Origin: Candidatus Nomurabacteria bacterium RIFCSPHIGHO2_02_40_30 | GTDB taxonomy: Bacteria > Patescibacteriota > Minisyncoccia > Phycocordibacterales > UBA9973 | NCBI GenBank assembly: GCA_001785445.1 | Contig: MFTV01000010.1 | Span: 101,566-165,565, forward strand | DNA length: 64,000 bases | Reading direction: 5' to 3' | Part shown: positions 1 to 64,000 of the stretch, one piece after another | Position numbering within the stretch: the first letter of the stretch is position 1 | Layout: each line of letters begins with the position of its first letter | Made by a program: the position numbers and the translations under genes | The notes under the pieces: model-generated | Told to the model about the DNA's origin: nothing | Databases searched by the model: none | Seen by the model: only the letters and a program-made list of their open reading frames with translations

Positions 1-444
1 CCAGTAACTGCCAAAAGCCAAGCCCTAAAAGACTTGATTAAGAATAACTGCAAAAATATAAATGTCTTGAATGTCGGATGTTCACATCTCGAAAATCTTG
101 TAGAACAAGGCATATTGAATGGCGATTATGTAAACAATCTTCTTTTGAAATATTTGGAGGGAATTAAAGATTCTGATGCTGATTGTCTAGTTTTAGGTTG
201 TACGCATTATCCTTTTCTTAAAAAATCTATTGGAAAAATTCTCGGCTCACGGATTCAAATTGTAGATAGCGGGGAAGCTGTTGCCAAGCAAACACGATCC
301 TTGCTTCTTACTAATAAGATGAAAAAAAATCCCAGAAGTAGGGGAGCAAATCTTTATTTTACTACCGGCGATTCAGCCCAATTTTCAAAAGTTGCCTCCA
401 AGTTGTTAAAAAAGAAAGTGAAAGCTAAAAAAGTAAAGATTTAA
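1..444 (+). CDS. murI: glutamate racemase, C-terminal part (5' end lies left of the window)
   Basis: Frame is open from nt 1 to the stop at 442-444. Contains the MurI second catalytic-Cys motif LVLGCTHYPF. Confidence 0.85.
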   Translation, partial: PVTAKSQALKDLIKNNCKNINVLNVGCSHLENLVEQGILNGDYVNNLLLKYLEGIKDSDADCLVLGCTHYPFLKKSIGKILGSRIQIVDSGEAVAKQTRSLLLTNKMKKNPRSRGANLYFTTGDSAQFSKVASKLLKKKVKAKKVKI

Positions 445-485
445 CTCCAGTTGCTTTTTTGGACTTTTTCATATAACATACACTC

Positions 486-644
486 ATGTCACAAGATAGA
501 CTTATAAAGCTAGCCTGCGGGACTTGCAAGCGCATTAATTACTGGTCCAGCAAGAATAAGAAACTGGTAACCGAAAAAATCGAGCTCAAAAAATACTGCA
601 AATGGTGTCGCAAGCAGACCAAGCATAAGGAGGCTAAGAAATAG
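486..644 (+). CDS. rpmG: 50S ribosomal protein L33 (zinc-ribbon type), 52 aa; below the ORF-track size cut-off
   Basis: Hand translation gives MSQDRLIKLACGTCKRINYWSSKNKKLVTEKIELKKYCKWCRKQTKHKEAKK. It has the CxxC...CxxC pattern and the length typical of L33. Confidence 0.85.
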   Translation: MSQDRLIKLACGTCKRINYWSSKNKKLVTEKIELKKYCKWCRKQTKHKEAKK

Positions 645-671
645 ATTTTCTCTCTATTTCTGTTATACTAA

Positions 672-698
672 AGGCGACCTTAAATAGGTCGTTTTTTG
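672..698 (+). terminator. hairpin plus T-run after rpmG (possibly only an attenuator, since tRNA-Trp follows 14 nt later)
   Basis: Stem GCGACCT/AGGTCG(T) with loop TAAAT, followed by TTTTTT. Confidence 0.4.
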
Positions 699-712
699 TT
701 CAATTAGTATTT

Positions 713-783
713 GGGCGATTAGTTAAGTGGCATAACTTCGGTCTCCAAAACCGATGTCGGGAGTTCGATTCTCTCATCGCCCG
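713..783 (+). tRNA. tRNA-Trp (anticodon CCA)
   Basis: Hand-folded cloverleaf. Acceptor GGGCGAT/ATCGCCC, D stem GTTA/TAAC, anticodon stem TCGGT/ACCGA with loop CTCCAAA, T arm GGGAG-TTCGATT-CTCTC. Confidence 0.9.
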
Positions 784-846
784 CCTTATATTTATGAACA
801 CTTTTAAAAATTATACATATAATGCATTTGGACAGCGATAAAAGTT

Positions 847-3090
847 ATGAAATATATTTTTGCCATTATTGGTAGTGTGGTTGTAGCTGTGAGCTTAGTC
901 GCCCTTGGATTTAATATCAGACAAGTGGATCAAGAAAGAGCTACTTTAACGACCAACTTAGAACAACGAGCTTCTTTGCTTGCCGACAGTTTAAAAGAAT
1001 CTGTTGAGCCTTATTATGCTAATTCTATCCAATCCTCTTTCCAAGCTTCCCTTCAAAAGGTGGTCAATAAATTTGCAAATCGTGAACGCTTAGCTGGCAT
1101 AGCTCTTTATGATAATAAAGGAATACTATTAGCTACTTCTTCAGGACTACCAAAAGCCATAATTGAAAATACAAAAATTGTAGCCGAGGCCATGGACAGC
1201 AACACATCAAATAATGATTTTTTTGATACTGAAGGAGAGGACCGTTACGTGCATGTTGACCCTCTGCACAATGATGAAAGTATAGTTGGGGCACTCATGG
1301 TGGTTCAAAACGCCGGATATATAAATGCAAGAATTGGAGAAATATGGAGAGGAAATTTATTGAGATTACTGATCCAAGTAATAATATTTTCAATAACCAT
1401 TTTCATAATTTTGAGATTTTTTGTTTTTCGTCAAGTTATTCGCTTTGTAGAATCCGTGAAAAAAATTAGAATGGGCGAAGGTAAGGAAAGTTTCAAAGAT
1501 GAAGGTAAATATTCCTTTTTTACCCCGCTTGCAAAAGAAATTACTCATATTACAAAAAGTTTATCACAGGCGCGTTTGTCGGCTCAAGAGGAAGCCCGAA
1601 TGCGTCTGGAAAAACTTGATAGCCCATGGACATCTGAACGTCTTTCGGAATTCATAAAAGCCACTTTAAAAGAGAGACCTATTTTTGTGGTATCTAATCG
1701 TGAACCCTATGAACATTATACTAACTCAAAAGGTGAAGTAAGTTATCGAGTTCCTGCTGGCGGAATTGTCACCGCTATTGAACCAGTGATGGTGGCTTGC
1801 AAAGGTACTTGGATTGCTTGGGGCAGTGGAAATGCAGACAAGACAGTTGTTGATAAAGATAATAAAATTAAAGTTCCTCCCCATGAACCAAAATACACTC
1901 TAAAAAGGGTTTGGCTTTCAGACGAAGAAGTGACTGGTTACTATAATGGATTTTCCAATGAAGCAATGTATCCTCTTTGTCTGATGGCACATACTCGTCC
2001 ACTCTTTAGAAAAGAGAACTGGCAAGAGTACAAAAAAGTAAATGGCATATTTGCAAAAAATGTACTCGCAGAGATAAGAGATGTTCAAAATCCTCTTGTA
2101 TTAATTCAAGACTATCATTTAGCGCTTCTACCACAAATAATAAAGAAAAGTAGACCAGATGCTCAAATTGGAATATTCTGGCATGTGCCTTGGCCAAGTC
2201 CTGAAGCTTTTAGTGTTTGTCCGTGGCGTAAAGAAATATTACAAGGAATGCTGGGTGCTGATATTGTAGGTTTTCATATTCAACAGTTTTGTAATAATTT
2301 TATAAATACTGTCGGCAAGGAAATGGAATCTAGATGTGACCTTGAGCAATTTTCAGTAACATATCAAAATCATACCAGTCATATAAAATCATTTCCGATT
2401 GGTATTGCCTTTACTGGTGGAAATGATGATGTAACATTTGATCCGAATGTCAGTAAAAATCTTTTAGAAAAATTAGGAATACATACTAAACATATTGGCT
2501 TGGGAGTTGATCGTCTAGACTATACAAAAGGGCTTTTAGAAAGGTTTAAAGCCTTGGAATTTTTCTTTGACACCTATCCAACTTACAAAAATAATTTTAC
2601 TTTTTTACAAATAGCATCTCCGAGTAGGGAAAGTGTTCCTAAGTATAAGCAATTTAATGCAGATGTGACAAAAGAAGTTGAACGTATAAATACTAAGTTC
2701 AAAACAAAAAATTGGCAACCCATCGTTCTACTTAAAGAATATCATTCACACGAAGAACTGGATCCATTATTTAAGATTGCCAATGTATGTATGGTAACTT
2801 CACTACATGATGGCATGAACTTGGTAGCTAAGGAATATATCGCCGCCCGAGATAAAGAAGATGGCGTTTTGATTCTAAGTCAATTTGCTGGTGCTGTGCG
2901 AGATCTTAAGGGTGCTTTAATAATAAACCCATACAGCGCAGAAGAAACATCAGAAGCAATAAATACAGCTCTCAATATGGCATTACTAGAACAACAAAGA
3001 CGAATGAAGAAAATGCGTGAATCTATTAAAAATTATAATATTTATCGTTGGTCTGCAGAATTTATCAAAGCAGTTACGAGTCTAAGTTAA
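847..3090 (+). CDS. otsA: trehalose-6-phosphate synthase (GT20) with a ~270-aa N-terminal TM/ectodomain/TM/HAMP-like extension
   Basis: GT20 blocks from about aa 277: FVVSNREPYEH, IGIFWHVPWPS, VGFH, GVDRLDYTKG, SLHDGMNLVAKEY. The N-terminus has two hydrophobic helices. Confidence 0.85.
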   Translation: MKYIFAIIGSVVVAVSLVALGFNIRQVDQERATLTTNLEQRASLLADSLKESVEPYYANSIQSSFQASLQKVVNKFANRERLAGIALYDNKGILLATSSGLPKAIIENTKIVAEAMDSNTSNNDFFDTEGEDRYVHVDPLHNDESIVGALMVVQNAGYINARIGEIWRGNLLRLLIQVIIFSITIFIILRFFVFRQVIRFVESVKKIRMGEGKESFKDEGKYSFFTPLAKEITHITKSLSQARLSAQEEARMRLEKLDSPWTSERLSEFIKATLKERPIFVVSNREPYEHYTNSKGEVSYRVPAGGIVTAIEPVMVACKGTWIAWGSGNADKTVVDKDNKIKVPPHEPKYTLKRVWLSDEEVTGYYNGFSNEAMYPLCLMAHTRPLFRKENWQEYKKVNGIFAKNVLAEIRDVQNPLVLIQDYHLALLPQIIKKSRPDAQIGIFWHVPWPSPEAFSVCPWRKEILQGMLGADIVGFHIQQFCNNFINTVGKEMESRCDLEQFSVTYQNHTSHIKSFPIGIAFTGGNDDVTFDPNVSKNLLEKLGIHTKHIGLGVDRLDYTKGLLERFKALEFFFDTYPTYKNNFTFLQIASPSRESVPKYKQFNADVTKEVERINTKFKTKNWQPIVLLKEYHSHEELDPLFKIANVCMVTSLHDGMNLVAKEYIAARDKEDGVLILSQFAGAVRDLKGALIINPYSAEETSEAINTALNMALLEQQRRMKKMRESIKNYNIYRWSAEFIKAVTSLS

Positions 3091-3093
3091 AAT

Positions 3094-3858
3094 ATGAAAT
3101 ATGTTTTTAAAGATCTTGCAAATATCAAAAAGAAACTACAGGAATCAAATTTTGTCTTGTTGCTTGATTTTGATTTGACACTTTCTCCACTTGCCAAGAA
3201 TCCCGCCAAGGCAATTCTTCCTAACGATACAAGAATTTTATTAAAAAAACTTTCAAAATATATTCATATCGCAGTTATTACTGGCAGGACCATAAAAGAT
3301 ATAAAAAAAAGAATTAAGCTCAACAGCTTAACATACGTAGGTAATCACGGATTGGAATATGAAGTCGGGGGTGTTGCTAGAAGCAGTCAATTATTAGTTG
3401 AATCTAAAAAAGGATTAAAAGATATAAAAAAGAAATTTTTAAATATAAAAAGAAAATATTCTGGTGTACTTATCGAAGACAAGAAACTTGGCCTCGCTTT
3501 ACATTATCGACTACTTTTGTCCCAAGATAAGTTTGCGTTTATGGCGGATATTAAAAAAATCCAAACAGAAATAAAAAATTATGGTCTTCGTGGAATCCTT
3601 TATAAAAGAACCCTAGAGGTAAGACCGGAGACAAAAGAAGACAAAGGCACAGCTTCGCTGCTCATACTTAAAAAATTTGGCAATCCTAAACAAGTAATTT
3701 ATATAGGAGACGGCAAAACAGACGAAGATGCGTTTCGCGCGTTACCTAAAGGTATAACTATCAGGGTAGGAAAATCCAAACATAGTGTTGCTGAATATTA
3801 TGTAAATAGTACGAAAGAAGTAAAAAAATTTCTCGTTTGGCTATTATATATAGTATAA
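3094..3858 (+). CDS. otsB: trehalose-6-phosphate phosphatase (HAD family)
   Basis: DxDxT motif (LLLDFDLTLSP) and IGDGKTDEDAF. Starts 3 nt after otsA. Confidence 0.8.
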   Translation: MKYVFKDLANIKKKLQESNFVLLLDFDLTLSPLAKNPAKAILPNDTRILLKKLSKYIHIAVITGRTIKDIKKRIKLNSLTYVGNHGLEYEVGGVARSSQLLVESKKGLKDIKKKFLNIKRKYSGVLIEDKKLGLALHYRLLLSQDKFAFMADIKKIQTEIKNYGLRGILYKRTLEVRPETKEDKGTASLLILKKFGNPKQVIYIGDGKTDEDAFRALPKGITIRVGKSKHSVAEYYVNSTKEVKKFLVWLLYIV

Positions 3859-3877
3859 AATGTTATAATTCCTATAA

Positions 3878-4150
3878 ATGGAAGAAAGAATTCAAAATTT
3901 AGAAAAAGAAGTTGAATTACTCAAAGAGAGAAATTTAAGAGTGGAGAGTGAAAAGGCTTGGGAAGTAAGCTTAACCAGACGATTATTTATTGCAATTAGC
4001 ACATATATCATTGCTGGTGTTTGGCTTATCGTAATTAATGACAGCTTTCCTTGGCTCAAAGCATTTGTGCCGGCAGTAGGCTATTTGTTTTCTACTCTTT
4101 CTTTGCCCTTTATCAAAAAATGGTGGATTAAAAATCAAAGTAAAAGATAG
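3878..4150 (+). CDS. hypothetical small membrane protein (N-terminal coiled coil, 2 TM)
   Basis: ORF only; has hydrophobic segments. Confidence 0.45.
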   Translation: MEERIQNLEKEVELLKERNLRVESEKAWEVSLTRRLFIAISTYIIAGVWLIVINDSFPWLKAFVPAVGYLFSTLSLPFIKKWWIKNQSKR

Positions 4151-4154
4151 TTTC

Positions 4155-4493
4155 CTACTCTCCTTTAAAAGACTGCAGGACAGCGCTTACGACGGCAAGC
4201 ACAATGCCGAAGAGGAATGCTGACAAAAAGCCATCTACTGCAAATCCTGGCACTACGTAGGCTGCAAGCATTATCAAGATGCCATTTATGACTAAGACAA
4301 AAAGTCCAAGCGTCAGAACAGTAAGAGGTAAAGTGAACATTATCAGTATTGGACGCAAGAAAACATTAATAACTCCTAGCACCACAGCTACGATCAATGC
4401 TGACAAAAAGCCATCGACATGCACTCCGGGCAAAACATATGCACTTATTAATATTGCGAGAGCCGACACAACCCAATGTATAATTGTTTTCAT
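4155..4493 (-). CDS. DUF360 / holin-superfamily-IV-like 4-TM membrane protein
   Basis: The internal repeat LPG(V/F)xVDGFLSA occurs twice and the protein is very hydrophobic. Overlaps the miaA stop by 4 nt. Confidence 0.6.
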   Translation of the reverse strand: MKTIIHWVVSALAILISAYVLPGVHVDGFLSALIVAVVLGVINVFLRPILIMFTLPLTVLTLGLFVLVINGILIMLAAYVVPGFAVDGFLSAFLFGIVLAVVSAVLQSFKGE

Positions 4494-5368
4494 AATACGT
4501 TTATTATAACATATGTTTTTAATTTGGAAGCATCAAACCATGTAATTTCTTTATCTCTTTTAAACCATGTCTTCTGGCGTTTGGCGTATTTGTGAATTTC
4601 TGAATTTAATTTTTCTAGCATCTCCTTTTTATTAATTTTATTTTGTAAATACAAAGCCATGAATCTGTACTCCAATCCCAATTCCTCCATTCTTTTCCAA
4701 GACAGCCCTTGCTTATGAAGTTTTTTTGCTTCATTTAACATACCCATTTTGATTCTTGTCAGCAGTCTTTTTTCTATTTTATTCTTTAACTTAGCTGTGG
4801 GCAAATATAAGCCAATCTTTATAAAGTTAAACGGAAGCCTTGCTTCCGTTTCTTTTGGTACTTTGCCTAGAGCCTTGGCTATCTCTACGGCTCTAATTAG
4901 CCTGACTTTGTTTTTGGCATCTATAGTTTTCGCTCTTTGCGGATCTAATTTCTTCAATGTTAGAAACAATGTTATCGCAGATTTTGTAACAAGTTGCTTT
5001 CGTAGTTTAATATTTGGCGGAACTTCTGGGAAAATAATGCCCTTGGTAACAGCATCTATATAAAACCCTGTACCACCGCAAATTATCGGAGTCTTGCCTC
5101 TTTTTACAATATCAGCCATGGCTGATATTGCCAGTTTTTGATACTTCACAACAGTGAATTTTATTTTTGGATTTGCTACATCAAGTAGGTGATGTGGGAC
5201 CCCCTCCATTTCTTTTTTGGTGATTTTACCGCTACCTATATTAAGATTTTTATAAACCTGCCTAGAATCAGCAGAAATTATTTCACCGTTTATTTTTTTA
5301 GCAATTTTTACTGCTAGATCGCTTTTGCCTGCAGCAGTTTGCCCTAGAATTACAATAACTTTTTGCAT
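4490..5368 (-). CDS. miaA: tRNA dimethylallyltransferase
   Basis: P-loop GQTAAGKS, ADSRQVY and CGGTGFY motifs. Confidence 0.9.
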   Translation of the reverse strand: MQKVIVILGQTAAGKSDLAVKIAKKINGEIISADSRQVYKNLNIGSGKITKKEMEGVPHHLLDVANPKIKFTVVKYQKLAISAMADIVKRGKTPIICGGTGFYIDAVTKGIIFPEVPPNIKLRKQLVTKSAITLFLTLKKLDPQRAKTIDAKNKVRLIRAVEIAKALGKVPKETEARLPFNFIKIGLYLPTAKLKNKIEKRLLTRIKMGMLNEAKKLHKQGLSWKRMEELGLEYRFMALYLQNKINKKEMLEKLNSEIHKYAKRQKTWFKRDKEITWFDASKLKTYVIINVL

Positions 5369-6697
5369 CTAAATTCTTTTGATGTCGGCGCCTAGAGCAT
5401 TTAGTTTTTCGACTATGTTTTCATATCCTCGGTCAATGTGATTTGCAGGATCGTTTATAATACTTTTCCCCGGAGCCACCAAACTAGCAAGCAACATATC
5501 TATGCCCGCACGAACATCGTGAGAATTCAATTGACTTGCTTTAAACTTCGTAGGCCCATGTACTTTGGCGCCATAAGTTTCTTTCTTACTGTATTCAGAA
5601 TTATTGAAATTATAATATTTCGCCCCATATCCTTTTGGATGAAAAAGTTCATATCTTAACCCCATTTTTTTTAATTCTCCCAAATATCTCCACCTAGTTT
5701 CAAAAATTCTTTCATGGATAGTTGATTTACCTTTGGCCATATGAGCAAGTAGCAATGTCATGATTGGTTGCCAATCTGTCATGAAGCCTGGATACCAGTC
5801 AGTCACGATTTCTAAGGTTTTTAGTGGTTTGTGGATTTTTTTTATTTTCGCAACATTATTTTTAAAATCAATATCTACGCCTATTTTCTTTAAATCCCCA
5901 ATTAACGGCTCCAACAATTTTTTGTTTGCGTTTTTAACTGCAACTTTTCCACCAGTCATAATAGAAAGAATAATAGCGGTAGCCGCTTCCAAGCGATCAT
6001 AAATTGAAAAAGTTTTAGTTCCACGAAGAAAAGGTTTTACTCCAGTTATTTCTATTACTCTGGGCTCAATTCTTTTTATTTTAGCCCCCATGTCATTCAA
6101 ACATTTTATTAAATTATCAACTTCTGGTTCTGCCGCTGCGTTTTTAAGGACAACTTTTCCTCTGTTGAAAACTGAAGCCAAAATTAAATTTTCTGTTCCG
6201 CAATGAGTATTTTTTTCAAAAGTATAAGTGACGGATTTAGGTCTAGTTGGCATTGAAATTTCCATCACATTATTTTTTTCTTTTTTTATCACCCCCCCAA
6301 GAGCTTTAATACCTTGCAAATGTCTATTGATTGGTCTTTTGCCGATAGCGTCCCCTCTGATTGGATGAAAAGTTACTTTGCCTGTTCTAGCAAGTGTGGC
6401 GCCGATAAAAAGTACAGATTGTCGAGCGGACATTGATTCAAGGGGTATTTCAGAAGAATTGATATATTTGCTTTCAACTTCGATTGAATTTTTACCCGTA
6501 AATCTTACTTTGCATCCAAGTGAAGTGAGTGTATCGATAGTTCTGTAAGTGTCAGAAATTCTTGGAATATTATAAAAAAAACACTTTTCTTTACTAAGAA
6601 GAGCGGCAATTGGAAGTTTCGGACCCGCATTTTTTGCCCCAGAAACAACATAAGTTCCTTTTAATTTTTTTCCACCCCATACAATAAATTGACTCAT
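5369..6697 (-). CDS. murA: UDP-N-acetylglucosamine 1-carboxyvinyltransferase
   Basis: Start trimmed to MSQFIVWGGKKLKG...SGAKNA (ATG 6697-6695). The 41 upstream codons of the track ORF run through tRNA-Leu. Confidence 0.9.
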   Translation of the reverse strand: MSQFIVWGGKKLKGTYVVSGAKNAGPKLPIAALLSKEKCFFYNIPRISDTYRTIDTLTSLGCKVRFTGKNSIEVESKYINSSEIPLESMSARQSVLFIGATLARTGKVTFHPIRGDAIGKRPINRHLQGIKALGGVIKKEKNNVMEISMPTRPKSVTYTFEKNTHCGTENLILASVFNRGKVVLKNAAAEPEVDNLIKCLNDMGAKIKRIEPRVIEITGVKPFLRGTKTFSIYDRLEAATAIILSIMTGGKVAVKNANKKLLEPLIGDLKKIGVDIDFKNNVAKIKKIHKPLKTLEIVTDWYPGFMTDWQPIMTLLLAHMAKGKSTIHERIFETRWRYLGELKKMGLRYELFHPKGYGAKYYNFNNSEYSKKETYGAKVHGPTKFKASQLNSHDVRAGIDMLLASLVAPGKSIINDPANHIDRGYENIVEKLNALGADIKRI

Positions 6698-6699
6698 AG

Positions 6700-6781
6700 T
6701 GCCGGAGGGGAGAGTCGAACTCCCACGTCTTGCGACACGCGATTTTGAGTCGCGCATGACTACCAATTCCATCACTCCGGC
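6700..6781 (-). tRNA. tRNA-Leu (anticodon CAA), long variable arm
   Basis: The reverse complement folds as follows. Acceptor GCCGGAG/CTCCGGC, anticodon stem CGCGA/TCGCG with loop CTCAAAA, variable arm GTC-GCAA-GAC, T arm GGGAG-TTCGACT-CTCCC. Confidence 0.9.
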
Positions 6782-6791
6782 GAATCCACAC

Positions 6792-6820
6792 ATTCTACAC
6801 AAACTTATACCTAAAATCAA
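6792..6820 (-). promoter_or_regulatory. sigma70-like promoter for the tRNA-Leu/murA/miaA unit
   Basis: The minus strand reads TTGATT-N17-TAGAAT. The -10 ends 10 nt before the tRNA 5' end. Confidence 0.5.
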
Positions 6821-6856
6821 TTTCTAAAATAATTTTTATTATGCTAAAATTACCTC

Positions 6857-7837
6857 ATGTCCAATTTGCATTCAAATTCAATTTTCTGGATTGATACCGA
6901 TAAAATAAAACCAAACCCTTACCAGCCAAGGCGGGACTTTGATGAAGCAACCTTGCGAGACTTGGCTGACTCTATAAAACAATACGGAGTTCTTCAACCA
7001 CTCATAGTTTCTCGCAGCGAAGTCGAAAAAGATGGCGGAGGACTGCAGACCCTGTATGAACTTATTGCGGGAGAAAGAAGACTGCGAGCCGCGAAACTTG
7101 CCGGTGTTTCGCAAATACCGGTTATCATCCGAGAAGGCGATACTGCTTTAATGAAGCTGGAATTGGCAATTATTGAAAACTTACAAAGAGAAGATCTCAA
7201 TGTAGTCGACCGCGCCCGCGCCTTTTTTCGCTTGGTTAGTGAATTTAAGTTTACCCACAACGAAGTTGCCAAGAAAATGGGCCGAAGCAGGGAATATGTT
7301 TCTAACACCCTTAGAATTTTAACCTTACCAGAAGAAATTATAAATGGTCTTTCTGAAGGAAAAATTACTGAAGGACATACAAGGCCAATACTGATGCTCG
7401 CAGACCATCCGCAGGAGCAATTGGTGCTTTTCAAAGAAATTGTCTACAAGAAAATCACGGTGCGCGAAGCAGAGAGACTTGCCAGGAAAATAGCTTTTGA
7501 CCGTGTGCGCAAGAAAGAATTTATGCCTGACCCTGAAATAACCGAACTTGAAGAAGAATTTCAAGAAAAGCTGGGAACTCGAGTGCATATAGACAGGAAA
7601 GAACTAGGCGGTCAGATTAAAATAGATTTTTTCTCTACCAACGACTTGCGAGAAATTTTAGATTTGATACAAAAATCAAATACAGAGAAGAGACCTGAAG
7701 CAATGATGGAAAACCATATTGCCAAAAGTGAAGTAAAAATAGAAAACCAAGAAAAAGCACCTATTGACGACAGAAGTAAAGAAGAGAAAACACAAGATGA
7801 GGCTGACCTTTATAATATTTCTAACTTTAGTGTTTAA
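6857..7837 (+). CDS. parB: chromosome partitioning protein ParB
   Basis: IKPNPYQPRR, LIAGERRLRAAKLAG and an HTH region. Confidence 0.9.
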   Translation: MSNLHSNSIFWIDTDKIKPNPYQPRRDFDEATLRDLADSIKQYGVLQPLIVSRSEVEKDGGGLQTLYELIAGERRLRAAKLAGVSQIPVIIREGDTALMKLELAIIENLQREDLNVVDRARAFFRLVSEFKFTHNEVAKKMGRSREYVSNTLRILTLPEEIINGLSEGKITEGHTRPILMLADHPQEQLVLFKEIVYKKITVREAERLARKIAFDRVRKKEFMPDPEITELEEEFQEKLGTRVHIDRKELGGQIKIDFFSTNDLREILDLIQKSNTEKRPEAMMENHIAKSEVKIENQEKAPIDDRSKEEKTQDEADLYNISNFSV

Positions 7838-7843
7838 ATATTT

Positions 7844-9319
7844 TTAGGATGTGTTACGGCCAAGGGATTTTAGTCTAGTCAGCAAACTGTTTTTCTCCAA
7901 ATAAGACCTTATATGCTTTTTGGCAATTGTTGTTTTGGCGTATTCCAGCCATTTACTGGAAGGGTGCGCATCTTTTTTCGTAACTATCTCTACAATATCT
8001 CTATTTTTTAGTTTTGAAGAAATAAGGGACATTTTGCCATTTATCTTAACTCCGGAAATATGATTGCCGATATCAGAATGGACAGAGTAAGCGAAATCAA
8101 CCGGACTTGAATCTTCCGGCAAATCTATGACATCTCCTCTCGGCGTAAAAATAAAGATACGATCGTTGAAAAAATCCATCTTTAGATGTTCTAGAAATTT
8201 TTTCGGTTCATCCAAAGTAGAGTTGAAATTTTTTAATTCCTCGATCCATTTAAATTGAGATTTGTCATTCACAGCTTTCTTATAGAGACTTTCTTTGTAG
8301 GCAAAGTGCGCCGCGATACCATAAGCCGCCTCGGCATGCATTTCTTTCGTCCTTATTTGGATTTCTACGATTCCGCCTGAACCAGTGAAAATGGTGGTGT
8401 GAATGGAACGATAGCCGTTTGGCTTTGGTAAGGCTATGTAGTCTTTGATTCTGCTTGGGAGCGGAGTCCAGAGAGCATGGATTATACCCAGCACCCTATA
8501 ACATTCCTCAATATTTTCTACCACAACACGCAATGCCACAATGTCGTAGATCTTTTCTATGTCCATATTATATTTTAGGAGTTTTTTATATAAACTATAT
8601 TTGTGTTTTATGCGGTAACTGATTTCATCAACTTTAATTTTGTTTTTCTTGAGCTCTTTCTCAAGCTGTTCTTTTACTTCTTCCAGATATTTATGGTACT
8701 TTTCTTTTTTTTCTTTTATAATTTCTTCCACTTGAGCATATTCTTTTGGATAAGCATAAGGGAAAGCTTCATCTTCGAGTTCACCTTTTAATTTACCCAT
8801 TCCCAAGCGGTTGGCTAGTGGTGCGTATACTTCTATGCTCTCAACAGCAATTCTCTTCCTTTTGTCTTCACGTAAAAATGATAGCGTTCTTAAGTTGTGG
8901 AGCCTGTCGGCAAACTTTATTATAACCACGCGTAAATCGCTTGCCATAGCAACAAAGAACTTTCTCAAACTTTCTACATGCCTTTCGTGCCCGCGATATT
9001 TTAAAGTGCCCAATTTGGTAACGCCATTTATCAAAAAGACAATATCTTTACCAAATTCTTTTTCCAATTCCTCTTCTTTGGTTTTTGTGTCTTCTAGCAC
9101 ATCATGCAAGAGTCCAGCTACTATAGTAATAGTATCCATGCCTAATTTAGCCAAGATTTTTGTAGTTTCAAAAACATGAGTAAAGTATGGGTCTCCAGAG
9201 AGTCTTTTTTGCCCAGAATGGGCATTTAAAGCTATATCATAGGCTTTATTTATGAGTTCTTCCTCTTTTTTGCTCAACCCACCCAACATAAGATCTTTTA
9301 TTTCTTTGACGCTTGCCAT
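7844..9319 (-). CDS. rel: short RelA/SpoT homolog: HD hydrolase, (p)ppGpp synthetase and TGS domains; no C-terminal regulatory half
   Basis: HDVLEDT (HD), GYRSIHT (synthetase) and a TGS-like block FTPRGDVIDLPEDSSPVDFAY. Only 491 aa. Confidence 0.85.
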   Translation of the reverse strand: MASVKEIKDLMLGGLSKKEEELINKAYDIALNAHSGQKRLSGDPYFTHVFETTKILAKLGMDTITIVAGLLHDVLEDTKTKEEELEKEFGKDIVFLINGVTKLGTLKYRGHERHVESLRKFFVAMASDLRVVIIKFADRLHNLRTLSFLREDKRKRIAVESIEVYAPLANRLGMGKLKGELEDEAFPYAYPKEYAQVEEIIKEKKEKYHKYLEEVKEQLEKELKKNKIKVDEISYRIKHKYSLYKKLLKYNMDIEKIYDIVALRVVVENIEECYRVLGIIHALWTPLPSRIKDYIALPKPNGYRSIHTTIFTGSGGIVEIQIRTKEMHAEAAYGIAAHFAYKESLYKKAVNDKSQFKWIEELKNFNSTLDEPKKFLEHLKMDFFNDRIFIFTPRGDVIDLPEDSSPVDFAYSVHSDIGNHISGVKINGKMSLISSKLKNRDIVEIVTKKDAHPSSKWLEYAKTTIAKKHIRSYLEKNSLLTRLKSLGRNTS

Positions 9320-9336
9320 AGAACAATTGTAGCATT

Positions 9337-11586
9337 TTATTTCATTTTGTTTAGTCTGTCTGGGCGATAGTTAGAACACTTATTACTACTACACCTTTCA
9401 GGTATAGTTTTTGTGCCTTCCATCATCAAAGACCCGCATTCTTTACAGACGTTGCCTGTAGGTTTGGCTTTGATGGCAAATTTACAGTCAGGGTAATTTG
9501 AACAAGAATAGAAAATTCCAAATCTTCCACGGCGCTCCGAAATGTCTCCCTTTTTACAAGTAGGGCAGATTACTCCAGTGCGTTTTTTTGCTTCTTCAGC
9601 CTCATCTTTCTTAATGAATTTACATTTTGGATAGCGAGAGCAAGAAATAAAGCTACCAGTGCCGTCTCGACGCTGTCGTATAACCAAAACCCCTTTTTCT
9701 TTCGGTTTACCTTTTTTTCCTGCCCCGTTGGAAGTACTCTTTCCTTCGGGGTCTCCACAATCAGGACACATTTCTCCGGTTTCTTTAGGGCCTTTTAATT
9801 CTGTGCCGTCAAGCATGAGGGCACCATCACAATCTGGATATTTGGAGCAAGAATAAAACTTACCTCCCCGTGAGAGTTTGATAATCATAGCGCTGCCACA
9901 TTTCGGACATTTCATATTCTCCGGAGCATCACCCAAGTTTGTAGCCTTTTCCAGCTTCTCTTTTGATTTTACGTCTTTAAGAAATGGTCCGTAAAAATCT
10001 TTCAATGTTTTCTCGTATTCGCGTTCACCTCGAGAAATTTCATCCAATTCATTTTCCATCTCAGCCGTAAAGCTATCAGATATATAACTCATAAAATGTT
10101 TCTCCAAGAAATCTGATACGACTTCACCTGTATCGGTGGGGAATAGTGTTTTACCTTCTTTGTTTACATAGCCTCTCTCTTCTATGGTCCTCATGATAGA
10201 CGCATAAGTAGACGGCCTGCCGATGTCTCTAGCCTCTAGTTCTTTGATTAAACCGGCTTCACTATATCTCCCTGGTGGCTCTGTAAACTTTTCTTCATTA
10301 TTTAGATCAAGTAACTTTAACTCTTCTCCAGTCTTGCAGATAGGCAATTCTACATCATCTCCGCGCGCGTCACTATCTATCGCGAGCCATCCTGGGAAAA
10401 GAAGCCGAGAGCCATTGGCAGTGAAGTCAGGTAATTCCTCATGCCCTTTTATCACCGCAGAAATTTTTGTTTTTAATAACTTTGCATCAGTCATCTGAGA
10501 AGAGATGGCTCGATCCCAAATTAGTCTATAGAGTCTGTCTTGGTCATCGCTACCAGCGGTAAGATTTTCTACATGTGTGGGACGAATAGCTTCGTGCGCT
10601 TCTTGAGCATTCTTGGATTTGGTTTTATAAATTCTGGCTTCAGCATATTCCTTGCCGTATTTTTTCTCCACGAAATTAATTATTTGAGTTTGCGCCACTG
10701 TGCCCAAGTTTGTACTGTCTGTTCGCATGTACGTTATATGTCCGGCTTCATAAAGTTTCTGCGCTATTTGCATTGTGCGTGAAGGGGAATAGCCGAGGCG
10801 TGAACTTGCAGTCTGCTGAAGAGTGGAGGTGGTAAATGGGGCGCGAGGGGAGCGTTTTTGCTCAGACTCTTTAACCGCACTTACAATCCAAGTGCCATTT
10901 TTTCCTTCAGTCATTATTTTCTCAACTAGTTTCGGGTCTCTCGGTTCTTCACTACACTCTAAAGTTATTTTGTCTCTCTTTATTGTTTCGAATAAACCAA
11001 ATATTCTCCAAAATTTTTCCGGAACAAAAGCTCGTATTTCTCTTTCTCGTTCCATAATTATACGCAATGCAGGAGACTGCACACGGCCAGCCGAGAGTCC
11101 GTAGCGTACCTTTTTCCAAATCAAACCAGAAAGGTCGTAACCAACGAGGCGATCTAATACTCGGCGCGCTTCTTGAGCTTTGCGTAAGTGAGTGTCTATT
11201 TTTCTCGGGTTTTGCAATGCTTCTTCTACGGCTTCTTTAGTTATCTCGTGAAAGGTGACTCGCGCTATCGGCGCTTTCACTTTTTTGTCTTGTTTCAAAA
11301 GTGTCTCTATGTGCCAAGCTATCGCTTCGCCTTCACGATCGGGGTCGGTAGCCAAAAGAACATCAGTCGCCTTTTCTGCCAACCCTTGCAGTTCGTGGAC
11401 AACTTTTTCTTTACCTTTAGAAACTTCGTAATGGGGGATAAAGCCACCTTCTATGTCGATGGCAATTTTATTTGATTTGGGTAAATCACGCACATGCCCC
11501 ACAGATGCGCGAACAGTAAATGCGCCTTCGAGATATTTCTCAATAGTTTTTGCTTTTGATGGTGATTCCACTATTAATAATTTCAT
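9337..11586 (-). CDS. topA: DNA topoisomerase I with C-terminal Cys4 zinc ribbons
   Basis: Toprim start MKLLIVESPSKAKTI, a catalytic-Tyr region, and repeated CPxC...C..C modules. Confidence 0.95.
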   Translation of the reverse strand: MKLLIVESPSKAKTIEKYLEGAFTVRASVGHVRDLPKSNKIAIDIEGGFIPHYEVSKGKEKVVHELQGLAEKATDVLLATDPDREGEAIAWHIETLLKQDKKVKAPIARVTFHEITKEAVEEALQNPRKIDTHLRKAQEARRVLDRLVGYDLSGLIWKKVRYGLSAGRVQSPALRIIMEREREIRAFVPEKFWRIFGLFETIKRDKITLECSEEPRDPKLVEKIMTEGKNGTWIVSAVKESEQKRSPRAPFTTSTLQQTASSRLGYSPSRTMQIAQKLYEAGHITYMRTDSTNLGTVAQTQIINFVEKKYGKEYAEARIYKTKSKNAQEAHEAIRPTHVENLTAGSDDQDRLYRLIWDRAISSQMTDAKLLKTKISAVIKGHEELPDFTANGSRLLFPGWLAIDSDARGDDVELPICKTGEELKLLDLNNEEKFTEPPGRYSEAGLIKELEARDIGRPSTYASIMRTIEERGYVNKEGKTLFPTDTGEVVSDFLEKHFMSYISDSFTAEMENELDEISRGEREYEKTLKDFYGPFLKDVKSKEKLEKATNLGDAPENMKCPKCGSAMIIKLSRGGKFYSCSKYPDCDGALMLDGTELKGPKETGEMCPDCGDPEGKSTSNGAGKKGKPKEKGVLVIRQRRDGTGSFISCSRYPKCKFIKKDEAEEAKKRTGVICPTCKKGDISERRGRFGIFYSCSNYPDCKFAIKAKPTGNVCKECGSLMMEGTKTIPERCSSNKCSNYRPDRLNKMK

Positions 11587-11596
11587 GCAAGGCTAA

Positions 11597-11625
11597 GTAT
11601 TACACGAAAATCAAATTCTCGTCAA
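11597..11625 (-). promoter_or_regulatory. candidate topA promoter
   Basis: The minus strand reads TTGACG-N17-TAATAC, 10 nt before the ATG. Confidence 0.45.
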
Positions 11626-11633
11626 ATTTCTGT

Positions 11634-11657
11634 CAAAAAAAGCTTGTGTCATAAGCT
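11634..11657 (-). terminator. minus-strand intrinsic terminator upstream of the topA promoter
   Basis: The minus strand reads AGCTT-atgacac-AAGCT followed by T7. Confidence 0.55.
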
Positions 11658-11676
11658 AAAAATAGGCTCCCTAAAC

Positions 11677-11705
11677 TTGACAAACATCGTAAATTATGCT
11701 ATACT
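11677..11705 (+). promoter_or_regulatory. near-consensus sigma70 promoter for the GC-rich island gene
   Basis: TTGACA (11677-11682), a 17-nt spacer ending in TGc, then TATACT (11700-11705). Confidence 0.6.
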
Positions 11706-11755
11706 CCTTATTGGCTTCAGAAATACAGAACTCACTCACGAAAGGACCTACGAAA

Positions 11756-12190
11756 ATGCGAAGATTCGGTTTGTTCATTGCTACATTCCTGTTTGTCGGT
11801 CTTGGATCAGCGATGGCAGCGACTAAGTGCGAGGCTGCTAACGCTCGTCTTTTGGATGCGCAGATCACAGCGAAAGCTTCTTATAAGGCTGCTGTTGCGA
11901 AACGTGATGCCGCACTAAAAAAGTATGAAGACAACCTCGATCTCGCGCAGAAAGCGGGACGAATTCCTACAGAGCCGATCGAGAAGACCGACTTCAGTGA
12001 ACTCGAAAAAAAGGTTGATGAGGTGTGCGAGAAGGAAGTTGCACAGCTCGTCAATCAATGGGTCATCGTAACTAATCAGCTCGTGGCCGCACTTTGTCGC
12101 AACGACGCTGACAATAGAGCGTGTGCGAATCTCCGAGAAGTGGTCGACAGTATAAAGGCCATCAATTCTAAGGACAAGGCTGGCAACTAG
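11756..12190 (+). CDS. hypothetical secreted helical protein (signal peptide, 4 Cys) in a GC-rich island
   Basis: Start moved to MRRFGLFIATFLFVGLGSAMA, preceded by AAAGGA. About 50% GC, against about one-third for the neighbours. Confidence 0.5.
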   Translation: MRRFGLFIATFLFVGLGSAMAATKCEAANARLLDAQITAKASYKAAVAKRDAALKKYEDNLDLAQKAGRIPTEPIEKTDFSELEKKVDEVCEKEVAQLVNQWVIVTNQLVAALCRNDADNRACANLREVVDSIKAINSKDKAGN

Positions 12191-12264
12191 CATCTAAAAA
12201 GTGACGCTCTGACACTTCAACATCAGAGCAACGGGTCGATAGGTCCCGAGAAACTATCAGAAAG

Positions 12265-12299
12265 CCAGTAGCCTTTAGTCGGGTTGTACTGGTTTTTTT
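12265..12299 (+). terminator. hairpin plus T7 after the island gene
   Basis: CCAGTA (12265-12270) pairs with TACTGG (12287-12292), followed by TTTTTTT. Confidence 0.5.
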
Positions 12300-12301
12300 A
12301 T

Positions 12302-13168
12302 TTATATTAATTTAATCTCACCCATTTCTTCCTTAATTAATTCTTTTATTTCCATTACAGATAGGATGGCGTTGGCGGTCGGAGTTGGGAATTTCATTGC
12401 TCTGATTAAATCATCTCTTCCCATAGGTTCACGAAGCAAGTCCACCACCTTTTTTTCTTCCGGCGATAAATCTAAAAATAATTTTGCTTGCTTTTCTTCA
12501 TCTTTTGGTTTTTCAAAACCCAGAGCTTCCAAAACATCTTCCGCGCAGGTTACGGGAGTTGCGCCTTGGTGCAATAATTTATTCGTGCCTTTGGAGTTGG
12601 GAGAAAATATTGAACCTGGAACCACTAATAAATCACGATTGTATTCTGTGGTGAGCCTTGCAGTAATAAGGGTGCCGGATCTTTCTTCCGCCTCTATTAT
12701 TAACGTTGCTTTTGAAATGCCGGCCATCAACCTGTTTCTCATGGGGAAGCTCCATTGGGTAGCTTTGAAAGTAGGTTCAAATTCTGATATTAAACATCCA
12801 CCATTTCCTACAATTTCTTCCATAAGTCTTACATTTGTTTTAGGGTACATTGCTTCAGCGGATAGCCCGGAACCTGGGAATACTAAAGTTTTTAACCCTA
12901 CCTGCATTGCCTTTTTGTGGGCGATAGTATCTATGCCCATAGCAAAACCGGAAACGACGGCTATAGGATAACCCTTTAATCCCGCAATTATTTTCTCGCA
13001 AGCTTCCCTGCCGTACGAAGTAAATTTACGCGAACCAACAACGCATAAATATATTAAATTCTCGGTAGGTAGCTCACCGATAATCCAGAGGTCGGCTGGA
13101 GGTTGAGGTATCTCCAAGAGTGCTTTTGGAAACTTATTTTTAGCCAACTTTTTGATTTCCACATACAA
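12302..13168 (-). CDS. dprA: DNA processing protein DprA/Smf
   Basis: Rossmann-like DprA core (VVSGFAMGIDTIAHK, EERSGTLITA) with a C-terminal winged-helix-like tail. The track start is a TTG codon. Confidence 0.85.
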   Translation of the reverse strand: MYVEIKKLAKNKFPKALLEIPQPPADLWIIGELPTENLIYLCVVGSRKFTSYGREACEKIIAGLKGYPIAVVSGFAMGIDTIAHKKAMQVGLKTLVFPGSGLSAEAMYPKTNVRLMEEIVGNGGCLISEFEPTFKATQWSFPMRNRLMAGISKATLIIEAEERSGTLITARLTTEYNRDLLVVPGSIFSPNSKGTNKLLHQGATPVTCAEDVLEALGFEKPKDEEKQAKLFLDLSPEEKKVVDLLREPMGRDDLIRAMKFPTPTANAILSVMEIKELIKEEMGEIKLI

Positions 13169-13185
13169 TAGTATATAGTATATAT

Positions 13186-14451
13186 ATGTTAGACATCAAA
13201 TTCATTCGTGAAAACAAAGATATAGTGCAGGCAGGCGCCAAGAAAAAGCATACTGATATAGATATTGAAAAGCTTGTTACGCTTGATGACGAACGCCTGA
13301 AAGAACTAAAAGAAGTCGAAGACTTACGGGCAGAAGTAAATAGAGTCTCTAATGATATATCTCGCAATCAGGACTCGGCGCTCAAAATTCAACTCATAGA
13401 AGAAATGCGTATTGTTAAGGAAGATATTAAAGTCAAAGAAGGAAAATTGAAAGAAATAATAACAGAGTGGCAAGTTCTAATGTTGCAAGTTCCGAATGTA
13501 CCGGATATGAGTGTGCCCGAAGGATCGGGTGAAGATGAAAACAAAGAACTCCGGACATGGGGTGAAAAACCAGTCTTTAGTTTTGAACCCAAAGATCACA
13601 TTGAGATAATGACCAAACTCGATATGGCTGATTTTGAGCGTGGAGTTAAAGCACACGGCTTTAGAGGGTATTTTTTGAAAAACGACGGGGCATTACTGTC
13701 GTGGGCCATATGGAATTATGCGCAGGAATTTTTTCTGAAAAAAAATTTTAGTCCTTTTATTCCTCCGGTTATTTTAAATAAAGAGCATTTTTTCGGTACA
13801 GGACATCTACCAGGTGGAGCAGAAGATATCTTTCAAACCCAAGATGGTCAATATTTGGCCGGTACGGCCGAAGTACCAATGATGGCTTACCACGCAAGTG
13901 AAATACTTTCGGAGAAAGACCTGCCGAAACGTTATCTTGCTTTCTCTCCGTGTTTCAGAAGAGAAGCAGGTGCCCATTCCAAGGATGTAAAAGGTCTTAT
14001 TCGCGTGCATGAGTTTTATAAATTGGAACAGCTCGTTCTATGCAAAGCAAGTCATGAAGAGTCGGTAAAATTCCACGAAGAATTAAATCGTAACACTGAA
14101 GAATTTATAGAATCTCTTGGAATCCCTTATAGACAAGTTGTAATATGCACTGGGGATTTAAAAGGGGCTCATGTTAAATCATACGACACAGAGCTTTGGG
14201 TACCAAAAGAAGGGAAATATCGGGAGATAGCAAGCGCATCTTATTATCATGATTTTCAAACCCGCAGATTTGGCATTCGCTATCGTGACCAAGAAGGAAA
14301 AATACATTACGCGCATTCACTAAACGCTACCGCGATTCCTACCCCACGAATTCTGGTTTCTCTTATAGAAAACTACCAACAGGCAGACGGTTCTATAAAG
14401 ATTCCGGAAGTTTTAAGAAAATACCTAGGAGGAAAAGAATTTATAAAGTAA
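13186..14451 (+). CDS. serS: seryl-tRNA synthetase
   Basis: N-terminal coiled coil and class II motifs (FRREAG, GLIRVHEF, ATAIPTPR). Confidence 0.95.
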   Translation: MLDIKFIRENKDIVQAGAKKKHTDIDIEKLVTLDDERLKELKEVEDLRAEVNRVSNDISRNQDSALKIQLIEEMRIVKEDIKVKEGKLKEIITEWQVLMLQVPNVPDMSVPEGSGEDENKELRTWGEKPVFSFEPKDHIEIMTKLDMADFERGVKAHGFRGYFLKNDGALLSWAIWNYAQEFFLKKNFSPFIPPVILNKEHFFGTGHLPGGAEDIFQTQDGQYLAGTAEVPMMAYHASEILSEKDLPKRYLAFSPCFRREAGAHSKDVKGLIRVHEFYKLEQLVLCKASHEESVKFHEELNRNTEEFIESLGIPYRQVVICTGDLKGAHVKSYDTELWVPKEGKYREIASASYYHDFQTRRFGIRYRDQEGKIHYAHSLNATAIPTPRILVSLIENYQQADGSIKIPEVLRKYLGGKEFIK

Positions 14452-14457
14452 AATAGC

Positions 14458-15252
14458 ATGAAAAAGAGGAATGTTTTAAATTCTCCACGTCTCTTAGCGC
14501 TAAAAAGGCGCAAGCGAAGAACTGTTTTGAGTAAAATATTACTTTTATTAGTTGTACTTTTGGCAATCTTGGGAAGCCTTGCTTATATTTTTCGCATTCC
14601 TAGTTTAAATATTAAGTCGGTAGAAATAGATGGCACTAGAGTAATAGATGCAGATACTATTAGAGCGAATATAGAAAAAGAGATTGCCGGTAACTATCTC
14701 TGGATTTTACCAAAAACAAATATATTTTTGTATCCAAAAAGTAAAATTAAAGAGGAACTTAGTAAGAGTTTTAAGAGATTAAAGAATATAGATGTCTCTA
14801 CTTTAAATAATACTGTACTCAAAGTAACTGTCTTTGAAAGGGAAGCCAAATATTTGTGGTGTGAGACGGAGGAAAAATGCTACTTCATGGATGGAGACGG
14901 TTTTATTTTTGATGAGGCTCCGTATTTTTCCGGCGAGGTTTATTTTAGATTTTATGGTTCGAGTAACGGAGACTTTGTGAAGTTATTTCCATTTAAAAAA
15001 ATAATTGAAGATATGGGACTGAAGCCCATCGGGTTATCAATATTAGAAAACAGCAATGTTGAAATGTTTCTCTCCGGTAAAAGTAAGCCAAAAATAATCT
15101 TCAATGCGACTTCTGATTTTCAAAAAATAGCAGAAAACTTGCAGGCAGCCCTTGCCACCGAGCCACTACGCTCTGATTTTAAAAATAAATATTCATCTCT
15201 TTTGTACCTTGACTTGCGGTACGGAAATAAGGTCTACTTCAAGTTCAAATGA
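14458..15252 (+). CDS. FtsQ/DivIB-like cell-division protein (TM plus POTRA)
   Basis: N-terminal basic region and TM helix, then a POTRA-like block IKSVEIDGTRVIDADTI...LKVTVFEREAKYLW. Confidence 0.6.
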   Translation: MKKRNVLNSPRLLALKRRKRRTVLSKILLLLVVLLAILGSLAYIFRIPSLNIKSVEIDGTRVIDADTIRANIEKEIAGNYLWILPKTNIFLYPKSKIKEELSKSFKRLKNIDVSTLNNTVLKVTVFEREAKYLWCETEEKCYFMDGDGFIFDEAPYFSGEVYFRFYGSSNGDFVKLFPFKKIIEDMGLKPIGLSILENSNVEMFLSGKSKPKIIFNATSDFQKIAENLQAALATEPLRSDFKNKYSSLLYLDLRYGNKVYFKFK

Positions 15253-16208
15253 TTAACCTAGGGTTCTGGGGAGAAATTAAAAAGCCGATTTTCTGCCTTG
15301 CGCCGATGGCAGACGTCACCGACTGCGCTTTCAGGCAGATAATTGCGAAATATGGTAAACCGGATGTTTTTTGGACAGAATTTGTATCAGCAGATGGATT
15401 GTGTAGTGCTGGCAGAGAAAAACTTTTAGTTGATTTTATCTACAGCGAAAACGAAAGACCAATGGTAGCTCAAATTTTCGGATCTAAACCGGAAAACATA
15501 AAGAAAGCTTCGGAACTTTGTAGAGAGCTTGGTTTTGACGGAGTAGATATAAATATGGGATGCCCTGATAAATCTATCGAGAAGCAGTGCGCCGGCGCAG
15601 CTATGATGAAAAATCCTCAACTTGCTCGGGAAATTATTCGTGCGGCCAAAGAAGGCGCAGGTGATTTGCCAGTGTCTGTGAAAACTCGCATTGGTTACAA
15701 TAAAAATGAAATTGAAACTTGGATAAGGGAGCTGTTGTCGGAAGATATAGCGGCGCTTACGGTGCATTTGCGTACCCGTAAAGAAATGTCTAATGTTCCT
15801 GCGCACTGGGACTTGATGAAAAGAATAGTTCAAATTAGAAATGAAATGAAGAAAAAAACTTTAATACTAGGCAATGGCGATGTCTTAAATTTAGAAGATG
15901 CGAAAAGAAAAGTGGAGGAGACAGGCTGCGACGGAGTGATGCTCGGTAAAGCAATCTTTGGTAACCCGTGGTTGTTTGCTGAAAAAGTTCCATCTATTAA
16001 AGAGAAGCTCGAAGTCATGATAGAACACACCAAGCTTTTTGAAAAAATGCTGAGTGGGCATAAAAACTTCGCCATTATGAAAAAACATTACAAAGCATAT
16101 GTGAATGGTTTTGATGGGGCGAAAGAGCTTCGAGTGAAACTCATGGAAGCTGAGAATGCTCTTCAAGTAGAAAACATAGCTAATGATTTTTTAGGTAAAA
16201 TAGAGTAG
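15249..16208 (+). CDS. dus: tRNA-dihydrouridine synthase
   Basis: LAPMADVTD, DINMGCP and a TIM-barrel Dus pattern. Confidence 0.9.
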   Translation: MINLGFWGEIKKPIFCLAPMADVTDCAFRQIIAKYGKPDVFWTEFVSADGLCSAGREKLLVDFIYSENERPMVAQIFGSKPENIKKASELCRELGFDGVDINMGCPDKSIEKQCAGAAMMKNPQLAREIIRAAKEGAGDLPVSVKTRIGYNKNEIETWIRELLSEDIAALTVHLRTRKEMSNVPAHWDLMKRIVQIRNEMKKKTLILGNGDVLNLEDAKRKVEETGCDGVMLGKAIFGNPWLFAEKVPSIKEKLEVMIEHTKLFEKMLSGHKNFAIMKKHYKAYVNGFDGAKELRVKLMEAENALQVENIANDFLGKIE

Positions 16209-16217
16209 AATAAAAAT

Positions 16218-17255
16218 ATGCATGATTTGGCGTTATATCGTAAATACAGACCGAAAAAGTTTAAGGAGGTTCTGGGGCAGAACCACATCGTAGATGTCTT
16301 AGAGAGTTCTGTGGAGACAAATAAAGTCTCCCATGCATACCTTTTCGTAGGTTCGAGGGGAACAGGGAAAACTTCCGTGGCAAGAATTTTTGCTACAAGT
16401 ATTGGGGTTTCAATAAATGACATGTACGAAATAGATGCCGCCTCGAATAGAGGAATTGAAGATATTAAAGAGTTGCGTGATGGTGCACGAGTATTGCCTT
16501 TTGATTCTAAATATAAAGTTTATATCATTGATGAAGTGCACATGCTCTCGAAGGATGCTTGGGGAGCGCTACTTAAAACTCTAGAAGAGCCACCAAAGCA
16601 TGTAATATTTATTTTAGCTACCACTGAAATGCAAAAAGTGCCGGAGACTATTATTTCTCGCTGTCAGGTTTTTGTTTTCAAAAAAGCCACGGACACTGTC
16701 AATAAAAAGATGCTCATTGATGTTGCCAAAAAAGAAGGGTTTGAACTGGATGCTGGGTCAGCAGAGCTTCTCGCAATCTTGGCGGACGGCTCGTTCCGAG
16801 ATGCTCTTGGTGAACTTCAGAAAGTTGTGAACTTTAGCAAAGGAAAGAAAATAAAAATTGAAGATGTGGAGAAAATAACCGGCGCTCCAAAGACAGTACT
16901 CGTGAATAATTTTATTTCCGCAATCGCTGAAAAAAATCTAGAGAAGGGAATAGGAGTTGTCCAGAAAGCATCGGCAGAGAACCTAGACATGAAGTTATTT
17001 TTGAAACTTATAGTGTCGAAGCTACGTTTAGCTATAATTTTGCGCTATGCGCCAAAATTAAAAAATGAAATGGTAGGGGATTTGAGTGAAGCTGATATTG
17101 AATTCCTGCAAAACGTAGTCAAAACAGATAAAGAAGGCATGCTTCGTTCAGGGGCATTGGCTATTTTACTTGAAGCGTACCAGAATATAGACAATGCATT
17201 CATCGCCGAGCTGCCCCTCGAGCTTGCATTGGTTAAGATACTCGGCAAAGAATAA
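16218..17255 (+). CDS. dnaX: DNA polymerase III gamma/tau subunit, short form
   Basis: YRPKKFKEVLGQ, Walker A GSRGTGKTS, IIDEVHML and SRCQ. Confidence 0.85.
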   Translation: MHDLALYRKYRPKKFKEVLGQNHIVDVLESSVETNKVSHAYLFVGSRGTGKTSVARIFATSIGVSINDMYEIDAASNRGIEDIKELRDGARVLPFDSKYKVYIIDEVHMLSKDAWGALLKTLEEPPKHVIFILATTEMQKVPETIISRCQVFVFKKATDTVNKKMLIDVAKKEGFELDAGSAELLAILADGSFRDALGELQKVVNFSKGKKIKIEDVEKITGAPKTVLVNNFISAIAEKNLEKGIGVVQKASAENLDMKLFLKLIVSKLRLAIILRYAPKLKNEMVGDLSEADIEFLQNVVKTDKEGMLRSGALAILLEAYQNIDNAFIAELPLELALVKILGKE

Positions 17256-17267
17256 GCTTAATAGGAA

Positions 17268-17294
17268 AACTCGTCAGTGGGGTGCTGACGAGTT
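17268..17294 (-). terminator. 10-bp perfect hairpin between dnaX and the small GC-rich gene
   Basis: AACTCGTCAG-tggggtg-CTGACGAGTT. A T-run (TTTTCC) follows only on the minus strand. Confidence 0.55.
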
Positions 17295-17330
17295 AGATAT
17301 TGCAGGCCATCAAACCCCAGGCCAGTTTAC

Positions 17331-17621
17331 TTAAACGAGAGCAGAAGTGACCCCCTGCGCCGTTTTAACGAATTCGTCGTAGCTCACGCCCTTTCCTGTA
17401 ACCACGGTTCTATCCAGATCGGGATCGTACACAGCAGGATAGATCGTGACTTTGGAGAATGAACCGACGTTTCCTTCCATAACCGTCTTGAGGTTGTGGA
17501 CCCAGGCGCGTTCAATGCCTGATGAACTTTTGCGGTTTTTCTTGTGGATGGGTTTTCGAGATCTACTGATGAAATCCAGATAGCCCACTTGGATGACGAA
17601 ACCTGCGGCTTTTTCTGCCAT
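17331..17621 (-). CDS. hypothetical 96-aa protein in a GC-rich patch next to tRNA-Gln
   Basis: Start trimmed to MAEKAAGF, preceded by AGAGGAAAG. About 48% GC. I recognise no family. Confidence 0.4.
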   Translation of the reverse strand: MAEKAAGFVIQVGYLDFISRSRKPIHKKNRKSSSGIERAWVHNLKTVMEGNVGSFSKVTIYPAVYDPDLDRTVVTGKGVSYDEFVKTAQGVTSALV

Positions 17622-17766
17622 TGGCGTCTTTCCTCTTTTCCTTTTCGAGATTACTGTCAGCCTAAAAAACAAGGAACAAACAGTTAAGGAAACAATAGTA
17701 GAGAATCATGTTTATGTCAACAGTTAGATTTCAACCTGTATTTATGCTATAACTTAAGCGTTATAT

Positions 17767-17837
17767 TGGGATATCGTCTAATGGTAGGACAGAGGCCTTT
17801 GAAGCCTTTAATCGTGGTTCGAATCCATGTATCCCAG
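17767..17837 (+). tRNA. tRNA-Gln (anticodon TTG)
   Basis: Acceptor TGGGATA/TATCCCA, anticodon stem GAGGC/GCCTT with loop CTTTGAA, T arm CGTGG-TTCGAAT-CCATG. TGcTATAAC lies 15 nt upstream. Confidence 0.9.
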
Positions 17838-17952
17838 CAATAAGGAATATCCGTATAGGAAAGGCGCTCTCGAAGCTAAAGGGCGGAATGCGTCGACCTT
17901 GTTGTTGGGCTGGTTGCAGTCATCGTTAAAATAAATCTGATATAATGTCCTT

Positions 17953-18411
17953 ATGAAAGAATTAGCGCCAGATGTAAACTCGCAAGAGCATTGGGAGAAT
18001 ATATTAGAGAAAAAGAGGATGCCGGCAGAGCTTCCATTTGAATCTGTGCGGGCAAAAAGGGTAGGAATCGACCTTGTATCTTTGGACTTGGTTGACTCTG
18101 AAGCCGAAGCATTTGCAAATAAACTAAGAGAGGAAGGACCGAATAACGTCCCAATGGAATTCCCAGAAAGTATGGGCGAAGTGATTTCTGAAATAGAAAG
18201 CCTAAAAGAAGCTTTAGTAACGCAAAATATTCCAGAACAAGAAATACATTTAACTATTCACACATCATGTGTCAACGACCAAGATTGCATAATATTATTC
18301 CATAATAATGGCAATAAATATCACTTTAATACAAAAGATATAAAAGGGTATACGAGAGAAAAAATGGTTGAGAGTCTAGCTTCGCACAATATTGCTTGTG
18401 GTGAAAAATAA
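17953..18411 (+). CDS. hypothetical acidic protein
   Basis: ORF only. TATAAT lies 6 nt before the ATG. Confidence 0.45.
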   Translation: MKELAPDVNSQEHWENILEKKRMPAELPFESVRAKRVGIDLVSLDLVDSEAEAFANKLREEGPNNVPMEFPESMGEVISEIESLKEALVTQNIPEQEIHLTIHTSCVNDQDCIILFHNNGNKYHFNTKDIKGYTREKMVESLASHNIACGEK

Positions 18412-18413
18412 AT

Positions 18414-18875
18414 ATGAATAACAAACTAAAAATAATAATTTCTATACTTCTACTACTTGTTATCGGTTATACTATAGGTACTTCTACCAGGAAAATTTCT
18501 GAAGAAGAAATAAAAACAATAGAGGAAAAAGTTACTTACGACAGAGCGTCTACGGATTTGATTGTGGTAAACCTTCCGTTTCCGGGGGCAGTCACGGGTA
18601 AAGAATTCAGCGTCATAGGCAAAGCCCGCGGAGTATGGTTTTTTGAGGCTTCATTCCCTATTGATGTTTTAGACAAAGATGGCAAAATTTTAGTGCAGAC
18701 TTTTGCCACAGCGCAAGGGGAGTGGATGACAAATGACTTTGTGCCATTTAAAGGAGAAGTGAAAGTACCCGAGTCTTACATAGGTCCTGCAACACTTATA
18801 TTAAGAAAAGACAACGCATCCGGTCTGCCGGAACATGATGCATCTGTATCATTCCCATTTGTTATAGAATATTAA
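18414..18875 (+). CDS. membrane-anchored Gmad2 immunoglobulin-like domain protein
   Basis: Signal anchor followed by the pattern GKARGVWFFEASFPIDVLDKDGK...AQGEWMTNDFVPFKGEV. I recall this pattern from the Gmad2 domain. Confidence 0.6.
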   Translation: MNNKLKIIISILLLLVIGYTIGTSTRKISEEEIKTIEEKVTYDRASTDLIVVNLPFPGAVTGKEFSVIGKARGVWFFEASFPIDVLDKDGKILVQTFATAQGEWMTNDFVPFKGEVKVPESYIGPATLILRKDNASGLPEHDASVSFPFVIEY

Positions 18876-18877
18876 TT

Positions 18878-19171
18878 ATGAAAAAAGTTAACATAGATAA
18901 CCTAAGAGGCACAGAATTTCAGAAAAAGGTATGGAAAGAAATTCTTAAAATTCCCGAAGGTGAAACAATTACTTATAAAGAACTGGCGAAGCGTATTGAG
19001 AAACAAAAAGCTATCAGAGCAGTAGCTAATGCTGTGGGAGCTAATCCTGCGCTTGTACTTATCCCGTGCCACAGAGTTGTTAGGAGTGACGGTTCACTTG
19101 GTGGGTATTCAGGTAAAGGTGGAATTAAAACCAAGCTCAAACTTTTAAATAAAGAAGGGGTTGCATTTTAA
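18878..19171 (+). CDS. ogt: methylated-DNA--protein-cysteine methyltransferase, single-domain form
   Basis: Active-site PCHRV and a preceding helix-turn-helix (TYKELAKRI...AVANAVGANP). Confidence 0.8.
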   Translation: MKKVNIDNLRGTEFQKKVWKEILKIPEGETITYKELAKRIEKQKAIRAVANAVGANPALVLIPCHRVVRSDGSLGGYSGKGGIKTKLKLLNKEGVAF

Positions 19172-19200
19172 TTTTTTGTAGAAAATGCTAGAATAAATTT

Positions 19201-19629
19201 ATGCAAAACAAAATTACAAAAGAAGATATGCGTAGCTTGGCTCCAGCTATTGTGCGAGTGGGTGTATCTGTTGTTTTTATTTGGTTCGGTTATCAGCAGC
19301 TCATTGATGCCAGCTCTTGGACAGTCTTGGTGCCCTCTTGGGTCACGTCGTTTTCTGGCACAAATGCGGTTAGTTTTATTTATTTGAATGGTATATTTGA
19401 AGTTGTTTTTGGTATATGTTTGCTCTTAGGACTATTTACCAAAACTGTGGGTTTCTTACTTGCCCTGCATATGCTCCATATAACATATTTAGTAGGATAC
19501 AATGACGTGGGGGTACGGGATTTTGGTCTATCGCTCTCAACAATAGCGGTATTTCTGCACGGGGCTGACTCTTGGTGTGTTGATAAATATTTAACGAAGG
19601 TAAACCTACCTTCTGCGCGCCATCTCTAG
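19201..19629 (+). CDS. DoxX-family membrane protein
   Basis: Four hydrophobic helices with a DoxX-like pattern (VFIWFGYQQL, LLLGLFTK). Confidence 0.6.
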   Translation: MQNKITKEDMRSLAPAIVRVGVSVVFIWFGYQQLIDASSWTVLVPSWVTSFSGTNAVSFIYLNGIFEVVFGICLLLGLFTKTVGFLLALHMLHITYLVGYNDVGVRDFGLSLSTIAVFLHGADSWCVDKYLTKVNLPSARHL

Positions 19630-20202
19630 ATTATGTAACGTTTTTTCTCTGACCAGTTCTCTAAAATCTAGGTCTTCCTTGTATTGAATAGGCACTAAAT
19701 TGGGGCAGTCTTTTAAACTAACGTCATTTAGAAATTTAGGTTTATCATCAAAAAAAACTACTTGCTCATCTTTATGGCTCGCGCATATCATAGAAATTAT
19801 TTCGTTTTTGCTTTCTGTAACCACATATGTTTGAGAAAAATATATGGACACCCCGCTCCTGTCCAGTTTGTCTTGTTGAAATTCTTTTCCACCATAAGTT
19901 ACTAAATAGCAATTATTTTTTCCCAATCTTTCTATCTCATCCAGTAATTCATTATTTATAAAGTTCGGGCATTCAGACATTATCTCTTCGTAAATATCTT
20001 CCATCTTTTTATCTATCTTTCCGCGCTTAAGCAAAGTAGAGATGAAGTTTTTTAACGAAAACTCCTTTTCACGAACTTCTGTGTAATATGTTTCCGCCAC
20101 AGTACGAGAGATACCAGCTTTTTCTAAACACTTATATATGTGCTCTTTAAACTGCTTGGTATTATTGAACAACACGTCATCAAAGTCAAAAATGTATTTC
20201 AT
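19606..20202 (-). CDS. HAD-superfamily hydrolase
   Basis: N-terminal IFDFDDVLF (DxD nucleophile motif) and FFDDKP near the C-terminus. Confidence 0.6.
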   Translation of the reverse strand: MKYIFDFDDVLFNNTKQFKEHIYKCLEKAGISRTVAETYYTEVREKEFSLKNFISTLLKRGKIDKKMEDIYEEIMSECPNFINNELLDEIERLGKNNCYLVTYGGKEFQQDKLDRSGVSIYFSQTYVVTESKNEIISMICASHKDEQVVFFDDKPKFLNDVSLKDCPNLVPIQYKEDLDFRELVREKTLHNLEMARRR

Positions 20203-20203
20203 A

Positions 20204-21058
20204 TTATTTTTTATTTATTATTTTACTAATAGCTTGTGCCAACTTGGACGAATCATGACGAATAAGACTTCTTTTCATTATATCTCCAGATATTGGTATT
20301 ATAGTTTCTTTAGATCTAAGGGGGGCTTCACCTTTAATTAAATTGTCTACTGGTCTTCCTAGATAAAATTCCAGTTTATCCAAATAGGTATTTGTATCTT
20401 CTCCTTTTAAATTTTCTATAGCGATAACTTTCCCTCGACTTTTTAATAAAGATTCTTTAAATCCTTCTACGATTAGATTAGGTACAATGGAACCATAAAA
20501 ATTTCCAGGACAAATTACTATATAATCTGCTTCCTGAATTGCCTTTGCAGCTTTTGGATTTAGTTGCACTTTATTCCTATAAAAAATTTTCCTCACATCT
20601 ACAATTTTCAAATCACTGGTACTGATTTTACTTTCACCCTCTATTTTTTGACCGTTGGTAAGTAGAACACCCAATTGTGCATCATCTAAAGTAACAGGGA
20701 TAATAGTACCTTTTGGTTTTAGAAATTTCGTAGCTATTTCTAAGGCTTCCTCAAAATTTCCTGTTAACTTTTCCAGACCAGCTATAAACCAATTTCCAAT
20801 CATGTGACCATCTGTATTTCTATGTTTTAAAAACTCATACATTTCTGTATTAAGAGTAAGAGCGGAGAAACATTGCCTAATATCTCCCATTGGATGAACT
20901 CCAAATTTCTCTCGTAGAATACCAGTAGAACCACCATCATCTGCCATAGATGCAACTGCGAAAATAGAAATATTTGTAATGTTTTTTAATCCAGATAGTA
21001 GCCTGTAGCTACCTGTACCGCCACCTATAGTAACGATATTTTTAACTTTAGATTGCAT
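20204..21058 (-). CDS. YvcK/CofD-family protein (gluconeogenesis factor / GlmR-like)
   Basis: IVTIGGGTGSYRLLSGLK and DDGGSTG motifs of the UPF0052/CofD family. Confidence 0.75.
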   Translation of the reverse strand: MQSKVKNIVTIGGGTGSYRLLSGLKNITNISIFAVASMADDGGSTGILREKFGVHPMGDIRQCFSALTLNTEMYEFLKHRNTDGHMIGNWFIAGLEKLTGNFEEALEIATKFLKPKGTIIPVTLDDAQLGVLLTNGQKIEGESKISTSDLKIVDVRKIFYRNKVQLNPKAAKAIQEADYIVICPGNFYGSIVPNLIVEGFKESLLKSRGKVIAIENLKGEDTNTYLDKLEFYLGRPVDNLIKGEAPLRSKETIIPISGDIMKRSLIRHDSSKLAQAISKIINKK

Positions 21059-21104
21059 TTGTAGATATTAGCCTAAATTGCTAATTTTTGCTATTGTAAT
21101 TCGT

Positions 21105-22949
21105 ATGTGTGGCATCGTTGGATACATTGGCAAAAAACAGGCCTACCCGGTTCTAATCAAAGGATTGGAACGGCTGGAGTACCGTGGCTATGACTCTGCG
21201 GGAGTAGCACTTTTAGAGAATGGTGCTTTTTCGGTATACAAGAAAAAGGGTAAAGTAGCAGAATTGTCGAAATTTGTAAAAAATAAAAATATCAAGAATT
21301 TTTCCGGTGGAGTTGGCATAGCGCATACTCGCTGGGCAACTCATGGCATTCCATCAGACAGAAACGCTCATCCACACTTATCTAATAATGGGGACATTGT
21401 TATAGTGCACAATGGAATAATCGAAAATTATCTTTCGATAAAAAAAGTTCTATTAAAAAAGAATTATAAATTTAAATCTGATACGGATACCGAAGTTTTA
21501 GCAAACTTAATCGAAGATATAAAAAATAATGCGAAGGTAAGTATTGATGAGGCGGTACGTCTAGCACTTTTACAGGTGACCGGAGCTTACGCGATTTTAG
21601 TATTGTCGAAAGATGAACCGAACACGATGGTAGTGGCAAAAATAGGTTCTCCTGCCGTGGTAGGAATAGGCAAAGGGGAGTTTTTCGTAGCTTCTGACGC
21701 CACGCCAATTGTTGAACATACGAAAAAAGTGGTGTATTTGGAAGATAGGGAAATAGCTATAATAAAAAACGGCAAACTTAGAATAAAAACCATAGATAAT
21801 AAAATAAAAAATCTTTATGTCCAGAAACTTGAAACAAAAATCGAAGAACTGGAAAAGAACGGTTTCCCTCATTTTATGCTCAAGGAGATATTTGAACAGC
21901 CGGAATCACTGCGCAACACAATGCGAGGAAGAATTCTGGTGGATAAAGGTGGCATTAAATTTGGCGGATTGGAGAAATTTGGAAAAGAGCTTCGCTCACT
22001 GAAAAGTCTCACTATCACAGCTATGGGCACCGCACGTTTTACCGGTCTTGTCGGTGAATACGCATTTGAAGAACTAGCAAAAATCCCTACAAAGGTTGAA
22101 TACAGCTCTGAATTTGCTTACCGTGATGCGTCGGTTGACATAAACACGGGGTTTATTGCAATTTCACAATCCGGAGAGACTGCCGATACTTTAAATGCCG
22201 TTAAGGAAGCTAAAAGAAAAAATATGTTGACTTTGGGTGTAGTAAACGTCATCGGTTCAAGTATTGCTAGAGCCGTAGACGCTGGTATTTACAACCATGC
22301 AGGGCCGGAAACAGCTGTAGCAAGTACTAAAGCTTCGACTTCGCAAGTGCTTATTCTCATCATGCTTGCCGTTTATCTAGGGAGAATGCGTGATTTATCA
22401 AAGGCTAAAGCTCAAGAGATCTTAAAAGAAATGCAAAGACTTCCGAATTTAGCAGAAAAAATTCTAAAAAATGCCAATGAAATAAAAAAACTTGCGAAAA
22501 AATACAGCAAAAATAATAATTTCTTTTTCCTTGGTCGCAAATATAATGCCGGAGCTGCCATGGAAGGGGCATTAAAGCTCAAAGAATGTTCTTACATTCA
22601 TGCCGAAGGAATAAATGCCACCGAGCTCAAACACGGACCGCTTTCACTGATTGATAAAAATTTCCCATCACTTGTTATAGCACCGAATGACAGTATGTAT
22701 GAAAAAAGCAAAACTGGAATTCAAGAAATAAAAGCTCGCGGCGGGCGTGTGATAGCCGTCGCCACTGAAGGCAACAGGGAGATTAAAACAATCGCTGATG
22801 ATGTAATTTATATTCCAAAAACTCTTGAGATTCTGACTCCGATTCTGGCTTTTATTCCAATGCAACTCTTTGCCTACTATATAGCGGTTGAACGTGGTAA
22901 TGATGTCGATAAGCCAAGGAATTTGGCAAAGTCTGTAACAGTGGAATAA
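21105..22949 (+). CDS. glmS: glutamine--fructose-6-phosphate aminotransferase
   Basis: Start trimmed to MCGIVGYIG (Ntn catalytic Cys2). Two SIS domains and a C-terminal KPRNLAKSVTVE. Confidence 0.95.
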   Translation: MCGIVGYIGKKQAYPVLIKGLERLEYRGYDSAGVALLENGAFSVYKKKGKVAELSKFVKNKNIKNFSGGVGIAHTRWATHGIPSDRNAHPHLSNNGDIVIVHNGIIENYLSIKKVLLKKNYKFKSDTDTEVLANLIEDIKNNAKVSIDEAVRLALLQVTGAYAILVLSKDEPNTMVVAKIGSPAVVGIGKGEFFVASDATPIVEHTKKVVYLEDREIAIIKNGKLRIKTIDNKIKNLYVQKLETKIEELEKNGFPHFMLKEIFEQPESLRNTMRGRILVDKGGIKFGGLEKFGKELRSLKSLTITAMGTARFTGLVGEYAFEELAKIPTKVEYSSEFAYRDASVDINTGFIAISQSGETADTLNAVKEAKRKNMLTLGVVNVIGSSIARAVDAGIYNHAGPETAVASTKASTSQVLILIMLAVYLGRMRDLSKAKAQEILKEMQRLPNLAEKILKNANEIKKLAKKYSKNNNFFFLGRKYNAGAAMEGALKLKECSYIHAEGINATELKHGPLSLIDKNFPSLVIAPNDSMYEKSKTGIQEIKARGGRVIAVATEGNREIKTIADDVIYIPKTLEILTPILAFIPMQLFAYYIAVERGNDVDKPRNLAKSVTVE

Positions 22950-22959
22950 AATATAATAT

Positions 22960-23295
22960 ATGAACATAACCTCAAAAAAAGAGAATAAGGCGTATGCAAT
23001 AAAAATTGTGGCAGAAGAAAACGGTAATATTTTAGGTGGAGCCTATTTATATATTATGTTTAATGATTTACACACCAAGCCGTTTGGGTTTTTAGAGAAT
23101 GTTTTTGTTAAAGAGGAGTATCGTGGAGGAGGCATCGGTTCTAAATTAGTTGAGGCTGTGATAGAAGAAGCAAAAAAGCAAGGTTGCTACAAAATAATTG
23201 GTACAAGTCGTAATACTAACTCTAAAGTTCATGATTTCTATAAAAAACTAAACTTTAAGGATTATGGTAAAGAATACAGAATAGATTTAATTTGA
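22960..23295 (+). CDS. GNAT-family N-acetyltransferase
   Basis: Acetyl-CoA-binding motif YRGGGIGSKLVEAVIEEAKKQG. Confidence 0.7.
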   Translation: MNITSKKENKAYAIKIVAEENGNILGGAYLYIMFNDLHTKPFGFLENVFVKEEYRGGGIGSKLVEAVIEEAKKQGCYKIIGTSRNTNSKVHDFYKKLNFKDYGKEYRIDLI

Positions 23296-23309
23296 TATAA
23301 TGCAAACAT

Positions 23310-24254
23310 ATGGAAAAGATTTTAGTAATTGGCGCATGCGGGCAAATAGGAGTGGAGCTGACTTTGGCTCTGCGAGAAAAATACGGCAATGAAAATGTGA
23401 TAGCCTCTGATATTCGGGAAGAAAGTGAAATTCTTAAGGGTACAGGCCCTTTCGTCGTCCTTGACGCCATGGACCACGAAGCGACTAGAGCCTTGGTAAA
23501 AAAAGAGAGTATAACTACCATTTACTTGCTGGCGGCTCTTCTCTCTGTGACTGGTGAAAAAAATCCTGCTTTATGTTGGGGTTTAAATATGGGAGCCTTG
23601 AGGCAAATTCTTGACTTAGGTATAGAAGAAAAATTAAAAATATTTTGGCCTAGCTCTATTGCTGTTTTTGGAGCAACTACTCCACAGGATAACACTCCCC
23701 AAAAAACAATTATTGAACCAACAACTATGTATGGCATCACTAAATACGCCGGAGAACTTTTATGTCAATACTACAATAAACGCCTTGGGCTTGATGTGAG
23801 GAGTGTGCGCTACCCGGGGCTAATCAGTTGGAAAACCGAGCCGGGAGGAGGAACTACTGACTACGCTGTAGAAATATTTTATGGAGCTCTCAAGGAGGGC
23901 AAGTATACTAGTTTTCTTTCAGAAAATACCTACTTGCCAATGATGTACATGGACGATGCTATTGCTGCCACACTTCAAATAATGGAAGTATCCAAAGAAA
24001 AAATAAAAATAGCGATGGCTTACAACTTGTCGGCTATAAGTTTTTCACCAAAAGAAATTGCCGAAGCTATAAAAAAACAAATTCCCAATTTTGAGATAAG
24101 CTATGCTCCAGATTCTCGCCAAGCTATTGCTGATTCTTGGCCACAAAGCATTGATGACAGCTCTGCGCGCGCAGATTGGGGCTGGAAACATGAATACGAT
24201 TTATCAAAGATGGTAGACACAATGCTAAAGAATTTAAAAGAAAAGTTAAAATAG
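23310..24254 (+). CDS. tdh: L-threonine 3-dehydrogenase, SDR/epimerase type
   Basis: GACGQIG Rossmann motif. GGGTTDYAVEIF and SWPQSIDDSSARADWGWKHEYDL match my memory of the mammalian/Flavobacterium-type TDH. Confidence 0.85.
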   Translation: MEKILVIGACGQIGVELTLALREKYGNENVIASDIREESEILKGTGPFVVLDAMDHEATRALVKKESITTIYLLAALLSVTGEKNPALCWGLNMGALRQILDLGIEEKLKIFWPSSIAVFGATTPQDNTPQKTIIEPTTMYGITKYAGELLCQYYNKRLGLDVRSVRYPGLISWKTEPGGGTTDYAVEIFYGALKEGKYTSFLSENTYLPMMYMDDAIAATLQIMEVSKEKIKIAMAYNLSAISFSPKEIAEAIKKQIPNFEISYAPDSRQAIADSWPQSIDDSSARADWGWKHEYDLSKMVDTMLKNLKEKLK

Positions 24255-24257
24255 TTT

Positions 24258-25484
24258 ATGTATTCTAAAAAACTGGTTGAAAATATAGAAAATGAATTGG
24301 AGGCTTTGAAAGGAGCTGGGAAGTTCAAGGTAGAAAGAGAACTTGAAGGAGCGCAAGGTGCAGAAGTAAATATTGCTGGTAAGAAGGTTTTAATGTTCGC
24401 CTCAAATAATTATTTGGGTTTAGCGAATCATCCAGAAATTATAAAAGCCAGCAAGGAAGCTGTGGACAAATACGGCTTTGGTCTTTCTTCGGTTAGATTT
24501 ATCGCTGGCACAGAAACAATACACAAGACTTTGGAAAAAAAGTTAGCAGAATTTTTAGGTACAGAAGATGCCATTCTTTACTCTACGAACTTTATGGCCA
24601 ATTTAGGATTTTTTGCCACCATGACCAATGAAGCTTTCGGTGACGAGACGAGCCATCTAGATGCAATCTATAGTGACGAACTGAATCATGCCAGCATCAT
24701 TGACGCTTTCAAGCTTTGTAAAAAAGAAAATGTAGTAAAGAGAATTTATCCGCACGGTGATATTCCAACGCTCGAGCAAATGCTAGAAGAAGACAAGAGC
24801 AAGAATTACAGATTTAAAATAATCGTAACTGACGGAGTTTTCTCAATGGAAGGGTATTTAGCGAATTTACCGGAAATAAAAAAGCTTGCAGAAAAATATG
24901 AGGCACTGCTTTTCGTAGATGATGCTCATGCAGTAGGAGTACTTGGCAAAACTGGGGCTGGCACACCGGAGTATTACGATTTGCATGGCAAAATTGATAT
25001 TCTGTCAGGAACTTTCGGCAAAGCGCTCGGCGGAGCAATTGGCGGATATATTGCCGGTAAGGCTGAAATAGTAGAACTACTTCGCCAGAAATCTCGTACT
25101 TATCTTTTCTCAAACTCTTTACCTCCTTCTGTAGTCATGGCATCAATTAAAGCGTTAGACTTATTAAAAGAAGAGCTGGAACTTTTAAATAAAGTTATAG
25201 AAAATTCAGAATACTTTAGAGAGGAAGTAAAAAAGTTAGGCTTCAATGTTTTGGAAGGCAACCACCCTATAGTCCCTGTGATGCTAAGTGACGCAGGGCT
25301 GACACAGAAAGTGAGTAGAAAGTTATTAGATAATGGACTTTATGTGGTGGGGCTTTGGTTTCCAGTTGTGCCGGAAGGTGCCGCCCGACTACGCTTTCAA
25401 ATCTCTGCTGCGCACACAAAAGGACAAATCGACCAAGCCATAGAGATAATGCGAGAGGTTGGCAAAGAAATGAAAATAATATAA
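24258..25484 (+). CDS. kbl: 2-amino-3-ketobutyrate CoA ligase (glycine C-acetyltransferase)
   Basis: Alpha-oxoamine synthase pattern: NNYLGL, DDAHAVG, and SGTFGKALGG with the PLP-binding Lys. Confidence 0.85.
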   Translation: MYSKKLVENIENELEALKGAGKFKVERELEGAQGAEVNIAGKKVLMFASNNYLGLANHPEIIKASKEAVDKYGFGLSSVRFIAGTETIHKTLEKKLAEFLGTEDAILYSTNFMANLGFFATMTNEAFGDETSHLDAIYSDELNHASIIDAFKLCKKENVVKRIYPHGDIPTLEQMLEEDKSKNYRFKIIVTDGVFSMEGYLANLPEIKKLAEKYEALLFVDDAHAVGVLGKTGAGTPEYYDLHGKIDILSGTFGKALGGAIGGYIAGKAEIVELLRQKSRTYLFSNSLPPSVVMASIKALDLLKEELELLNKVIENSEYFREEVKKLGFNVLEGNHPIVPVMLSDAGLTQKVSRKLLDNGLYVVGLWFPVVPEGAARLRFQISAAHTKGQIDQAIEIMREVGKEMKII

Positions 25485-25495
25485 AGTGTATTTAT

Positions 25496-28429
25496 ATGAT
25501 TTCACGGATATATGTAATGCCTAAAGATAAGGGTACACGGGCAGATTCTTACCTTATTGACTCTAAATTGTCCTTAAAAGAACTCACGAAGCTGGCTAAT
25601 GCCCTTACGAATCCGATTCTAGAAAAATATTATATAAATGAACCCCTGAAAGTGGGGAATTTTTCTTATGCGATTGAAATAGGTTATAAACCGGGAGTAA
25701 CGGATAACGTAAGTCACACTGTTAAAGAAATTGCTACAGATTTACTTAACTTGAAAAAGCACACGGACTTTCAAGTATATACTTCCAAGATTCTTTTCAC
25801 TTCCGGCAATAAAGAAAGGACAGAAAAATTTGCTCTTGAATTGTATAATCCGCTTATTGAGCGAGCCAATATAGCGCAGATTAAAAACGGAAAAATAAAT
25901 TTTCCCAATAAAGCTCCAAAGGTAATTCTTGAAAAAAGAAAACTGGTTGTAAAAGTTCCGCTTAATGTTTCCGATGAAGAACTTATAAAGATAGGAACTT
26001 TGGGAATCAAAGAAGGGAATATTCGGCGCGGGCCGCTGGCGCTCGACTTAGCTTCAATGCACGCCATAAAAGAATACTTTGCCAAACTAAAAAGAACACC
26101 AACGGACATTGAGCTTGAAGCTTTGGCGCAGACATGGTCGGAACACTGCAAGCACACTATTTTTGCGAATCAGATAGATGATATACAAGAAGGGCTATAC
26201 AAGACTTATATAAAAGGAGCGACAAATCTTATCCGTAAACAAAAAAGAGAGAGAGGTCAGCAGGATTTTTGCGTTTCTGTTTTTTCTGATAATTCCGGTG
26301 GAATAATTTTTGACAAAGATTTCTTAATAACCCACAAAGTTGAAACACACAACTCTCCTTCTTTCTTAGATCCGTTTGGAGGAGCTATTACCGGCATTGT
26401 GGGAGTGAATCGCGACACGATAGGCTTCGGGCTGGGGGCTAAGCCAGTGGCTAATACTTACGGATTTTGTTTTGGCGAACCGGACGAAAAAAGGCATCTA
26501 TATTTAGATAAAGAACAAAAGCAAAAAATGCTCCTGCCAAAACGAATCATGGATGGTGTGATAAAAGGCATAAACGTTGGGGGGAACTGCTCTGGTATTC
26601 CGACTATTTCCGGATTTGTAAAATTTGACGAAAGATACAGAGGTAGGCCACTTGTGTTCGCCGGAACAGTAGGATTGATACCGAAAAAAATTGGAGCAAG
26701 ACTTTCTCATGAAAAAAAGGCAAAACCTAGGGACTGTGTCGTAATCATTGGGGGTAGAACAGGAGCAGATGGTATCCATGGAGCCACATTTTCTTCTGTT
26801 GCCACAGATTTTAATTCACCGGCCACGGCAGTGCAAATTGGTGACCCGATAACCCAGAAAAAGTTAAGTGATGCAATAATAAAAGAAGCCCGAGATATGA
26901 ATTTATATAACAGCATCACGGACATCGGTGGCGGTGGAATGTCTTCTTCGGTAGCAGAAATGGCTAAAGAGTCCGGCGGGGTTAAAGTTGATTTGGAAAA
27001 AGTTCCGCTAAAATATCCGGGGCTTCGGCCGTGGGAAATATGGATTTCAGAATCACAGGAACGCATGACTCTCGCTGTGCCGAAGAATAAAATAAAAAAA
27101 CTTTTCAAACTTTTGGAAAGTCGTGAAGTGGAAGCTACGGTAGTGGGAGAATTTACCAATTCCGGCAAGTGTGTGCTCTATTACAAAGGTAAAAAAATAA
27201 TGGACATGGACATGGAGTTCTTACATAACGGACTACCAAAGCATCATTTAAGAACCTCACCCCCGCCCGCGTTAGCAGACCTCCCCCTCTCCTTGGCAAG
27301 GAGAGGGGCTAGAGGTGAGGTATACACAAAAGATCTTGAGAATTTACTTGGAAGTAAAAATCTAAATGGATTTTCTTTCATCTCCGAACAATATGACCAC
27401 GAAGTGCAGGGATCATCTGTGCTAAAACCTCTTTCGGGTCCGGGACGTATCAACACTGACGCCCAAGTTTTCCGTCCAGTTTTAAATTCAAACAAAGGAG
27501 TTGTATTGTCATCTGCACTTTATCCTTCGTATGGAGACATCAGCACCTACGACATGGCTGCTTGTGCGCTTGACACTACTGTTCGAAACGCAGTTGCTTC
27601 TGGCGGCACTCTTTCTCACCTCGCTATATTAGACAACTTCTGTTGGTGCTCTTCGTATGACAAAACACGGCTATATCAGCTCGTAGAAGCTGTAAAAGCC
27701 TGTTATGACTACGCTGTGGGCTATGGCACCCCATTTATTTCTGGCAAGGACAGTATGTTTAATGATTTTAAGGGTTATGACGAGAAGGGTAATCCTGTGG
27801 CCATTTCTATCCCTCCGACGCTTCTAATATCTGCCATAGGGGTAGTGTCGGACTTTTATAAAGTTGTTTCGCCGGAATTCAAAAATGCGGGAGATATAAT
27901 ATATTTGCTAGGAGAAACTCATGATGAACTTGGAGCAAGTGAATACTATAAGATGCTTGGAGAAATTGAAAATAACCCCGCACCAGAGCAAGCTCGGTAC
28001 GGGGCAAGTGTTCCGAAAGTTAACTTAGAAAAAAATCTAAAAACATATCTGGCGCTGGAAAAAGCGATTCAAAAAGAATTGTTGAATTCTTCTCTTTCTG
28101 TAACTTCCGGAGGCTTCGGAATTGCATTGGCAAAAGCCTGTGTTGGCGGAATGCTCGGATGTAAAATAAATGTAGAAAGCATGTCTGCGGGCTCAAATTC
28201 GGCCATGGTGAAGCTTTTCTCTGAAAGCCAAGGGAGGGTATTGGTATCCGTACCTCCTAAAAATACAAGGGAATTTGAAAAAATATTTAAGGATATATCG
28301 AATGCCAGGCTCGGAACAGTTTCCAAAGACAACAAATTTATAATAACAGAAGATAATAAAAAAATAGTGGATTCGTCCGTAAAAAAGCTGTACGACATTT
28401 ATCATAAGTTTTCCAATTCAATGCAATGA
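25496..28429 (+). CDS. purL: phosphoribosylformylglycinamidine synthase, synthetase subunit with a fused PurS-like N-terminal domain (977 aa)
   Basis: Start trimmed to MISRIYV. Contains WSEHCKHTIF, ETHNSPS and the DxGGGG pattern. The ~190-aa N-terminus has LTNPILEKY and LYNPLIERA PurS-like repeats. Confidence 0.9.
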   Translation: MISRIYVMPKDKGTRADSYLIDSKLSLKELTKLANALTNPILEKYYINEPLKVGNFSYAIEIGYKPGVTDNVSHTVKEIATDLLNLKKHTDFQVYTSKILFTSGNKERTEKFALELYNPLIERANIAQIKNGKINFPNKAPKVILEKRKLVVKVPLNVSDEELIKIGTLGIKEGNIRRGPLALDLASMHAIKEYFAKLKRTPTDIELEALAQTWSEHCKHTIFANQIDDIQEGLYKTYIKGATNLIRKQKRERGQQDFCVSVFSDNSGGIIFDKDFLITHKVETHNSPSFLDPFGGAITGIVGVNRDTIGFGLGAKPVANTYGFCFGEPDEKRHLYLDKEQKQKMLLPKRIMDGVIKGINVGGNCSGIPTISGFVKFDERYRGRPLVFAGTVGLIPKKIGARLSHEKKAKPRDCVVIIGGRTGADGIHGATFSSVATDFNSPATAVQIGDPITQKKLSDAIIKEARDMNLYNSITDIGGGGMSSSVAEMAKESGGVKVDLEKVPLKYPGLRPWEIWISESQERMTLAVPKNKIKKLFKLLESREVEATVVGEFTNSGKCVLYYKGKKIMDMDMEFLHNGLPKHHLRTSPPPALADLPLSLARRGARGEVYTKDLENLLGSKNLNGFSFISEQYDHEVQGSSVLKPLSGPGRINTDAQVFRPVLNSNKGVVLSSALYPSYGDISTYDMAACALDTTVRNAVASGGTLSHLAILDNFCWCSSYDKTRLYQLVEAVKACYDYAVGYGTPFISGKDSMFNDFKGYDEKGNPVAISIPPTLLISAIGVVSDFYKVVSPEFKNAGDIIYLLGETHDELGASEYYKMLGEIENNPAPEQARYGASVPKVNLEKNLKTYLALEKAIQKELLNSSLSVTSGGFGIALAKACVGGMLGCKINVESMSAGSNSAMVKLFSESQGRVLVSVPPKNTREFEKIFKDISNARLGTVSKDNKFIITEDNKKIVDSSVKKLYDIYHKFSNSMQ
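27254..27321. repeat. GC-rich nested palindrome embedded in frame in purL
   Basis: Inner stem CCCCTCTCCTT/AAGGAGAGGGG (11 bp, 3-nt loop) and outer stem ACCTCAC/GTGAGGT. 45 of 68 nt are G+C. Confidence 0.85.
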
Positions 28430-29187
28430 AAAATAAAAAACCCAAAATAATAATAATGTCAGGCTATGGACTCAACTGTGAGGAAGAAACTAAGTTTGCT
28501 TTTGATTGGGCGGGTGGAAACGCTGACATTATACATATCAACGACTTGATTGCTAAACCAAAAATGCTGAAAGAATACCAAATTCTTGTGTTCCCCGGAG
28601 GTTTTGCTTACGGTGACGACACGGGAAGCGGCAAGGCTTATGCCAATAAATTTAAGAATCACCTATTAAAAGAGCTATGTGAGTTTTTATCTCGAGACAC
28701 TTTGGTGATAGGAATATGTAACGGATTCCAGATTATAACTAATCTTGAAATAGTTCCCGGCGCGTTGACATATAACAAGAACGGTAAATTCATAGACCGT
28801 TGGCTTGATTTAGAAACAAGAAATAGCACCAGTCCTTGGCTTAAGGGTATAAAGAAAATATCTATACCTATAACCCACGGGGAGGGAAGATATATTACTA
28901 ATCCAAAAGAGTACAAAACTTTAAAGAAAAATGAACAGATAGCATTCCTTTATGCAAAAGGTGATATTTATAAATTCCAAAATTTAGAACATAACCCAAA
29001 TGGCTCACAATATGACATCGCTGGAGTTTTAGCATATAATGGTAGGGTTCTGGGTATGATGCCTCATCCAGAAAAAGCTATATTTGCGCATCAAAGCCCT
29101 TTATGGTACAAGAATAAAAAGGTTTCGAAAGAAGGGCAAGGGCTACAAATTTTTAAGAACGGGGTTAATTATTTTAAAGATAGATGA
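28426..29187 (+). CDS. purQ: phosphoribosylformylglycinamidine synthase, glutaminase subunit
   Basis: Class I amidotransferase with GICNGFQ (catalytic Cys) and MPHPE. Confidence 0.9.
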   Translation: MKNKKPKIIIMSGYGLNCEEETKFAFDWAGGNADIIHINDLIAKPKMLKEYQILVFPGGFAYGDDTGSGKAYANKFKNHLLKELCEFLSRDTLVIGICNGFQIITNLEIVPGALTYNKNGKFIDRWLDLETRNSTSPWLKGIKKISIPITHGEGRYITNPKEYKTLKKNEQIAFLYAKGDIYKFQNLEHNPNGSQYDIAGVLAYNGRVLGMMPHPEKAIFAHQSPLWYKNKKVSKEGQGLQIFKNGVNYFKDR

Positions 29188-30575
29188 ATGAATTAAAAGA
29201 GAAATGTGGAATCGTAGGCATATACGGTAAGGATTTACCTATATCTAGGCTGGCATTTTTCGGATTGTTTGCCTTGCAACACAGAGGTCAAGAAGCATCC
29301 GGTATTACGACAAGTGACGGTAAAAAATTATATACCCATAAAGGCGCAGGGTTGGTACCTCAAGCATACACAGAAAAAAGTATCCAAAACTTAAAAGGCT
29401 ATTTAGGAATAGGGCATAACAGATATTCAACCTCTGGTGGTAAAGCCCTCGACCACGCTCAACCGGTTGTGAAAAAAGATTTTGCTCTAGCTCATAATGG
29501 CAACTTGCCAAGTGTAAAGGCTCTTAAAGAATTTCTTTTGTCAAAAAAAGCTTTGCAAAAAAATCGTATGGACTCCGAACTCATAACTGATGCCATAGAT
29601 TTTTATATTAAAAAAGGAGAAACAATAGAGCAAGCTGTTAAAAATGTTTTTCCACTACTGACCGGCTCTTTTTCGCTGGTTATGATGGATAAGGACACAC
29701 TAGTTGCCGTGCGTGATTCATATGGAATGCGTCCTTTGGCATTAGGAAAAATCGGCAAAGGTTATGTAGTAGCCTCCGAGACATGTGCGCTTCAGACTAT
29801 TGGCGCAACATTCCTGCGAGAAGTAAAAGAAGGGGAAATGATTGTAATCAATAGTAAAGGAATAAAAAGCACGCAATTAGCCAAGCCGACTCCAAAACAC
29901 GACATTTTTGAATACGTTTATTTTGCCCGACCGGACAGTGTGCTAAACGGTAAGTTAATATATGAAGTTAGAAAAAACTTTGGAAAGGAACTGGCTCGTG
30001 AATTTAAGTTAAAAGTTGACGCTGTAGTGCCAGTGCCGGACACAGCTACGTCTGTGGCTTTGGGTTATAGTGAAATTTCAGGCATTCCTATCGAAATGGC
30101 TTTGATCAAAAATCGTTATGTACATAGAACTTTCATAGAGCCGGACCAGAAATCCCGTCGTAACAGCGTGGCGCTCAAGCTTATTCCTCTGCCGCAAGTG
30201 TTAAAAGGTAAAAAAATAGTATTAATAGATGACTCTATTGTAAGGGGAAATACGTGCAGAAAATTAGTCAAAAGACTCTTTGACGCAGGGACAAAAGAGG
30301 TACACCTTTTAATATCTTCTCCGCCGGTGCGTTTTCCGGACTTTTACGGTATCGACACTCCCGACCAAAAAGAACTTATTGCCTCGCATAAAACTGTGGA
30401 AGAAATCCGTAAATTTATCGGCGCCACAAGTTTGCACTTTTTATCTCTTGGCGGTCTTATAAAATCTATCGGCCTGCCAAGGAATCAACTTTCTCTTTCA
30501 TTGTTTAACGGAGTGTACCCAATTGATTTAAAAGAACGAAAGAAAGAAATAAATTATGATGTTCCAAAAAACTAA
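29184..30575 (+). CDS. purF: amidophosphoribosyltransferase
   Basis: Propeptide followed by CGIVGIYG, and the PRPP motif VLIDDSIVRGNT. Confidence 0.9.
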   Translation: MNELKEKCGIVGIYGKDLPISRLAFFGLFALQHRGQEASGITTSDGKKLYTHKGAGLVPQAYTEKSIQNLKGYLGIGHNRYSTSGGKALDHAQPVVKKDFALAHNGNLPSVKALKEFLLSKKALQKNRMDSELITDAIDFYIKKGETIEQAVKNVFPLLTGSFSLVMMDKDTLVAVRDSYGMRPLALGKIGKGYVVASETCALQTIGATFLREVKEGEMIVINSKGIKSTQLAKPTPKHDIFEYVYFARPDSVLNGKLIYEVRKNFGKELAREFKLKVDAVVPVPDTATSVALGYSEISGIPIEMALIKNRYVHRTFIEPDQKSRRNSVALKLIPLPQVLKGKKIVLIDDSIVRGNTCRKLVKRLFDAGTKEVHLLISSPPVRFPDFYGIDTPDQKELIASHKTVEEIRKFIGATSLHFLSLGGLIKSIGLPRNQLSLSLFNGVYPIDLKERKKEINYDVPKN

Positions 30576-31125
30576 AACGTCCAAAAAGACTAAATTAGCA
30601 CTTTTGGTTCACGAAGGAGGTACTCAAACTAATCTAAAAGCAATACGGGAGGCGATTGATAATGCTAGAATAAATGCTGAAATTTCTGCGGTAATTTCTG
30701 ATAGCCAAGATGCGACACCAATACTGGAGAGAGTGTCTCCAGACTATATATGTCTTGCTGGTTGGAAAAAAATTATTCCCGACGAAATAACTGAAAAATA
30801 CGCAAATAAAATACTGAACATACATCCAGGTTTAATTCCGGATATAGTGGACGGAAAAGTATTAAATCCTGACAATACCAAAGCTTTATGGAATAAGGGA
30901 ATGTACGGCAATAAAGCCATACAAAATTTCTTAGACCAAAAAGCCACTTACGCAGGCTCATCTCTCCATTTTTTAACTAACGAATTTGATTTTGGTCCGG
31001 TACTAGGAAAAACTTTTGAAAAAATTGAACCCGACGATACTGTGGAATCCTTATATGCTAGACTTAAGAAAAAAGAAAATGAACTTTATGTGGAAGTTTT
31101 AGAAAAATTATGCAAAACAAGTTAA
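30556..31125 (+). CDS. purN: phosphoribosylglycinamide formyltransferase (divergent)
   Basis: NIHPGLIP (catalytic Asn/His) and DFGPVL (catalytic Asp). The N-terminal SG-loop is atypical. Confidence 0.7.
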   Translation: MMFQKTKTSKKTKLALLVHEGGTQTNLKAIREAIDNARINAEISAVISDSQDATPILERVSPDYICLAGWKKIIPDEITEKYANKILNIHPGLIPDIVDGKVLNPDNTKALWNKGMYGNKAIQNFLDQKATYAGSSLHFLTNEFDFGPVLGKTFEKIEPDDTVESLYARLKKKENELYVEVLEKLCKTS

Positions 31126-32417
31126 AAATTTTAATAATTGGCGCTGGTGGGGGACGGGAGCATGCACTAGGCTGGAAAATAGCCCAGTCGGGAAGAGCGG
31201 GAGAATTATTTTTCGCCAGAGGTAATGCAGGTACAGCGCAGATTGGCACCAACTTGGATATAAAAGAGACAGATACATCAGCGCTTTCAAATTTTGCAAA
31301 AGAGGAAAAAATAGATATTACTTTGGTAGCATCAGATGATGCGCTAGCAGCTGGAGTGGTAGATGAATTCAGGCAAGCTGGTTTAAAAATCTGGGGCCCA
31401 ACAAAAATAGCATCGAAATTAGAATGGTCAAAAGCATTTGCTAAAGACTTTATGCAGAGACACGACTTGCCTACAGCAAAATTTAGAGTTTTCAATAATT
31501 TTGAAAAGGCAAACGAATACCTCAAAGAGCAACCATTGCCTATTGTAGTAAAAGCAGATGGTTTGGCTTTGGGTAAAGGCGTGGTGATTTGCCATAGTGT
31601 TGAAGAAGCATATGGAGCCCTAGAAAATATAATGGTAAAAAAGATATTCGCAGATTCAGGCAATACCGTAGTCATAGAAGAATTCCTAGTCGGACCAGAG
31701 ATCTCAATTCATGCGTTGTCAGATGGAAAAAATTATGATATTTTTCCTCCTTCGCAAGATCATAAGAGAATAGGTGAAAACGACATGGGACCAAATACTG
31801 CAGGCATGGGCACCATCGCTCCACTGCCATTTGTAGATGAAGAAATAATGAAAAAGATAGATAAGGACATAATCGCTCCCACCTTAGAAGCTATGAGAAA
31901 AGAAGGAACTCCTTTTGAAGGCATACTATATCCGAGCCTTATGCTCACTAAAGATGGTCCAAAGATTATAGAATTTAACGCACGCTTTGGTGACCCAGAA
32001 GCACAAACTTATATGAGGCTTTTAGATACTGATTTATTAGATATTATTGAGGCCTGTGTTGATAAAAAATTAAACAAGACAAAAATTAAATGGAAAAATA
32101 GCTTTGCCTGCAATATTGCGCTGGCCTCAGGCGGATACCCAGGAAACTATATAAAGGGTAAAATAATTTCTGGTATTGAAGAAGTTAAATTGCAAAAAGA
32201 TATAATAATTTTTCACGCTAACACAAAAGTCGAAGGAGAAAAATTAGTCACCAGTGGCGGACGAGTGCTCGGAATTTCAAGTGTTGGCGATACTCTTGTC
32301 GAGGCACTTGCTAAAGCCTACAAAGCTATAGAGAAAATCTCGTTTGAAGGGATGCAATACAGAAAAGATATAGGAAAGTCAGCTCTTGATTTGGAAAAAA
32401 CTAATTATCCCAATTAA
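31110..32417 (+). CDS. purD: phosphoribosylamine--glycine ligase
   Basis: ILIIGAGGREHAL and VVKADGLALGKGV within an ATP-grasp domain. Confidence 0.9.
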   Translation: MQNKLKILIIGAGGGREHALGWKIAQSGRAGELFFARGNAGTAQIGTNLDIKETDTSALSNFAKEEKIDITLVASDDALAAGVVDEFRQAGLKIWGPTKIASKLEWSKAFAKDFMQRHDLPTAKFRVFNNFEKANEYLKEQPLPIVVKADGLALGKGVVICHSVEEAYGALENIMVKKIFADSGNTVVIEEFLVGPEISIHALSDGKNYDIFPPSQDHKRIGENDMGPNTAGMGTIAPLPFVDEEIMKKIDKDIIAPTLEAMRKEGTPFEGILYPSLMLTKDGPKIIEFNARFGDPEAQTYMRLLDTDLLDIIEACVDKKLNKTKIKWKNSFACNIALASGGYPGNYIKGKIISGIEEVKLQKDIIIFHANTKVEGEKLVTSGGRVLGISSVGDTLVEALAKAYKAIEKISFEGMQYRKDIGKSALDLEKTNYPN

Positions 32418-33720
32418 AAAACTGGTCTCGGTCCGGACCGGTGCCGACTGATACAATTTTAACATTAAGGTCAGAAAGTTTCTTTTGAATGTAATTTAAA
32501 TAAGAAGTCAACTCTTTCGAAACTTTTCTTTTACTTTTGACTCCATAATTAGCATATCCCCAGCCCGGCATGTTTTCTGTGACTACGTCCGTCACTTGAT
32601 TTAAGTAAAGCGGAAATTCTTTTAAGGTTTTTTTATTTTGTTTATATCCGGTTACAACTTTTATTTTGTCACTTAGGCAAATATCGGCTTTATTTATAAA
32701 AATCTTATTAGCTCCAGAAAGTCCGATAGCGTAGCGTAATGCAAATAAATCGAGCCAGCCGCACATTCTGGGGCGTCCAGTGGTGGCGCCAAATTCATTC
32801 CCCGCATCTCGAAAGAGTTTTTCTATTTTATCGTCTTTCATTCGGCTTGGGAAACTTCCAGAGCCGACTTTGGTGGTATAGGCTTTTATAACTCCATAAA
32901 TGTTTTTTAGAGCAGTATGAGGCACACCCAGCCCGAGGCATACATTCGCTGGCAGGGTATTAGAACTTGTAACGTTAGGGTAATCTCCGAAATCCACATC
33001 TAGCATGACCGCTTGCGCCCCTTCGGCTAAAATATTTTTTCCTTCTCTTAATCTTTTTTGTATTGAAAAAGACACATCGCAAATTTTTAATTTTTTTAGT
33101 TCTTTTAAAGCTTCTAACCATTTAGTTCTGGCTTCTTTTATTTTTTGCTCCGGTATTTCAAAGCCATACTCTTTCTTGTACATCTTTAAAAGATTCATGT
33201 GGAACTTTGAAAGTATTGCTTCTTTTTTAGTAAAATCCGGCGACAGCACATCACCGACTAAAAGCACTCTCCTCGCTCGCACGTCGCTATAAGTGGGTCC
33301 TATGCCTCTCGAAGTAGTGCCTATTTGAGTTCCGAGCTTTTTTCTTCTGTACTCGTCGGCCTGGTCCAAAAATATATGCAAATACGAAACCAGCTTGGCG
33401 CGGTTTGAAATATAAAGTCGAGGAGTTACATTGAAGCCCAAGCTTTTTAGTTCTGAAATCTCTTTAATCAAAGATATGGCGTCCACCACCACGCCATTAC
33501 CCACATAAAGTTCTATTCCTTTTTGAAAACATCCGGAGGGCACAATATGCCCGACGAAAGTTCTGTCTCCTAGCTTCAAAGTATGACCCGCGTTTGCTCC
33601 ACCTTGGAAACGAGCAACCCCAGAATAAGCTCCGTGAGATAAAAGTTCATCTATATTTTTGCCTTTCCCTTCATCTCCCCACTGTAAACCGACAACAACG
33701 TCAATAAATCCTTTTTTCAT
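32401..33720 (-). CDS. purA: adenylosuccinate synthetase
   Basis: GLQWGDEGKGK, GTTSRGIGP and TGRPRMCGW. Confidence 0.95.
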   Translation of the reverse strand: MKKGFIDVVVGLQWGDEGKGKNIDELLSHGAYSGVARFQGGANAGHTLKLGDRTFVGHIVPSGCFQKGIELYVGNGVVVDAISLIKEISELKSLGFNVTPRLYISNRAKLVSYLHIFLDQADEYRRKKLGTQIGTTSRGIGPTYSDVRARRVLLVGDVLSPDFTKKEAILSKFHMNLLKMYKKEYGFEIPEQKIKEARTKWLEALKELKKLKICDVSFSIQKRLREGKNILAEGAQAVMLDVDFGDYPNVTSSNTLPANVCLGLGVPHTALKNIYGVIKAYTTKVGSGSFPSRMKDDKIEKLFRDAGNEFGATTGRPRMCGWLDLFALRYAIGLSGANKIFINKADICLSDKIKVVTGYKQNKKTLKEFPLYLNQVTDVVTENMPGWGYANYGVKSKRKVSKELTSYLNYIQKKLSDLNVKIVSVGTGPDRDQFFNWDN

Positions 33721-33723
33721 AAT

Positions 33724-35214
33724 TTAGCTTCCTGTGCTGTAGTTAGGGGCTTCTTTGGTAATGATAACATCGTGCGGATGGCTCTCTTCTATTCCAGAGT
33801 TTGTGATTCTAACAAACTTGGCTTTTTTCTGCAGAGTTTTAATATCTTTTGCTCCGCAGTACCCCATACCAGCTCGTAGCCCTCCTACTAGCTGGTACAT
33901 TACTTCAGAAAGTCCACCCTTAAAAGAAACTCGGCCAACAATCCCTTCGGGCACGAGTTTCTTAATATCATCTTCTGTATCTTGGAAGTATCTGTCTTTA
34001 GAGCCGAGCTGCATTGCGTCAATAGAGCCCATGCCACGATAAGTTTTATATTTTCTGCTTTCGTAAATCACTGTTTCCCCGGGAGATTCTTCAACTCCGG
34101 CAAAAAGCGAGCCGGCCATCACAGAGCTGGCTCCAGCCGCAATGGCCTTTGGTATATCTCCGGTAAAACGAATTCCTCCGTCGGCAATAACTGGCACACC
34201 TGAATTTTTAATAGCTTGCGCAACTTCATATACGGCAGAAAATTGAGGATAGCCTACGCCAGTAATAATACGAGTAGTGCAGATTGACCCCGGCCCTATG
34301 CCGACTTTTACGGCATCGGCTCCGGCCTTTACCAAGTCTTTGGCTCCCTCTCCCGTTGCCACATTACCAACTATAACTTCTAATTTCGGGAATTCTTTTT
34401 TTATTTTCTTCAACATTTGAATTACTCCTTTTGAATGGCCATGGGCGGTGTCGATGACTACTACATCAACTCCATTTTTGTCTAAAATTTTTACTCTCTC
34501 TAAAGTATCTTGTGCTACTCCAACTGCCGCACCTACCCGCAGACGCCCTAAGCTGTCTCTGCAGGAATTCGGTCGAGATTTTACTTTCATTATGTCTTTA
34601 TAAGTTATAAGACCAATGAGTTTATTTTGTTTATCAACTAAAGGCAACTTTTCAACTTTATGCTGTGTTAGTATTTTTTCTGCTTCTGCTAAATCCGTAC
34701 CGAGACTACCTGTTACTAAATTTGTCTTAGTCATAACTTCTAAAACAGTAAGTTCTAAATTTTCCTGAAATCGTAAATCGCGATTAGTTAAAATTCCCTT
34801 CAAGACCATGTTTTTATCAACTATCGGAATACCCCCAATTTTATTTTCTTTCATAATATCAAGAGCTTCCTTTAGTAAGGCATGTCCTTCTAAAGTTATG
34901 GGGTCGTGAATCATGCCACTTTCAGAACGCTTAACTTTGCGGACTTCTTCTGCTTGCTTTTCCTTACTCATATTTTTATGAATAATGCCTATGCCTCCTT
35001 CCTGTGCCATAGCTATGGCCAATGCTGCTTCAGTAACAGTATCCATAGCGGCGGAAACGATCGGAACATTTAGTTTTATCTTTTTAGTCAGATTTGAAGA
35101 TATGTCAACTTCTCTAGGTAAGACTTCCGAGTACAAAGGCACTAGGAGAACATCGTCATAAGTAAGGCCTTCTTTGAAATTTTCGCTTATTGTTCCTTTT
35201 GTTTTGGAAGTCAT
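33724..35214 (-). CDS. guaB: IMP dehydrogenase (with CBS pair)
   Basis: Start trimmed to [18 protein letters not shown] and the catalytic loop [11 protein letters not shown]. Confidence 0.95.
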
Positions 35215-35281
35215 AATGTATATTATGTATATTAACATAAAATTTGAGTAAGGCAATTATTGTGCTAATATGGTTTATTAT

Positions 35282-36778
35282 ATGAAAAAGAAAATCACTT
35301 CAGCGTTGATTTCAGTTTTCAGCAAAGATGGACTTGAAGATATTGTAAAGCTCCTTTCTAAACACGGAGTAAAGATTATTTCTACAGGTGGTACTGCCGA
35401 ATTTATACGTAAACATAATATATCCGTGACTGAGGTAGAAACTATTGCCAAATTTCCGGCAATTTTTGGTGGCAGAGTTAAAACACTTCAACCGCAAATT
35501 TTTGGTGGCATTTTAAATAGGAGAGACAACAAAGAAGACCAGAAGGAAAAAGCTGAACATAAAATAGAAGACATAGACTTAGTAATTGTAGATTTGTATC
35601 CATTTGAGGAAACACTTGCAAGTGGTGCGAATGAAGAAAACATTATTGAAAAAATTGATATAGGAGGAATATCTCTTATTCGCGCGGCAGCTAAAAACTT
35701 TAATGATGTAGTTGTAATATCATCAAAACATCAATACCAAGAGCTAACTAATATATTGAACTTAGGAAATGAAACAAGTCTGGAAGAACGCAGAAAGTTT
35801 GCCGGTGCTGGGTTTGAAGTAACAAGCAAATATGATGCTGCGATAAGAGGATATTTCCAAGGCACATCACTGCGTTATGGAGAGAATCCACATCAAAAAG
35901 CGGAGTTTGTGGGGAACTTGGAAGAAAGTTTTACCCAACTTCACGGAAAAGAACTTTCTTATAATAATCTCATAGACACAGAAGCTGCAATTTTGACGGT
36001 GACTGATTTCCAAAAGCCTGCTTTCGCTATTATCAAACACATGAATGCTTGTGGCCTTGCTGTCAGGGAAGAAGGGGAATTATTTGAAGCTTATAAGGCC
36101 GCCTATGATGCAGACCCTGTCTCAGCATTTGGTGGCATACTCGCGGCCAACAGAACTATTACTGAAGACATCGCCAAACTTATCAAAGAAGTTAAACTTT
36201 TTATCGAAGTAATAATTGCTCCAGACTTTTCGAAAGAAGCTCTAGCTATATTAATGGAGAAAAAAGATTGCCGAATTTTAAAATGGAATAATCCAAACCT
36301 GCCAACAAAACAAAATCGTACTTGCTTTACCGGAATTTTGTCGCAAGACCGAGATACACACGTGGAAACAGGAGAGGACTTAACAGTAGTGACGAAACGC
36401 GCGCCGGACGAAAGAGAAAGAAAAGATTTATTAATTGCCGCAGTGACTACAAAACATTTAAAATCAAATTCTGTTGCGTTGGTGAAAGATGGCACGCTTC
36501 TTGCTATGGGTTGTGGGCAAACTTCGCGCATTGATGCCTTAAAGCAGGCAATAGATAAAGCCCAAAGAATACAGCAATTTGGATTCTCACTTCAAGGTGC
36601 AGTGCTCTCTTCGGAAGCATTCTTTCCATTTCCTGATTGTGTAGAATTGGCTGCTAAAGTGGGAGTTACTGCCGTAATTCAGCCAGGAGGCTCGAAAAAC
36701 GACCAAGCATCCATAGACATGGCTGACAAATATAATCTGGCAATGGCAACAACTGGGTTTAGACATTTCAAACATTAA
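35282..36778 (+). CDS. purH: bifunctional AICAR transformylase / IMP cyclohydrolase
   Basis: ALISVFSKDGL, GGTAEFI and VKTLQPQIFGGIL. The start could also be the ATG at 35270. Confidence 0.9.
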   Translation: MKKKITSALISVFSKDGLEDIVKLLSKHGVKIISTGGTAEFIRKHNISVTEVETIAKFPAIFGGRVKTLQPQIFGGILNRRDNKEDQKEKAEHKIEDIDLVIVDLYPFEETLASGANEENIIEKIDIGGISLIRAAAKNFNDVVVISSKHQYQELTNILNLGNETSLEERRKFAGAGFEVTSKYDAAIRGYFQGTSLRYGENPHQKAEFVGNLEESFTQLHGKELSYNNLIDTEAAILTVTDFQKPAFAIIKHMNACGLAVREEGELFEAYKAAYDADPVSAFGGILAANRTITEDIAKLIKEVKLFIEVIIAPDFSKEALAILMEKKDCRILKWNNPNLPTKQNRTCFTGILSQDRDTHVETGEDLTVVTKRAPDERERKDLLIAAVTTKHLKSNSVALVKDGTLLAMGCGQTSRIDALKQAIDKAQRIQQFGFSLQGAVLSSEAFFPFPDCVELAAKVGVTAVIQPGGSKNDQASIDMADKYNLAMATTGFRHFKH

Positions 36779-36821
36779 TTTTTTAGCTTGTATCATTTTG
36801 TAAAAATGCTAGAATAATTTT

Positions 36822-37340
36822 ATGACAAAAAACCCGAAGGTAGGCATTATTATGGGCTCAGATACGGATTTAGCAATCTTTGCTGAATCAGGAGGAATAC
36901 TTGAAGAATTCGGAATTCCTTATGAAATCACAGTGGCCTCAGCTCATCGCGCGCCTAATTTAGTCCATAAATATATTACGACCGCTAAAGCTCGCGGAAT
37001 TAAAGTTATCGTAGCTGGCGCAGGCGGCGCAGCGCACTTAGCCGGAGTGTGCGCCTCTCTGACAACACTTCCAGTCATCGGAGTCCCAACTAAAGCGAAA
37101 ACTTTAGACGGGCTTGACTCTTTGCTTTCAACAGCCCAGATGCCTCCAGGAGTGCCAGTAGCCACCGTCGGCATCAATGCCGGAAAAAATGCCGGAATTT
37201 TAGCTGTTCAGATATTGGCAACAAGTGATAAAAATCTGGAAGAGAAATTGGTTGTATATAAAAACAAACTTGAACAAGACAATAAAACAAAAGGAGAAAA
37301 ATTAGGAAAAATCGGCTATAAAAAATATTTAGATAAATAA
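36822..37340 (+). CDS. purE: N5-CAIR mutase-like PurE (looks class I)
   Basis: [15 protein letters not shown] and [10 protein letters not shown]. Confidence 0.9.
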
Positions 37341-37342
37341 AA

Positions 37343-38464
37343 ATGACGAACAAAAAAAATGAATACGCAAAGGCGGGTGTAGATTATACTGTCATGGAGC
37401 CATTTAAGATGGCGATGATTGAAGCCGGTAAAAAAACACTAAAATTCCCCAATAAAAGGGGAGTCTTTATAAATAAAGATGCAACACATGCCCATGGCGC
37501 AGTATTTGAATATCGTGGTAAAGAGCCACATATTTGGTGCCAAACACAGGAAGATCTAGGAAATAAAAACTGGATTGCCGAATGGATGTATCAAAAAACT
37601 GGCAAATCTTATTACGAATCCATAGCTATCGACACAGCACTGATTGTGGTAAATGACGTCATAGCCCAGGGCGCTATGCCGGTGGTTTTCACAGATCAAC
37701 TGGAAGCAAGTAGAAGCGATTGGTATAAAGATAAAAAACGAGCGCAAGATTTCGCAAATGGTTTTCTAAAAATCTGCCGTGAAGTAGGCATGGCTCTGCC
37801 GGCAGGAGAATCTGCCAGCGTAACTTATATAATAAATCCAAAAGCTCCGGTTAAAGAAATAGTCAGCTTGAGCGGTTCAGTCATCGGAATAGTGACGCCT
37901 AAAGAAAATTTAATTACTGGTCAAGATTTGACTGTCGGTGACCATATTATCGGCGTAGCTTCTTCGGGACTTCACGCCAACGGAATTAGCTTAGTTATTA
38001 AAAAAGCACTCGAACTCCCCAAACAATTTTTAACAAAGCTCCCGAATGGCAAGACTCTGGGCGAAGAAGCGCTTATTCCTACCCGCTCATACGTAGCTCT
38101 GATTGAAGCCTTGCTTAAAAATAAAATAAAAATTCACGCTCTACTCCCAGGGACAGGGGATGGAGTAGGTAAAATTGCTTTTGATAAGAGACCATTTACT
38201 TACAGAATTCATTCTTGGCTTAGTATTCCGCCTTTGTTTAAATTTTTTCATGAACAGTTAAAAATTTCGCTTGAGAATTGTCTGAAAACTTTCAATTGGG
38301 GAGTAGGGTATTACATTTTTGCCCCAAAAGAAGAAGTTGCTAAAATACTAAAAATCGGTGAAGATAAGGGGTACGTAATGGCGGACGTGGGTATTGTAGA
38401 AAAGGGCAAGCGACAAGTTATTTTCGAACCGGAAAAAATTATTCTGATGCCGCCGGGGAAATAA
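37343..38464 (+). CDS. purM: divergent phosphoribosylformylglycinamidine cyclo-ligase (AIR synthetase)
   Basis: Collinear with PurM: YAKAGVDY, IAIDTALIVVNDVIAQGA, GDHIIGVASSGLHANGISLV, TFNWGVGYYI. The DGVGTK loop reads QEDLGNK instead. Confidence 0.75.
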   Translation: MTNKKNEYAKAGVDYTVMEPFKMAMIEAGKKTLKFPNKRGVFINKDATHAHGAVFEYRGKEPHIWCQTQEDLGNKNWIAEWMYQKTGKSYYESIAIDTALIVVNDVIAQGAMPVVFTDQLEASRSDWYKDKKRAQDFANGFLKICREVGMALPAGESASVTYIINPKAPVKEIVSLSGSVIGIVTPKENLITGQDLTVGDHIIGVASSGLHANGISLVIKKALELPKQFLTKLPNGKTLGEEALIPTRSYVALIEALLKNKIKIHALLPGTGDGVGKIAFDKRPFTYRIHSWLSIPPLFKFFHEQLKISLENCLKTFNWGVGYYIFAPKEEVAKILKIGEDKGYVMADVGIVEKGKRQVIFEPEKIILMPPGK

Positions 38465-38537
38465 TTATGAATCCCGTTAGAAATCAACTAACGGGAAATT
38501 AAAAGAGAAAATTATAAATGTTAAAATTTCTAACGGG

Positions 38538-39470
38538 ATGAATATACTAAAAGAAACAAATTTTAACAACTTGGGGAAAAAATATACTGGTAAAGTTAGA
38601 GATGTTTATATCCAGAATGACAAAATTATAATGGTTTCCACTGACAGATATTCCGCTTTTGACCGCAATCTGGCGCTCATTCCTTGTAAGGGACAAGTTT
38701 TAACTCAAGTTACTGATTTTTGGTTTAATCAAACTAAAGATATAGTACAAAATCACGTTATTGAAATACCAGACCCAAATACAGTAGTAGCTAAAAAATG
38801 CACCGTGTTGCCAGTGGAGATGGTAGTGCGCGGCTACATTACCGGAGTTACTGGAACTTCCACTTGGACTCTATACCAAAAGGGGCAGAGAGACTTCGGG
38901 GATTTTGTTTTGCCTGACGGAATGAAAAAAAATCAAAAACTGGATAAACCGGTCATAACTCCTACGACGAAACACGAAGCTCACGACAGGCCCTTGACTA
39001 GCAAAATTATTTTAGAAGAAAAAATGATGTCACCGGAGATTTGGCAAAAAATTTCTGATATCTCTTTGAAGCTTTTCGCCCGCGGGCAGGAAGTTGCCTT
39101 AAATAGGGGACTGATTCTGGTAGACACTAAATACGAATTTGGTTTAGATAAAAATAACGAGATAATGCTGATAGACGAGATTCATACGCCGGACTCTTCT
39201 AGGTACTGGCAGGCGGACTCATATAAAGGTAGAATTGAGCAAGGTTTAGAGCCAGAAAATTTTGATAAGGAGTTTCTGCGCTTGTGGTTTAAAGATAACT
39301 GCGACCCGTATAAAGATGAAAAACTTCCAGAAGCGCCAGTGGGGATGGTGACTGAACTTTCCCGAAGATATGTAAAAATTTGCGAGCAAATTACTGGAAT
39401 TCCTTTTCAAATGGAAAATGGAGACATCGGGAAGAGGATAGAGGATAATCTAAAAAAATACGCAATATAA
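38538..39470 (+). CDS. purC: SAICAR synthetase (long form)
   Basis: YTGKVRDVY and LILVDTKYEFG. Confidence 0.9.
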   Translation: MNILKETNFNNLGKKYTGKVRDVYIQNDKIIMVSTDRYSAFDRNLALIPCKGQVLTQVTDFWFNQTKDIVQNHVIEIPDPNTVVAKKCTVLPVEMVVRGYITGVTGTSTWTLYQKGQRDFGDFVLPDGMKKNQKLDKPVITPTTKHEAHDRPLTSKIILEEKMMSPEIWQKISDISLKLFARGQEVALNRGLILVDTKYEFGLDKNNEIMLIDEIHTPDSSRYWQADSYKGRIEQGLEPENFDKEFLRLWFKDNCDPYKDEKLPEAPVGMVTELSRRYVKICEQITGIPFQMENGDIGKRIEDNLKKYAI

Positions 39471-39483
39471 AATTACTGATAAT

Positions 39484-40842
39484 ATGTCACTAAATTCAAT
39501 TTCACCAATAGACGGACGCTATGAAAAACAGACTTCTATTTTGTCTCCTTTTTTTAGCGAGAAAGCATTAATGCAGTATAGAGTAATTGTGGAAGGTGAG
39601 TACTTTATTGCCCTTTCGTTATTAAGAAAAACATCTTTGAGGAAATTTAGCAACACAGAGATAAAAAAAGTCAGAAGTTTATACAGGCTTTCTTCTAAAG
39701 ACTTCGAGCATATAAAAAATATCGAACAAAAAACAAATCATGATGTAAAAGCAGTGGAGTACTTTTTAAAAGAAAAACTGGCCAAAACATCCCTTAAAAA
39801 AAGCGTGGAATGGATTCACTTTGGTTTGACGTCCTATGATATTAACACTGTTGCCCGGGGGATGATGCTCGGTGACGCTTTGGAAAAAGTTATTATTCCA
39901 AAAATCATCTTGTTAACAAAAAACATCAATACTATCTCTAAAAAATACAAAGCTTTGCCCATGCTCTCGCGCACCCATGGCCAGAGCGCTTCGCCCACCA
40001 CCTTCGGCAAAGAAATGAAAGTTTTTGAGCAAAGATTAAAAAAACAAACTGACATACTGGAGTTTGTAAGGATATCAGTAAAGTTTAGCGGCGCTACCGG
40101 CAACTTTAATGCACATCATGTAGCTTACCCGAAAGTTGACTGGATTAAATTCGCCAAAAGTTTTATAAACAGTTTAAATAAAAATAGAAAAATCAAACTG
40201 GAGTTAAATTTGCCGACAACCCAGATAGACCCGCATGACAGGGAAATAGAAATTTTTGATTGTTTGCGCAGAATCAATACTATTCTAATAGATTTTAATC
40301 AGGATATTTGGCATTATATTAGCGACGAATGGCTGGTGCAAAAAGTTATCAAAGGCGAAGTAGGCTCTTCCGCTATGCCGCACAAAGTTAACCCCATCAA
40401 TTTCGAAAACAGTGAAGGTAATTTAGGTTTGGCGAATGCTCTTCTTAATTTCTTTTCTAATAAACTGCCAATTTCTCGTCTGCAAAGAGATTTGTCAGAC
40501 TCTACCGTAGAGCGAAACTTCGGTTCAGCTTTGGCTTACTCTTTAATAGCATATGAAAATTTGTTAAAAGGCCTTTCAAAAATTGATGTTAATAAACATA
40601 AAATGGCTAAAGACTTAGACAATCACCCAGAAGTAATTACCGAGGCTATGCAAACGATACTTCGGCGCGAAGGTGTAGCCATGCCGTATGAAAAATTAAA
40701 AGAATTGACTCGTGGTAAAAACATAACAATGGGTGATATTCATAAATTTATTGATACTTTGAAAGTGAGTATTGAGGTAAAAAAAGAGTTAAAAAAAATT
40801 ACTCCTGCGAACTACATAGGTTTAGCTTCAAAACTGGTATAA
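39484..40842 (+). CDS. purB: adenylosuccinate lyase
   Basis: SPIDGRY and the fumarate-lyase signature GSSAMPHKVNP. Confidence 0.9.
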   Translation: MSLNSISPIDGRYEKQTSILSPFFSEKALMQYRVIVEGEYFIALSLLRKTSLRKFSNTEIKKVRSLYRLSSKDFEHIKNIEQKTNHDVKAVEYFLKEKLAKTSLKKSVEWIHFGLTSYDINTVARGMMLGDALEKVIIPKIILLTKNINTISKKYKALPMLSRTHGQSASPTTFGKEMKVFEQRLKKQTDILEFVRISVKFSGATGNFNAHHVAYPKVDWIKFAKSFINSLNKNRKIKLELNLPTTQIDPHDREIEIFDCLRRINTILIDFNQDIWHYISDEWLVQKVIKGEVGSSAMPHKVNPINFENSEGNLGLANALLNFFSNKLPISRLQRDLSDSTVERNFGSALAYSLIAYENLLKGLSKIDVNKHKMAKDLDNHPEVITEAMQTILRREGVAMPYEKLKELTRGKNITMGDIHKFIDTLKVSIEVKKELKKITPANYIGLASKLV

Positions 40843-40848
40843 TGGTTT

Positions 40849-41685
40849 ATGACACTTAAAAAAGCTCTAATTTTTGTGTTGATAATAAATTCTCTGTTTG
40901 GAGCTTGTAGAGCATATGCCCAAAGTTCCAACGCCGGTTTTGTGCCCGGAAATATCTGGTATTCTCTGGACCCATTTCTCGAAGGAGATAAGATAAAAAT
41001 ATATACCTTGATTTTCAACCCTGACCCTAGAGAATTATCAGGTACTGTGGTATTTTTTGATAACAGTGTCTTCTTGGGTAAAAAAGATTTCACTGCTCCG
41101 GCTAAAGGTGTTAAGGACGTATCGATAGACTGGACGGCCACAGTTGGAACTCACAATATTTTCGGTAAAATTGAAAATGCTAAGTTTCTGGTGGCTAAAA
41201 ACAAGTACGAAGAAGTGTACTTGGCGGAAAACGAAACAAGTAAAAGCTCGCGCACGGTCAGCAAAAAAATAGTTGCAAAAATAATTGATACAGCTGATGC
41301 AAGCACAAAGATATCTGACTCTATTGTAAACAAGGCTGGCAACGCTATTTCTGATTCGGTGGAAAATGTTAAAGAAGCAGTTGTAGCTAAAATACCGCAG
41401 TTTGTAGCGAAGCCTTTAACTTTAACCGGAAATGTAATTGAGGGCTGGCGTTCCAGTGTAGGTACTGCCTCGGAAAATAAAAAAGAAGTGGTTCAAACTG
41501 ATATTGAAAAAATAAAGAAGGGAAGTACAAAAAACGATAGTAAATTTTTAGAACCTTTTAAATATGTGGAGCTTTTCTTTTTTACCGTTTTATCTTTTAT
41601 TTTTAATAGTAAATTTATATTTTACAGTATTCTATTTATTATTTTAGCTTTAATTCTGCGTTATATATGGAATTTAATTTTTTAA
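40849..41685 (+). CDS. hypothetical secreted protein with a C-terminal TM anchor
   Basis: ORF with a signal peptide (…FGACRAYAQ) and a hydrophobic tail. Confidence 0.45.
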   Translation: MTLKKALIFVLIINSLFGACRAYAQSSNAGFVPGNIWYSLDPFLEGDKIKIYTLIFNPDPRELSGTVVFFDNSVFLGKKDFTAPAKGVKDVSIDWTATVGTHNIFGKIENAKFLVAKNKYEEVYLAENETSKSSRTVSKKIVAKIIDTADASTKISDSIVNKAGNAISDSVENVKEAVVAKIPQFVAKPLTLTGNVIEGWRSSVGTASENKKEVVQTDIEKIKKGSTKNDSKFLEPFKYVELFFFTVLSFIFNSKFIFYSILFIILALILRYIWNLIF

Positions 41686-41936
41686 TTCGATTTTTGGCTT
41701 GTATGCTGCTCATAGCGTCAATACTTTTTATGCCTTTTGGGGTATCCATGATTTTGGCATTAGCGGGCATGGTTTACTTTTCTTTATTCTTTGAAGCCGT
41801 ACTCGCTTTTTTCCTGTCAGACCTGCTGTATGGAGTGGCAGAAGGTAAGTACTTTGGTATATATTTTACTTTGCTTTCGATTTTATTTTTAATCATAGTG
41901 GAATTACTAAAAAAGAGACTGAAATTCTATCCTTGA
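41667..41936 (+). CDS. hypothetical small polytopic membrane protein
   Basis: ORF with three hydrophobic helices, immediately upstream of mrdA. Confidence 0.4.
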   Translation: MEFNFLIRFLACMLLIASILFMPFGVSMILALAGMVYFSLFFEAVLAFFLSDLLYGVAEGKYFGIYFTLLSILFLIIVELLKKRLKFYP

Positions 41937-41943
41937 GTCTTGT

Positions 41944-43674
41944 ATGATAAGAAAAATGTTCAAAAAAAAGAATAGTGACAAACACTTTTTCGTGGAGCCC
42001 GACGAGATTTTTCTTGACTCAAAAAATTTGCAAAATTTTGACCGTCAGCAATTCGAGGGACGAATAGAAAAATCAATACCTAAAAAGAACATTTTATTTC
42101 TTGGGATTTTATTCCTGCTTTTTTCTGTAACATTTGGCAGCCGTCTGATATATCTGCAAATCCAAAAAGGGGAAGCGTACTTGAAAAGAAGCGAAAATAA
42201 TATTTTAGACAAAGTTATTATCTTTACCGAGAGAGGAATAATCTATGACAGAAATAATGTAAAGCTGGCTTGGAACAGTAGAAATTCGGACGTTGGACGT
42301 CTGAATTCCGGACGTCCAACGTCCGAATCTGAAAACATGCCTATTCGCACATACATGTCACCCGGATTTTCTCATGTATTGGGTTACGTTAGTTACCCAG
42401 CCAAAGACAAGGACGGCAACTATTGGCAAACTGAATTTATGGGTAAAGACGGCTTAGAAAAAGAATACAACGACAAAATCAAAGGAGAAAATGGCTCAAA
42501 AATAATAGAAATAAATGCGTTAAAAGAAATAAATTCCGAAAATATCATAAACATTCCAAAACGAGGGAATAACTTGGTTACAAGTATTGACTCAAAAATT
42601 CAGAAAGAATTGTTTACTTTAATTAAAAATCTGGCAGAAAATAATAACTTTACCGGTGGAGCTGGGATAATAATGGATGTCAGAAATGGAGAAATACTGA
42701 CTTCTACCAGCTTCCCAGAATATAATTCCGAAACTTTATCTCTTGGAGAAGATATATCAGCGATCAATAAGTATATAAACGATAAAAGAAAATTCTTTAT
42801 GGATAGAACTGTTTCCGGACTTTATACTCCAGGCTCGATCGTTAAGCCATTTTTCGCGCTTGGAGCTCTAACTGAAGGCATTATTGACCAATATAAAAAA
42901 ATTCTTTCGACTGGTTCCATCTCAATCCCAAACCCTTATTTTAAAGACCAAAAGACTGTTTTCAAAGACTGGAGAGTAAACGGCTGGACAGATATGAGGG
43001 AGGCTTTGGCTGTTTCTTCTGATGTTTACTTTTACTCTATTGGCGGGGGCTACGGCGACCAAAGAGGCCTTGGTATAACCAATATTGGCAAGTATGCCAG
43101 CCTCTTCGGCATTGGAGAAGCAACTGGGATTGATTTGCCGGACGAAAAAAAGGGCACCATCCCGTCTCCGCAATGGAAAATAGAAAATTTTCAAGGAGAC
43201 CCTTGGCGCATTGGAGACACTTATCATACGGCTATCGGACAATATGGATTCCAAGTTACTCCGGTAGAAATAGTCCGCGCCGTAGCGGCTATAGCAAGTT
43301 ATGGCAAAATGTTAACTCCGCATTTTATACTCAATGACAAAGAAAAGGAAAATAAAACTTCTACAGTCAACTTAAAAAAAGAATACTTTGACATTGTGCG
43401 TGAAGGAATGAGAAAAGCAGTGACAACGGGCACGGCGACAATACTGAATGTGCCCTATGTGCATGTCGCTGTGAAAACCGGAACAGCAGAGCTCGGAGTG
43501 GCTAAAAATAAAGTGAACTCTTGGGTGATGGGCTTCTTGCCGTACGAAGACCCTAAGTACGCTTTCGTGATTATTATGGAGTCGGGCCCCTCGACCGGCG
43601 GCGCTAATGCGTCTTCTGTCATGCGAGGTCTCTTGGACTGGATGTACCTTAACACACCGGAATATTTCGATTAA
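41944..43674 (+). CDS. mrdA: penicillin-binding protein 2 (class B transpeptidase)
   Basis: N-terminal anchor, SxxK (GSIVKPF), SSD(VYF) and KTGTA. Confidence 0.85.
   Translation: MIRKMFKKKNSDKHFFVEPDEIFLDSKNLQNFDRQQFEGRIEKSIPKKNILFLGILFLLFSVTFGSRLIYLQIQKGEAYLKRSENNILDKVIIFTERGIIYDRNNVKLAWNSRNSDVGRLNSGRPTSESENMPIRTYMSPGFSHVLGYVSYPAKDKDGNYWQTEFMGKDGLEKEYNDKIKGENGSKIIEINALKEINSENIINIPKRGNNLVTSIDSKIQKELFTLIKNLAENNNFTGGAGIIMDVRNGEILTSTSFPEYNSETLSLGEDISAINKYINDKRKFFMDRTVSGLYTPGSIVKPFFALGALTEGIIDQYKKILSTGSISIPNPYFKDQKTVFKDWRVNGWTDMREALAVSSDVYFYSIGGGYGDQRGLGITNIGKYASLFGIGEATGIDLPDEKKGTIPSPQWKIENFQGDPWRIGDTYHTAIGQYGFQVTPVEIVRAVAAIASYGKMLTPHFILNDKEKENKTSTVNLKKEYFDIVREGMRKAVTTGTATILNVPYVHVAVKTGTAELGVAKNKVNSWVMGFLPYEDPKYAFVIIMESGPSTGGANASSVMRGLLDWMYLNTPEYFD
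42284..42328. repeat. perfect 18-bp inverted repeat (9-nt loop) embedded in frame in mrdA
   Basis: ATTCGGACGTTGGACGTC-tgaattccg-GACGTCCAACGTCCGAAT. The GGACGT unit occurs four times. Confidence 0.9.
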
Positions 43675-43692
43675 TTTGCATTTTTCACCTTC

Positions 43693-43938
43693 ATGAAATA
43701 CAATATATCCATGAAAAAAGCTTACATACTTTTAGTTTTAGGCATCTGGGTGGCAGTTTTGCCATATTTAGGTTTTCCATATTCTTGGAAAGATATTTTA
43801 TTTACCATTACCGGTCTGGGATTAATTTGTTTAAGCTATATTATGTACAAAGAATCTAAAAAAGAAGAAATTACTCCGGAGAAAATTTTTGATAATTTTT
43901 CAGAAAATCTTGATAGCATCGGCGAAGAAAAAATATAA
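43693..43938 (+). CDS. hypothetical small 2-TM protein
   Basis: ORF only. The start may be the second ATG at 43711. Confidence 0.4.
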   Translation: MKYNISMKKAYILLVLGIWVAVLPYLGFPYSWKDILFTITGLGLICLSYIMYKESKKEEITPEKIFDNFSENLDSIGEEKI

Positions 43939-43950
43939 TAACATATAACA

Positions 43951-51740: not shown

Positions 51741-52639
51741 ATATGTATTAAAGTTCCTTCAGATTCTAAGTCCCAAAACGGCCTTACTTGCAGAGGAATT
51801 TTTTTCTCTTTTACTTCCCTTAAAGTTTTCGGATGTACCAAGCCAACAGCATTAAACTCCAAATGTTTTTCAAAATCGTCATAGGTTATAAAATCTATTT
51901 TTTGGACATTTTCATTGCCGGCTAGTTTGGGATTTTTGTCCATAACCCCCGGCACATCTTTCCAAAGAACTACTTTGCTCGCATTCATAAGATTGCCCAG
52001 AATCCCCGCAGTGTAGTCGCTACCCTCGCGTCCCAGAGTCGTCATGCCTTCTTCGCAAAAACCGATAAATCCCTCGGTGACAATGTTTTTATGCGTAATA
52101 AATATTTCTTCTTTTATTTGTACTTTTAGATTTTCATTGGTGGCTTTTTTATCAACATTCGCGATATTAAAATTCGAATCTGTCTTGAGGAAATCAGTCG
52201 CATGGACAAGCTTGTTTTTTATACCAACATGAGAAAGGTATTCGCTGGCAACCAAAGAGCTCAATATTTCCCCATAGGGAACAATTTGGTCATAAATAAA
52301 CTTTTTATCTTCGCCTCGCCCTATTAAATACAGTCTCTCTTGCATCTTTTTAAAAAGATCTTCAATTATGCCGAAGGTCACATGCCCCTCGGGAAAAAGA
52401 TCTCGCGCAATTTCCAAATGAAAAGCTTTTAATTCATGCATTATCTTGCTACTTTCATTGGTGTCTCCACTCGCATAATTATGTAATATTTTTTCTAAGT
52501 TGTTTGTGGTCTTGCCAAAAGCGGAAAATACATTCATGGAATTTCCATGAATGTGCTTCTCGAAAGTTTTCGGCAAATGTCTGATGGCTTTAGCACTACT
52601 CATAATTCCGCCACCAAATTTGTTTATAATTAAGGACAT
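51737..52639 (-). CDS. aspartate kinase, catalytic domain only (no ACT domains)
   Basis: Start trimmed to MSLIINKFGGG. GREGSDYTA is present. It ends at ...ESEGTLIHI, where canonical enzymes continue into ACT repeats. Confidence 0.8.
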   Translation of the reverse strand: MSLIINKFGGGIMSSAKAIRHLPKTFEKHIHGNSMNVFSAFGKTTNNLEKILHNYASGDTNESSKIMHELKAFHLEIARDLFPEGHVTFGIIEDLFKKMQERLYLIGRGEDKKFIYDQIVPYGEILSSLVASEYLSHVGIKNKLVHATDFLKTDSNFNIANVDKKATNENLKVQIKEEIFITHKNIVTEGFIGFCEEGMTTLGREGSDYTAGILGNLMNASKVVLWKDVPGVMDKNPKLAGNENVQKIDFITYDDFEKHLEFNAVGLVHPKTLREVKEKKIPLQVRPFWDLESEGTLIHI

Positions 52640-52643
52640 AATT

Positions 52644-53651
52644 TTATATAAGGTTATTATTACACAAGTACTCGGCAATCTGCACTGCATTCGTGGCAGC
52701 GCCTTTGCGCAGATTGTCCGCCACGATCCACATATTTAGGGTTTTAGGATTTGATTCGTCACGGCGGAGCCTGCCGACAAAAACTTCATCCTTTCCTTCT
52801 GCATATATGGGCATGGGATATTTTAAATTCTGCACATCGTCTACAACCACAACTCCAGGCATTTCGGAAAGTAATGACCTTACTTTTTCCAGATCATATT
52901 CTTCTTTGAACTCCACATTCACTGACTCCGAATGCCCGCCGATAACTGGAATCCGAACAGCAGTGGTAGTTATACATATGCTTTCATCACCTAAAATTTT
53001 TCTGGTTTCATTTTCCATTTTCATTTCTTCTTTGGTGTAGCCGTTTGGAAGAAAAATGTCAACTTGGGGAATTAAATTTAAGTCAATCGGGTAGGCATAC
53101 GCCATCTCACCCTCTACTCCTCTCCTTTCATTCATGAGCTGGTCCACTGCGCCTTTCCCTGTACCGGTAACTGACTGATAGGTGGAGACAACTATTCTTT
53201 TTATTCCAAACTCTTTATGGAGCGGATAAAGCGCGAGAACCAATTGCGTCGTCGAACAATTCGGTTTGGCAATAATTTTGTCTTCTTTGGTTAAAATACT
53301 GCCATTTACCTCAGGTATTATAATTTTTTTAGAAGGATCCAGCCTCCACGCCGAAGAACTATCAATCACTATTGCGCCAGCTTCCACGAAAAATGGAGCC
53401 CACTCCAGAGATACTGCCGAACCAGCGGAAAAAAAAGCGATGTCCGGCTTCCCTGCTAGCGCATCTTCGATGGAGATGATTTTATGCGACACTCCGTTAA
53501 AAGTTATTTCTTTGCCAACTGATTTTTGGCTTGCTATTGGAAGCAACTCTGAAACAGGAAAATTTCTTTCTTCCAAGATTTTTAGTATAGTCCTGCCGAC
53601 AAGACCGGACGCTCCAATTATTGCAACTTTTTTCTTATTATTATTTAGCAT
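52644..53651 (-). CDS. asd: aspartate-semialdehyde dehydrogenase
   Basis: VAIIGASGLVG, catalytic NCST, and GHSES. Confidence 0.95.
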   Translation of the reverse strand: MLNNNKKKVAIIGASGLVGRTILKILEERNFPVSELLPIASQKSVGKEITFNGVSHKIISIEDALAGKPDIAFFSAGSAVSLEWAPFFVEAGAIVIDSSSAWRLDPSKKIIIPEVNGSILTKEDKIIAKPNCSTTQLVLALYPLHKEFGIKRIVVSTYQSVTGTGKGAVDQLMNERRGVEGEMAYAYPIDLNLIPQVDIFLPNGYTKEEMKMENETRKILGDESICITTTAVRIPVIGGHSESVNVEFKEEYDLEKVRSLLSEMPGVVVVDDVQNLKYPMPIYAEGKDEVFVGRLRRDESNPKTLNMWIVADNLRKGAATNAVQIAEYLCNNNLI

Positions 53652-54883
53652 TATAATTTTAAATTCTTTTGTATACTTTTAACCGCTTTTATTATATTTT
53701 CTCTGTGCCCGAAAGCAGTCAAACGCAAATAGCTCTCCCCTTCGGAGCCAAAACCAGAGCCGGGCGTACCCACAACATATGCTTCTTCCAATAATTTGTT
53801 AAAAAACTGCAAAGAACTTAAATTACGCGGAGTTTTAACCCAGATATATGGCGCATGTTCTCCGCCAAAAACTTTCAAGCCAAGTTTCTGTAAAGCTTTC
53901 TTTATGAGCATCGCATTTTTCATATAGTAACCAACTAAATTTTTACTTTCTTTTTGACCGGCAGGTGATAAAACCGCCAAGGCGCCTTCTTGAGATATAT
54001 TAGACGCTCCATTGAACATAGTGCCCTGCCGTCTGCTCCACAAACCGTTAACTATGCCTTTTTTTGTCTTTTCAATAACTAAATCCATCGGCACTACCGT
54101 CCACCCTAATCGCACACCCGTAAACCCCGCCCACTTGGAAAAACTATTAACTTCTATGGCGCACTTTTTGGCTCCGGGTATTTCGTAGATGCTTTTTGGT
54201 AAAGATTTGTTTGATATGTATTCGACGTAAGTGGCATCGAAAATTATTACCGCTTTGTTCTTTAGAGCATAATCTACAAAAGCTTTTAATTGCTTTCTTG
54301 TAGCGGCAGAGCCGGTAGGGTTATTGGGATTACAAAGATAAATTATATCCACTTTTTGTTTTGGAGGGTTTGGCACAAAATTATTTTTTTCATTACATGC
54401 CATATACACCAGGCCTTGATATTTTCCGTTGACGCATTTTCCAGTCCTACCTGATATAACCGCAGTATCTAAATATGCCGGATACACAGGGTCCGAAATT
54501 GCTACGACATTATTCAAACTAAATATTGACTGTATATTTGCCAAGTCTGTTTTGGCTCCATCATTGATAAAAATTTCTTGCATCCTCAAGCTAATGTTTC
54601 TTTTTTTATAAAAATTCACCAACGCAGTTAATAGTCTCAAATTCCCCTCTTTGCCTTCGGCGTCTTGGTAGCCTATATATGTTTTAACGTTCCCAAGCCT
54701 TTTTACTCCTTCGTGCAATCCTTTAATGACGGTAGGAGTTAAAGGCTCTGTGGTATCACCAACTCCGAGCTTTAGAACCTCTACACTGGGATTTTTTTTC
54801 ATAAACTCCTGCGTCAGTTTGGAAACCTCGCCAAATAAATATCCTTTTTGCAATTTATTGTAATTTTTATTAATGGTGGCCAT
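53651..54883 (-). CDS. dapL: LL-diaminopimelate aminotransferase
   Basis: N-terminus INKNYNKLQKGYLF and SFSKWAGFTGVRLGW (PLP Lys), as I recall for the DapL family. Confidence 0.85.
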   Translation of the reverse strand: MATINKNYNKLQKGYLFGEVSKLTQEFMKKNPSVEVLKLGVGDTTEPLTPTVIKGLHEGVKRLGNVKTYIGYQDAEGKEGNLRLLTALVNFYKKRNISLRMQEIFINDGAKTDLANIQSIFSLNNVVAISDPVYPAYLDTAVISGRTGKCVNGKYQGLVYMACNEKNNFVPNPPKQKVDIIYLCNPNNPTGSAATRKQLKAFVDYALKNKAVIIFDATYVEYISNKSLPKSIYEIPGAKKCAIEVNSFSKWAGFTGVRLGWTVVPMDLVIEKTKKGIVNGLWSRRQGTMFNGASNISQEGALAVLSPAGQKESKNLVGYYMKNAMLIKKALQKLGLKVFGGEHAPYIWVKTPRNLSSLQFFNKLLEEAYVVGTPGSGFGSEGESYLRLTAFGHRENIIKAVKSIQKNLKL

Positions 54884-54885
54884 TA

Positions 54886-55797
54886 TTATTTTATCAACTT
54901 TAACTCTTTCAAGACTTTCTCTATGATAGGCCTATTTTTTTCTTCGATAAAAGTTAACGGCAATCTGAAACTTTCTGTGATAAGCCCCATTTGGGCCAGA
55001 GCCGTCTTTACCGGAATGGGATTAGACTCGATAAAGTTAACATTCATCAAGTCAAGAAGTTTATAGTGTAATTTCTTTGCTTCTTCTAATTTACCTTTGA
55101 GAGCGCAGTGAATCATGTCAGAAAATAATTTTGGGGTCTCGTTACAGACCACAGAAATACAGCCTTTGCCTCCAAGAGCAATAAGAGGCAATGCCAAGGC
55201 ATCATCACCAGATAGAACGACAAAGTTTTTAAGATTTTTGGAACCGTTTTTTGCTTCGTTTATAATTTCCATCATCTGGTTTAATGAACCGGAGGCTTCT
55301 TTGACTGCTACAACTTTTGGCACTTCTCGCGCTATTTTGATAATAGCTCCCGGCTGTATATTAGAACCGGTTCTCCCGGGAACATTGTAAATAATGATAG
55401 GCAGATTCACAGCTTTTGAGATTGCTTTAAAGTGAAGCACCAGACCGGCAGGAGTCGGCTTGTTGTAGTAAGGCGTTACGTGAAGCAGACCGTCCACTCC
55501 GGCGGACTTGGCCAGCTTAGAAAAGTGAATCGCTTTTTTAGTATCATTGGAACCGGCTCCGGCAATGACCGGAATTCTTCCTGCAACTTTTTTTACTACT
55601 GTTTTTACAACAGTAATATATTCTTCATCGTTGAGCGTAGCTGCTTCTCCAGTGGAGCCGGCAACCACAATGCCATCCACTCCGCCTTTGAGCTGATATT
55701 CAACCAACTTCTCCAATGCCGGTAAATCCAAATCTCCATTTTTCTTAAATGGTGTGACTATTGCCGGAATTGAGCCAAAAAATTTTATTTTTTTCAT
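54886..55797 (-). CDS. dapA: 4-hydroxy-tetrahydrodipicolinate synthase
   Basis: GSIPAIVTPF, GSTGEA, YNVPGRTG, and the Schiff-base Lys in VAVKEASG. Start taken at MKKIKFFG; the track start at 55821 is also possible. Confidence 0.9.
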   Translation of the reverse strand: MKKIKFFGSIPAIVTPFKKNGDLDLPALEKLVEYQLKGGVDGIVVAGSTGEAATLNDEEYITVVKTVVKKVAGRIPVIAGAGSNDTKKAIHFSKLAKSAGVDGLLHVTPYYNKPTPAGLVLHFKAISKAVNLPIIIYNVPGRTGSNIQPGAIIKIAREVPKVVAVKEASGSLNQMMEIINEAKNGSKNLKNFVVLSGDDALALPLIALGGKGCISVVCNETPKLFSDMIHCALKGKLEEAKKLHYKLLDLMNVNFIESNPIPVKTALAQMGLITESFRLPLTFIEEKNRPIIEKVLKELKLIK

Positions 55798-55798
55798 T

Positions 55799-56476
55799 TT
55801 ATATTTTGAATAAATGTTCAAAAGGATACATCCCTTTTTTGTTACTAATAAATTTGGTAGCTAATAATGCCCCTTTGGCAAATCCCATTCTACTGTATGC
55901 TTGATGAGAAAATGTGATGCCATCAGCGACGCTGTCGAACACCACTTCGTGGAAACCTGGGTTTCTGCCCGCACGAATTGAAGTAAAGTTTAATCCATTG
56001 ACTTTGCTCGCAATTTTCAAGGCAGTACCGGAAGGACTGTCGAGCTTGGCTTTGTGGTGAACTTCCAGCCCATACACATCATAATCCGGAAATTTAGCAA
56101 AAAGCGAAGAGGCAAAATCCATTATCTTGAAAAATATATTTACTCCCACCGAAAAATTCGGACTGTAGACTAAACCTATTTTATTTTTGCTGACTAATTT
56201 TTTTACGGTATCCATTTTGTCATACCACCCAGTGGTGCCTATGACCATATTCACGCCGAGCTTTCCTACTTGCTCTATATTCTTTATAACCACATCCGGT
56301 GAAGTAAAGTCTATGGCAACATCTGCTTTTTTAATACCTTCTACGTCCAGCTTGTCATTTATATTTTTATAACTCACTGAAACCACTTCAAAATCTCGAG
56401 AATCTTCACATAGAGCATTCACTTCTTTACCCATTTTTCCAAAGCCAATTAAGGCAATTTTTATTCTACTTTTCAT
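55799..56476 (-). CDS. dapB: 4-hydroxy-tetrahydrodipicolinate reductase (short form)
   Basis: IALIGFGKMGKEV, GTTG, and HHKAKLDSPSGTA. Confidence 0.85.
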   Translation of the reverse strand: MKSRIKIALIGFGKMGKEVNALCEDSRDFEVVSVSYKNINDKLDVEGIKKADVAIDFTSPDVVIKNIEQVGKLGVNMVIGTTGWYDKMDTVKKLVSKNKIGLVYSPNFSVGVNIFFKIMDFASSLFAKFPDYDVYGLEVHHKAKLDSPSGTALKIASKVNGLNFTSIRAGRNPGFHEVVFDSVADGITFSHQAYSRMGFAKGALLATKFISNKKGMYPFEHLFKI

Positions 56477-56571
56477 TTATATATAGGATAACAAGTATAT
56501 TAGTAGAAGTTAAATTTTTTAACATTAACACTGTTATTGCAACTTTTTGTTAAATCTATTAGAATATCAGC

Positions 56572-57237
56572 ATGATAAAAATACAGTCAGCTGTGCGAGA
56601 TATAGTGCTAGAAGAAATAGAGGCTTATTTTGCCCTAACCAACGGCTACATGAATATGAGCAGTTATGCGTACCGGATAAAGTCAAAGGTAGAGTTACTC
56701 ACAAAAAAGCACACAACTATAGCGAGTTTGGTGGTTTCCCTCTCCCGCCTTGCGAAAGAACTGAAAAAAGAGAGACCGCTGATACATAAAGTAGCAATAA
56801 AAAATATTACTACCAAACTTCCACTCACGGAGATAGCTTATGAAAATAGTACCAAATTCATTGAGAAGTTGGAATCATTGCATAAAAATATTTCTGTATC
56901 TGCAGAAGACTTTTTTACTACAACTATTGGCACCACAGAAATCGATATTATTTGCTCGTCTAATCTGGAGGCTAAAATTTTGAAACATTTCACTATGAAA
57001 CCGAAGTGGGTAAACCATAACTTTGCCGCCATCGGAGTTTCTTACGGTCCGGAAGTTTTCGGCACTCCAAATGTTTTTTTCTCCCTTCTCTCGGTAACTG
57101 CTCGCGCCCGCATCAACATAGAAGAGCTGGTCTCCACGCCCACCGAGCTCATCTTCATCGTGGCCGAAGCTGACTTCGGCAGAACCGTGGCTCTGTTTTC
57201 AGAGTTGCACAGAGAAGTAAACAATGATAACCTATAA
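56572..57237 (+). CDS. free-standing ACT-like protein, paralog 2
   Basis: Gap-free alignment to 50140-50799 (about 55-60% identity by eye). First gene of the rpsU-ybeY-ftsA unit. Confidence 0.6.
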   Translation: MIKIQSAVRDIVLEEIEAYFALTNGYMNMSSYAYRIKSKVELLTKKHTTIASLVVSLSRLAKELKKERPLIHKVAIKNITTKLPLTEIAYENSTKFIEKLESLHKNISVSAEDFFTTTIGTTEIDIICSSNLEAKILKHFTMKPKWVNHNFAAIGVSYGPEVFGTPNVFFSLLSVTARARINIEELVSTPTELIFIVAEADFGRTVALFSELHREVNNDNL

Positions 57238-57242
57238 TTTAT

Positions 57243-57476
57243 ATGGCAAAAACAGTAATAGAAATTAGGAAGAAACCAAACGAAAACAACGCCAGTATTT
57301 TGCGCCGTTTTTCTCGCAGAATTCAGGAATCCGGAATTATTCGCAACGTGAAAAGCGCTCGCTACAACGTCAGAAAAGAATCCAAACTAAAAGTGAAAAA
57401 CAGCGCCCTAAAAAGAATGGCCAGGAGATATGAAATAGAGAAACTCAAGAAGCTCGGCAAGATGGCAACCAAGTAG
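57243..57476 (+). CDS. rpsU: 30S ribosomal protein S21
   Basis: Basic 77-aa protein containing ILRRFSRRIQESGI... Confidence 0.8.
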   Translation: MAKTVIEIRKKPNENNASILRRFSRRIQESGIIRNVKSARYNVRKESKLKVKNSALKRMARRYEIEKLKKLGKMATK

Positions 57477-57480
57477 TAAT

Positions 57481-57891
57481 ATGTTTGATAAAGTCAAAAA
57501 TGACATCTTGGGCAAAGATTATGACCTTTCTATAGCATTTGTTAGTGAAAAAAAATCTAGAGAACTAAATAAAAAATGGAGATATAAAGACAAGGCGACT
57601 AATGTCTTGTCTTTCTCTTTACGTAAAGACACGGGGGAGCTTGTGTTATGCAACGCTGTAATTAAAAAGGAAACAAAAAAGTTCGACAAAACTTTTCCGC
57701 AATTAGTCGGTTTTTTAGTTATCCACGGCATGCTTCATTTGAAAGGTATGCGACATAGTAGTACAATGGAGAGAGCAGAAAAAAAATACTGTAAAAAATA
57801 TGGTAAGAAATATTTCAGTAGGAATAGACGTGGGCTCCGGAACGACGAGAGTCGTAGTGGGAGAGTTCGTAAAAGGAGAAAAAAATCCTAA
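57481..57891 (+). CDS. ybeY: rRNA maturation endoribonuclease YbeY
   Basis: Zinc motif HGMLHLKGMRH. The basic C-terminal tail overlaps ftsA by 92 nt. Confidence 0.8.
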   Translation: MFDKVKNDILGKDYDLSIAFVSEKKSRELNKKWRYKDKATNVLSFSLRKDTGELVLCNAVIKKETKKFDKTFPQLVGFLVIHGMLHLKGMRHSSTMERAEKKYCKKYGKKYFSRNRRGLRNDESRSGRVRKRRKKS

Positions 57892-58960
57892 AATTATTGG
57901 CGTGGGCGAGGCTGAAACTTCGGGACTGCGACATGGCTATGTGATTGACGCAAATTCCGCATTAATTTCAATAAAAAATGCGGTGGCAAATGCAGAGAAA
58001 ACTTCTGGAATAAAAATAAAGCGAGCATTTGTCAGTGTCAGTGGCAGTACCCTGCGGGGAGAAACTGGCTCCGGTGGAGTTATCATATCCAAGGCTGACG
58101 GCGAGGTAACTACCCTTGACATAAACAAAGCATTGGAAGATTGTGAAAACAACTTAAATTTGGGAAATAAGAAAGTTATTCATGTCTACCCTGTTTCCTT
58201 CCGACTTGACGGTAAAGAGGTGCTGGGCCGACTAGAAGGCATGCGTGGCACCAGGCTTGAAGTAAAAGCTCTTTTTGTTACTTATTCTATCCAGCACTTG
58301 GAAGACTTAATAGCGGTAATTGCCGAAGCTGGAGTGGAAACCATAGACGTCATCGCCTCCCCTGTAGCGCTCGCTAACATAGCTTTAACGGAAAAACAGA
58401 AAATAGTGGGAGTGGCGCTGGTTGATATCGGAGAGGAGACAACGTCACTTTCTGTTTTTGAAAATGGAAAATTGATATCAATTTTTACTTTTTCTATAGG
58501 CTCAACGGATATTACGAATGATATTGCTTTGGGATTTAAAATTCCACTTGATGTAGCCGAAAAATTAAAACGCGGAGATAATGCCGAAGAATTTTCAAAG
58601 AAAAAATTAGATGAGTTTATCGAGGCACGCTTGTCTGATATTTTTGAATTGATAGAAAATCATTTAAAAAAGATAAAGAGATCGGGGCTATTACCGGCCG
58701 GTATCATCTTTGTCGGTGGCGGCGCGAATGTAAGAGGGCTGGTAGAGTTGTCAAAAATGGTGCTGAAACTCCCCTCTGCCATGGGAACAAGTGAGATTTT
58801 CAGTAATTCGAAAACCAAGCTTCGTGACTGTTCTTGGTTTACTGTTCTGGGGCTTTTAGCATCCAAAGACAATGACGGCTATTCTGAAAATTCATTTGTT
58901 AACTTTTATAAAGATCTAAAAAATGCACTAAAATCAAGCATAAAACAGCTACTGCCGTAG
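57800..58960 (+). CDS. ftsA: cell division protein FtsA
   Basis: Actin-fold phosphate loops VGIDVGSGTTRV and LVDIGEETTS, plus GGGANVRGL. Confidence 0.85.
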   Translation: MVRNISVGIDVGSGTTRVVVGEFVKGEKNPKIIGVGEAETSGLRHGYVIDANSALISIKNAVANAEKTSGIKIKRAFVSVSGSTLRGETGSGGVIISKADGEVTTLDINKALEDCENNLNLGNKKVIHVYPVSFRLDGKEVLGRLEGMRGTRLEVKALFVTYSIQHLEDLIAVIAEAGVETIDVIASPVALANIALTEKQKIVGVALVDIGEETTSLSVFENGKLISIFTFSIGSTDITNDIALGFKIPLDVAEKLKRGDNAEEFSKKKLDEFIEARLSDIFELIENHLKKIKRSGLLPAGIIFVGGGANVRGLVELSKMVLKLPSAMGTSEIFSNSKTKLRDCSWFTVLGLLASKDNDGYSENSFVNFYKDLKNALKSSIKQLLP

Positions 58961-58996
58961 CTTCGCTAGTTTTCAACTTTTAATTTTTAATTTTTA

Positions 58997-59021
58997 AAAA
59001 GCAGATAATTTGCTTTTTTTT
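58997..59021 (+). terminator. intrinsic terminator/attenuator between ftsA and ftsZ
   Basis: AAAAGCA-gataatt-TGCTTTT followed by a T-run. Confidence 0.6.
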
Positions 59022-59084
59022 GCTCTAGTGCTAGTATGTCTCCTATAAAGTCATATACATATTATCAATTATAAGAACACATTT

Positions 59085-60254
59085 ATGCCAAAAATCAATC
59101 AAGCAATAGAGAGTTTCGCCCGTATTATGGTCATCGGAATAGGCGGGTCAGGCAAGAATGCCATTAACCATATGATAAATTCTAAGGTTAAGGGTGTAAG
59201 TTTTATTTGTATGAATACCGACACGCAGGACTTGCACCACTCGCTCGCTGAGAAGAAAATTCACATAGGGAAAAATCTTACCAAGGGCTTGGGCGCCGGC
59301 ATGGACCCGGAAATCGGAAAAAAAGCCGCTGAAGAAACTAAATCGGAAATCCAAGATGTCATCAAGGGAGCTGATATGATATTCATCGCTTGTGGCATGG
59401 GCGGAGGCACGGGCACAGGCGCCGCGCCGATAGTAGCTCGCGCAGCTAAAGAACAAGGAATATTGACAGTGGCAGTTACCACCAAGCCTTTCTTTTTTGA
59501 AGGCAACCACCGAATGAAAATCGCGGAAAAAGGCATTGAGGAATTGGCCAAAGATGTGGACGCTATCATTACAATTCCAAATGACAAGTTACTGCAATTA
59601 TCTGAAAAAAATACAAATTTTAAAGACGCTTTCGCCAGATGCGATGATGTACTAAGGCAGGCCGTAGAAGGCATTTCCGACTTGATAACCACCCCCGGTA
59701 TTATAAATGTTGACTTCGCAGATATCCGAGCTATTATGTCCGATGCCGGTAGCGCGCTTATGGGTATAGGCCTTGCTTCCGGTGAAAAACGCGCTGAAAA
59801 AGCGGCGCTTCAGGCTATCAATTCTCCCCTTTTAGAAGTCTCTATAAATGGTGCCAAGGGTGTCCTCTTTGCCATTTCCGGCGGAGAAGACGTAACAATC
59901 CAAGAAATTCAAGAGGCTGCTAAAATAATCACCGAGTCAATTGACAAAGATGCGAAGGTGATATTCGGCACAATTAAGGATGAGAAATTGAAAAAGGGTG
60001 AATTAAAAGTCACAGTCATAGCTACCAGCTTCACGGCTGATGCACCTCGCAAAAGTCTTTTTACGGGAACCCTGTTAAAAGAAGAAAATGCGGCTATGGC
60101 TAAAAAGGAGATACATAACAGCATCCAGAGCGGAAGTACCAGCAGTGATTTTTTTAAGAAAGATAAAAAAGCAGAAGTGGAAGAAATAGTTATTGAAGAC
60201 GACGGAGACGACTGGAGCGCTGTTCCAGCATTTTTGAGACGTAAGAAGAATTAG
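59085..60254 (+). CDS. ftsZ: cell division protein FtsZ
   Basis: GIGGSGKNA, the tubulin signature GGGTGTGAAP, and NVDFADI. Confidence 0.95.
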   Translation: MPKINQAIESFARIMVIGIGGSGKNAINHMINSKVKGVSFICMNTDTQDLHHSLAEKKIHIGKNLTKGLGAGMDPEIGKKAAEETKSEIQDVIKGADMIFIACGMGGGTGTGAAPIVARAAKEQGILTVAVTTKPFFFEGNHRMKIAEKGIEELAKDVDAIITIPNDKLLQLSEKNTNFKDAFARCDDVLRQAVEGISDLITTPGIINVDFADIRAIMSDAGSALMGIGLASGEKRAEKAALQAINSPLLEVSINGAKGVLFAISGGEDVTIQEIQEAAKIITESIDKDAKVIFGTIKDEKLKKGELKVTVIATSFTADAPRKSLFTGTLLKEENAAMAKKEIHNSIQSGSTSSDFFKKDKKAEVEEIVIEDDGDDWSAVPAFLRRKKN

Positions 60255-60256
60255 AG

Positions 60257-60369
60257 GAAGTTTTTGAAACAAGCTTTTGTAGGGGTTTCGAGGCTGGCGA
60301 GCCGAGAACTTCAGAGTTTTTTAAGCTTCAAAAAACTCGTACCGAAAAAAGCTTTGTTTCAAAAACTTC
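60257..60369. repeat. 113-nt nested inverted-repeat element (22-bp outer stem enclosing two hairpins)
   Basis: GAAGTTTTTGAAACAAGCTTTT (60257-60278) pairs with 60347-60369, with one bulged T. Inner hairpins lie at 60288-60307 and 60314-60338. Confidence 0.8.
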
Positions 60370-60392
60370 TTTACATAGTGTATACTAAATAT

Positions 60393-61364
60393 ATGACTTA
60401 CGATTTAATTATTATCGGGGGTGGACCGGCCGGCGCGGCGGCGGCAGTTTACGCTGCTCGTAAAAGACTACAGACGCTCTTTATTACCAGCGAGTGGGGC
60501 GGGCAAAGTGTAGTCTCCGAGCAAATTTACAACTGGATTGGCACCACTTCCCTCTCGGGAAATGAATTAGCAGAAAATTTTAAAAAGCATGTATTGGCAA
60601 ATGCCATAGGTACTGAAAACCTGAAAGAGGCTGAAGATTTGGGCTCTACGCTTTTAGTAAAAGAAGGTGAAAAAGTAATTTCTCTCACAAGGACAGTCCT
60701 TGAAAATTCCTTTGAAGTTACAACAGAAAATGGCGAGAAATTTTTAGCTAAGACAATTCTAATAACTAGCGGCAGCGGTAGAAGAAAACTTGAGGCAAAG
60801 AATGCCGACAGACTAGAACATAAAGGACTCACTTACTGCGCCTCTTGCGACGGGCCTCTTTTTACCGGTCAGGATGTCGCGGTAGTGGGCGGCGGGAACG
60901 CTGGGTTTGAAACTGCTGCCCAGCTTCTGGCCTATTGTAAATCCGTAACCCTTCTGCACCGTAGTGAGTCTTTTGATAAAGCTGATGAAATTACCGTTGA
61001 TAAAGTTTTGAAAAACCCAAAAATGAAAGCGGTAAAAAATGTGGAAATTTTGGAAATACAAGGCGATAAATTTGTCGAAGGAATAGTATATAAAGACAGA
61101 GCTACCAGCCAAGAAACAGAATTGAAGGTCTCCGGTATTTTCGTGGAAATCGGGCAAATTCCAAATACTAACTTTGTGAAAGATTTGGTTCCGCTTGACG
61201 AAATCGGACGTATAAAAATAAATCCGTTAAATCAAAAAACTTTAGTCCCCGGCATCTGGGCTGCCGGCGACTGCACTGATGTGCTCTATCATCAAAACAA
61301 CATCGCCGCCGGTGATGCCGTCCGCGCCCTCGAAGATATTTATTTGGCAATTCATACTAAATAG
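60393..61364 (+). CDS. trxB: thioredoxin-disulfide reductase
   Basis: Start trimmed to MTYDLIIIGGGPAG. Redox motif CASCDG and a second Rossmann motif VVGGGNAG. Confidence 0.9.
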   Translation: MTYDLIIIGGGPAGAAAAVYAARKRLQTLFITSEWGGQSVVSEQIYNWIGTTSLSGNELAENFKKHVLANAIGTENLKEAEDLGSTLLVKEGEKVISLTRTVLENSFEVTTENGEKFLAKTILITSGSGRRKLEAKNADRLEHKGLTYCASCDGPLFTGQDVAVVGGGNAGFETAAQLLAYCKSVTLLHRSESFDKADEITVDKVLKNPKMKAVKNVEILEIQGDKFVEGIVYKDRATSQETELKVSGIFVEIGQIPNTNFVKDLVPLDEIGRIKINPLNQKTLVPGIWAAGDCTDVLYHQNNIAAGDAVRALEDIYLAIHTK

Positions 61365-61396
61365 TTACGTAATCTATTACGTAATACATTACGTAA
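61365..61396. promoter_or_regulatory. three TTACGTAA octamers spaced by 4 nt
   Basis: TTACGTAA-tcta-TTACGTAA-taca-TTACGTAA-CCAA. Same 32-nt architecture as 45898-45929. Confidence 0.7.
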
Positions 61397-61420
61397 CCAA
61401 ATACTTTTCCACAGATTTAA

Positions 61421-61448
61421 TTGACAGGTTTAGATAAAAGCATAAACT
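61421..61448 (+). promoter_or_regulatory. promoter for the riboswitch-led operon
   Basis: TTGACA-N16-TAAACT. Confidence 0.55.
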
Positions 61449-61469
61449 TAGTATGTTCCTTTAATAATT

Positions 61470-61648
61470 TAAAAGAAGTGATTGGGGAAACTGGTTAGAT
61501 TCCAGTACAGTGCCGCTACGGTAAGCCCACGACTTTGTGTCGGGGACAAGTCCGATTACCAATCATTTTTGTTTTTCCCGAGCAGGATATCCTCTTTCGT
61601 TTTTTTACGAAAAAGACTGTAAATTCTGCCCGCAGCAGGATTTTTTTT
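61470..61648 (+). promoter_or_regulatory. cobalamin riboswitch (aptamer plus SD-sequestering / terminator-like hairpin)
   Basis: P1 stem TGATTGG/CCAATCA. Core GGGAAACTGGTTAGATTCCAGTACAGTGCCGCTACGGTAAG. B12-box-like AAGTCCGATTACC. Hairpin AATTCTG/CAGGATT, then T8 directly before the ATG. Confidence 0.7.
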
Positions 61649-62008
61649 ATGTCTAAAAATAATAAAAAATTATATACCGGCCTTGTTATTATTTTACTCT
61701 TTTTTGCTTTTGTTCTAGTTCCCTCTTTTAAAAAAGAAAGTCAGATATCGGATTCAATAATATCCCCTGTAAAATTTGCTCCTAATACTCTTCTGTACGA
61801 TGCTCTGGTGCAAGAAGAAAAAGAAGGTAGAATAGACTTTTCTGGAAAAATGTACCCTAATCTCGGATTTTTTGTAACAGACATTGGAACACTGCATTCT
61901 GGTAACGGTAAAAACCTTATTTATTATATTAACGGCAAAGAAGCGGCTGTCGGCGTTTCTTCCTACAAGCTCAAAGATGGCGACGTCATTGAGTGGAAAT
62001 TGGAATAA
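61649..62008 (+). CDS. membrane-anchored DUF4430 (transcobalamin-like C-terminal domain) protein
   Basis: Start trimmed to MSKNNKKLYTGLVIILLFF. DUF4430-like end LIYYINGKEAAVGVSSYKLKDGDVIEWKL. Confidence 0.75.
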   Translation: MSKNNKKLYTGLVIILLFFAFVLVPSFKKESQISDSIISPVKFAPNTLLYDALVQEEKEGRIDFSGKMYPNLGFFVTDIGTLHSGNGKNLIYYINGKEAAVGVSSYKLKDGDVIEWKLE

Positions 62009-62035
62009 AACAAGGCTAAGTCTTGTCAAAATTTT

Positions 62036-64000
62036 ATGAAGAAAAAAATATTAAAAATAGGTTTTAGTTTTCTAACAATTTTATTTTTGGGAAGCTTTTT
62101 TGCATCAACAACATTCGCAGCGAATGATGCCTCGGCTATAATTTCCCCCACTGCGGCTTCTACGAACCAAAATCAAACATACACATACACTGTGACCAAC
62201 GGCAGTGCCTCCACTGCCAATCTTGGTTCAGTAGAGATTGTCTTGCCATCCGGATTCGGAACTCCTTCTTCTATAAGTATTTCTTCCGTATCATCCAGTA
62301 AGACATGGTTATTAGGTTCTACCGACGGATATACTAACGGCTTCAATGCATCTACAAGTAAAATTGGAATACAAGCCAGTGGAGCTAGTGATAAGCTCGA
62401 TGTAAACGAATTTGTGGCAGTGCAAGTCACCTCCACTGCGCCCTCTAGCGCGGGGTCGTATGAATGGACTGCTTCTCCCCTTGCTAATCTGGGTTTTAGC
62501 GGCACTCTTTTTAATTTAACTTCTTCGCAACCCACTGTAAATGTTACCGCTCCTGTAACGGTAACGTTCATAATTAGAAATGGCGACACTGTTCTTTACA
62601 ATGGATCCGTCGCTCTTCCCGCTTCAGGCACTGTGTCAATTACCGATTCAAATAGTGTGGCTCATAATGTAAATACCAGAAGTGTCTTGGCTATTTTGAA
62701 AAATATCGATGATGCCAGTAGCGACTTTTCAATTTCCAATTTGCAATACTTTAACTCATTCAATTCGTTTTATCTTAAATGCATACTGCCGAACGGCAGC
62801 TCGGAACTTTGTGATAATTGGCAGTACGCTGTGGGTAGCGTTACTCCCTTCTCTAGTATTGATGCTAGTATACTCTCCGGCGGAGAAACAGTGGGGATTT
62901 ATTTTGGCAACTCGCATCAGCTTGTACTTTCTGCCAACACCATTATTACTGGCGGGTCGTTAAATGTAGCCGCACAATCGTATGACTATGCAAATAATAC
63001 TTGGAATCCACTTACTGGAGTAAATGTGGGTGTAACCTTGCCGAATCCTAATGACCCATGGAGCCCGATTGTTGTTTCGACCCACGCAGTCGATAGCCTT
63101 GGAAATACAAATATTTCACTGTCAACTATAAACACATATACCATTGGCATTGCGGAAGATTTTTATTTTCCTTCTTATAGCCTTACAGTTTCTCCGGTGC
63201 CAAGTGGCACCGGAGGCGGAGGAGCAGTTGTAACACTGCCGTCATCTTTTGACACCTCAAATGCAATTGCTTATTTAAAAAGTGTGCAAGGCGCTGATGG
63301 CTCACTTGGTGACTCTCTTCTCTATAGCGATTGGGCGGCAATTGCTTATGGAGCCCTAAATGTGACTGGTAGCCCAAAAGATAAGCTCCTCACTTACTTT
63401 GATTCTAATAATACAATAAGTTCCCTCTTGACCGACAATGAAAGACATGCCATGGCGCTTCTGGCTCTTGGGCAAAATCCTTATTCATATAACGGCGTAA
63501 ACTATATTAATGCTATCATCAACAGCTTTGACGGCACGCAATTCGGCGACGCAAATTTGATAAATGACGACATCTTCGCGCTTATTCCCCTGGCAAATTC
63601 CGGCTATACTGTAAAGGACGAAATAATTATTAAAGATGTTAATTTTTTAATTTCCAAACAAAAAACAAACGGCTCCTGGGAAGAAAGTGTGGACATAACA
63701 GCGGCGGCAATTCAAGCCTTAAAATCTTTTGAATCCATTGCTGGCATTTCTGGCGCTCTCACAAAAGCGACTGACTATATTATAAGTAAGCAAATTAATG
63801 ACGGCGGCTTTGGAGGTATTTACTCTACAAGCTGGGTAATGCAAGCCATGAGCGCCCTTGGCACGTCGTGGAGCAAGAATAACCACACCCCCATGGACTA
63901 CCTTGCTCTACAGCAGGTAGCAGACGGAGCCGTACTTCCCTCATCCGAAACTCTGCAAAATCGCATTTGGGCTACAAGTTATGCAGTTACGGCGACTTCT
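62036..64000 (+). CDS. large secreted protein (3' end beyond the window): signal peptide, Ig-like region, DUF4430-like domain, alpha/alpha-toroid (prenyltransferase-like) repeats
   Basis: Hand translation from ATG 62036 gives 655 codons with no stop up to nt 64000; it is absent from the ORF track because no stop is reached. Motifs: CDNWQYAVGSVTPFSSIDASILSGGETVGIYFG, AYLKSVQGADGSLG, FLISKQKTNGSWE and YIISKQINDGGFG. Confidence 0.75.
   Translation, partial: MKKKILKIGFSFLTILFLGSFFASTTFAANDASAIISPTAASTNQNQTYTYTVTNGSASTANLGSVEIVLPSGFGTPSSISISSVSSSKTWLLGSTDGYTNGFNASTSKIGIQASGASDKLDVNEFVAVQVTSTAPSSAGSYEWTASPLANLGFSGTLFNLTSSQPTVNVTAPVTVTFIIRNGDTVLYNGSVALPASGTVSITDSNSVAHNVNTRSVLAILKNIDDASSDFSISNLQYFNSFNSFYLKCILPNGSSELCDNWQYAVGSVTPFSSIDASILSGGETVGIYFGNSHQLVLSANTIITGGSLNVAAQSYDYANNTWNPLTGVNVGVTLPNPNDPWSPIVVSTHAVDSLGNTNISLSTINTYTIGIAEDFYFPSYSLTVSPVPSGTGGGGAVVTLPSSFDTSNAIAYLKSVQGADGSLGDSLLYSDWAAIAYGALNVTGSPKDKLLTYFDSNNTISSLLTDNERHAMALLALGQNPYSYNGVNYINAIINSFDGTQFGDANLINDDIFALIPLANSGYTVKDEIIIKDVNFLISKQKTNGSWEESVDITAAAIQALKSFESIAGISGALTKATDYIISKQINDGGFGGIYSTSWVMQAMSALGTSWSKNNHTPMDYLALQQVADGAVLPSSETLQNRIWATSYAVTATS

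Follow-up and report, generated by a model that had tools for sequence, protein, structure and literature searches.

The window, by which we mean the whole 64,000-nt stretch of DNA that was analysed, holds a complete gene at 847..3090 in which a transmembrane sensor module is fused to a trehalose-6-phosphate synthase (OtsA). The open reading frame begins at the first start codon past an upstream stop, and its 747-aa product is referred to below as the window protein or the window copy. A preliminary description of this DNA had reported a 747-aa otsA frame with a glycosyltransferase family 20 (GT20) region from about aa 277, and otsB 3 nt behind it. The ORF listing and Pfam GT20 bear out the former, and the ORF listing, Pfam and TIGR00685 the latter. 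The features of the locus are as follows.

713..785, tRNA-Trp, just upstream of the sensor-OtsA gene
847..3090, + strand, sensor-OtsA fusion gene, complete (ORF listing; 747 aa plus stop)
856..921, + strand, first transmembrane helix (TM1), about aa 4-25 (hydropathy peak; within helix 2-58 of both AlphaFold models)
922..1356, + strand, WalK-type single Cache/PAS sensor, extracytoplasmic, aa 26-170 (profile, Foldseek, family-level Pfam, dN/dS)
1357..1428, + strand, second transmembrane helix (TM2), aa 171-194 (hydropathy peak; inside continuous helix 157-208; basic cluster on the cytoplasmic side)
1429..1581, + strand, divergent HAMP, aa 195-245 (AS1 195-209, connector 210-225, AS2 226-245)
1582..1674, + strand, helical linker, highly conserved, aa 246-276 (AQEEARMRLEKLDSPWTSERLSEFIKATLKE), between HAMP and the first GT20 strand
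1675..3087, + strand, GT20 catalytic domain of the trehalose-6-phosphate synthase type, aa 277-747 (Pfam, Foldseek, motifs)
3094..3858, + strand, otsB, trehalose-6-phosphate phosphatase, 3 nt past the otsA stop

The otsB product matches Pfam Trehalose_PPase (E 8e-33) and, with 128.1 bits against a cut-off of 68.05, passes the T6PP equivalog model TIGR00685. Among the 70 related loci having room for it, otsB lies directly downstream in 36 and is missing from the immediate neighbourhood in 30. Cell-wall genes (murI, murA and a PBP gene) are found near the fusion gene inside the window, and a Ddl-Ddl fusion lies upstream of it on the source contig. A neighbourhood conserved beyond otsB is ruled out, since related loci have different neighbours; for the same reason, the gene context gives no ground for claiming WalK-like cell-wall sensing. 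A search of the window for another copy of the module was negative.

The catalytic domain has the sequence and the predicted fold of an OtsA. Pfam GT20 (Glyco_transf_20) covers aa 280-743 (E 1e-122; 410.6 bits against a cut-off of 32.5), and Foldseek matches the domain to solved OtsA/Tps1 structures (5hvl, 5jio, 1gz5) with E values of 1e-42 to 1e-38 and TM scores of 0.85-0.9. In alignment A5, the window protein keeps the E. coli OtsA motifs VVSNR, AGG, W..W, YY.GFSN, DYH, H(I/V)P, RLDY.KG, PSR, and DGMNLVAKE. The catalytic and substrate residues of the E. coli enzyme, which we take to be R9, G22, W40, Y76, W85, D130, H154, R262, K267, R300, D361, and E369, show a single change: W85 is Tyr in the window protein, at a position where most relatives retain Trp (consensus LWP). 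R285 on the first GT20 strand corresponds to an arginine of E. coli OtsA that is R10 in the numbering of A5 and R9 in that of the crystal structure, presumably the residue that binds glucose-6-phosphate. Among the NCBIfam models, OtsA and OtsA/B score highest, each below its equivalog cut-off (TIGR02400 OtsA, 445.3 bits against 564.85; PRK14501 OtsA/B, 481.6 against 634), and GGPS reaches 320 against 569. As the OtsA equivalog cut-off is not reached, the product is not certain.

Direct scans of aa 1-276 with Pfam and NCBIfam gave sub-threshold matches only, and the N-terminus was identified via family-level scans, a profile search of the PDB, and structure comparison. Because a full-length Foldseek search is swamped by OtsA matches, the N-terminal module was modelled separately. 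The hydropathy profile contains exactly two membrane-grade peaks (aa ~1-25 and ~169-201), and the cytoplasmic flank of TM2 is strongly basic, with 7 K/R in aa 196-225. AlphaFold predicts, in order, a helix at 2-58, a five-strand alpha/beta core at 82-155, and a helix at 157-208 that passes through TM2; these two helices run into and out of the sensor domain. After TM2 come a loop (209-225), a helix (226-258), another helix (263-274), and then GT20. The preliminary description had placed a TM helix at aa 4-22, an extracytoplasmic segment of ~150 aa behind it, and a second TM helix after that. Hydropathy and AlphaFold recover both helices in place, and the segment between them is, in the models, a 145-aa domain with a defined Cache/PAS fold that fills the whole extracytoplasmic region, aa 26-170.

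Structure and profile comparisons agree in relating this domain to the sensor of WalK. The top Foldseek match of the module model is full-length WalK (9a5d_A; 266 aligned columns, TMq 0.73), followed by the extracellular domain of S. aureus WalK (E ~1e-9), and the sensor fold, taken from a predicted model with a mean pLDDT of 75, matches 4ywz with E 2e-9 and TM 0.77. Searched against the PDB, the sensor family profile finds the WalK chain 5is1 (E 2.6e-5). Among 50 relatives, Pfam detects dCache_1 in 28 (best E 1e-7), Cache_WalK in 20 (1e-5), and sCache_3_2 in 12 (2e-6). For the window sensor alone the Pfam matches are sub-threshold: sCache_3_2 at 13.9 bits against a cut-off of 28.4, ArlS_N at 16 against 27, and SMP_2 at 19.8 against 28.9. 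Five residues of the sensor, R41, S48, G84, G148, and W167, are invariant.

Directly past TM2 the models show a helix-loop-helix of the HAMP type (helix to 208, loop 209-225, helix from 226), and the superposition on full-length WalK covers the aa 195-245 region; the pLDDT of the connector is low (51-68) in these monomer models. Pfam HAMP is matched by 19 of 68 diverse homologous juxtamembrane segments, the best at E 2.2e-5, and is the sole family that they hit repeatedly. A relative with tandem sensors, P0165, matches at E 0.0011 (19.7 bits, cut-off 25), and the segments from Patescibacteria match weakly (2 of 10, E 0.05-0.1). The family signature consists of a Pro early in AS1 and a Gly where the connector begins, each present in 90% or more of the sequences; the P-to-G spacing is 14. 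HAMP identity is supported at the level of the family, through homology and the secondary structure of the models. The HAMP-like linker of the preliminary description accordingly stands as far as the homologues and the predicted helix-loop-helix are concerned, but the window copy itself gives no match to Pfam HAMP (PF00672) and, while keeping G210, carries Q196 in place of the near-invariant AS1 proline. In the PDB search with the segment profile, Af1503 HAMP chains are the sole full-length single-stretch matches, at a non-significant E of 0.26-0.66. Designed armadillo repeats scored best in that search and were rejected as an artefact of summed weak repeat matches.

The helical linker that follows is the most conserved part of the protein, with a mean top-residue frequency of 0.90 compared with 0.74 in GT20. 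Its residues E249, A250, R251, W261, T262, R265, and L266 do not vary between phyla, and the linker ends ~8 residues ahead of the first GT20 beta-strand. A short coiled coil had been proposed here; a helix is indeed predicted at this place, but as one continuous helix extending HAMP AS2.

The sensor-OtsA observation is confirmed well beyond this contig. More than 120 protein clusters align with the window protein end to end at 55-93% identity, and the module is carried by 1,766 cluster representatives. A survey of homologues put the number of species genomes carrying it at no fewer than 133, spread over Patescibacteria and some ten further phyla; this number is a lower bound because the scan, made with alignment A1, used two peptide patterns only, and it is biased towards Patescibacteria. 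The fusion is therefore not confined to one genome. Every carrier found is an uncultured MAG, and none of the source-given names returned by the searches goes beyond "trehalose-6-phosphate synthase" or "hypothetical protein". In the literature, searched mostly without subscription journals or domain-architecture databases, an OtsA fused to Cache/HAMP or to TM helices was not described, and the fusion is apparently undescribed.

The closest known counterpart of the module is WalK (YycG) of Firmicutes, whose N-terminal part likewise has one extracytoplasmic Cache/PAS domain of ~145 aa between TM1 and TM2, followed by HAMP. By structure and by profile alike no protein matches the module better; sequence identity to the WalK sensor is only ~20%. 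The idea that a histidine-kinase-type input had been placed on a synthase is borne out in that the N-terminal 245 aa match the WalK plan and are joined to the enzyme in frame in 78 of 80 loci. The two proteins part after HAMP: in WalK, PAS, DHp, and ATPase domains come next and the signal reaches WalR by phosphotransfer, whereas the window protein continues through a 31-aa helix into a GT-B glycosyltransferase. Pfam finds no HisKA/DHp or HATPase_c domain in it at E <= 1. The window protein is not a histidine kinase, and the common ground is the input module alone.

Receptor enzymes in which a sensor, TM helices, and HAMP precede a C-terminal catalytic domain on one polypeptide are known, for example the Cache/HAMP-GGDEF cyclases and the HAMP-adenylyl cyclases such as mycobacterial Rv3645. 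The window protein shares their layout, but those enzymes make second messengers whereas its output is an enzyme for a compatible-solute precursor. With the OtsA/Tps1 enzymes of E. coli, Mycobacterium, and Candida it has in common the GT20 fold, the substrate and catalytic motifs, and the otsB partner. These canonical enzymes are cytosolic and 450-500 aa long, in line with the preliminary description (E. coli OtsA has 474 aa and no comparable extension), whereas the window protein has 276 more N-terminal residues and a transmembrane sensor. Canonical OtsA is usually described as controlled by transcription (e.g., RpoS in E. coli), by metabolites, or by oligomerisation. The "osmotic stress sensor" described for Arthrobacter OtsA is self-assembly of the soluble enzyme, which has no sensor domain (PMC5685639).

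The module is also found on a second enzyme. In five clusters (P0217 and P0334-P0337), from a small Patescibacteria clade and on contigs of up to 316 kb, a homologous TM1-Cache-TM2-HAMP module (32% identity to that of the window, E 3e-37) is fused to a GCS2-type carboxylate-amine ligase. These proteins share the module with the window protein and differ in the GCS2 output and in having no EEARMRLEKLDSPWT linker. Given this second fusion partner, and soluble GCS2 relatives without the module, the module behaves as a portable input module. The GT20 and GCS2 outputs are both metabolic enzymes rather than makers or removers of signalling molecules. A different arrangement is seen in an OtsA encoded on plasmid pAA02 of Aminobacter aminovorans (WP_083948901.1; 605 aa, 46% identity in GT20). 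It belongs to the same GT20 clade as the window protein, likewise has a TM helix near its N-terminus and carries the WTAE helix immediately ahead of GT20, but its TM helix is single and it has neither Cache nor HAMP. Membrane placement alone may therefore serve this GT20 clade.

The architecture suggests that an outside signal directly controls the synthesis of a stress-protectant sugar. We consider it probable that the window protein is a one-component transmembrane receptor-enzyme in which the sensor module gates trehalose-6-phosphate synthesis. The WalK-type sensor would change state outside the membrane, either by binding a ligand or in response to an envelope or physical cue, and the change would pass via TM2 to the divergent HAMP. 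From there it would reach the very conserved helical linker (aa 246-276) and the first GT20 strand bearing R285, so that trehalose-6-phosphate synthesis would be switched on or off post-translationally. OtsB, presumably co-transcribed, would then convert the product to trehalose. We infer a dimeric state, regulation rather than mere anchoring, and signalling from the outside inwards; given the product, osmotic, desiccation, or envelope stress would be the most plausible stimulus.

It is scarcely credible that the fusion itself is unreal, be it as an annotation or assembly artefact or because the working enzyme is a soluble OtsA whose translation begins internally, at Met252. Misassembly is ruled out by the identical full-length protein on contigs in 135 collection blocks, by the in-frame union of module and GT20 in those 78 of 80 genomic loci, which come from independent assemblies and in which no separate gene encodes the N-terminal part, and by a dN/dS of 0.02-0.06 for sensor and HAMP together (sensor, 0.03-0.06; GT20, 0.05-0.09). 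An SD-like GAGGAA does lie 7-12 nt before the Met252 ATG, but all four synonymous Glu-Glu codon pairs occur at this site (23/15/13/11) and 25 of 72 genes have Leu, Val, or some other amino acid at position 252. Given this variety of codons and residues, neither an internal ribosome site nor an internal start is conserved, at Met252 or elsewhere near aa 252-270, and the Met252 start is ruled out as a conserved feature; a minor soluble isoform in the source organism is possible. Nor is it probable that the architecture is as described but that the GT20 domain yields another sugar phosphate, such as glucosylglycerol-phosphate or a different alpha-glucosyl phosphate. The scores below every NCBIfam equivalog cut-off, the Tyr at the W85 position, and the 30 of 70 loci with no otsB in the immediate neighbourhood would fit such a product. 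Against it, the OtsA models outscore GGPS by far, the acceptor-phosphate and UDP-glucose motifs align with those of E. coli OtsA, most relatives have Trp at the W85 position, and the adjoining phosphatase passes its own equivalog cut-off.

The remaining alternatives accept the enzyme and differ on what the N-terminus does. It might be an anchor or scaffold that keeps the synthase at the membrane as a dimer, with no signal-dependent gating, a reading that we regard as unlikely; within it, and no likelier, the anchor could couple trehalose-phosphate to export, to glycolipid or envelope assembly, or to a local supply of substrate. The Aminobacter enzyme is a precedent for such an anchor, and the degenerate HAMP sequence of the window copy is in keeping with one. 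For a plain tether, however, both a folded 145-aa sensor and a HAMP would be superfluous, and the dN/dS values indicate purifying selection on sensor and HAMP as strong as on the enzyme. Certain polar and aromatic residues of the sensor are the same in all phyla, and the module has been separately recruited to the unrelated GCS2. Signalling could also run from the inside out, as in LapD, with GT20 registering the status of sugar phosphates or UDP-glucose and HAMP relaying it to the outer domain. We think this very improbable, together with its corollary that the outer domain binds or releases an extracytoplasmic partner, for example a hydrolase, a protease, or a host-contact factor: input sensors of the WalK type match far better, the kept catalytic residues and otsB partner favour a working enzyme over a sensor-only domain, and no conserved gene for an extracytoplasmic partner adjoins the fusion gene, its neighbourhoods varying save for otsB.

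If the window protein is a receptor-enzyme as we propose, genome-reduced bacteria with few two-component systems would gain direct post-translational control of metabolism from outside, by a route from external cue to protectant much shorter than transcriptional or metabolite control. The protein would also provide a natural system for HAMP gating of a GT-B glycosyltransferase. Taken together with the GCS2 fusions, TM-Cache-TM-HAMP modules may well represent an unrecognised receptor class whose outputs are stress-protectant metabolic enzymes (GT20, GCS2) and not signalling domains. A census of Cache domains found them exclusively with signalling outputs, but its models were built from such proteins only, so that surveys of this kind would miss a class with metabolic outputs (PMC4822843). 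Such a class would add metabolic enzymes to the outputs known for Cache, the largest superfamily of extracellular sensors. Although the hosts are uncultured, stimulus and coupling are approachable by heterologous expression, with a simple GT20 assay and established HAMP chimeras.

The trehalose-6-phosphate synthase (otsA) frame of the window joins an N-terminal module of TM1, Cache sensor, TM2 and probable HAMP to an OtsA enzyme domain, and this sensor-OtsA fusion is a genuine architecture that occurs widely and has apparently not been described before.

Layout of the sensor-OtsA gene (window positions) and protein (residues)
713..785, + strand: tRNA-Trp(CCA), ending 61 nt 5' of the otsA start codon
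847..3090, + strand: sensor-OtsA ORF of 747 aa, from the ORF listing; its start is the first start codon past the upstream stop
1582-1674, + strand: linker of 31 aa (aa 246-276) between HAMP and GT20
aa 2-58: helix, TM1 running into the long N-terminal sensor helix (AlphaFold models)
aa 82-155: five-strand alpha/beta core (AlphaFold models)
aa 157-208: continuous helix through TM2 (AlphaFold models)
aa 209-225: loop (AlphaFold models)
aa 226-258 and 263-274: helices before GT20 (AlphaFold models)
aa 280-743: GT20 (Pfam, E 1e-122)

The tRNA-Trp gene leaves no space for a longer otsA frame, and since that gene ends so close to otsA, the promoter or read-through serving otsA-otsB must sit in or near it. 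According to the ORF listing, otsB starts 3 nt past the otsA stop, as the preliminary description had it, and encodes a trehalose-6-phosphate phosphatase (Pfam Trehalose_PPase, 8e-33; TIGR00685, 128 bits against a 68-bit cut-off). Of the 70 loci with room for it, 36 have otsB directly downstream, 4 have it at another place in the locus, and 30 have none within about 4 kb. A 90-aa ORF (window 3878-4150, +), which the source contigs list among their gene calls, stands 19 nt past otsB; it has a coiled-coil-like N-terminal stretch, two hydrophobic segments and zero Pfam matches. The window starts within murI (34-444, +), which on the source contig (L003:442-3598) follows a tandem Ddl-Ddl fusion (D-Ala-D-Ala ligase, 784 aa); murA (5369..6820) and a PBP (41944..43674) also lie inside the window. 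We claim no link between these cell-wall genes and the WalK-like sensor, since related loci have different neighbourhoods.

The N-terminal features first described for this protein, namely a TM helix, an extracytoplasmic segment, a second TM helix, a HAMP-like linker and a putative short coiled coil, are all found where they had been placed; the models show the last as one continuous helix that prolongs HAMP AS2. Just two peaks in the Kyte-Doolittle profile reach membrane grade (aa ~1-25 and ~169-201), and a basic cluster follows the second. In Pfam and NCBIfam scans, aa 1-276 give only sub-threshold matches (SMP_2, ArlS_N, sCache_3_2, sCache_like, AtoS, PieS), all of them extracytoplasmic sensor domains or sensor kinases. 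Homologues of this region reach down to 38% identity, and all sufficiently long aligned ones continue in the same frame to FVVSNREPY, the motif at which GT20 starts. The extracytoplasmic segment is a WalK-type single Cache/PAS sensor, an assignment that follows from several lines of evidence. The family profile matches the S. aureus WalK extracellular domain (5is1) over its whole length (E 2.6e-5), and Pfam finds dCache_1 in 28, Cache_WalK in 20 and sCache_3_2 in 12 of 50 full-length relatives. The AlphaFold model of the full protein (pLDDT 83) agrees with the one made for aa 1-276 alone (pLDDT 75.5), and the top Foldseek match of the N-terminal model is full-length WalK (9a5d_A; 266 aligned columns, TMq 0.73), followed by crystal structures of WalK extracellular domains (E 2e-9, TM 0.77-0.79) and then by KinD, Tlp3, PctC and DctB. 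The profile and Foldseek matches to WalK also bear out the proposed sensor-type input architecture. In two relatives, P0165 (913 aa) and a 1141-codon open frame of a Nitrospirota MAG (L080:2791-6214), the extracytoplasmic sensor is tandemly duplicated before TM2-HAMP-GT20.

The HAMP assignment is supported for the family, with 19 of 68 diverse homologous segments matching Pfam HAMP when scanned singly (best E 2.2e-5); the window's own segment (aa 195-245) is left unmatched by the Pfam scan. No other Pfam family is matched by more than one of the 68. Their alignment has a near-invariant Pro, a Gly 14 residues on and (D/E)(L/I)F.PL..E at HAMP-like spacing; in the window protein, Q196 occupies the expected proline position. 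The signal stems mainly from non-Patescibacteria members, and Patescibacterial segments match weakly (2 of 10, at E 0.05-0.1). The tandem-sensor relative P0165 has the most canonical HAMP sequence in the family (E 0.0011). When the segment profile is compared with the PDB, Af1503 HAMP chains alone match over the full length in a single stretch, and their E of 0.26-0.66 is not significant. From homology and predicted secondary structure, we read aa 195-245 as a probable HAMP domain, divergent in Patescibacteria.

The linker is the most conserved part of the protein, with a mean top-residue frequency of 0.90, versus 0.74 in GT20 and 0.57-0.64 in the sensor, TM helices and HAMP. E249, A250, R251, W261, T262, R265 and L266 are invariant from Patescibacteria to Acidobacteriota, and EEARMRLEKLDSPWTAERL (aa 248-266) is a stretch proper to this GT20 clade; its WTAE part recurs in the anchor-only Aminobacter OtsA described below. 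The linker helix ends ~8 residues before the strand with R285. The counterpart of R285 in alignment A5 is R10 of E. coli OtsA, which crystal-structure numbering counts as R9.

The full-length search gives at least 120 clusters (about 735-760 aa) that match the query from one end to the other, with source names that include Paceibacterota, Nomura-, Terry-, Doudna-, Magasanik-, Taylor- and Buchananbacteria and Microgenomates, and the exact window protein occurs on contigs of 135 collection blocks. In an exhaustive profile search, the module turns up in 1,766 cluster representatives with E <= 1e-3, of which 204 reach E <= 1e-30. The survey of homologues that had been proposed confirms it in at least 133 GTDB species genomes, all MAGs, in Patescibacteria and other phyla. 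The 80 loci kept span many Patescibacteria lineages as well as Acidobacteriota/Terriglobia, Elusimicrobia, Omnitrophota, Nitrospirota, Verrucomicrobiota, Planctomycetales, Gemmatimonadales, Ignavibacteria and 'Deltaproteobacteria'. Source-given names are 'trehalose-6-phosphate synthase' or 'hypothetical protein' for every protein returned except the fragment P0176, which JGI names an uncharacterised membrane protein affecting hemolysin expression. One MAG with the label Peribacteria (L034:965-1784) has a module frame that stops after 273 codons without an in-frame GT20, with otsB 1.4 kb further downstream; a frameshift, a pseudogene or stop-codon recoding may account for it.

The two-TM topology places the WalK-type sensor outside the cell, and HAMP, linker and intact GT20 inside. 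The fusion protein probably works as a regulated receptor-enzyme. It would dimerise in the manner of HAMP receptors, and TM2 and HAMP would relay the sensor state to the conserved linker, which may change GT20 geometry, domain closure or dimer arrangement and so gate T6P synthesis; OtsB would then finish trehalose. Because of the product, osmotic, desiccation or envelope cues are natural candidates for the stimulus. An N-terminal region that serves as anchor or scaffold only is a less likely alternative. A single N-terminal TM anchor and WTAE helix, without sensor or HAMP, is present in the OtsA of Aminobacter aminovorans plasmid pAA02 (WP_083948901.1; L001:2749-4566), a member of the same GT20 clade at 46% identity; in the window protein, dN/dS against close relatives is 0.03-0.06 for TM1 and sensor, 0.02-0.05 for TM2 and HAMP, and 0.05-0.09 for GT20, values that point to purifying selection on module and enzyme alike. 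The Aminobacter gene adjoins amylo-alpha-1,6-glucosidase and GT4 genes, and its product, from a cultured alphaproteobacterium, could be a tractable comparison protein. Signalling through the same topology from the inside out, in the manner of LapD, is very unlikely.

That the GT20 domain makes a different sugar phosphate is improbable, and orthogonal to the architecture. None of the NCBIfam models for OtsA, OtsA/B and glucosylglycerol-phosphate synthase reaches its equivalog cut-off, and the first two rank far above the last. The enzyme domain begins near aa 277, as had been described: E. coli OtsA (474 aa in the annotated K-12 genome) aligns to aa ~277-747 only. This part superposes on OtsA/Tps1 structures (Foldseek, E 1e-42 to 1e-38, TM 0.85-0.9), and an alignment with E. 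coli OtsA shows that the motifs bearing its known catalytic and substrate-binding residues are kept, the sole change being W85 to Y, with Trp in the family consensus. The product, judged from sequence, is very probably trehalose-6-phosphate. That the fusion is an artefact or conceals an internal start is exceedingly improbable. Module and GT20 share a single uninterrupted frame in 78 of 80 loci (of the other two, one lies at a contig end and one has an interrupted frame), which argues against a separate N-terminal gene, a possibility the preliminary description had raised along with a start near aa 270. An SD-like GAGGAA stands before Met252; the Glu-Glu codons there use all four synonymous pairs (23/15/13/11) and residue 252 is other than Met in 25 of 72 genes, which rules out a conserved internal start at Met252.

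The TM-Cache-TM-HAMP module is portable. In P0217, a strong match to the N-terminal profile (E 1e-50), a GCS2 carboxylate-amine ligase replaces GT20. The P0217 search returns four further full-length clusters of this kind (682-717 aa, 72-89% identity, contigs up to 316 kb) and about 115 GCS2 homologues of 420-520 aa without the module. The window module and one GCS2 fusion are 32% identical over aa 7-228 (E 3e-37), the gene of the aligned fusion is carried by ten contigs, and the common region stops past HAMP AS2. The fusions (L089:5001-7049, P0217, P0334-P0337) form a small Patescibacteria clade; soluble GCS2 homologues lacking the module are many in Patescibacteria and DPANN archaea.

The input module resembles that of WalK, but the window protein has no HisKA or HATPase domain in Pfam and is therefore not a histidine kinase. 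It shares the logic of Cache/HAMP-GGDEF cyclases and HAMP-adenylyl cyclases, whose output is signalling, whereas its own is metabolic. Sequence and models support a receptor-enzyme theme with transmembrane input and a putative regulatory role. No description of the fusion was found in the literature searched. The proteins in which the Cache census identified Cache domains exclusively have signalling domains as output, and its models were built from signalling-output proteins only (PMC4822843). In candidate-phyla genome papers, trehalose genes serve only as general markers of osmoprotection (PMC5220378, PMC11608272), and the Arthrobacter OtsA 'osmotic sensor' acts by self-assembly of a soluble enzyme (PMC5685639).

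Elsewhere in the window, a cobalamin riboswitch (61437-61581, +), which at 36.6 bits exceeds the gathering score, sits immediately upstream of the gene for a DUF4430 protein (61535-62008, +) and overlaps its listed start, an arrangement suggestive of B12-regulated scavenging by a cell with a reduced genome. A class II aminoacyl-tRNA synthetase (46453-48348, -) combines tRNA-synt_2 and an OB anticodon domain with a C-terminal DUF2000 domain.

What the first reader, a model, noticed from the sequence alone, without database searches (positions are those of the whole stretch)
27254..27321. GC-rich nested palindrome inserted in frame in the PurL inter-domain linker
This 68-nt segment has 45 G+C (66%) in a gene that is otherwise AT-rich.

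It contains two stems:
- a perfect 11-bp inner stem, CCCCTCTCCTT (27284-27294) with AAGGAGAGGGG (27298-27308), and a 3-nt loop
- an outer 7-bp stem, ACCTCAC (27254-27260) with GTGAGGT (27315-27321)

It is translated in frame as TSPPPALADLPLSLARRGARGEVY. This lies between conserved PurL blocks (...FLHNGLPKHH and TKDLENLLGS...EQYDHEVQG), in the tolerant linker between the two halves of the enzyme.

The properties match a selfish palindromic element that has colonised a coding sequence, as Rickettsia palindromic elements do. A second, unrelated example sits in mrdA (42284-42328).
Basis: seen in the sequence. Interest (0 to 1): 0.65.

Follow-up and report, generated by a model that had tools for sequence, protein, structure and literature searches.

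The report
BoxC-type palindromic repeat inside PurL
The GC-rich nested palindrome in this Nomurabacteria PurL gene is a copy of the pan-bacterial BoxC/"triplex-motif" repeat, reported as always intergenic in E. coli K-12 MG1655, that here sits in frame in a protein linker, as related copies do in many other genes of these tiny genomes.

Summary
Window 27254-27321 is a nested palindrome with a 12-bp inner and an 8-bp outer stem, in frame in the inter-half linker of PurL. It is identical in several independent assemblies of a Candidatus Nomurabacteria species.

It is not a clean 23-codon insertion. The ancestral linker is about 19 aa, and the element replaced most of it (net +5 aa).

The element belongs to a known family: BoxC, also called PIT or TMECO. 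Its layout is pyrimidine block, loop, purine block, loop, mirror purine block, and it shares core words with the E. coli copies. Here it also carries a 5' arm that makes terminal inverted repeats.

Copies about 90% identical lie in frame in other genes of related genomes:
- the purN-purD junction, where the element fuses the two genes
- the GuaA linker
- Dus
- PurQ

At least 40% of 120 close PurL orthologs carry a palindrome-type peptide in this linker, at differing boundaries and orientations. Stems are conserved at synonymous sites (81% against 35% in the flanks).

The best reading is a DNA-level dispersed repeat tolerated as a flexible linker. How it spreads is unknown.

I rate it a new variant of a known kind, of moderate interest.

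The parts
25496..28429 (+). PurL-type FGAM synthase gene (977 aa plus stop) that hosts the element
   Evidence: ORF and translation. Pfam AIRS, AIRS_C and FGAR-AT_linker. 100% identical to P0001 and 68-76% identical to Nomurabacteria/Paceibacterota PurL.
27254..27321 (+). Whole element, from one terminal inverted repeat to the other (68 nt). Translated in frame as TSPPPALADLPLSLARRGARGEV.
   Evidence: Termini ACCTCACC...GGTGAGGT are shared by copies in L201, L203, L205, L209 and L003.
27254..27261 (+). 5' outer arm ACCTCACC, the complement of the third block. It belongs to the element, not to the native T-S-P codons.
   Evidence: Baseline orthologs encode T-S-P with other codons (AGT CCG, TCT CCG). 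In L007, L010, L206 and L207 the arm lies at different linker positions.
27262..27283 (+). Spacer with a weak mini-hairpin (GC-GTTA-GC, 27269-27276). Relatives have 4-7-bp mini-hairpins of unrelated sequence at this position.
   Evidence: Fold. Comparison with L201, L203, L205 and Richelia L092.
27284..27294 (+). Pyrimidine block Y: CCCCTCTCCTT
27295..27297 (+). Loop 1 (GGC). It varies among relatives (GCC, GAC, ATC).
27298..27308 (+). Purine block R1: AAGGAGAGGGG, which pairs with Y
27309..27311 (+). Loop 2 (CTA). It is TTA in L203, as in E. coli type A.
27312..27322 (+). Purine block R2: GAGGTGAGGTA. It is the mirror of R1 (10 of 11 purine-motif triads allowed), and 27314-27321 also forms the 3' outer arm.
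   Evidence: Triad script
31077..31165 (+). Empty site for comparison: the purN stop / purD start overlap. In L003 and L010 a copy of the same element family occupies this junction and fuses the two genes.

Best explanation
The segment is a copy of a short, non-autonomous, GC-rich palindromic DNA repeat of the BoxC / PIT / 'triplex motif' family.

**Architecture (shown).** The core is a pyrimidine block, loop, purine block, loop, then a mirror purine block. This subfamily adds a 5' arm, giving 8-10-bp terminal inverted repeats, and a small internal hairpin.

**Location (shown).**
- It lies in frame in the surface linker joining the two halves of PurL and replaces most of the ~19-aa ancestral linker.
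- It is fixed in this Nomurabacteria species.
- Copies about 90% identical lie in other genes and gene junctions of related genomes.
- Its stems are held constant at the nucleotide level while loops, spacers and flanking synonymous sites have diverged.

**History and mechanism (inferred).**
- The element arrived by a DNA-level insertion or illegitimate-recombination event, with loss of adjacent native codons.
- It persists because it is open in the frame used and encodes a harmless Pro/Gly/Arg/Ser-rich flexible peptide at a domain boundary.
- In these gene-dense genomes such boundaries and gene junctions are nearly the only places where a copy is not lethal.
- The mechanism of spread is unknown. 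It could be a trans-acting enzyme or structure-induced replication/repair template switching between copies.
- No benefit to PurL needs to be assumed.
For: - **Structure and significance:**
- **Ancestral linker:** the FLH-to-QYDHEV spacing is 57-58 aa in most of the 53 related loci where both anchors were found, down to 47% identity. The window has 63.
- **Family identity:**
  - The core words CCCTCTCC / GGAGAGGG / GGTGAGG are those of the 23 E. coli MG1655 TMECO copies.
  - The three-block geometry gives 10/11 allowed triads with 3-nt loops. It is 11/11 in L201 and 9/9 in L205, L209 and L003, compared with 9/9 in E. coli.
  - The motif occurs in many phyla, in E. coli at a median of 14 places per genome, and in viral contigs.
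- **Dispersal:**
  - The L209 PurL copy and the L003 purN-purD copy are 54/60 identical.
  - The L010 purN-purD and GuaA copies are 45/50 identical, on one contig.
  - Genome-specific subfamilies occur in L205 and L208.
- **Empty versus filled sites:**
- **Independent events in the PurL linker:**
  - At least 7 combinations of boundary, orientation and stem type occur.
  - 48 of 120 orthologs are flagged by peptide pattern, scattered on the tree.
- **Nucleotide-level constraint:** third-codon identity is 65/80 in the element against 741/2118 in the flanks.
- **Coding location:** 24 of 27 homopyrimidine-stem hairpins in 1.32 Mb of related loci lie in long ORFs, against 7 of 29 in other low-GC genomes.
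- **Linker position:** PDB PurL alignments.
Against: - Only one copy was seen in ~79 kb of this genome, so multi-copy status in the host genome itself is unproven.
- No target-site duplication and no candidate transposase were found, so mobility is inferred from distribution only.
- The strict published TMECO pattern is not matched; more than 4 substitutions are needed.
- WIN, L201, L203 and L205 share the same left boundary. They could be one old insertion kept intact by selection, which would favour a functional reading.
- The very high occupancy of this one linker (>= 40%) exceeds what simple tolerance obviously predicts.
Confidence: 0.7

Rival explanations
1. The hairpin (or triplex) is a host-beneficial nucleic-acid structure kept by selection. 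It could be an mRNA hairpin that pauses ribosomes at the domain boundary to help co-translational folding, or one that stabilises or segments the long pur-operon transcript.
For: - Stems are frozen at synonymous sites while loops vary.
- Mini-hairpins of unrelated sequence are kept at the same position in WIN, L201, L203 and L205.
- Copies lie at domain boundaries or gene junctions of multi-domain enzymes: PurL, purN-purD, GuaA.
- The PurL linker is occupied in >= 40% of orthologs.
Against: - Most orthologs, and all distant lineages, do without it.
- Both orientations occur.
- Unrelated palindrome families occupy the same linkers.
- The same family is intergenic in E. coli, with no promoter, terminator or expression effect reported.
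- There is no Rfam match.
- Location at boundaries is equally predicted by tolerance.
Confidence: 0.17
2. The palindrome arose in place, by template-switch ('quasi-palindrome') mutation or by protein-level selection for a Pro/Gly-rich linker. Its resemblance to other sequences would then be convergent.
For: - Linkers are often Pro/Gly-rich.
- The net length change is small (+5 aa).
- Several unrelated palindromes occur in the same linker.
Against: - 58-68-nt copies that are 84-90% identical, including termini and loop-2 spacers, occur in different genes and genomes.
- Identical codons are used where synonymous sites are otherwise saturated.
- The core words are shared with E. coli BoxC.
Confidence: 0.04
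3. The segment is an assembly or chimera artefact.
For: Hairpins can cause mis-assembly. One cluster member (P0122) is a truncated 503-aa fragment.
Against: - Identical sequence appears in independent ENA, JGI, NCBI and Logan assemblies.
- One variant was seen on 75 contigs.
- The reading frame is intact across the segment.
Confidence: 0.01

Closest known systems
BoxC / PIT (potential intrastrand triplex) elements / TMECO 'triplex motif' of E. coli and other bacteria (Holder et al. 2015, PMC4666352; earlier work as cited there)
   Same: - Same three-block layout: Y, loop, R1, short loop, mirror R2.
- Same core words: CCCTCTCC, GGAGAGGG, GGTGAGG.
- Stems conserved and loops variable.
- Loop 2 is TTA in the relative L203, as in E. 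coli type A.
- Paired or palindromic forms exist.
- No link to a known transposase.
- Associated with local small deletions.
   Different: - Here the element is in frame inside genes, whereas it is 'always intergenic' in E. coli MG1655.
- Stems end in T-A pairs, so the strict consensus is not matched.
- It carries a 5' arm, giving terminal inverted repeats, and an internal mini-hairpin.
- The host is an AT-rich, ~39% GC Patescibacteria genome.
- Copy density is low.
Rickettsia palindromic elements (RPE)
   Same: - Palindromic repeats inserted in frame in unrelated housekeeping genes of a reduced genome.
- Translated as extra peptide segments compatible with protein function (review PMC10969869).
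   Different: - RPEs are ~150 bp, fall into ten families and each encodes a conserved peptide.
- This element is 50-68 nt, GC-rich, of the BoxC type and found across many phyla.
- No sequence relationship was tested or is expected.
REP/BIME elements and REPINs mobilised by RAYT transposases
   Same: Short GC-rich imperfect palindromes, dispersed, often in inverted pairs.
   Different: - REPs are extragenic and carry a GTAG or CGTC tag at one end (PMC3733652 abstract). No such tag occurs at the base of either stem here.
- No RAYT gene was looked for.
MITEs that create in-frame fusions (intragenic ERIC and similar; review PMC10969869)
   Same: Terminal inverted repeats, non-autonomous, can fuse with or extend host ORFs.
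   Different: - No target-site duplication.
- No parent insertion sequence known.
- Much shorter than typical MITEs.

Membership tests
BoxC / PIT / G+C-rich intrastrand triplex motif (ITxF criteria) | Three consecutive blocks: Y, R1 (hairpin partner) and R2 (mirror of R1). Stems 6-15 nt with at most 1 mismatch, loops 1-6 nt, triads of the purine motif. | tested here: met
   Y CCCCTCTCCTT / GGC / R1 AAGGAGAGGGG / CTA / R2 GAGGTGAGGTA, 10 of 11 triads allowed. Criteria taken.
BoxC / PIT / TMECO (strict E. coli pattern) | Matches CCCTCNCCC N3-6 GGGNGAGGG N3 GGGNGAGGG | tested here: not met
   no match with up to 4 substitutions for the window copy. L010 copies match at 3 substitutions; L205, L209 and L003 at 4.
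BoxC / PIT / TMECO | Shared core sequence words with described copies | tested here: met
   CCCTCTCC, GGAGAGGG and GGTGAGG are present in the window and in Table 1 of PMC4666352.
BoxC / PIT / TMECO | Dispersed in several copies in the genome | tested here: inconclusive
   1 copy in ~79 kb of this genome. Related genomes have 2-3 copies within 23 kb: L010, L205, L208.
BoxC / PIT / TMECO | Intergenic location | tested here: not met
   In frame in a 977-aa ORF. 24 of 27 related copies lie in long ORFs.
BoxC / PIT / TMECO | Single strand folds into an intrastrand triplex in vitro | not testable with these tools
   Needs CD or NMR on an oligonucleotide of 27284-27322.
Rickettsia palindromic elements | ~150-bp element belonging to one of the ten RPE sequence families | tested here: not met
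   Length is 68 nt against ~150 bp. Sequence comparison with RPEs was not done.
Rickettsia palindromic elements | In-frame insertion in unrelated protein-coding genes | tested here: met
   PurL, purN-purD, GuaA, Dus, PurQ and a clamp-loader-like gene.
REP / REPIN (RAYT-mobilised) | GTAG or CGTC tag at one end of the palindrome | tested here: not met
   The sequence at the stem bases is ACCT... and CCCC....
REP / REPIN (RAYT-mobilised) | Cognate RAYT (Y1 transposase) gene in the genome | not tested
   Window proteins were not screened; the whole genome was not available.
MITE | Terminal inverted repeats | tested here: met
   ACCTCACC(C) ... (G)GGTGAGGT in seven copies.
MITE | Target-site duplication flanking the element | tested here: not met
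   Flanks of seven copies share no direct repeat. Insertions are accompanied by loss of native sequence.

The most novel reading that the evidence does not exclude
BoxC-type elements may be actively propagating inside Patescibacteria genomes and landing preferentially at inter-domain linkers and gene junctions. There they would rewrite linkers and even fuse adjacent genes (purN-purD). A 30-year-old 'function-unknown' intergenic repeat of E. coli would then be a driver of protein-architecture change in ultra-small genomes. The PurL inter-half linker would be a true integration hotspot, with at least 7 independent events, rather than merely a tolerant site.
Probability: 0.3. Interest if true: 0.7.

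Novelty: new variant of a known kind. Interest (0 to 1): 0.5.

Why it matters
BoxC/PIT/triplex-motif repeats have been known since the 1990s, but neither their function nor their mode of spread is understood. They are described as intergenic.

These Patescibacteria data show the same family translated in frame at domain boundaries, fusing genes, and conserved at the nucleotide level. They also provide many matched filled and empty sites. That gives a natural data set for working out how the family inserts: boundaries, accompanying deletions and orientation.

The data add a second clear case, after Rickettsia RPEs, of palindromic repeats remodelling proteins in reduced genomes.

There is a practical point for annotators. 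Pro/Gly-rich 'TSP...PLSL.RRG..GEV' or 'PAPLL.KERV' peptides in CPR proteins are repeat-derived, not lineage-specific motifs.

Tried and rejected
- **Rfam.** An E-value-threshold search of 27100-27480 gave only chance-level hits.
- **AlphaFold2.** The PurL model from a 40-sequence alignment had mean pLDDT 47 and pTM 0.32. It is unusable for placing the insert, so I relied on PDB sequence alignments instead.
- **Literature.** Searches for in-frame palindromes in Patescibacteria gave only CRISPR mentions.
- **Copies in this genome.** There were none in the window and none in ~15 kb of flanking DNA recovered from other assemblies.
- **Target-site duplications.** None were seen.
- **Native T-S-P hypothesis.** I considered that ACCTCACC might simply be the native T-S-P codons. 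I rejected this because baseline orthologs use other codons and the arm moves with the element.
- **Strict TMECO regex.** Not matched.
- **G-quadruplex reading (Kaplan et al., PMC5100583).** The window copy has only GG tracts in two of the four runs, so I did not pursue it.
- **NJ tree.** It is only a rough guide. The claim of independent events rests on boundaries, orientations and subfamilies, not on the tree.
Full report
**1. The observation**

The sequence at 27254-27321 is as described. The repeat finder gives these arms:
- inner arms of 12 nt: CCCCTCTCCTTG (27284-27295) and CAAGGAGAGGGG (27297-27308)
- outer arms of 8 nt: ACCTCACC (27254-27261) and GGTGAGGT (27314-27321)

As RNA, 27245-27330 folds at -34.1 kcal/mol, with z = -3.85, and none of 200 shuffles folds as well. 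The inner palindrome is not expected by chance in this 38.7% GC window.

The segment lies in frame in a 977-aa PurL with AIRS, AIRS_C and FGAR-AT linker domains. Its closest relatives are PurL of Candidatus Nomurabacteria / Paceibacterota.

It is not an artefact:
- An independent assembly matches 8,416 bp with one mismatch.
- Three further assemblies match the window ends exactly.
- All eight full-length variants in the 90% cluster, one seen on 75 contigs, have the same linker peptide.

**2. Insertion or native linker?**

In 120 close orthologs, the stretch between FLHNGLPK and TKxLExLL is usually 23 aa. That comprises about 4 conserved residues and a ~19-aa linker of the form P-Yxxxx-P-EP-KLPK-GxSR.

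In 53 metagenomic relatives down to 47% identity, the FLH-to-QYDHEV spacing is almost always 57-58 aa. The window has 63. The element therefore replaced most of the native linker, for a net gain of 5 aa.

Baseline orthologs encode T-S-P with other codons. The ACCTC[AT]CC arm travels with the element to different linker positions in L007, L010, L206 and L207. The arm is therefore part of the element.

Alignment to solved PurL structures places the site between the first AIRS_C half and the second half of the enzyme. The AlphaFold model was too poor to use.

**3. What family is it?**

Element-bearing orthologs share a DNA layout:
- outer arm ACCTCACCC
- a mini-hairpin of variable sequence
- CCCCTCTCCTT, loop, AAGGAGAGGGG
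- a 3-5-nt loop
- GGGGTGAGGT

Matches fell in Planctomycetota, Chloroflexota, Cyanobacteria, Bacteroidota, Proteobacteria, Verrucomicrobiota and others, in loci of 36-73% GC, often in several copies. A Richelia copy has the same three-part layout as the window copy.

E. coli genomes hold a median of 14 places that match a hand-written 50-nt consensus of the motif.

The literature identifies this as BoxC, later called the PIT element and then the TMECO 'triplex motif': CCCTCNCCC N3-6 GGGNGAGGG N3 GGGNGAGGG. According to that literature, it:
- forms an intrastrand purine-motif triplex as single-stranded DNA in vitro
- is not shown to do so in vivo
- has no promoter or terminator activity
- is not linked to transposons
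- is associated with local instability
- is 'always located intergenically' in E. coli MG1655

A script shows that the window copy keeps the three-block geometry: Y CCCCTCTCCTT / GGC / R1 AAGGAGAGGGG / CTA / R2 GAGGTGAGGTA, with 10 of 11 allowed triads. The third block mirrors the second in all three stem subfamilies found in these genomes.

The strict E. coli pattern is not matched. This is therefore a related subfamily, not a canonical TMECO. Rfam has nothing here.

**4. Is it a dispersed element?**

Yes in related genomes:
- The L209 PurL copy is 54/60 identical to a copy at the purN-purD junction of L003.
- Two copies on one contig (L010 purN-purD and GuaA) are 45/50 identical, including loop and spacer.
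- L205 and L208 have genome-specific subfamilies in PurL, Dus, PurQ and a clamp-loader-like gene.

Empty sites exist. In the window and in L001, L004, L007 and L026, purN ends with a stop that overlaps or abuts the purD start. In L003 and L010 the element replaces that junction and fuses the two genes into one ORF. The GuaA linker is empty in L003 and L008, holds a BoxC-like copy in L010, and holds an unrelated palindrome in L007.

Of 27 homopyrimidine-stem hairpins in 1.32 Mb of related loci, 24 lie in long open frames. In other low-GC genomes the figure is 7 of 29.

In this genome itself I found only one copy in about 79 kb.

**5. The PurL linker as a hotspot**

At least 48 of 120 orthologs carry a palindrome-type peptide in this linker, flagged by a peptide-pattern regex. 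They are interleaved on a rough tree with the 23-aa baseline state.

At the DNA level there are at least seven combinations of left boundary, orientation and stem type. The right boundary is always just before Y-T-K. Other palindrome families also occur in the linker; P0025 and P0030 are examples.

**6. Constraint**

I compared WIN, L201, L203 and L205, whose PurL proteins are 71-78% identical. Third-codon positions at identical Leu, Val, Ser, Pro, Thr, Ala, Gly and Arg residues agree in 741 of 2,118 flanking comparisons (35%) but in 65 of 80 within the element (81%). Loops and the mini-hairpin differ.

The stems are therefore kept at the nucleotide level, either by selection on the element or by recent copying from a conserved pool.

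**7. Interpretation**

Shown:
- a BoxC-type repeat in frame in a tolerant linker
- fixed in the species
- belonging to a family with near-identical copies at non-homologous sites

Inferred:
- arrival by a DNA-level insertion with an accompanying deletion
- persistence as a harmless flexible peptide
- spread by an unknown mechanism

The main rival is a useful mRNA or DNA structure at domain boundaries. It is not excluded, but several points weaken it:
- most lineages lack the element
- both orientations occur
- unrelated palindromes occupy the same sites
- studies in E. coli were negative

**8. Novelty**

Both kinds are known: BoxC/PIT/TMECO as a repeat family, and in-frame palindromic elements such as RPEs. 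The new points are the in-frame, domain-boundary and gene-fusing occurrence of this family in Patescibacteria, and the composite architecture. I found no report of this in the held library.

I rate it a new variant of a known kind, with interest 0.5.

Noticed in passing
window 42284-42328: The mrdA palindrome (18-bp arms ATTCGGACGTTGGACGTC / GACGTCCAACGTCCGAAT) is in frame and adds 8 aa relative to the L004 ortholog. The same core occurs inside the PurL N-terminal domain in L007 (3172-3218) and, decayed, in L004 (10153). It is a second, separate in-frame palindrome family.
   Followed up: partly
L003 15371-17275; L010 16808-18745; window 31077-31165: purN and purD are fused into one ORF by a BoxC-like element in two related genomes. 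In the window they are separate, overlapping ORFs (the empty site).
   Followed up: yes
L004 16107-16148 and 22803-22825; L010 10144-10170; L009 6326-6361: A third palindrome family, ACTTGGAGGC-CTT-GCCTCCAAGT, lies in frame in PurD, mrdA and the PurL N-terminus. Its peptide (LPPSGG..TSK) also appears in the PurL linkers of P0025 and P0030.
   Followed up: partly
L002 4727-4753; L008 14897-14925; L009 20617-20643: A fourth family, CCAGATAGCGC...GCGCTATCTGG, occurs once in frame in the PurL C-terminus and twice in intergenic DNA.
   Followed up: no
L007 GuaA linker (within 14645-15691): A different GC palindrome (CCCGCCTCG...CGAGGCGGG) occupies the same GuaA inter-domain linker that holds a BoxC-like copy in L010. 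The linker is empty in L003 and L008.
   Followed up: partly
Some contigs hold 5 copies within 3-7 kb. Phages could be vectors, or these contigs may be host fragments.
   Followed up: no
L160 6629-7083; L177 1370-1400; L197 6316-6345: Apparent in-frame BoxC-like copies lie in long ORFs of non-Patescibacteria genomes, for example two in a 773-aa ORF of a Cytophagales MAG. Coding copies are therefore not exclusive to Patescibacteria.
   Followed up: no
window 45898-45929; 61364-61397; 50838-50871; 38466-38544: Other AT-rich palindromes in the window were not examined. They include a perfect 16+16 palindrome (TTACATAATACATTAC / GTAATGTATTATGTAA) and a pair of 19-nt arms 41 nt apart.
   Followed up: no
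L332 15471-21170 (about 0.6-6 kb beyond the window's 3' end): Just past the window's 3' end lies a defence-like and mobile cluster: a HinfI-type restriction enzyme, an N6/N4 methyltransferase, a LexA-like S24 peptidase, a ThsB-TIR protein, a caspase-like peptidase and a serine recombinase.
   Followed up: no
L331 1047-1067: Another GC-rich 8-bp hairpin (CCCTGAGG-CAAGA-CCTCAGGG), preceded by a direct repeat of CCCTGAGGCAA, lies inside a TP_methylase gene about 8 kb upstream of the window start in the same genome.
   Followed up: no

Follow-up and report, generated by a model that had tools for sequence, protein, structure and literature searches.

Introduction

How would a bacterium express its genes when a promoter-like hexamer ends exactly six nucleotides before their start codons? 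This question is raised by the region upstream of purE in a stretch of 64,000 nucleotides from Candidatus Nomurabacteria bacterium RIFCSPHIGHO2_02_40_30 (hereafter the window), where a first-pass annotation had noticed a -10-like hexamer at this distance from many ATG codons and had read it as widespread leaderless expression lacking Shine-Dalgarno (SD) sequences. CPR or Patescibacteria constitute a large share of bacterial diversity and possess reduced ribosomes, and how translation starts in these organisms has been left open so far.

Leaderless genes of bacteria are, by accepted practice, recognised computationally from a TA-like or Pribnow signal located about 10 nt before the start (PMC3160421, PMC6028130). 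In Actinobacteria and Deinococcus-Thermus, over 20% of genes are reported to be TA-led in this sense (Zheng et al., 2011, PMC3160421), and group C of GeneMarkS-2 is defined by a Pribnow box 6-8 nt from the start (PMC6028130). In Parcubacteria, only 48% of the 16S genes yielded an anti-SD motif in the study of Tsurumaki et al. (2022, PMC9297842), who considered that SD helices are probably not formed there; they dealt with rRNA and ribosomal proteins rather than with the start regions of mRNAs, and leaderless mRNAs are not mentioned. A full-text literature search for leaderless or SD-less initiation, or for transcription start sites, in CPR returned only incidental mentions and no description, within a coverage that was incomplete and leaves room for an earlier one. 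The present case seems to be a known expression mode in a lineage where it is apparently undescribed, combined with a genome-wide lack of SD usage.

Sequences, gene sets and controls

The window has a GC content of 38-39% and its genes are very tightly packed; it carries housekeeping genes, a near-complete purine pathway and a DAP/lysine pathway. Its gene set (n = 56) was defined by a rule blind to the motif, taking open reading frames (ORFs) of at least 100 aa from their first ATG, with greedy removal of overlaps. A family-wide sample of 80 related loci (1.23 Mb) was gathered via the seryl-tRNA synthetase (SerS) of the window and comprised 1018 genes, most of whose starts follow a crude first-ATG rule. 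The SerS search gave matches solely in Patescibacteria/CPR genomes, the best of them (84-88% amino-acid identity) in MAGs labelled Nomurabacteria, Paceibacterota or 'Patescibacteria group'; one locus, L001, with 86% SerS identity, belongs to a MAG labelled 'uncultured Candidatus Saccharibacteria'. The SerS of the window was also located in 155 blocks of the assembly collection, for example in ENA ERZ27254864. As a control, 50 kb of Escherichia coli sequence (40 genes) was processed through the identical pipeline. For motif-first scanning, a position weight matrix (PWM) covering positions -17 to -7 was employed, and the one used on the window was trained on the relatives only.

A -10-like hexamer at a fixed distance from the start codon

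The arrangement TAnnnT-N6-ATG was found in 15 of the 56 window genes (27%), against 3.6% at other offsets (binomial P = 8e-10); the latter figure agrees with the 0.32 cubed per fixed offset that had been estimated from base composition. Among the 80 related loci, 205 of the 1018 genes (20.1%) displayed it, against a background of 3.1% (P = 3e-100). The positional profile that the first-pass annotation had proposed as a check thus shows a sharp peak at -12 to -7 both in the window and in the related genomes. The peak is one nucleotide wide: in the 1018 genes, the hexamer occurs at N5 in 3.8%, at N6 in 20.1%, at N7 in 7.9% and elsewhere in about 3%, with a lower enrichment of spacers of 7-10 nt (6.2-6.4% at N8 and 6.1-6.3% at N9). 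The motif and its phase are thus directly observed features of these genomes. At a spacer of 6 nt, TA.AAT was enriched 27-fold and TATAAT 43-fold in the related loci, and the N6 signal was present across all GC classes of relatives, from 30% to 58% GC, in 12-26% of genes.

Genes with start-abutting promoter candidates

All hexamer and ATG coordinates listed by the first-pass annotation were reproduced. With a TG dinucleotide ahead of the hexamer and a spacer of six nucleotides, the element precedes purE (36807..36824, plus strand; TGcTAGAAT with its hexamer at 36810-36815, ATG at 36822), a gene of the Pfam DoxX family (19186..19203, plus strand; TGcTAGAAT, hexamer 19189-19194, ATG 19201), parB (6842..6859, plus strand; TGcTAAAAT, hexamer 6845-6850, ATG 6857), rel, encoding a 491-aa RelA/SpoT protein (9317..9334, minus strand; TGcTACAAT, hexamer 9331-9326, ATG 9319), and rplI, encoding bL9 (45152..45169, plus strand; TGcTACAAT, hexamer 45155-45160, ATG 45167). 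It likewise precedes an ORF without family assignment (17938..17955, plus strand; TGaTATAAT, hexamer 17941-17946, ATG 17953), lysA (50042..50059, minus strand; TGaTATATT, hexamer 50056-50051, ATG 50044) and an ORF of 219 aa without family match (50125..50142, plus strand; TGaTATTAT, hexamer 50128-50133, ATG 50140). Several hexamers, as had been remarked, follow the TGc of an extended -10.

Hexamers at the same distance are found before serS (13174..13188, plus strand; TATAGT 13174-13179, ATG 13186), dnaX (16206..16220, plus strand; TAGAAT 16206-16211, ATG 16218), a yvcK-like gene (21056..21070, minus strand; TAATAT 21070-21065, ATG 21058), an ORF of 221 aa without family match (56560..56574, plus strand; TAGAAT 56560-56565, ATG 56572) and trxB (60381..60395, plus strand; TATACT 60381-60386, ATG 60393). 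The 221-aa ORF is a possible paralogue of the 219-aa ORF at 50140, both beginning with MIKI. In two of these cases the element reaches into the preceding gene: the dus gene, located upstream of dnaX, has its stop codon in the first three bases of the dnaX hexamer, and the rplI promoter candidate sits within the 3' end of an upstream S41 peptidase gene.

Spacers of other lengths were also recorded. The N5 variants reported previously were recovered for the ORF at 40849 (40835..40851, plus strand; TGgTATAAT, hexamer 40838-40843, ATG 40849) and for guaB, in the latter at an alternative ATG at 35214. N7 spacers precede dprA (13160..13175, minus strand; TATACT 13175-13170, GTG 13162), for which an independent gene call gave the same 286-aa product and start, and glmS (21089..21107, plus strand; TGcTATTGT, hexamer 21092-21097, ATG 21105). 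An N8 spacer occurs at an NAD-dependent epimerase/dehydrogenase-like gene (23293..23312, plus strand; TGaTATAAT, hexamer 23296-23301, ATG 23310), whose message is predicted to be either leaderless or to carry a leader of 1-2 nt, and at an ORF of 90 aa (3861..3880, plus strand; TGtTATAAT, hexamer 3864-3869, ATG 3878); an N9 spacer at a holin-family gene (4491..4511, minus strand; TGtTATAAT, hexamer 4508-4503, ATG 4493); and an N10 spacer at purC (ATG 38538). The purH gene is ambiguous (35258..35284, plus strand), as it may be read with TATTGT at 35258-35263, N6 and ATG 35270, or with TGTGcTAATAT (hexamer 35266-35271), an N10 short leader and ATG 35282.

The N-termini of rplI, lysA, trxB, purE, parB, dnaX, rel and yvcK were confirmed by profile-HMM coordinates in the window; for instance, positions 1-134 of the L9 profile align to residues 1-134 of the rplI product, and positions 1-153 of the PurE profile to residues 7-159. 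The start of serS was anchored by 78 aligned SerS N-termini. As for gene identities, the names parB, rel, serS, dnaX, yvcK-like, purE, DoxX, guaB, rplI, lysA and trxB stood, and the 'ACT' label given to the ORFs at 50140 and 56572 found no support in Pfam or NCBIfam.

The upstream regions of purE and the DoxX gene have AAAATGCTAGAATAA and TTTTGTA in common, one indel apart. This shared string was considered as a possible separate regulatory site, but mostly corresponds to the near-consensus promoter itself, TGCTAnAAT being found in 5 of the 6 TGnTAnAAT-N6-ATG sites of the window. However, a 13-mer, AATGCTAGAATAA, was found in three copies in the window and in none of the relatives.

Promoter architecture and the predicted transcription start

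In the 220 N6 cases, the positions lying outside the search pattern spell TRTGnTAtAAT, with a weak -35 TTG and a pyrimidine in position -1. These promoter-like flanks were observed directly, with frequencies of 0.60 for T at -17, 0.68 for R at -16, 0.65 for T at -15 and 0.58 for G at -14; the unselected positions inside the hexamer gave T 0.48, A-9 0.75 and A-8 0.66. At N6, neither [^T]AnnnT nor TAnnn[^T] was enriched. G reached only 0.05 at -1, resulting in a pyrimidine-purine start context. Further upstream, positions -35 to -33 were raised (T 0.53, T 0.55, G 0.26), which corresponds to a 17-bp spacing, TTG being present in 16-19% of cases vs 8%. The TG at -15/-14 accompanied 41-52% of N6 hexamers in every class of neighbour (divergent, distant, or on the same strand within 15 nt), against 9% at control offsets.

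In the motif-first direction, the PWM scan yielded 35 strong sites in the window, 13 of which have the ATG of an ORF of at least 60 aa within 4-10 nt. Another strong site, at 659, precedes tRNA-Trp (5' end at 713) by 44-49 nt, and a consensus promoter scan placed TTGATT-17-TAGAAT 11 nt upstream of tRNA-Leu; sites ahead of tRNA genes are in keeping with a signal for transcription and not with one for ribosomes. A generic two-hexamer promoter scan was only mildly enriched (75 vs 51±8) and is not discriminating, because the -35 elements of these promoters are weak. Taken together, the element is best explained as a putative housekeeping sigma-70-type promoter of the extended -10 class.

The hexamer of a sigma-70 promoter spans -12 to -7 relative to the transcription start (+1); with a spacer of six nucleotides, +1 therefore falls on the A of the ATG. 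From this geometry we infer the position of the transcription start and, from it, the manner in which ribosomes would engage these messages. An extended -10 promoter (TRTGnTAtAAT, with a weak TTG at -35) would abut the start codon, and initiation seven nucleotides after the last T of the hexamer would take place at the A of the ATG, so that RNA polymerase would produce mRNAs with a 5'-AUG and no 5' UTR. Ribosomes would then initiate on the 5'-terminal AUG without SD pairing. This leaderless set would extend to genes with a promoter lying inside the 3' end of their upstream neighbour, and the remaining genes would be leadered or translationally coupled, likewise without SD. Widespread leaderless mRNAs in an SD-less lineage of Parcubacteria (Paceibacterota, CPR) are, with considerable confidence, our preferred explanation. 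The leaderless and SD-less reading of the first-pass annotation is thus supported by the peak, the promoter flanks, conservation, the non-enrichment of SD motifs and the opposite behavior of the E. coli control, its leaderless step being deduced from promoter geometry. Every computational check proposed with that reading gave a result in its favor.

The spacing data also bear on an explanation that shares these promoters and differs in where transcripts begin, placing the 5' ends a few nucleotides before the ATG and leaving very short leaders of 1-5 nt. This explanation accommodates the enrichment of spacers of 7-10 nt and, in the window, the genes starting at 23310 and 4493, purC and the alternative start of purH; moreover, RNA polymerase is flexible by about 1-2 nt in its choice of transcription start. 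Against it, the dominant class has exactly six nucleotides, with the canonical +1 on the A, and starts are preferred at a purine (+1) that follows a pyrimidine (-1). We consider it improbable as the general case, and since leaders of 1-3 nt function like leaderless mRNAs, it represents a refinement rather than a different mechanism.

Conservation among orthologues

Where starts were anchored by protein alignment, the N6 spacing was kept in 27 of 32 parB orthologues and in 18 of 20 dnaX orthologues. A hexamer at N5-9 was present in 16 of 18 rel orthologues, and among those of serS the counts were 25 of 78 for N6 and 52 of 78 for N5-9; topA orthologues displayed N6 in only 2 of 45. What is directly observable is that orthologues of a given gene retain the element and its spacing, while the sequence of the 6-nt spacer drifts.

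Frequency and relation to transcription units

With the PWM, the excess of sites at spacers of 4-9 nt amounted to 24-28% of genes (controls 1-4%). Arranged by neighbour, it was 35% for divergent genes, 26% for same-strand genes separated by more than 15 nt and 18% for those within 15 nt or less; that is, the element is twice as frequent before the heads of transcription units (35%) as before closely following genes (18%). From 369 genes with divergent neighbours, 185 had a strong PWM site within 200 nt, and in 101 of these 185 the spacer measured 5-9 nt; therefore, over half of the recognisable promoters of such heads are of the leaderless type. We estimate the share of leaderless genes at roughly 20-30% overall, and at about 35% of the genes heading a transcription unit.

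Shine-Dalgarno usage and the remaining alternatives

SD motifs, which had been described as essentially absent, were not enriched. The 4-mers GGAG, GAGG and AGGA at -20 to -4 occurred in 9.1% of genes vs 10.7% in a control segment further upstream; the corresponding window counts were 3 of 56 vs 4 of 56, and genes lacking the N6 hexamer gave 10.9% vs 11.2%. Longer SD words showed only a marginal rise at -13 to -9, of at most 0.6% per position. By the same procedure, the E. coli control displayed a clear enrichment (17 of 40 vs 7 of 40). The anti-SD sequence was sought by a regular expression for the conserved 3' region of 16S and by blastn with E. coli 16S/23S, and neither the window nor any of the 80 loci contained an rRNA gene.

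Where the promoter element is lacking, genes are A-rich upstream and their start regions are weakly structured, with a mean MFE of -6.2 vs -10.1 kcal/mol for internal windows. Overlaps of the ATGA (4 nt) or TAATG (1 nt) type were found in 51 of 647 same-strand pairs, and are compatible with termination-reinitiation.

The A-rich upstream regions and the weak structure would also be expected if, on leadered mRNAs, TAnAAT served the ribosome or protein S1 as a non-SD translation signal, comparable to the A/T-rich motif of the Bacteroidetes-type 'group B'. The element is, furthermore, found before genes internal to apparent operons, in 13% of those overlapping their same-strand neighbour and 17.5% of those lying 0-15 nt downstream of it, and the logic of GeneMarkS-2 would read these 13-18% as a sign of a ribosome-binding site, not of a promoter. 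However, the TRTG extension, the TTG with 17-bp spacing and the pyrimidine at -1 are specific to promoters and have no role in a ribosome-binding site, and TG accompanies even the operon-internal class, in 41%, at the same rate as elsewhere. The promoter-like sites upstream of tRNA-Trp and tRNA-Leu likewise speak against a translation signal, as does a one-nucleotide peak situated exactly at the distance between a -10 box and its transcription start. The divergent dprA/serS pair provides a further argument: the intergenic region measures 23 nt for two genes and their -10 hexamers overlap (13175-13170 vs 13174-13179), which leaves no room for leaders. A translation signal is thus, to our judgement, a little less probable still than very short leaders.

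The AT-rich upstream regions, and the in-frame TAA or TAG with which 36% of N6 hexamers open, might raise the suspicion of an artefact due to the composition of AT-rich intergenic DNA, to upstream in-frame stop codons (TAA or TAG at -12) or to start choice, but such an artefact can be dismissed with near certainty: dinucleotide shuffles gave 0.23 expected TGnTAnAAT-N6-ATG sites in the window against the 6 observed, non-start ATGs (n = 41,272) carried the N6 hexamer in 1.5% with a flat profile and no peak, the E. coli control had the hexamer in 0 of 40 genes, and starts anchored by homology bear the element too. Upstream stop codons in particular are not the explanation, since no comparable excess was seen at other in-frame offsets (spacers of 0, 3, 9 and 12 nt), and genes with divergent neighbours, which have no upstream stop codon, displayed the peak as well (23.8%).

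Comparison with known systems

Leaderless expression of the kind that we favor resembles the TA-led or group C genes of Actinobacteria and Deinococcus-Thermus in its -10 box 6-8 nt from the start, in 20-40% of genes or operons, in the AUG or GUG predicted at the 5' end, and in that leaderless status is deduced from promoter-start geometry. It differs from them in that the other genes of those organisms use clear SD sites, whereas no SD enrichment was observed here, in its occurrence in a small-genome CPR/Parcubacteria clade with 30-58% GC, and in the frequent presence of the element before tightly packed same-strand genes.

Extended -10 (TGn/TRTGn) promoters recognised by sigma-70/sigma-A are known from Gram-positive bacteria and Mollicutes, with a -35 that may be weak or dispensable, and the element shares with them the TRTGnTAtAAT sequence, the pyrimidine at -1 and a predicted purine start about 7 nt downstream; in its -35 region only T, T and G are raised. 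Classical promoters of this class usually precede a 5' UTR carrying an SD, whereas here the promoter adjoins the ATG directly. Similarities with group B of the Bacteroidetes comprise the genome-wide non-use of SD and the A-rich, weakly structured starts of the genes that are not leaderless; unlike group B, with its leadered mRNAs and non-promoter motif, these genomes combine a promoter architecture with leaderless spacing. The non-enrichment of SD motifs agrees with the anti-SD loss described for a Parcubacteria subgroup (PMC9297842), which belongs to the same phylum-level group.

A broader proposal may be advanced tentatively, and we regard it as the less likely outcome: leaderless initiation could be the principal, selected route of expression in the clade, having replaced SD-dependent initiation after the loss of the 16S anti-SD, with promoters located within the 3' end of the gene ahead, from which many genes in apparent operons would be transcribed singly as 5'-AUG mRNAs. 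If so, initiation in this bacterial lineage would be essentially archaeal-style, or ancestral-style, and would run on a reduced ribosome. A promoter at the ATG together with the lack of SD offers a testable answer to translation start in CPR for a quarter or more of the genes. In practical terms, expression cassettes for Patescibacteria should follow TRTGnTAtAAT-N6-ATG designs. Promoter boxes located within coding 3' ends also constrain protein C-termini.

Leadered genes and start assignment

A leader is clearly present in some genes. Over the first 20 kb, the best full promoter is TTGACA-17-TGcTATACT at 11677-11705 (11677..11758 with the start that it probably serves, plus strand), and the ATG at which gene callers begin the gene in question, 11696, falls inside that promoter. 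The true start is likely ATG 11756, which lies about 44 nt downstream of the predicted transcription start, is preceded by AGGA at 11741-11744 and opens a protein with a signal peptide, MRRFGLFIATFLFVGLGSAMA, probably a secreted one. The second case is a DUF4430 gene on the plus strand, with a cobalamin riboswitch at 61437-61581 ahead of its ATG at 61649 (61437..61651 together), with AGGA 8 nt before the ATG and no start-proximal -10.

Gene callers that expect a ribosome-binding site will misplace starts in such genomes, as illustrated by the ORF at 11696, by the TTG of trxB and by a MurA-like ORF that runs over a tRNA. For trxB, the start is ATG 60393 rather than the upstream TTG 60264, because the thioredoxin reductase profile begins at residue 3. 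A few further leaderless cases are masked by start mis-assignment: among the genes without a site, in-frame ATGs at codons 2-31 carry one in 7.6% vs 0.57%, a 13-fold difference. All N6 cases in the window start with ATG; in the search for alternative starts, the element accompanied 7 of 142 upstream GTG candidates, against 0.6% in the control, and 1 of 227 TTG candidates, which represents no enrichment. This use of start codons (ATG, some GTG and no TTG) fits leaderless translation.

Promoter motif shared by the DoxX and purE genes

Three copies of the 13-mer AATGCTAGAATAA are present in the window, located in the DoxX promoter (19186-19198), in the purE promoter (36807-36819) and within purN (about 30661-30675), and none was found in 1.2 Mb of related genomes. 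Further, position -13 is occupied by C in 5 of the 6 TGnTAnAAT-N6-ATG sites of this genome, i.e., extended -10 promoters lying 6 nt from the start codon and read as leaderless; at this position in the relatives, C is not favoured over A or T, and G is rarer. The 13-mer and the C at -13 may constitute a genome-specific promoter flavour or, alternatively, a shared regulatory site.

Probable leadered transcripts and likely gene-start corrections

The gene in the 11677-11758 region is leadered. The start codon selected by ORF callers (ATG 11696) is placed inside a perfect TTGACA-17-TGcTATACT promoter, and is a probable mis-annotation; the true start is likely ATG 11756, which is preceded by AGGA 11 nt upstream and from which the signal peptide MRRFGLFIATFLFVGLGSAMA opens. 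A tRNA-Leu (6700-6781, minus strand), identified by a local Rfam run (52 bits) and by ARAGORN and not reported in the whole-window Rfam run, displays its own promoter, TTGATT-17-TAGAAT, at 6820-6792; therefore, the long EPSP-synthase/MurA-like ORF 5369-6820 cannot begin at the start given in the ORF list.

Region 45885-45947, in the interval separating ORF 45947 from rpmA (ATG 45879, minus strand), includes a strong promoter (TGTGtTAAAAT, 45885-45895) whose predicted transcription start falls at about the first base of a perfect 32-nt palindrome, TTACATAATACATTACGTAATGTATTATGTAA (45898-45929), which looks like an operator or the 5' hairpin of a leadered transcript.

Purine and lysine biosynthesis genes

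Nucleotide and amino-acid biosynthesis are, to our knowledge, usually reported as absent from CPR bacteria. In the window, regions 25355-40842 and 48863-56476 together encode a de novo purine pathway that is nearly complete (purF, purN, purD, purA, guaB, purH, purE, purC and purB, with the FGAM synthase subunits and an AIR-synthase-like gene) as well as a DAP/lysine pathway (lysA, dapF, aspartate kinase, asd, an aminotransferase, dapA and dapB). The lysine-pathway cluster ends in lysA and dapB, each accompanied by one of ORFs 50140 (219 aa) and 56572 (221 aa) in divergent orientation. Both ORF products begin with MIKI and had no match in Pfam or NCBIfam, and their upstream regions (50100-50140 and 56532-56572) share ACTTTTTGT(A/T)AAATCT; these ORFs may represent duplicated regulators of the cluster.

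Riboswitch locus and additional features

A cobalamin riboswitch (Rfam, 36.6 bits; region 61437-61651) was identified 5' of a DUF4430 gene, whose ATG is preceded by AGGA at a distance of 8 nt. The segment around this locus, from 61.5 to 64 kb, has a higher GC content than the rest of the window, and might be a recent acquisition. Separately, at 46453-48348, a DUF2000 domain is fused C-terminally to a class II aminoacyl-tRNA synthetase of the Asp/Lys/Asn type.

Follow-up and report, generated by a model that had tools for sequence, protein, structure and literature searches.

The gene at positions 41944-43674 on the + strand of the window (the whole 64-kb stretch of DNA that was analysed) encodes a class B penicillin-binding protein 2 (PBP2, MrdA-like) of 576 aa, with Pfam matches to Transpeptidase at residues 240-563 and PBP_dimer at residues 130-196. 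A Candidatus Nomurabacteria protein matches it with 100% identity. Positions 42284-42328, inside this ORF, form a perfect inverted repeat with two arms of 18 bp and 9 nt between them. The initial annotation had described the arms, ATTCGGACGTTGGACGTC (42284-42301) and GACGTCCAACGTCCGAAT (42311-42328), as exact reverse complements lying in frame in a PBP2 gene, and both statements hold; the sequence between them is TGAATTCCG. It had also called an 18-bp stem improbable by chance. Among 200 first-order Markov random 64-kb sequences (loop 3-20), the longest perfect inverted repeat had a mode of 10 bp and reached 15 bp at most, compared with the 18 bp observed. Folded as single-stranded DNA, the 42284-42328 region reaches -24.2 kcal/mol (z = -7.6), a value equalled in none of 200 shuffles, and two further pairs, G·T and G-C, extend the stem to 20 bp around a 5-nt loop. 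Neither Rfam nor tRNA scanning of the window gave a match at the hairpin site.

Each half of the palindrome is itself palindromic. The left unit, CGGACGT-TGG-ACGTCTG (42287-42303, + strand), is a 17-nt mini-hairpin whose stem includes one G·T pair, recognised by a regular-expression match. The right unit, CGGACGT-CCA-ACGTCCG (42309-42325, listed on the + strand), lies in inverted orientation and was recognised by a regular-expression match and by its fold. Between them, AATTC (42304-42308) joins the two units and forms the apical loop of the long hairpin. Folded with its TT/AA flanks (21 nt), the left unit has a 9-bp stem and a 3-nt loop at -6.0 kcal/mol (z = -3.5), and the right 21-nt arm has a stem and loop of the same lengths at -9.2 kcal/mol (z = -4.2). 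Both arms are thus short GC-rich palindromes with stable single-stranded DNA hairpins, as is characteristic of REP sequences. Since each arm is a 17-nt mini-hairpin (CGGACGT-TGG-ACGTCYG), the 45-bp palindrome is an inverted REP doublet, which is the architecture of a REPIN. Of the layout first proposed for the 45 nt, the arms stand but the spacer is not a free loop, since the whole is a near-complete palindrome of two 17-nt REP units. The 18-bp arms, the single-stranded fold and the dispersed family described below together define 42284-42328 as a complete palindromic element, for which no strand is assigned.

The element occupies 15 codons placed inside a Thr codon (A|CT) of PBP2, and the 45 nt are read as N-SDVGRLNSGRPTSE-S. 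Codons 114-129 (42283-42330, + strand), N-S-D-V-G-R-L-N-S-G-R-P-T-S-E-S, thus comprise the element-encoded peptide and the two split codons. Excision of the 45 nt in silico leaves WNSR-TE-NMPIRTY, which fits insert-free orthologues with WNKKTE.., and about half of 120 PBP2 orthologues carry no insert at this loop. Compared with these orthologues, the element is an in-frame insertion. The site lies in the N-terminal non-catalytic region, between WN(K/S)(K/R) and xRxYxSPGFSH, in a loop whose length varies among the orthologues compared (120 + 71), in agreement with its earlier description as a variable loop of the non-catalytic head. Conservation of the inserted residues in palindrome-free orthologues had been named as evidence against an insertion, and they are not conserved there. 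Alignment to PBP2 in the PDB is interrupted between residues 113 and 142. An AF2 model drew residues 112-134 as a low-confidence coil between two strands, and with an overall pLDDT of only 56 it was too poor for confident placement of the loop. The insert is presumably translated, giving the protein a hydrophilic extension of 15 residues; the predicted tryptic peptide of insert-bearing PBP2 is LNSGRPTSESENMPIR.

The doublet motif occurs once within the window and belongs to a dispersed family. Its core, ACGTTGGACGTC…GACGTCCAACGT, was found in 85 stretches of species-representative genomes, almost all of them Patescibacteria, and perfect doublets number 9-14 copies in each of four related MAGs. 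The doublet also occurs at non-homologous sites in two metagenomic loci (L009, L014). Six pattern matches, probably unrelated, did not enter the statistics; four come from non-CPR MAGs (L101, L119, L139, L142) and two are GC-rich loci (L108 and L081, the latter labelled Patescibacteria). The family is native to Paceibacterota/Nomurabacteria within the Patescibacteria. The suggestion that a class of hairpin elements invades coding sequence is therefore borne out, in that the same palindrome lies at non-homologous sites, mostly inside ORFs, in many Patescibacteria genomes. Similarly, the second palindrome reported for the window, at 27254-27321 in PurL, proved to be a member of another dispersed palindrome family. 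A scan of viral contigs for the doublet returned zero matches and thus no sign of a phage vector.

Sequence variants of the doublet retain the complementarity of their arms. At offset 2 the arms are complementary in 94% of cases compared with 51% expected, and at offset 4 in 74% compared with 32%. This complementarity ends about 7 nt past the 12-nt core, so that the element measures about 45-48 bp. Most spacers separating the 12-nt cores have a length of 9 or 12 nt, and many are partly palindromic. In 94 copies read directly the flanks were TTCGG, TCCAG or TACAG, and none carried a GTAG tag at the REP 5' end (tag definitions from PMC3733652).

In related genomes, a gene of about 220 aa for a Y1/HUH transposase is flanked by exactly the REP of the window. 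The RAYT genes P0208, P0281 and P0195, at loci L173/L174, L175 and L177, are flanked by TTCGGACGTCCAACGTCCGAA, the A-type REP that forms the window's arm, and these REPs are identical to the right unit at 42309-42325. Homologous genes of similar length are flanked by B-type REPs or doublets at L094, L114, L126 and L163, and those at L015, L058, L168, L170 and L171 have REP variants of their own. L175 and L107 lie on one 307-kb contig, where the RAYT gene is about 10 kb from a PurH gene with an in-frame doublet. Furthermore, the RAYT ORF itself contains a REP unit. Linkage between RAYT genes and REPs is thus directly observed in related genomes, and it includes the exact A-type REP of the window.

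Several lines of evidence bear on the identity of the RAYT product. Residues H81-F82-H83 (the HUH motif) and Y141 (the catalytic Tyr) are invariant in 32 homologues. In a Foldseek search with a structural model, the top match (E 2.3e-4, probability 1.0) was 4er8_A, the E. coli RAYT in complex with a REP hairpin, and the TnpA proteins of IS608, ISDra2 and IS200 came next; the model is of moderate quality (pLDDT 70), with TM scores of 0.49-0.62 to these folds. The sole NCBIfam match of the homologues is REP_Tyr_transpos (NF047646), with E values of 4e-7 to 1.7e-10 but scores below the 80-bit cut-off. They bear the database names 'RayT' and Pfam PF01797, and their match to PF01797 is weak and below the curated cut-off. 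A sequence profile built from the CPR RAYT alignment retrieved no PDB chain. The HUH motif, the tyrosine and the modelled fold together mark the product of about 220 aa as a Y1/HUH enzyme of IS200-like structure.

Four of the six RAYT lineages that were fetched share a neighbourhood in which PG_binding_1 genes and the RAYT are followed by a gene of about 212 aa, one for a large Ig-like surface protein and, in three of these four lineages, rplJ. L175, L177 and L058 have other surroundings. Many RAYT homologues lie on short contigs. The initial annotation had proposed a check for Y1-transposase genes; they are present and REP-flanked in related genomes, but neither a RAYT homologue nor its syntenic neighbours occur in the 64-kb window. 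Protein searches found no RAYT attributable to this organism. tBLASTn with IS200, IS608 and E. coli RAYT queries gave only noise at E > 0.2. One weak tBLASTn match to such a query, at L058, led to a genuine CPR RAYT.

Based on these results, we conclude that the 45-bp palindrome is very probably a non-autonomous mobile element of REP/REPIN type tied to a REP-flanked chromosomal RAYT. Two inverted GC-rich mini-hairpins of 17 nt, joined by AATTC, make up the element, which can adopt a 20-bp hairpin when its DNA or RNA is single-stranded. If the enzyme acts like characterised RAYTs, it would bind single-stranded REP hairpins, then cut and rejoin them, and REP doublets would be copied to new sites without obvious target-site duplication; the mobilisation of the present family by RAYT is inferred from this analogy. 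Most landing sites would be coding in such gene-dense genomes, and selection would therefore retain only stop-free copies that span whole codons and sit in tolerant surface loops. The copy in the window would be such a survivor: the PBP2 loop that holds it is hypervariable and belongs to the non-catalytic N-terminal part, and the insert is probably close to neutral. The window contains no RAYT and no further copy of the REP; the genome may have an active RAYT, or the PBP2 copy may be a fossil.

The conservation of the hairpin in PBP2 might instead reflect a structure selected in the mRNA or DNA of this particular gene, such as a pause site, a site for RNase III or other processing, an attenuator, or the site of an mrdA regulatory protein. 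The hairpin is very stable, and a 90%-identical PBP2 relative (P0002) retains it together with the same peptide. Additionally, other lineages have different stable hairpins at the same loop, with a compensatory difference between L017 and L035. These other hairpins, however, are different REP doublets that come from unrelated families, each with the same REP-doublet architecture. Most PBP2 orthologues have no hairpin, several (L002, L005, L009) have only decayed remnants of one at the loop, and dozens of unrelated genes, as well as intergenic DNA, contain the identical sequence. We therefore consider a gene-specific structure very unlikely as the origin of the element, although secondary exaptation of the PBP2 hairpin may have occurred.

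With a census that demanded perfect 12-nt cores on both arms, and so carries an ascertainment bias in the coding fraction and in the apparent perfection of copies, 58 of 88 copies were found in stop-free stretches of at least 150 aa, compared with 86.5% of random points. An extragenic location, a usual property of REPs, is therefore not seen here, either for the window copy inside PBP2 or for these 58 copies in long ORFs. The frame is also biased, as 42 of the 58 coding copies share the frame of the window copy and encode [S/T/P]DVGR-x3-[G/R]RPTS, even though direct reading of the A-type consensus shows all three frames to be stop-free. Ten hosts were verified by Pfam, including TopA, GuaA, GatB, PurH, DnaG, RecJ, RNase J, a Mur ligase and an amidase (GatA-like). 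A spacer length divisible by three was considered as a signature of coding copies and rejected (72% of coding and 65% of non-coding copies, p = 0.59).

A second alternative concerns the peptide. Its recurrence and the occurrence of the element in essential enzymes are what would be expected if DVGR-x3-GRPTS were a selected motif spread among proteins, for instance one that is cleaved by a protease, modified or bound by a partner, and the palindrome only its by-product. However, roughly one copy in three is non-coding or in another frame, and it is the nucleotide sequence that is conserved, third positions and both arms included. The second half of the peptide is merely the reverse-complement reading of the first, and the elements flank a transposase gene. 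The frame bias does not require a motif, because purifying selection on tolerable peptides would be expected to produce it. Selection for a protein module is thus slightly less probable still than a structure specific to PBP2.

Less probable again is a local mutational product, the hairpin-mediated insertion scar of the initial annotation, in which template switching, fold-back priming or the repair of a hairpin-capped break would have generated the palindrome in situ. Template switching can both create palindromes and make them perfect, and a target-site duplication, which would bound the terminal inverted repeats of a MITE (the miniature element of a DDE transposon), is not visible; no direct repeat was evident at the ends of 86 copies, whose flanks are unrelated beyond offset 7. 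No clean recent empty site was found among the loci compared, as the filled and empty versions of TopA and PurH differ in otherwise variable loops and are too diverged to exclude a duplication of 1-3 bp or a palindromic one (TA/AATT-like). The searches likewise found no transposition intermediate. A local origin is nevertheless unsupported, because neither arm derives from the adjacent PBP2 sequence or resembles insert-free orthologues. Moreover, cores of 12-17 nt are repeated across many non-homologous loci of many genomes and beside RAYT genes, a pattern that a local origin could not generate and that effectively refutes it. Template switching may still act after insertion to keep the arms perfect.

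The source genome is a MAG, and library or assembly errors can yield palindromes, but a chimeric or erroneous insertion is excluded for practical purposes by an independent ENA assembly and GCA_001786145.1, from different projects, in which both the 132-nt loop segment and the entire gene are identical, by the presence of the insert in all full-length members of the 90% cluster of PBP2, by the intact reading frame, by the indexing of the host protein in 134 blocks of the collection, and by the recurrence of the family in many independent MAGs. A shorter cluster member, P0125 (560 aa), was considered as an insert-free form and is merely truncated at the N-terminus, with the insert present. Two further candidates were rejected. 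Integron attC sites have an inverse core site RYYYAAC at the 5' end, a core site GTTRRRY at the 3' end and an imperfect palindrome; the element has GTTGGAC/GTCCAAC in reversed order on both strands and no integron context. DNA uptake sequences accumulate by substitution and not by insertion of 45 bp.

The preferred reading of the palindrome as a RAYT-linked REP doublet agrees with the definitions of REPINs and RAYTs and with earlier reports of intragenic REPs and RPEs (PMC3116915; PMC5581495; PMC3733652). As in REPIN/REP-RAYT systems, two short GC-rich REP hairpins are inverted, separated by a variable spacer and able to fold into one long hairpin; stems vary in a compensatory manner, and copies are multiple within genomes. 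A cognate Y1/HUH gene is flanked by its own REP, and REP variants are specific to RAYT lineages. In contrast, the REP here is 17 nt and the doublet about 45 bp, compared with about 70-110 bp in REPINs; the 5' GTAG tag is absent, and about two thirds of copies lie in frame inside genes instead of between them. With about 220 aa, the RAYT exceeds the 165-residue 4er8 chain and the 146 positions of the NCBIfam model, and it is so divergent that its scores miss the cut-offs of Pfam and NCBIfam. The REP unit inside the RAYT ORF and a host phylum of Patescibacteria further set this system apart.

The Rickettsia palindromic elements (RPEs; Ogata et al. 2000, 2002; Claverie & Ogata 2003) offer a second comparison. 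As cited in PMC6649704 and PMC10969869, RPEs are palindromes found in frame in many unrelated housekeeping genes of a reduced genome, about 100-150 bp long, encoding 30-50 aa, grouped in families 1-10 and confined to Rickettsia. No dedicated transposase is known for RPEs, as Di Nocera et al. (2013) state for CGTC REPs and RPE-4/6 (PMC3733652). Likened by description, the present elements similarly add an in-frame peptide without destroying the gene and strike the same genes at different sites, but they are 45 bp long, encode 15 aa, are physically linked to a RAYT gene and occur in Patescibacteria.

Di Nocera et al. (2013) also reported intragenic singlets and dimers of GTAG- or CGTC-tagged REPs in Opitutus terrae, R. 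conorii, Thauera and others (PMC3733652). The intragenic dimers encode 20-30 aa, and many lie in replication and repair genes; in the species surveyed most REPs were intergenic, with an intragenic minority, and had 8-9-bp stems and 4-5-nt loops (PMC3733652). That survey reports none in Patescibacteria (PMC3733652). Their replication and repair hosts resemble TopA, DnaG and RecJ here. The CPR REP differs in having a 7-9-bp stem and a TGG/CCA loop without either a GTAG or a CGTC tag.

Transposases of the IS200/IS605 family are Y1/HUH enzymes that recognise hairpins on single-stranded DNA and insert without target-site duplication. The ends of these elements have two different subterminal hairpins, one at the left end and one at the right, and insertion occurs 3' of a specific tetra- or pentanucleotide; in contrast, a single symmetric doublet is here the whole element, and the transposase gene lies elsewhere. 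No insertion target motif was identified for the REP doublet. The coding palindromes of nematomorph mitochondria, up to 284 bp long, gene-specific and attributed to template switching (PMC6649704), are also perfect inverted repeats in coding sequence with both arms translated. Unlike the present family, they are not dispersed and have no associated transposase.

The element in PBP2 is a REPIN/RPE-like in-frame element, and we found no report of such an element in CPR bacteria in the literature. An odd GC-rich hairpin in an essential cell-wall gene is thereby explained as part of a genome-wide population of REP doublets. REPINs are viewed as extragenic, and the best-known in-frame palindromes, the RPEs, have no known transposase; the present family joins both traits, being mostly intragenic and in frame as well as linked to RAYT. 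It is possible, and we suggest it only tentatively, that in Paceibacterota/Nomurabacteria the REPIN-RAYT system has shifted out of extragenic space to reside mainly inside essential genes, where its copies are translated as short hydrophilic loops. The RAYT, a domesticated Y1 transposase, would then act as a recurrent, lineage-specific generator of loop insertions in core enzymes such as PBP2, TopA, PurH, GuaA, GatB and DnaG, some loops would be sites of repeated landing or replacement, and the REP in its own ORF might allow RAYT to regulate itself. The family provides a testable system for the dispersal of palindromes by hairpin-specific Y1 enzymes, and for the tolerance of such elements in compact genomes with little intergenic space. 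The inserts make CPR housekeeping proteins look more divergent than they are and may break assemblies, as the short contigs that carry many RAYT homologues suggest, and they can be used as lineage markers.

The palindrome at window positions 42284-42328 is made up of a left arm, ATTCGGACGTTGGACGTC (42284-42301), and a right arm, GACGTCCAACGTCCGAAT (42311-42328), which is its exact reverse complement, with TGAATTCCG as spacer. Folded as single-stranded DNA, the region reaches -24.2 kcal/mol (z = -7.6 against 200 dinucleotide shuffles), and an added G·T pair and G-C pair bring the stem to 20 bp, closed by a loop of 5 nt. The perfect inverted repeat spans 18 bp, compared to a maximum of 15 and a mode of 10 in 200 first-order Markov sequences of the window's length and composition (loops of 3-20 nt). 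The exact arms, fold energy and Markov comparison agree that the palindrome is real, and the view of the initial annotation that such a stem is very unlikely by chance holds. Furthermore, each arm is itself a mini-hairpin, CGGACGT-TGG-ACGTCYG. The element is therefore an inverted doublet of two short REP-like hairpins (42287-42303 and 42309-42325), joined by AATTC, that jointly form the long hairpin; with TT/AA flanks the units fold at -6.0 and -9.2 kcal/mol, respectively. The 14-mer GGACGTTGGACGTC has no second occurrence within the window, even at 3 mismatches.

Beyond the window, the palindrome belongs to a dispersed family. Scanning one genome per species (GTDB representatives) with the pattern ACGTTGGACGTC-N(1-30)-GACGTCCAACGT matched 85 stretches, nearly all from Patescibacteria (CPR) MAGs labelled Paceibacterota, Nomurabacteria, 'Saccharibacteria' or unclassified, with 9-14 perfect copies apiece in four MAGs. 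Six matches, four in non-CPR MAGs and two at GC-rich loci (of which one bears the label Patescibacteria), were apparently unrelated and were left out of the family statistics. Three more copies lie at non-homologous sites in metagenomic PBP2 loci, one in L009 and two in L014 (L-numbers denote DNA loci fetched from other genomes or metagenomes for comparison). The family has two subtypes, A type (ttCGG-ACGTTGGACGTC-…-GACGTCCAACGT-CCGaa), which includes the window copy, and B type (ctCCAG-…-CTGGag), and the subtype is genome-specific. Left-right complementarity reaches about 7 nt past the 12-nt core and then drops to the random level, giving an element of about 45-48 bp, the size of the window palindrome. 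The arms covary at variable positions (94% complementary versus 51% expected at offset 2; 74% versus 32% at offset 4), and complementarity is also kept in variants such as GACGTCGGACGTC/GACGTCCGACGTC.

A weak tBLASTn lead identified a gene directly downstream of PBP2 in a Nomurabacteria lineage (L058, 11885-12607 and 12614-12667) with HUH and YIHLNPV motifs, a more canonical REP-associated Y1/HUH tyrosine transposase (RAYT). Its own palindrome, GCGGAAGACSGTCTTCCGC, occurs once upstream and twice downstream of it. Homologues of about 220 aa were present in five loci fetched solely for their palindrome content and in the PBP2 locus L015. The RAYT genes in L094, L114, L126 and L163 have B-type REPs or doublets before and/or after them: in L094, CAGACGTCCAACGTCTG lies 22 nt before the RAYT ATG and an inverted unit 10 nt past the stop, while doublets lie on either side in L126. 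A second set of homologues was chosen by protein alone and was thus unbiased toward the DNA motif. These genes too are flanked by lineage-specific REPs, TAGACGTCCAACGTCTA in L170, TCGGGTGTTGGACACCCGA in L168, CCAGGTATCCGATACCTGG in L171 and, in L173/L174, L175 and L177, TTCGGACGTCCAACGTCCGAA, a perfect match to the right arm in the window. L175, where a RAYT is accompanied by seven A-type REP units inside 6.7 kb, overlaps L107 with 100% identity over 859 bp; in this genome, therefore, about 10 kb separate the RAYT from a PurH gene bearing an in-frame A-type doublet.

Several lines of evidence support the assignment of the enzyme. Residues H81-F82-H83 and Y141 are invariant across 32 homologues. 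Homologues at E ≤ 1e-40 number 1562, and many of the database entries among the homologues are named 'REP element-mobilizing transposase RayT' or carry PF01797. The sole NCBIfam match was REP_Tyr_transpos, at E 4e-7 to 1.7e-10 and under its cut-off. A PDB search with the sequence profile gave no match. The top structural match of the AlphaFold model (pLDDT 70) was 4er8_A (E 2.3e-4, probability 1.0), the E. coli REP-associated tyrosine transposase in complex with a REP hairpin, followed by the IS608, ISDra2 and IS200 transposases. Four lineages share the order PG_binding_1 genes, RAYT, a gene of about 212 aa, a large Ig-like surface protein and rplJ (rplJ being seen in three of them). This fits the description of RAYTs as housekeeping-like and vertically inherited (PMC5581495), although other lineages differ in context. 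The search for a Y1 transposase suggested in the initial annotation thus succeeded in related genomes, where a RAYT accompanies the window's exact REP, but not in the window, as the 64 kb contain no RAYT; among the RAYT database matches, none was assignable to the window's organism.

Two features of the RAYT loci were observed in addition. In four lineages (L173 5182-5198; L168 5182-5198; L175 3171-3209; L177 3195-3239), a REP unit lies in frame within the RAYT ORF, always at the same position and each with its lineage-specific sequence and 10-14 nt of additional complementary flank, giving stems of 18-21 bp in L175 and L177. In the RAYT model it maps onto loop 44-65, which has low confidence, and it could serve self-regulation or be just another tolerated insertion. 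Separately, a DnaA-box-like nonamer (TTATCCACA/TGTGGATAA, ≤1 mismatch), counted when within 35 nt of a copy or in its spacer, accompanies 17 of 57 B-type copies (30%), 0 of 28 A-type copies and 3.7% of random windows. Its positions include L114 ~1010-1030, L126 ~3050-3110 and ~2150-2230, L163 ~3870, and L173 ~4890 and ~5700, and it is also found 8-10 nt past REPs flanking RAYT genes.

The window copy lies in frame within ORF 41944-43674, a class B PBP2/MrdA-type protein (Pfam Transpeptidase 240-563, PBP_dimer 130-196), and is present in all full-length members of its 90% cluster. The initial annotation had placed it in a variable loop. In an alignment of 120 orthologues (69-74% identity) the segment from WN(K/S)(K/R) to xRxYxSPGFSH indeed ranges from about 6 to more than 30 residues, with the extra residues absent from about half; the DNA of 71 orthologous loci from metagenomes varies likewise. 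Excising exactly 42284-42328 fuses A|CT to a Thr codon, and the resulting WNSR-TE-NMPIRTY agrees by direct reading with the insert-free WNKKTE… of many orthologues. A one-base shift would give RSE or RNE, leaving the exact boundary ambiguous. Alignment with solved PBP2 structures is interrupted exactly at query residues 113-142, and an AlphaFold model, poor overall (pLDDT 56), shows residues 112-134 as a low-confidence coil flanked by two strands; together these make a surface loop the likely location.

The same loop is occupied by other palindromes. In L017 and L035 it holds REP-doublet-like TGGGAGC-YGA-GCTCCCA doublets, distinguished from each other by a compensated change across both arms, in L069 a different palindrome whose arms are not clear mini-hairpins, and in L002, L005 and L009 decayed remnants. 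Such repeated occupation could reflect mere permissiveness, recurrent insertion, or replacement of a resident palindrome by the genome's current subtype. In related lineages, perfect GC-rich palindromes of 40-44 bp lie in frame within PBP2 and further ORFs (L017 3686-3725; L035 4574-4613 and 5613-5656; L069 10308-10349; L065 4665-4706), L035 PBP2 having two. Those at L035 5613, L065 and L069 share ACTTGG…CC-ACTT-GG…CCAAGT ends and centre around unrelated interiors.

Within the family, 58 of 88 CPR copies (66%) lie in a stop-free stretch of at least 150 aa, compared to 86.5% of random points in the same loci. Copies are therefore depleted from coding sequence, though the majority are coding. 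Ten host ORFs were verified with Pfam: TopA (twice), GuaA, GatB, PurH, DnaG, RecJ, RNase J, a Mur ligase and a GatA-like amidase. One phase, that of the window ([S/T/P]-DVGR-x3-[G/R]RPTS-x), is used in 42 of the 58 coding copies. Since the A-type consensus reads stop-free in all three frames, this bias points either to selection acting on the encoded peptide or to a preference at insertion. Coding and non-coding copies did not differ in spacer length modulo 3. Across species the same genes are occupied at the same or different loops: TopA at one site in L088, L092 and L144 and at another in L105, whose first site is empty; PurH at one site in L107 and L121 and another in L106; and GuaA, GatB and DnaG in like manner. 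The first TopA site holds an A type in two A-type genomes and a B type in an all-B genome, raising the same question of recurrence or replacement as the PBP2 loop. Filled and empty sites yielded no target-site duplication or precise junction, because the compared loops also vary otherwise. TopA of L088 and L092, as distinct from L144 and L105, has further GC-rich inserts in a second loop near residues 230-260 (…LPALPGGREQAG… and …SHHPALKGTPPQAGG…), probably other palindromic elements.

The second in-frame palindrome of the initial annotation (27254-27321) lies in PurL (ORF 25355-28429; Pfam AIRS, AIRS_C, FGAR-AT linker). It is a member of another dispersed family, …cctcacccc(a)acc-CCTCTCCTTGCCAAGGAGAGG-gg…ggggtgagg, also seen in L039, L095, L117, L155, L156 and L162. 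PurL is part of a purine-biosynthesis cluster (25355-40842) with PurH (35270-36778), which lacks the doublets carried by PurH of L106, L107 and L121, PurM-like (37343-38464), PurC (38538-39470) and PurB (39484-40842). The window also contains a cobalamin riboswitch (61437-61581) and a conserved intergenic hairpin, ATGTTTnGGGT…ACCCnAAACAT (46363-46395), that recurs in L007 (4863), L013 (14550), L069 (14381), L020 (4697) and L023 (8739) and may be an operator or terminator.

Other explanations for the element can be weighed against these data. A regulatory hairpin specific to PBP2 is unlikely, as the identical sequence is found in dozens of unrelated genes and is absent from most PBP2 orthologues. 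A peptide motif maintained by selection is likewise improbable, given the non-coding copies, conservation at the nucleotide level and linkage to a transposase. The hairpin-mediated scar considered in the initial annotation is excluded, if locally generated, by identical copies dispersed elsewhere. An assembly artefact is excluded by independent assemblies: an independent ENA assembly and GCA_001786145.1 both carry the gene with identical DNA, and the protein, which 134 blocks of the assembly collection index, is 100% identical to one from Candidatus Nomurabacteria bacterium RIFCSPLOWO2_02_40_28. We conclude that the element is a RAYT-associated REP doublet lying in frame in a variable PBP2 loop, which bears out and specifies the class of coding-sequence-invading hairpins first suggested.

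The element and its family show five of the eight defining features of a REPIN, an inverted REP doublet (hairpin REP, inverted doublet, multiple copies, flanking RAYT, and Y1 fold with catalytic motifs); an extragenic location and a GTAG tag are lacking. On the eighth, single-copy vertical inheritance of the RAYT, the neighbourhood shared by four lineages and the differing contexts of others give a mixed picture. Rickettsia palindromic elements behave alike, being palindromes that sit in frame within the housekeeping genes of a reduced genome, but the present element is three times shorter and, unlike them, its family has a transposase that can be identified. Earlier work (PMC3733652) had already located REP singlets and dimers inside genes of Opitutus terrae, R. 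conorii and others, and many of these repeats fall in genes for replication and repair; the phenomenon is thus known in kind. In the full-text literature searched, we found no description of such REPs in CPR/Patescibacteria, which does not in itself prove novelty.

From established knowledge of RAYTs and IS200/IS605 transposases, we infer that the Y1 enzyme would recognise REP hairpins on single-stranded DNA and cut and join them, so that doublets disperse. With very little intergenic DNA available, the only survivors would be frame-preserving insertions in tolerant loops. The window copy would be such a survivor, presumably translated as a hydrophilic 15-residue extension. It is plausible that REPIN-RAYT systems in these bacteria reside mainly within essential genes, whose loops they shape.
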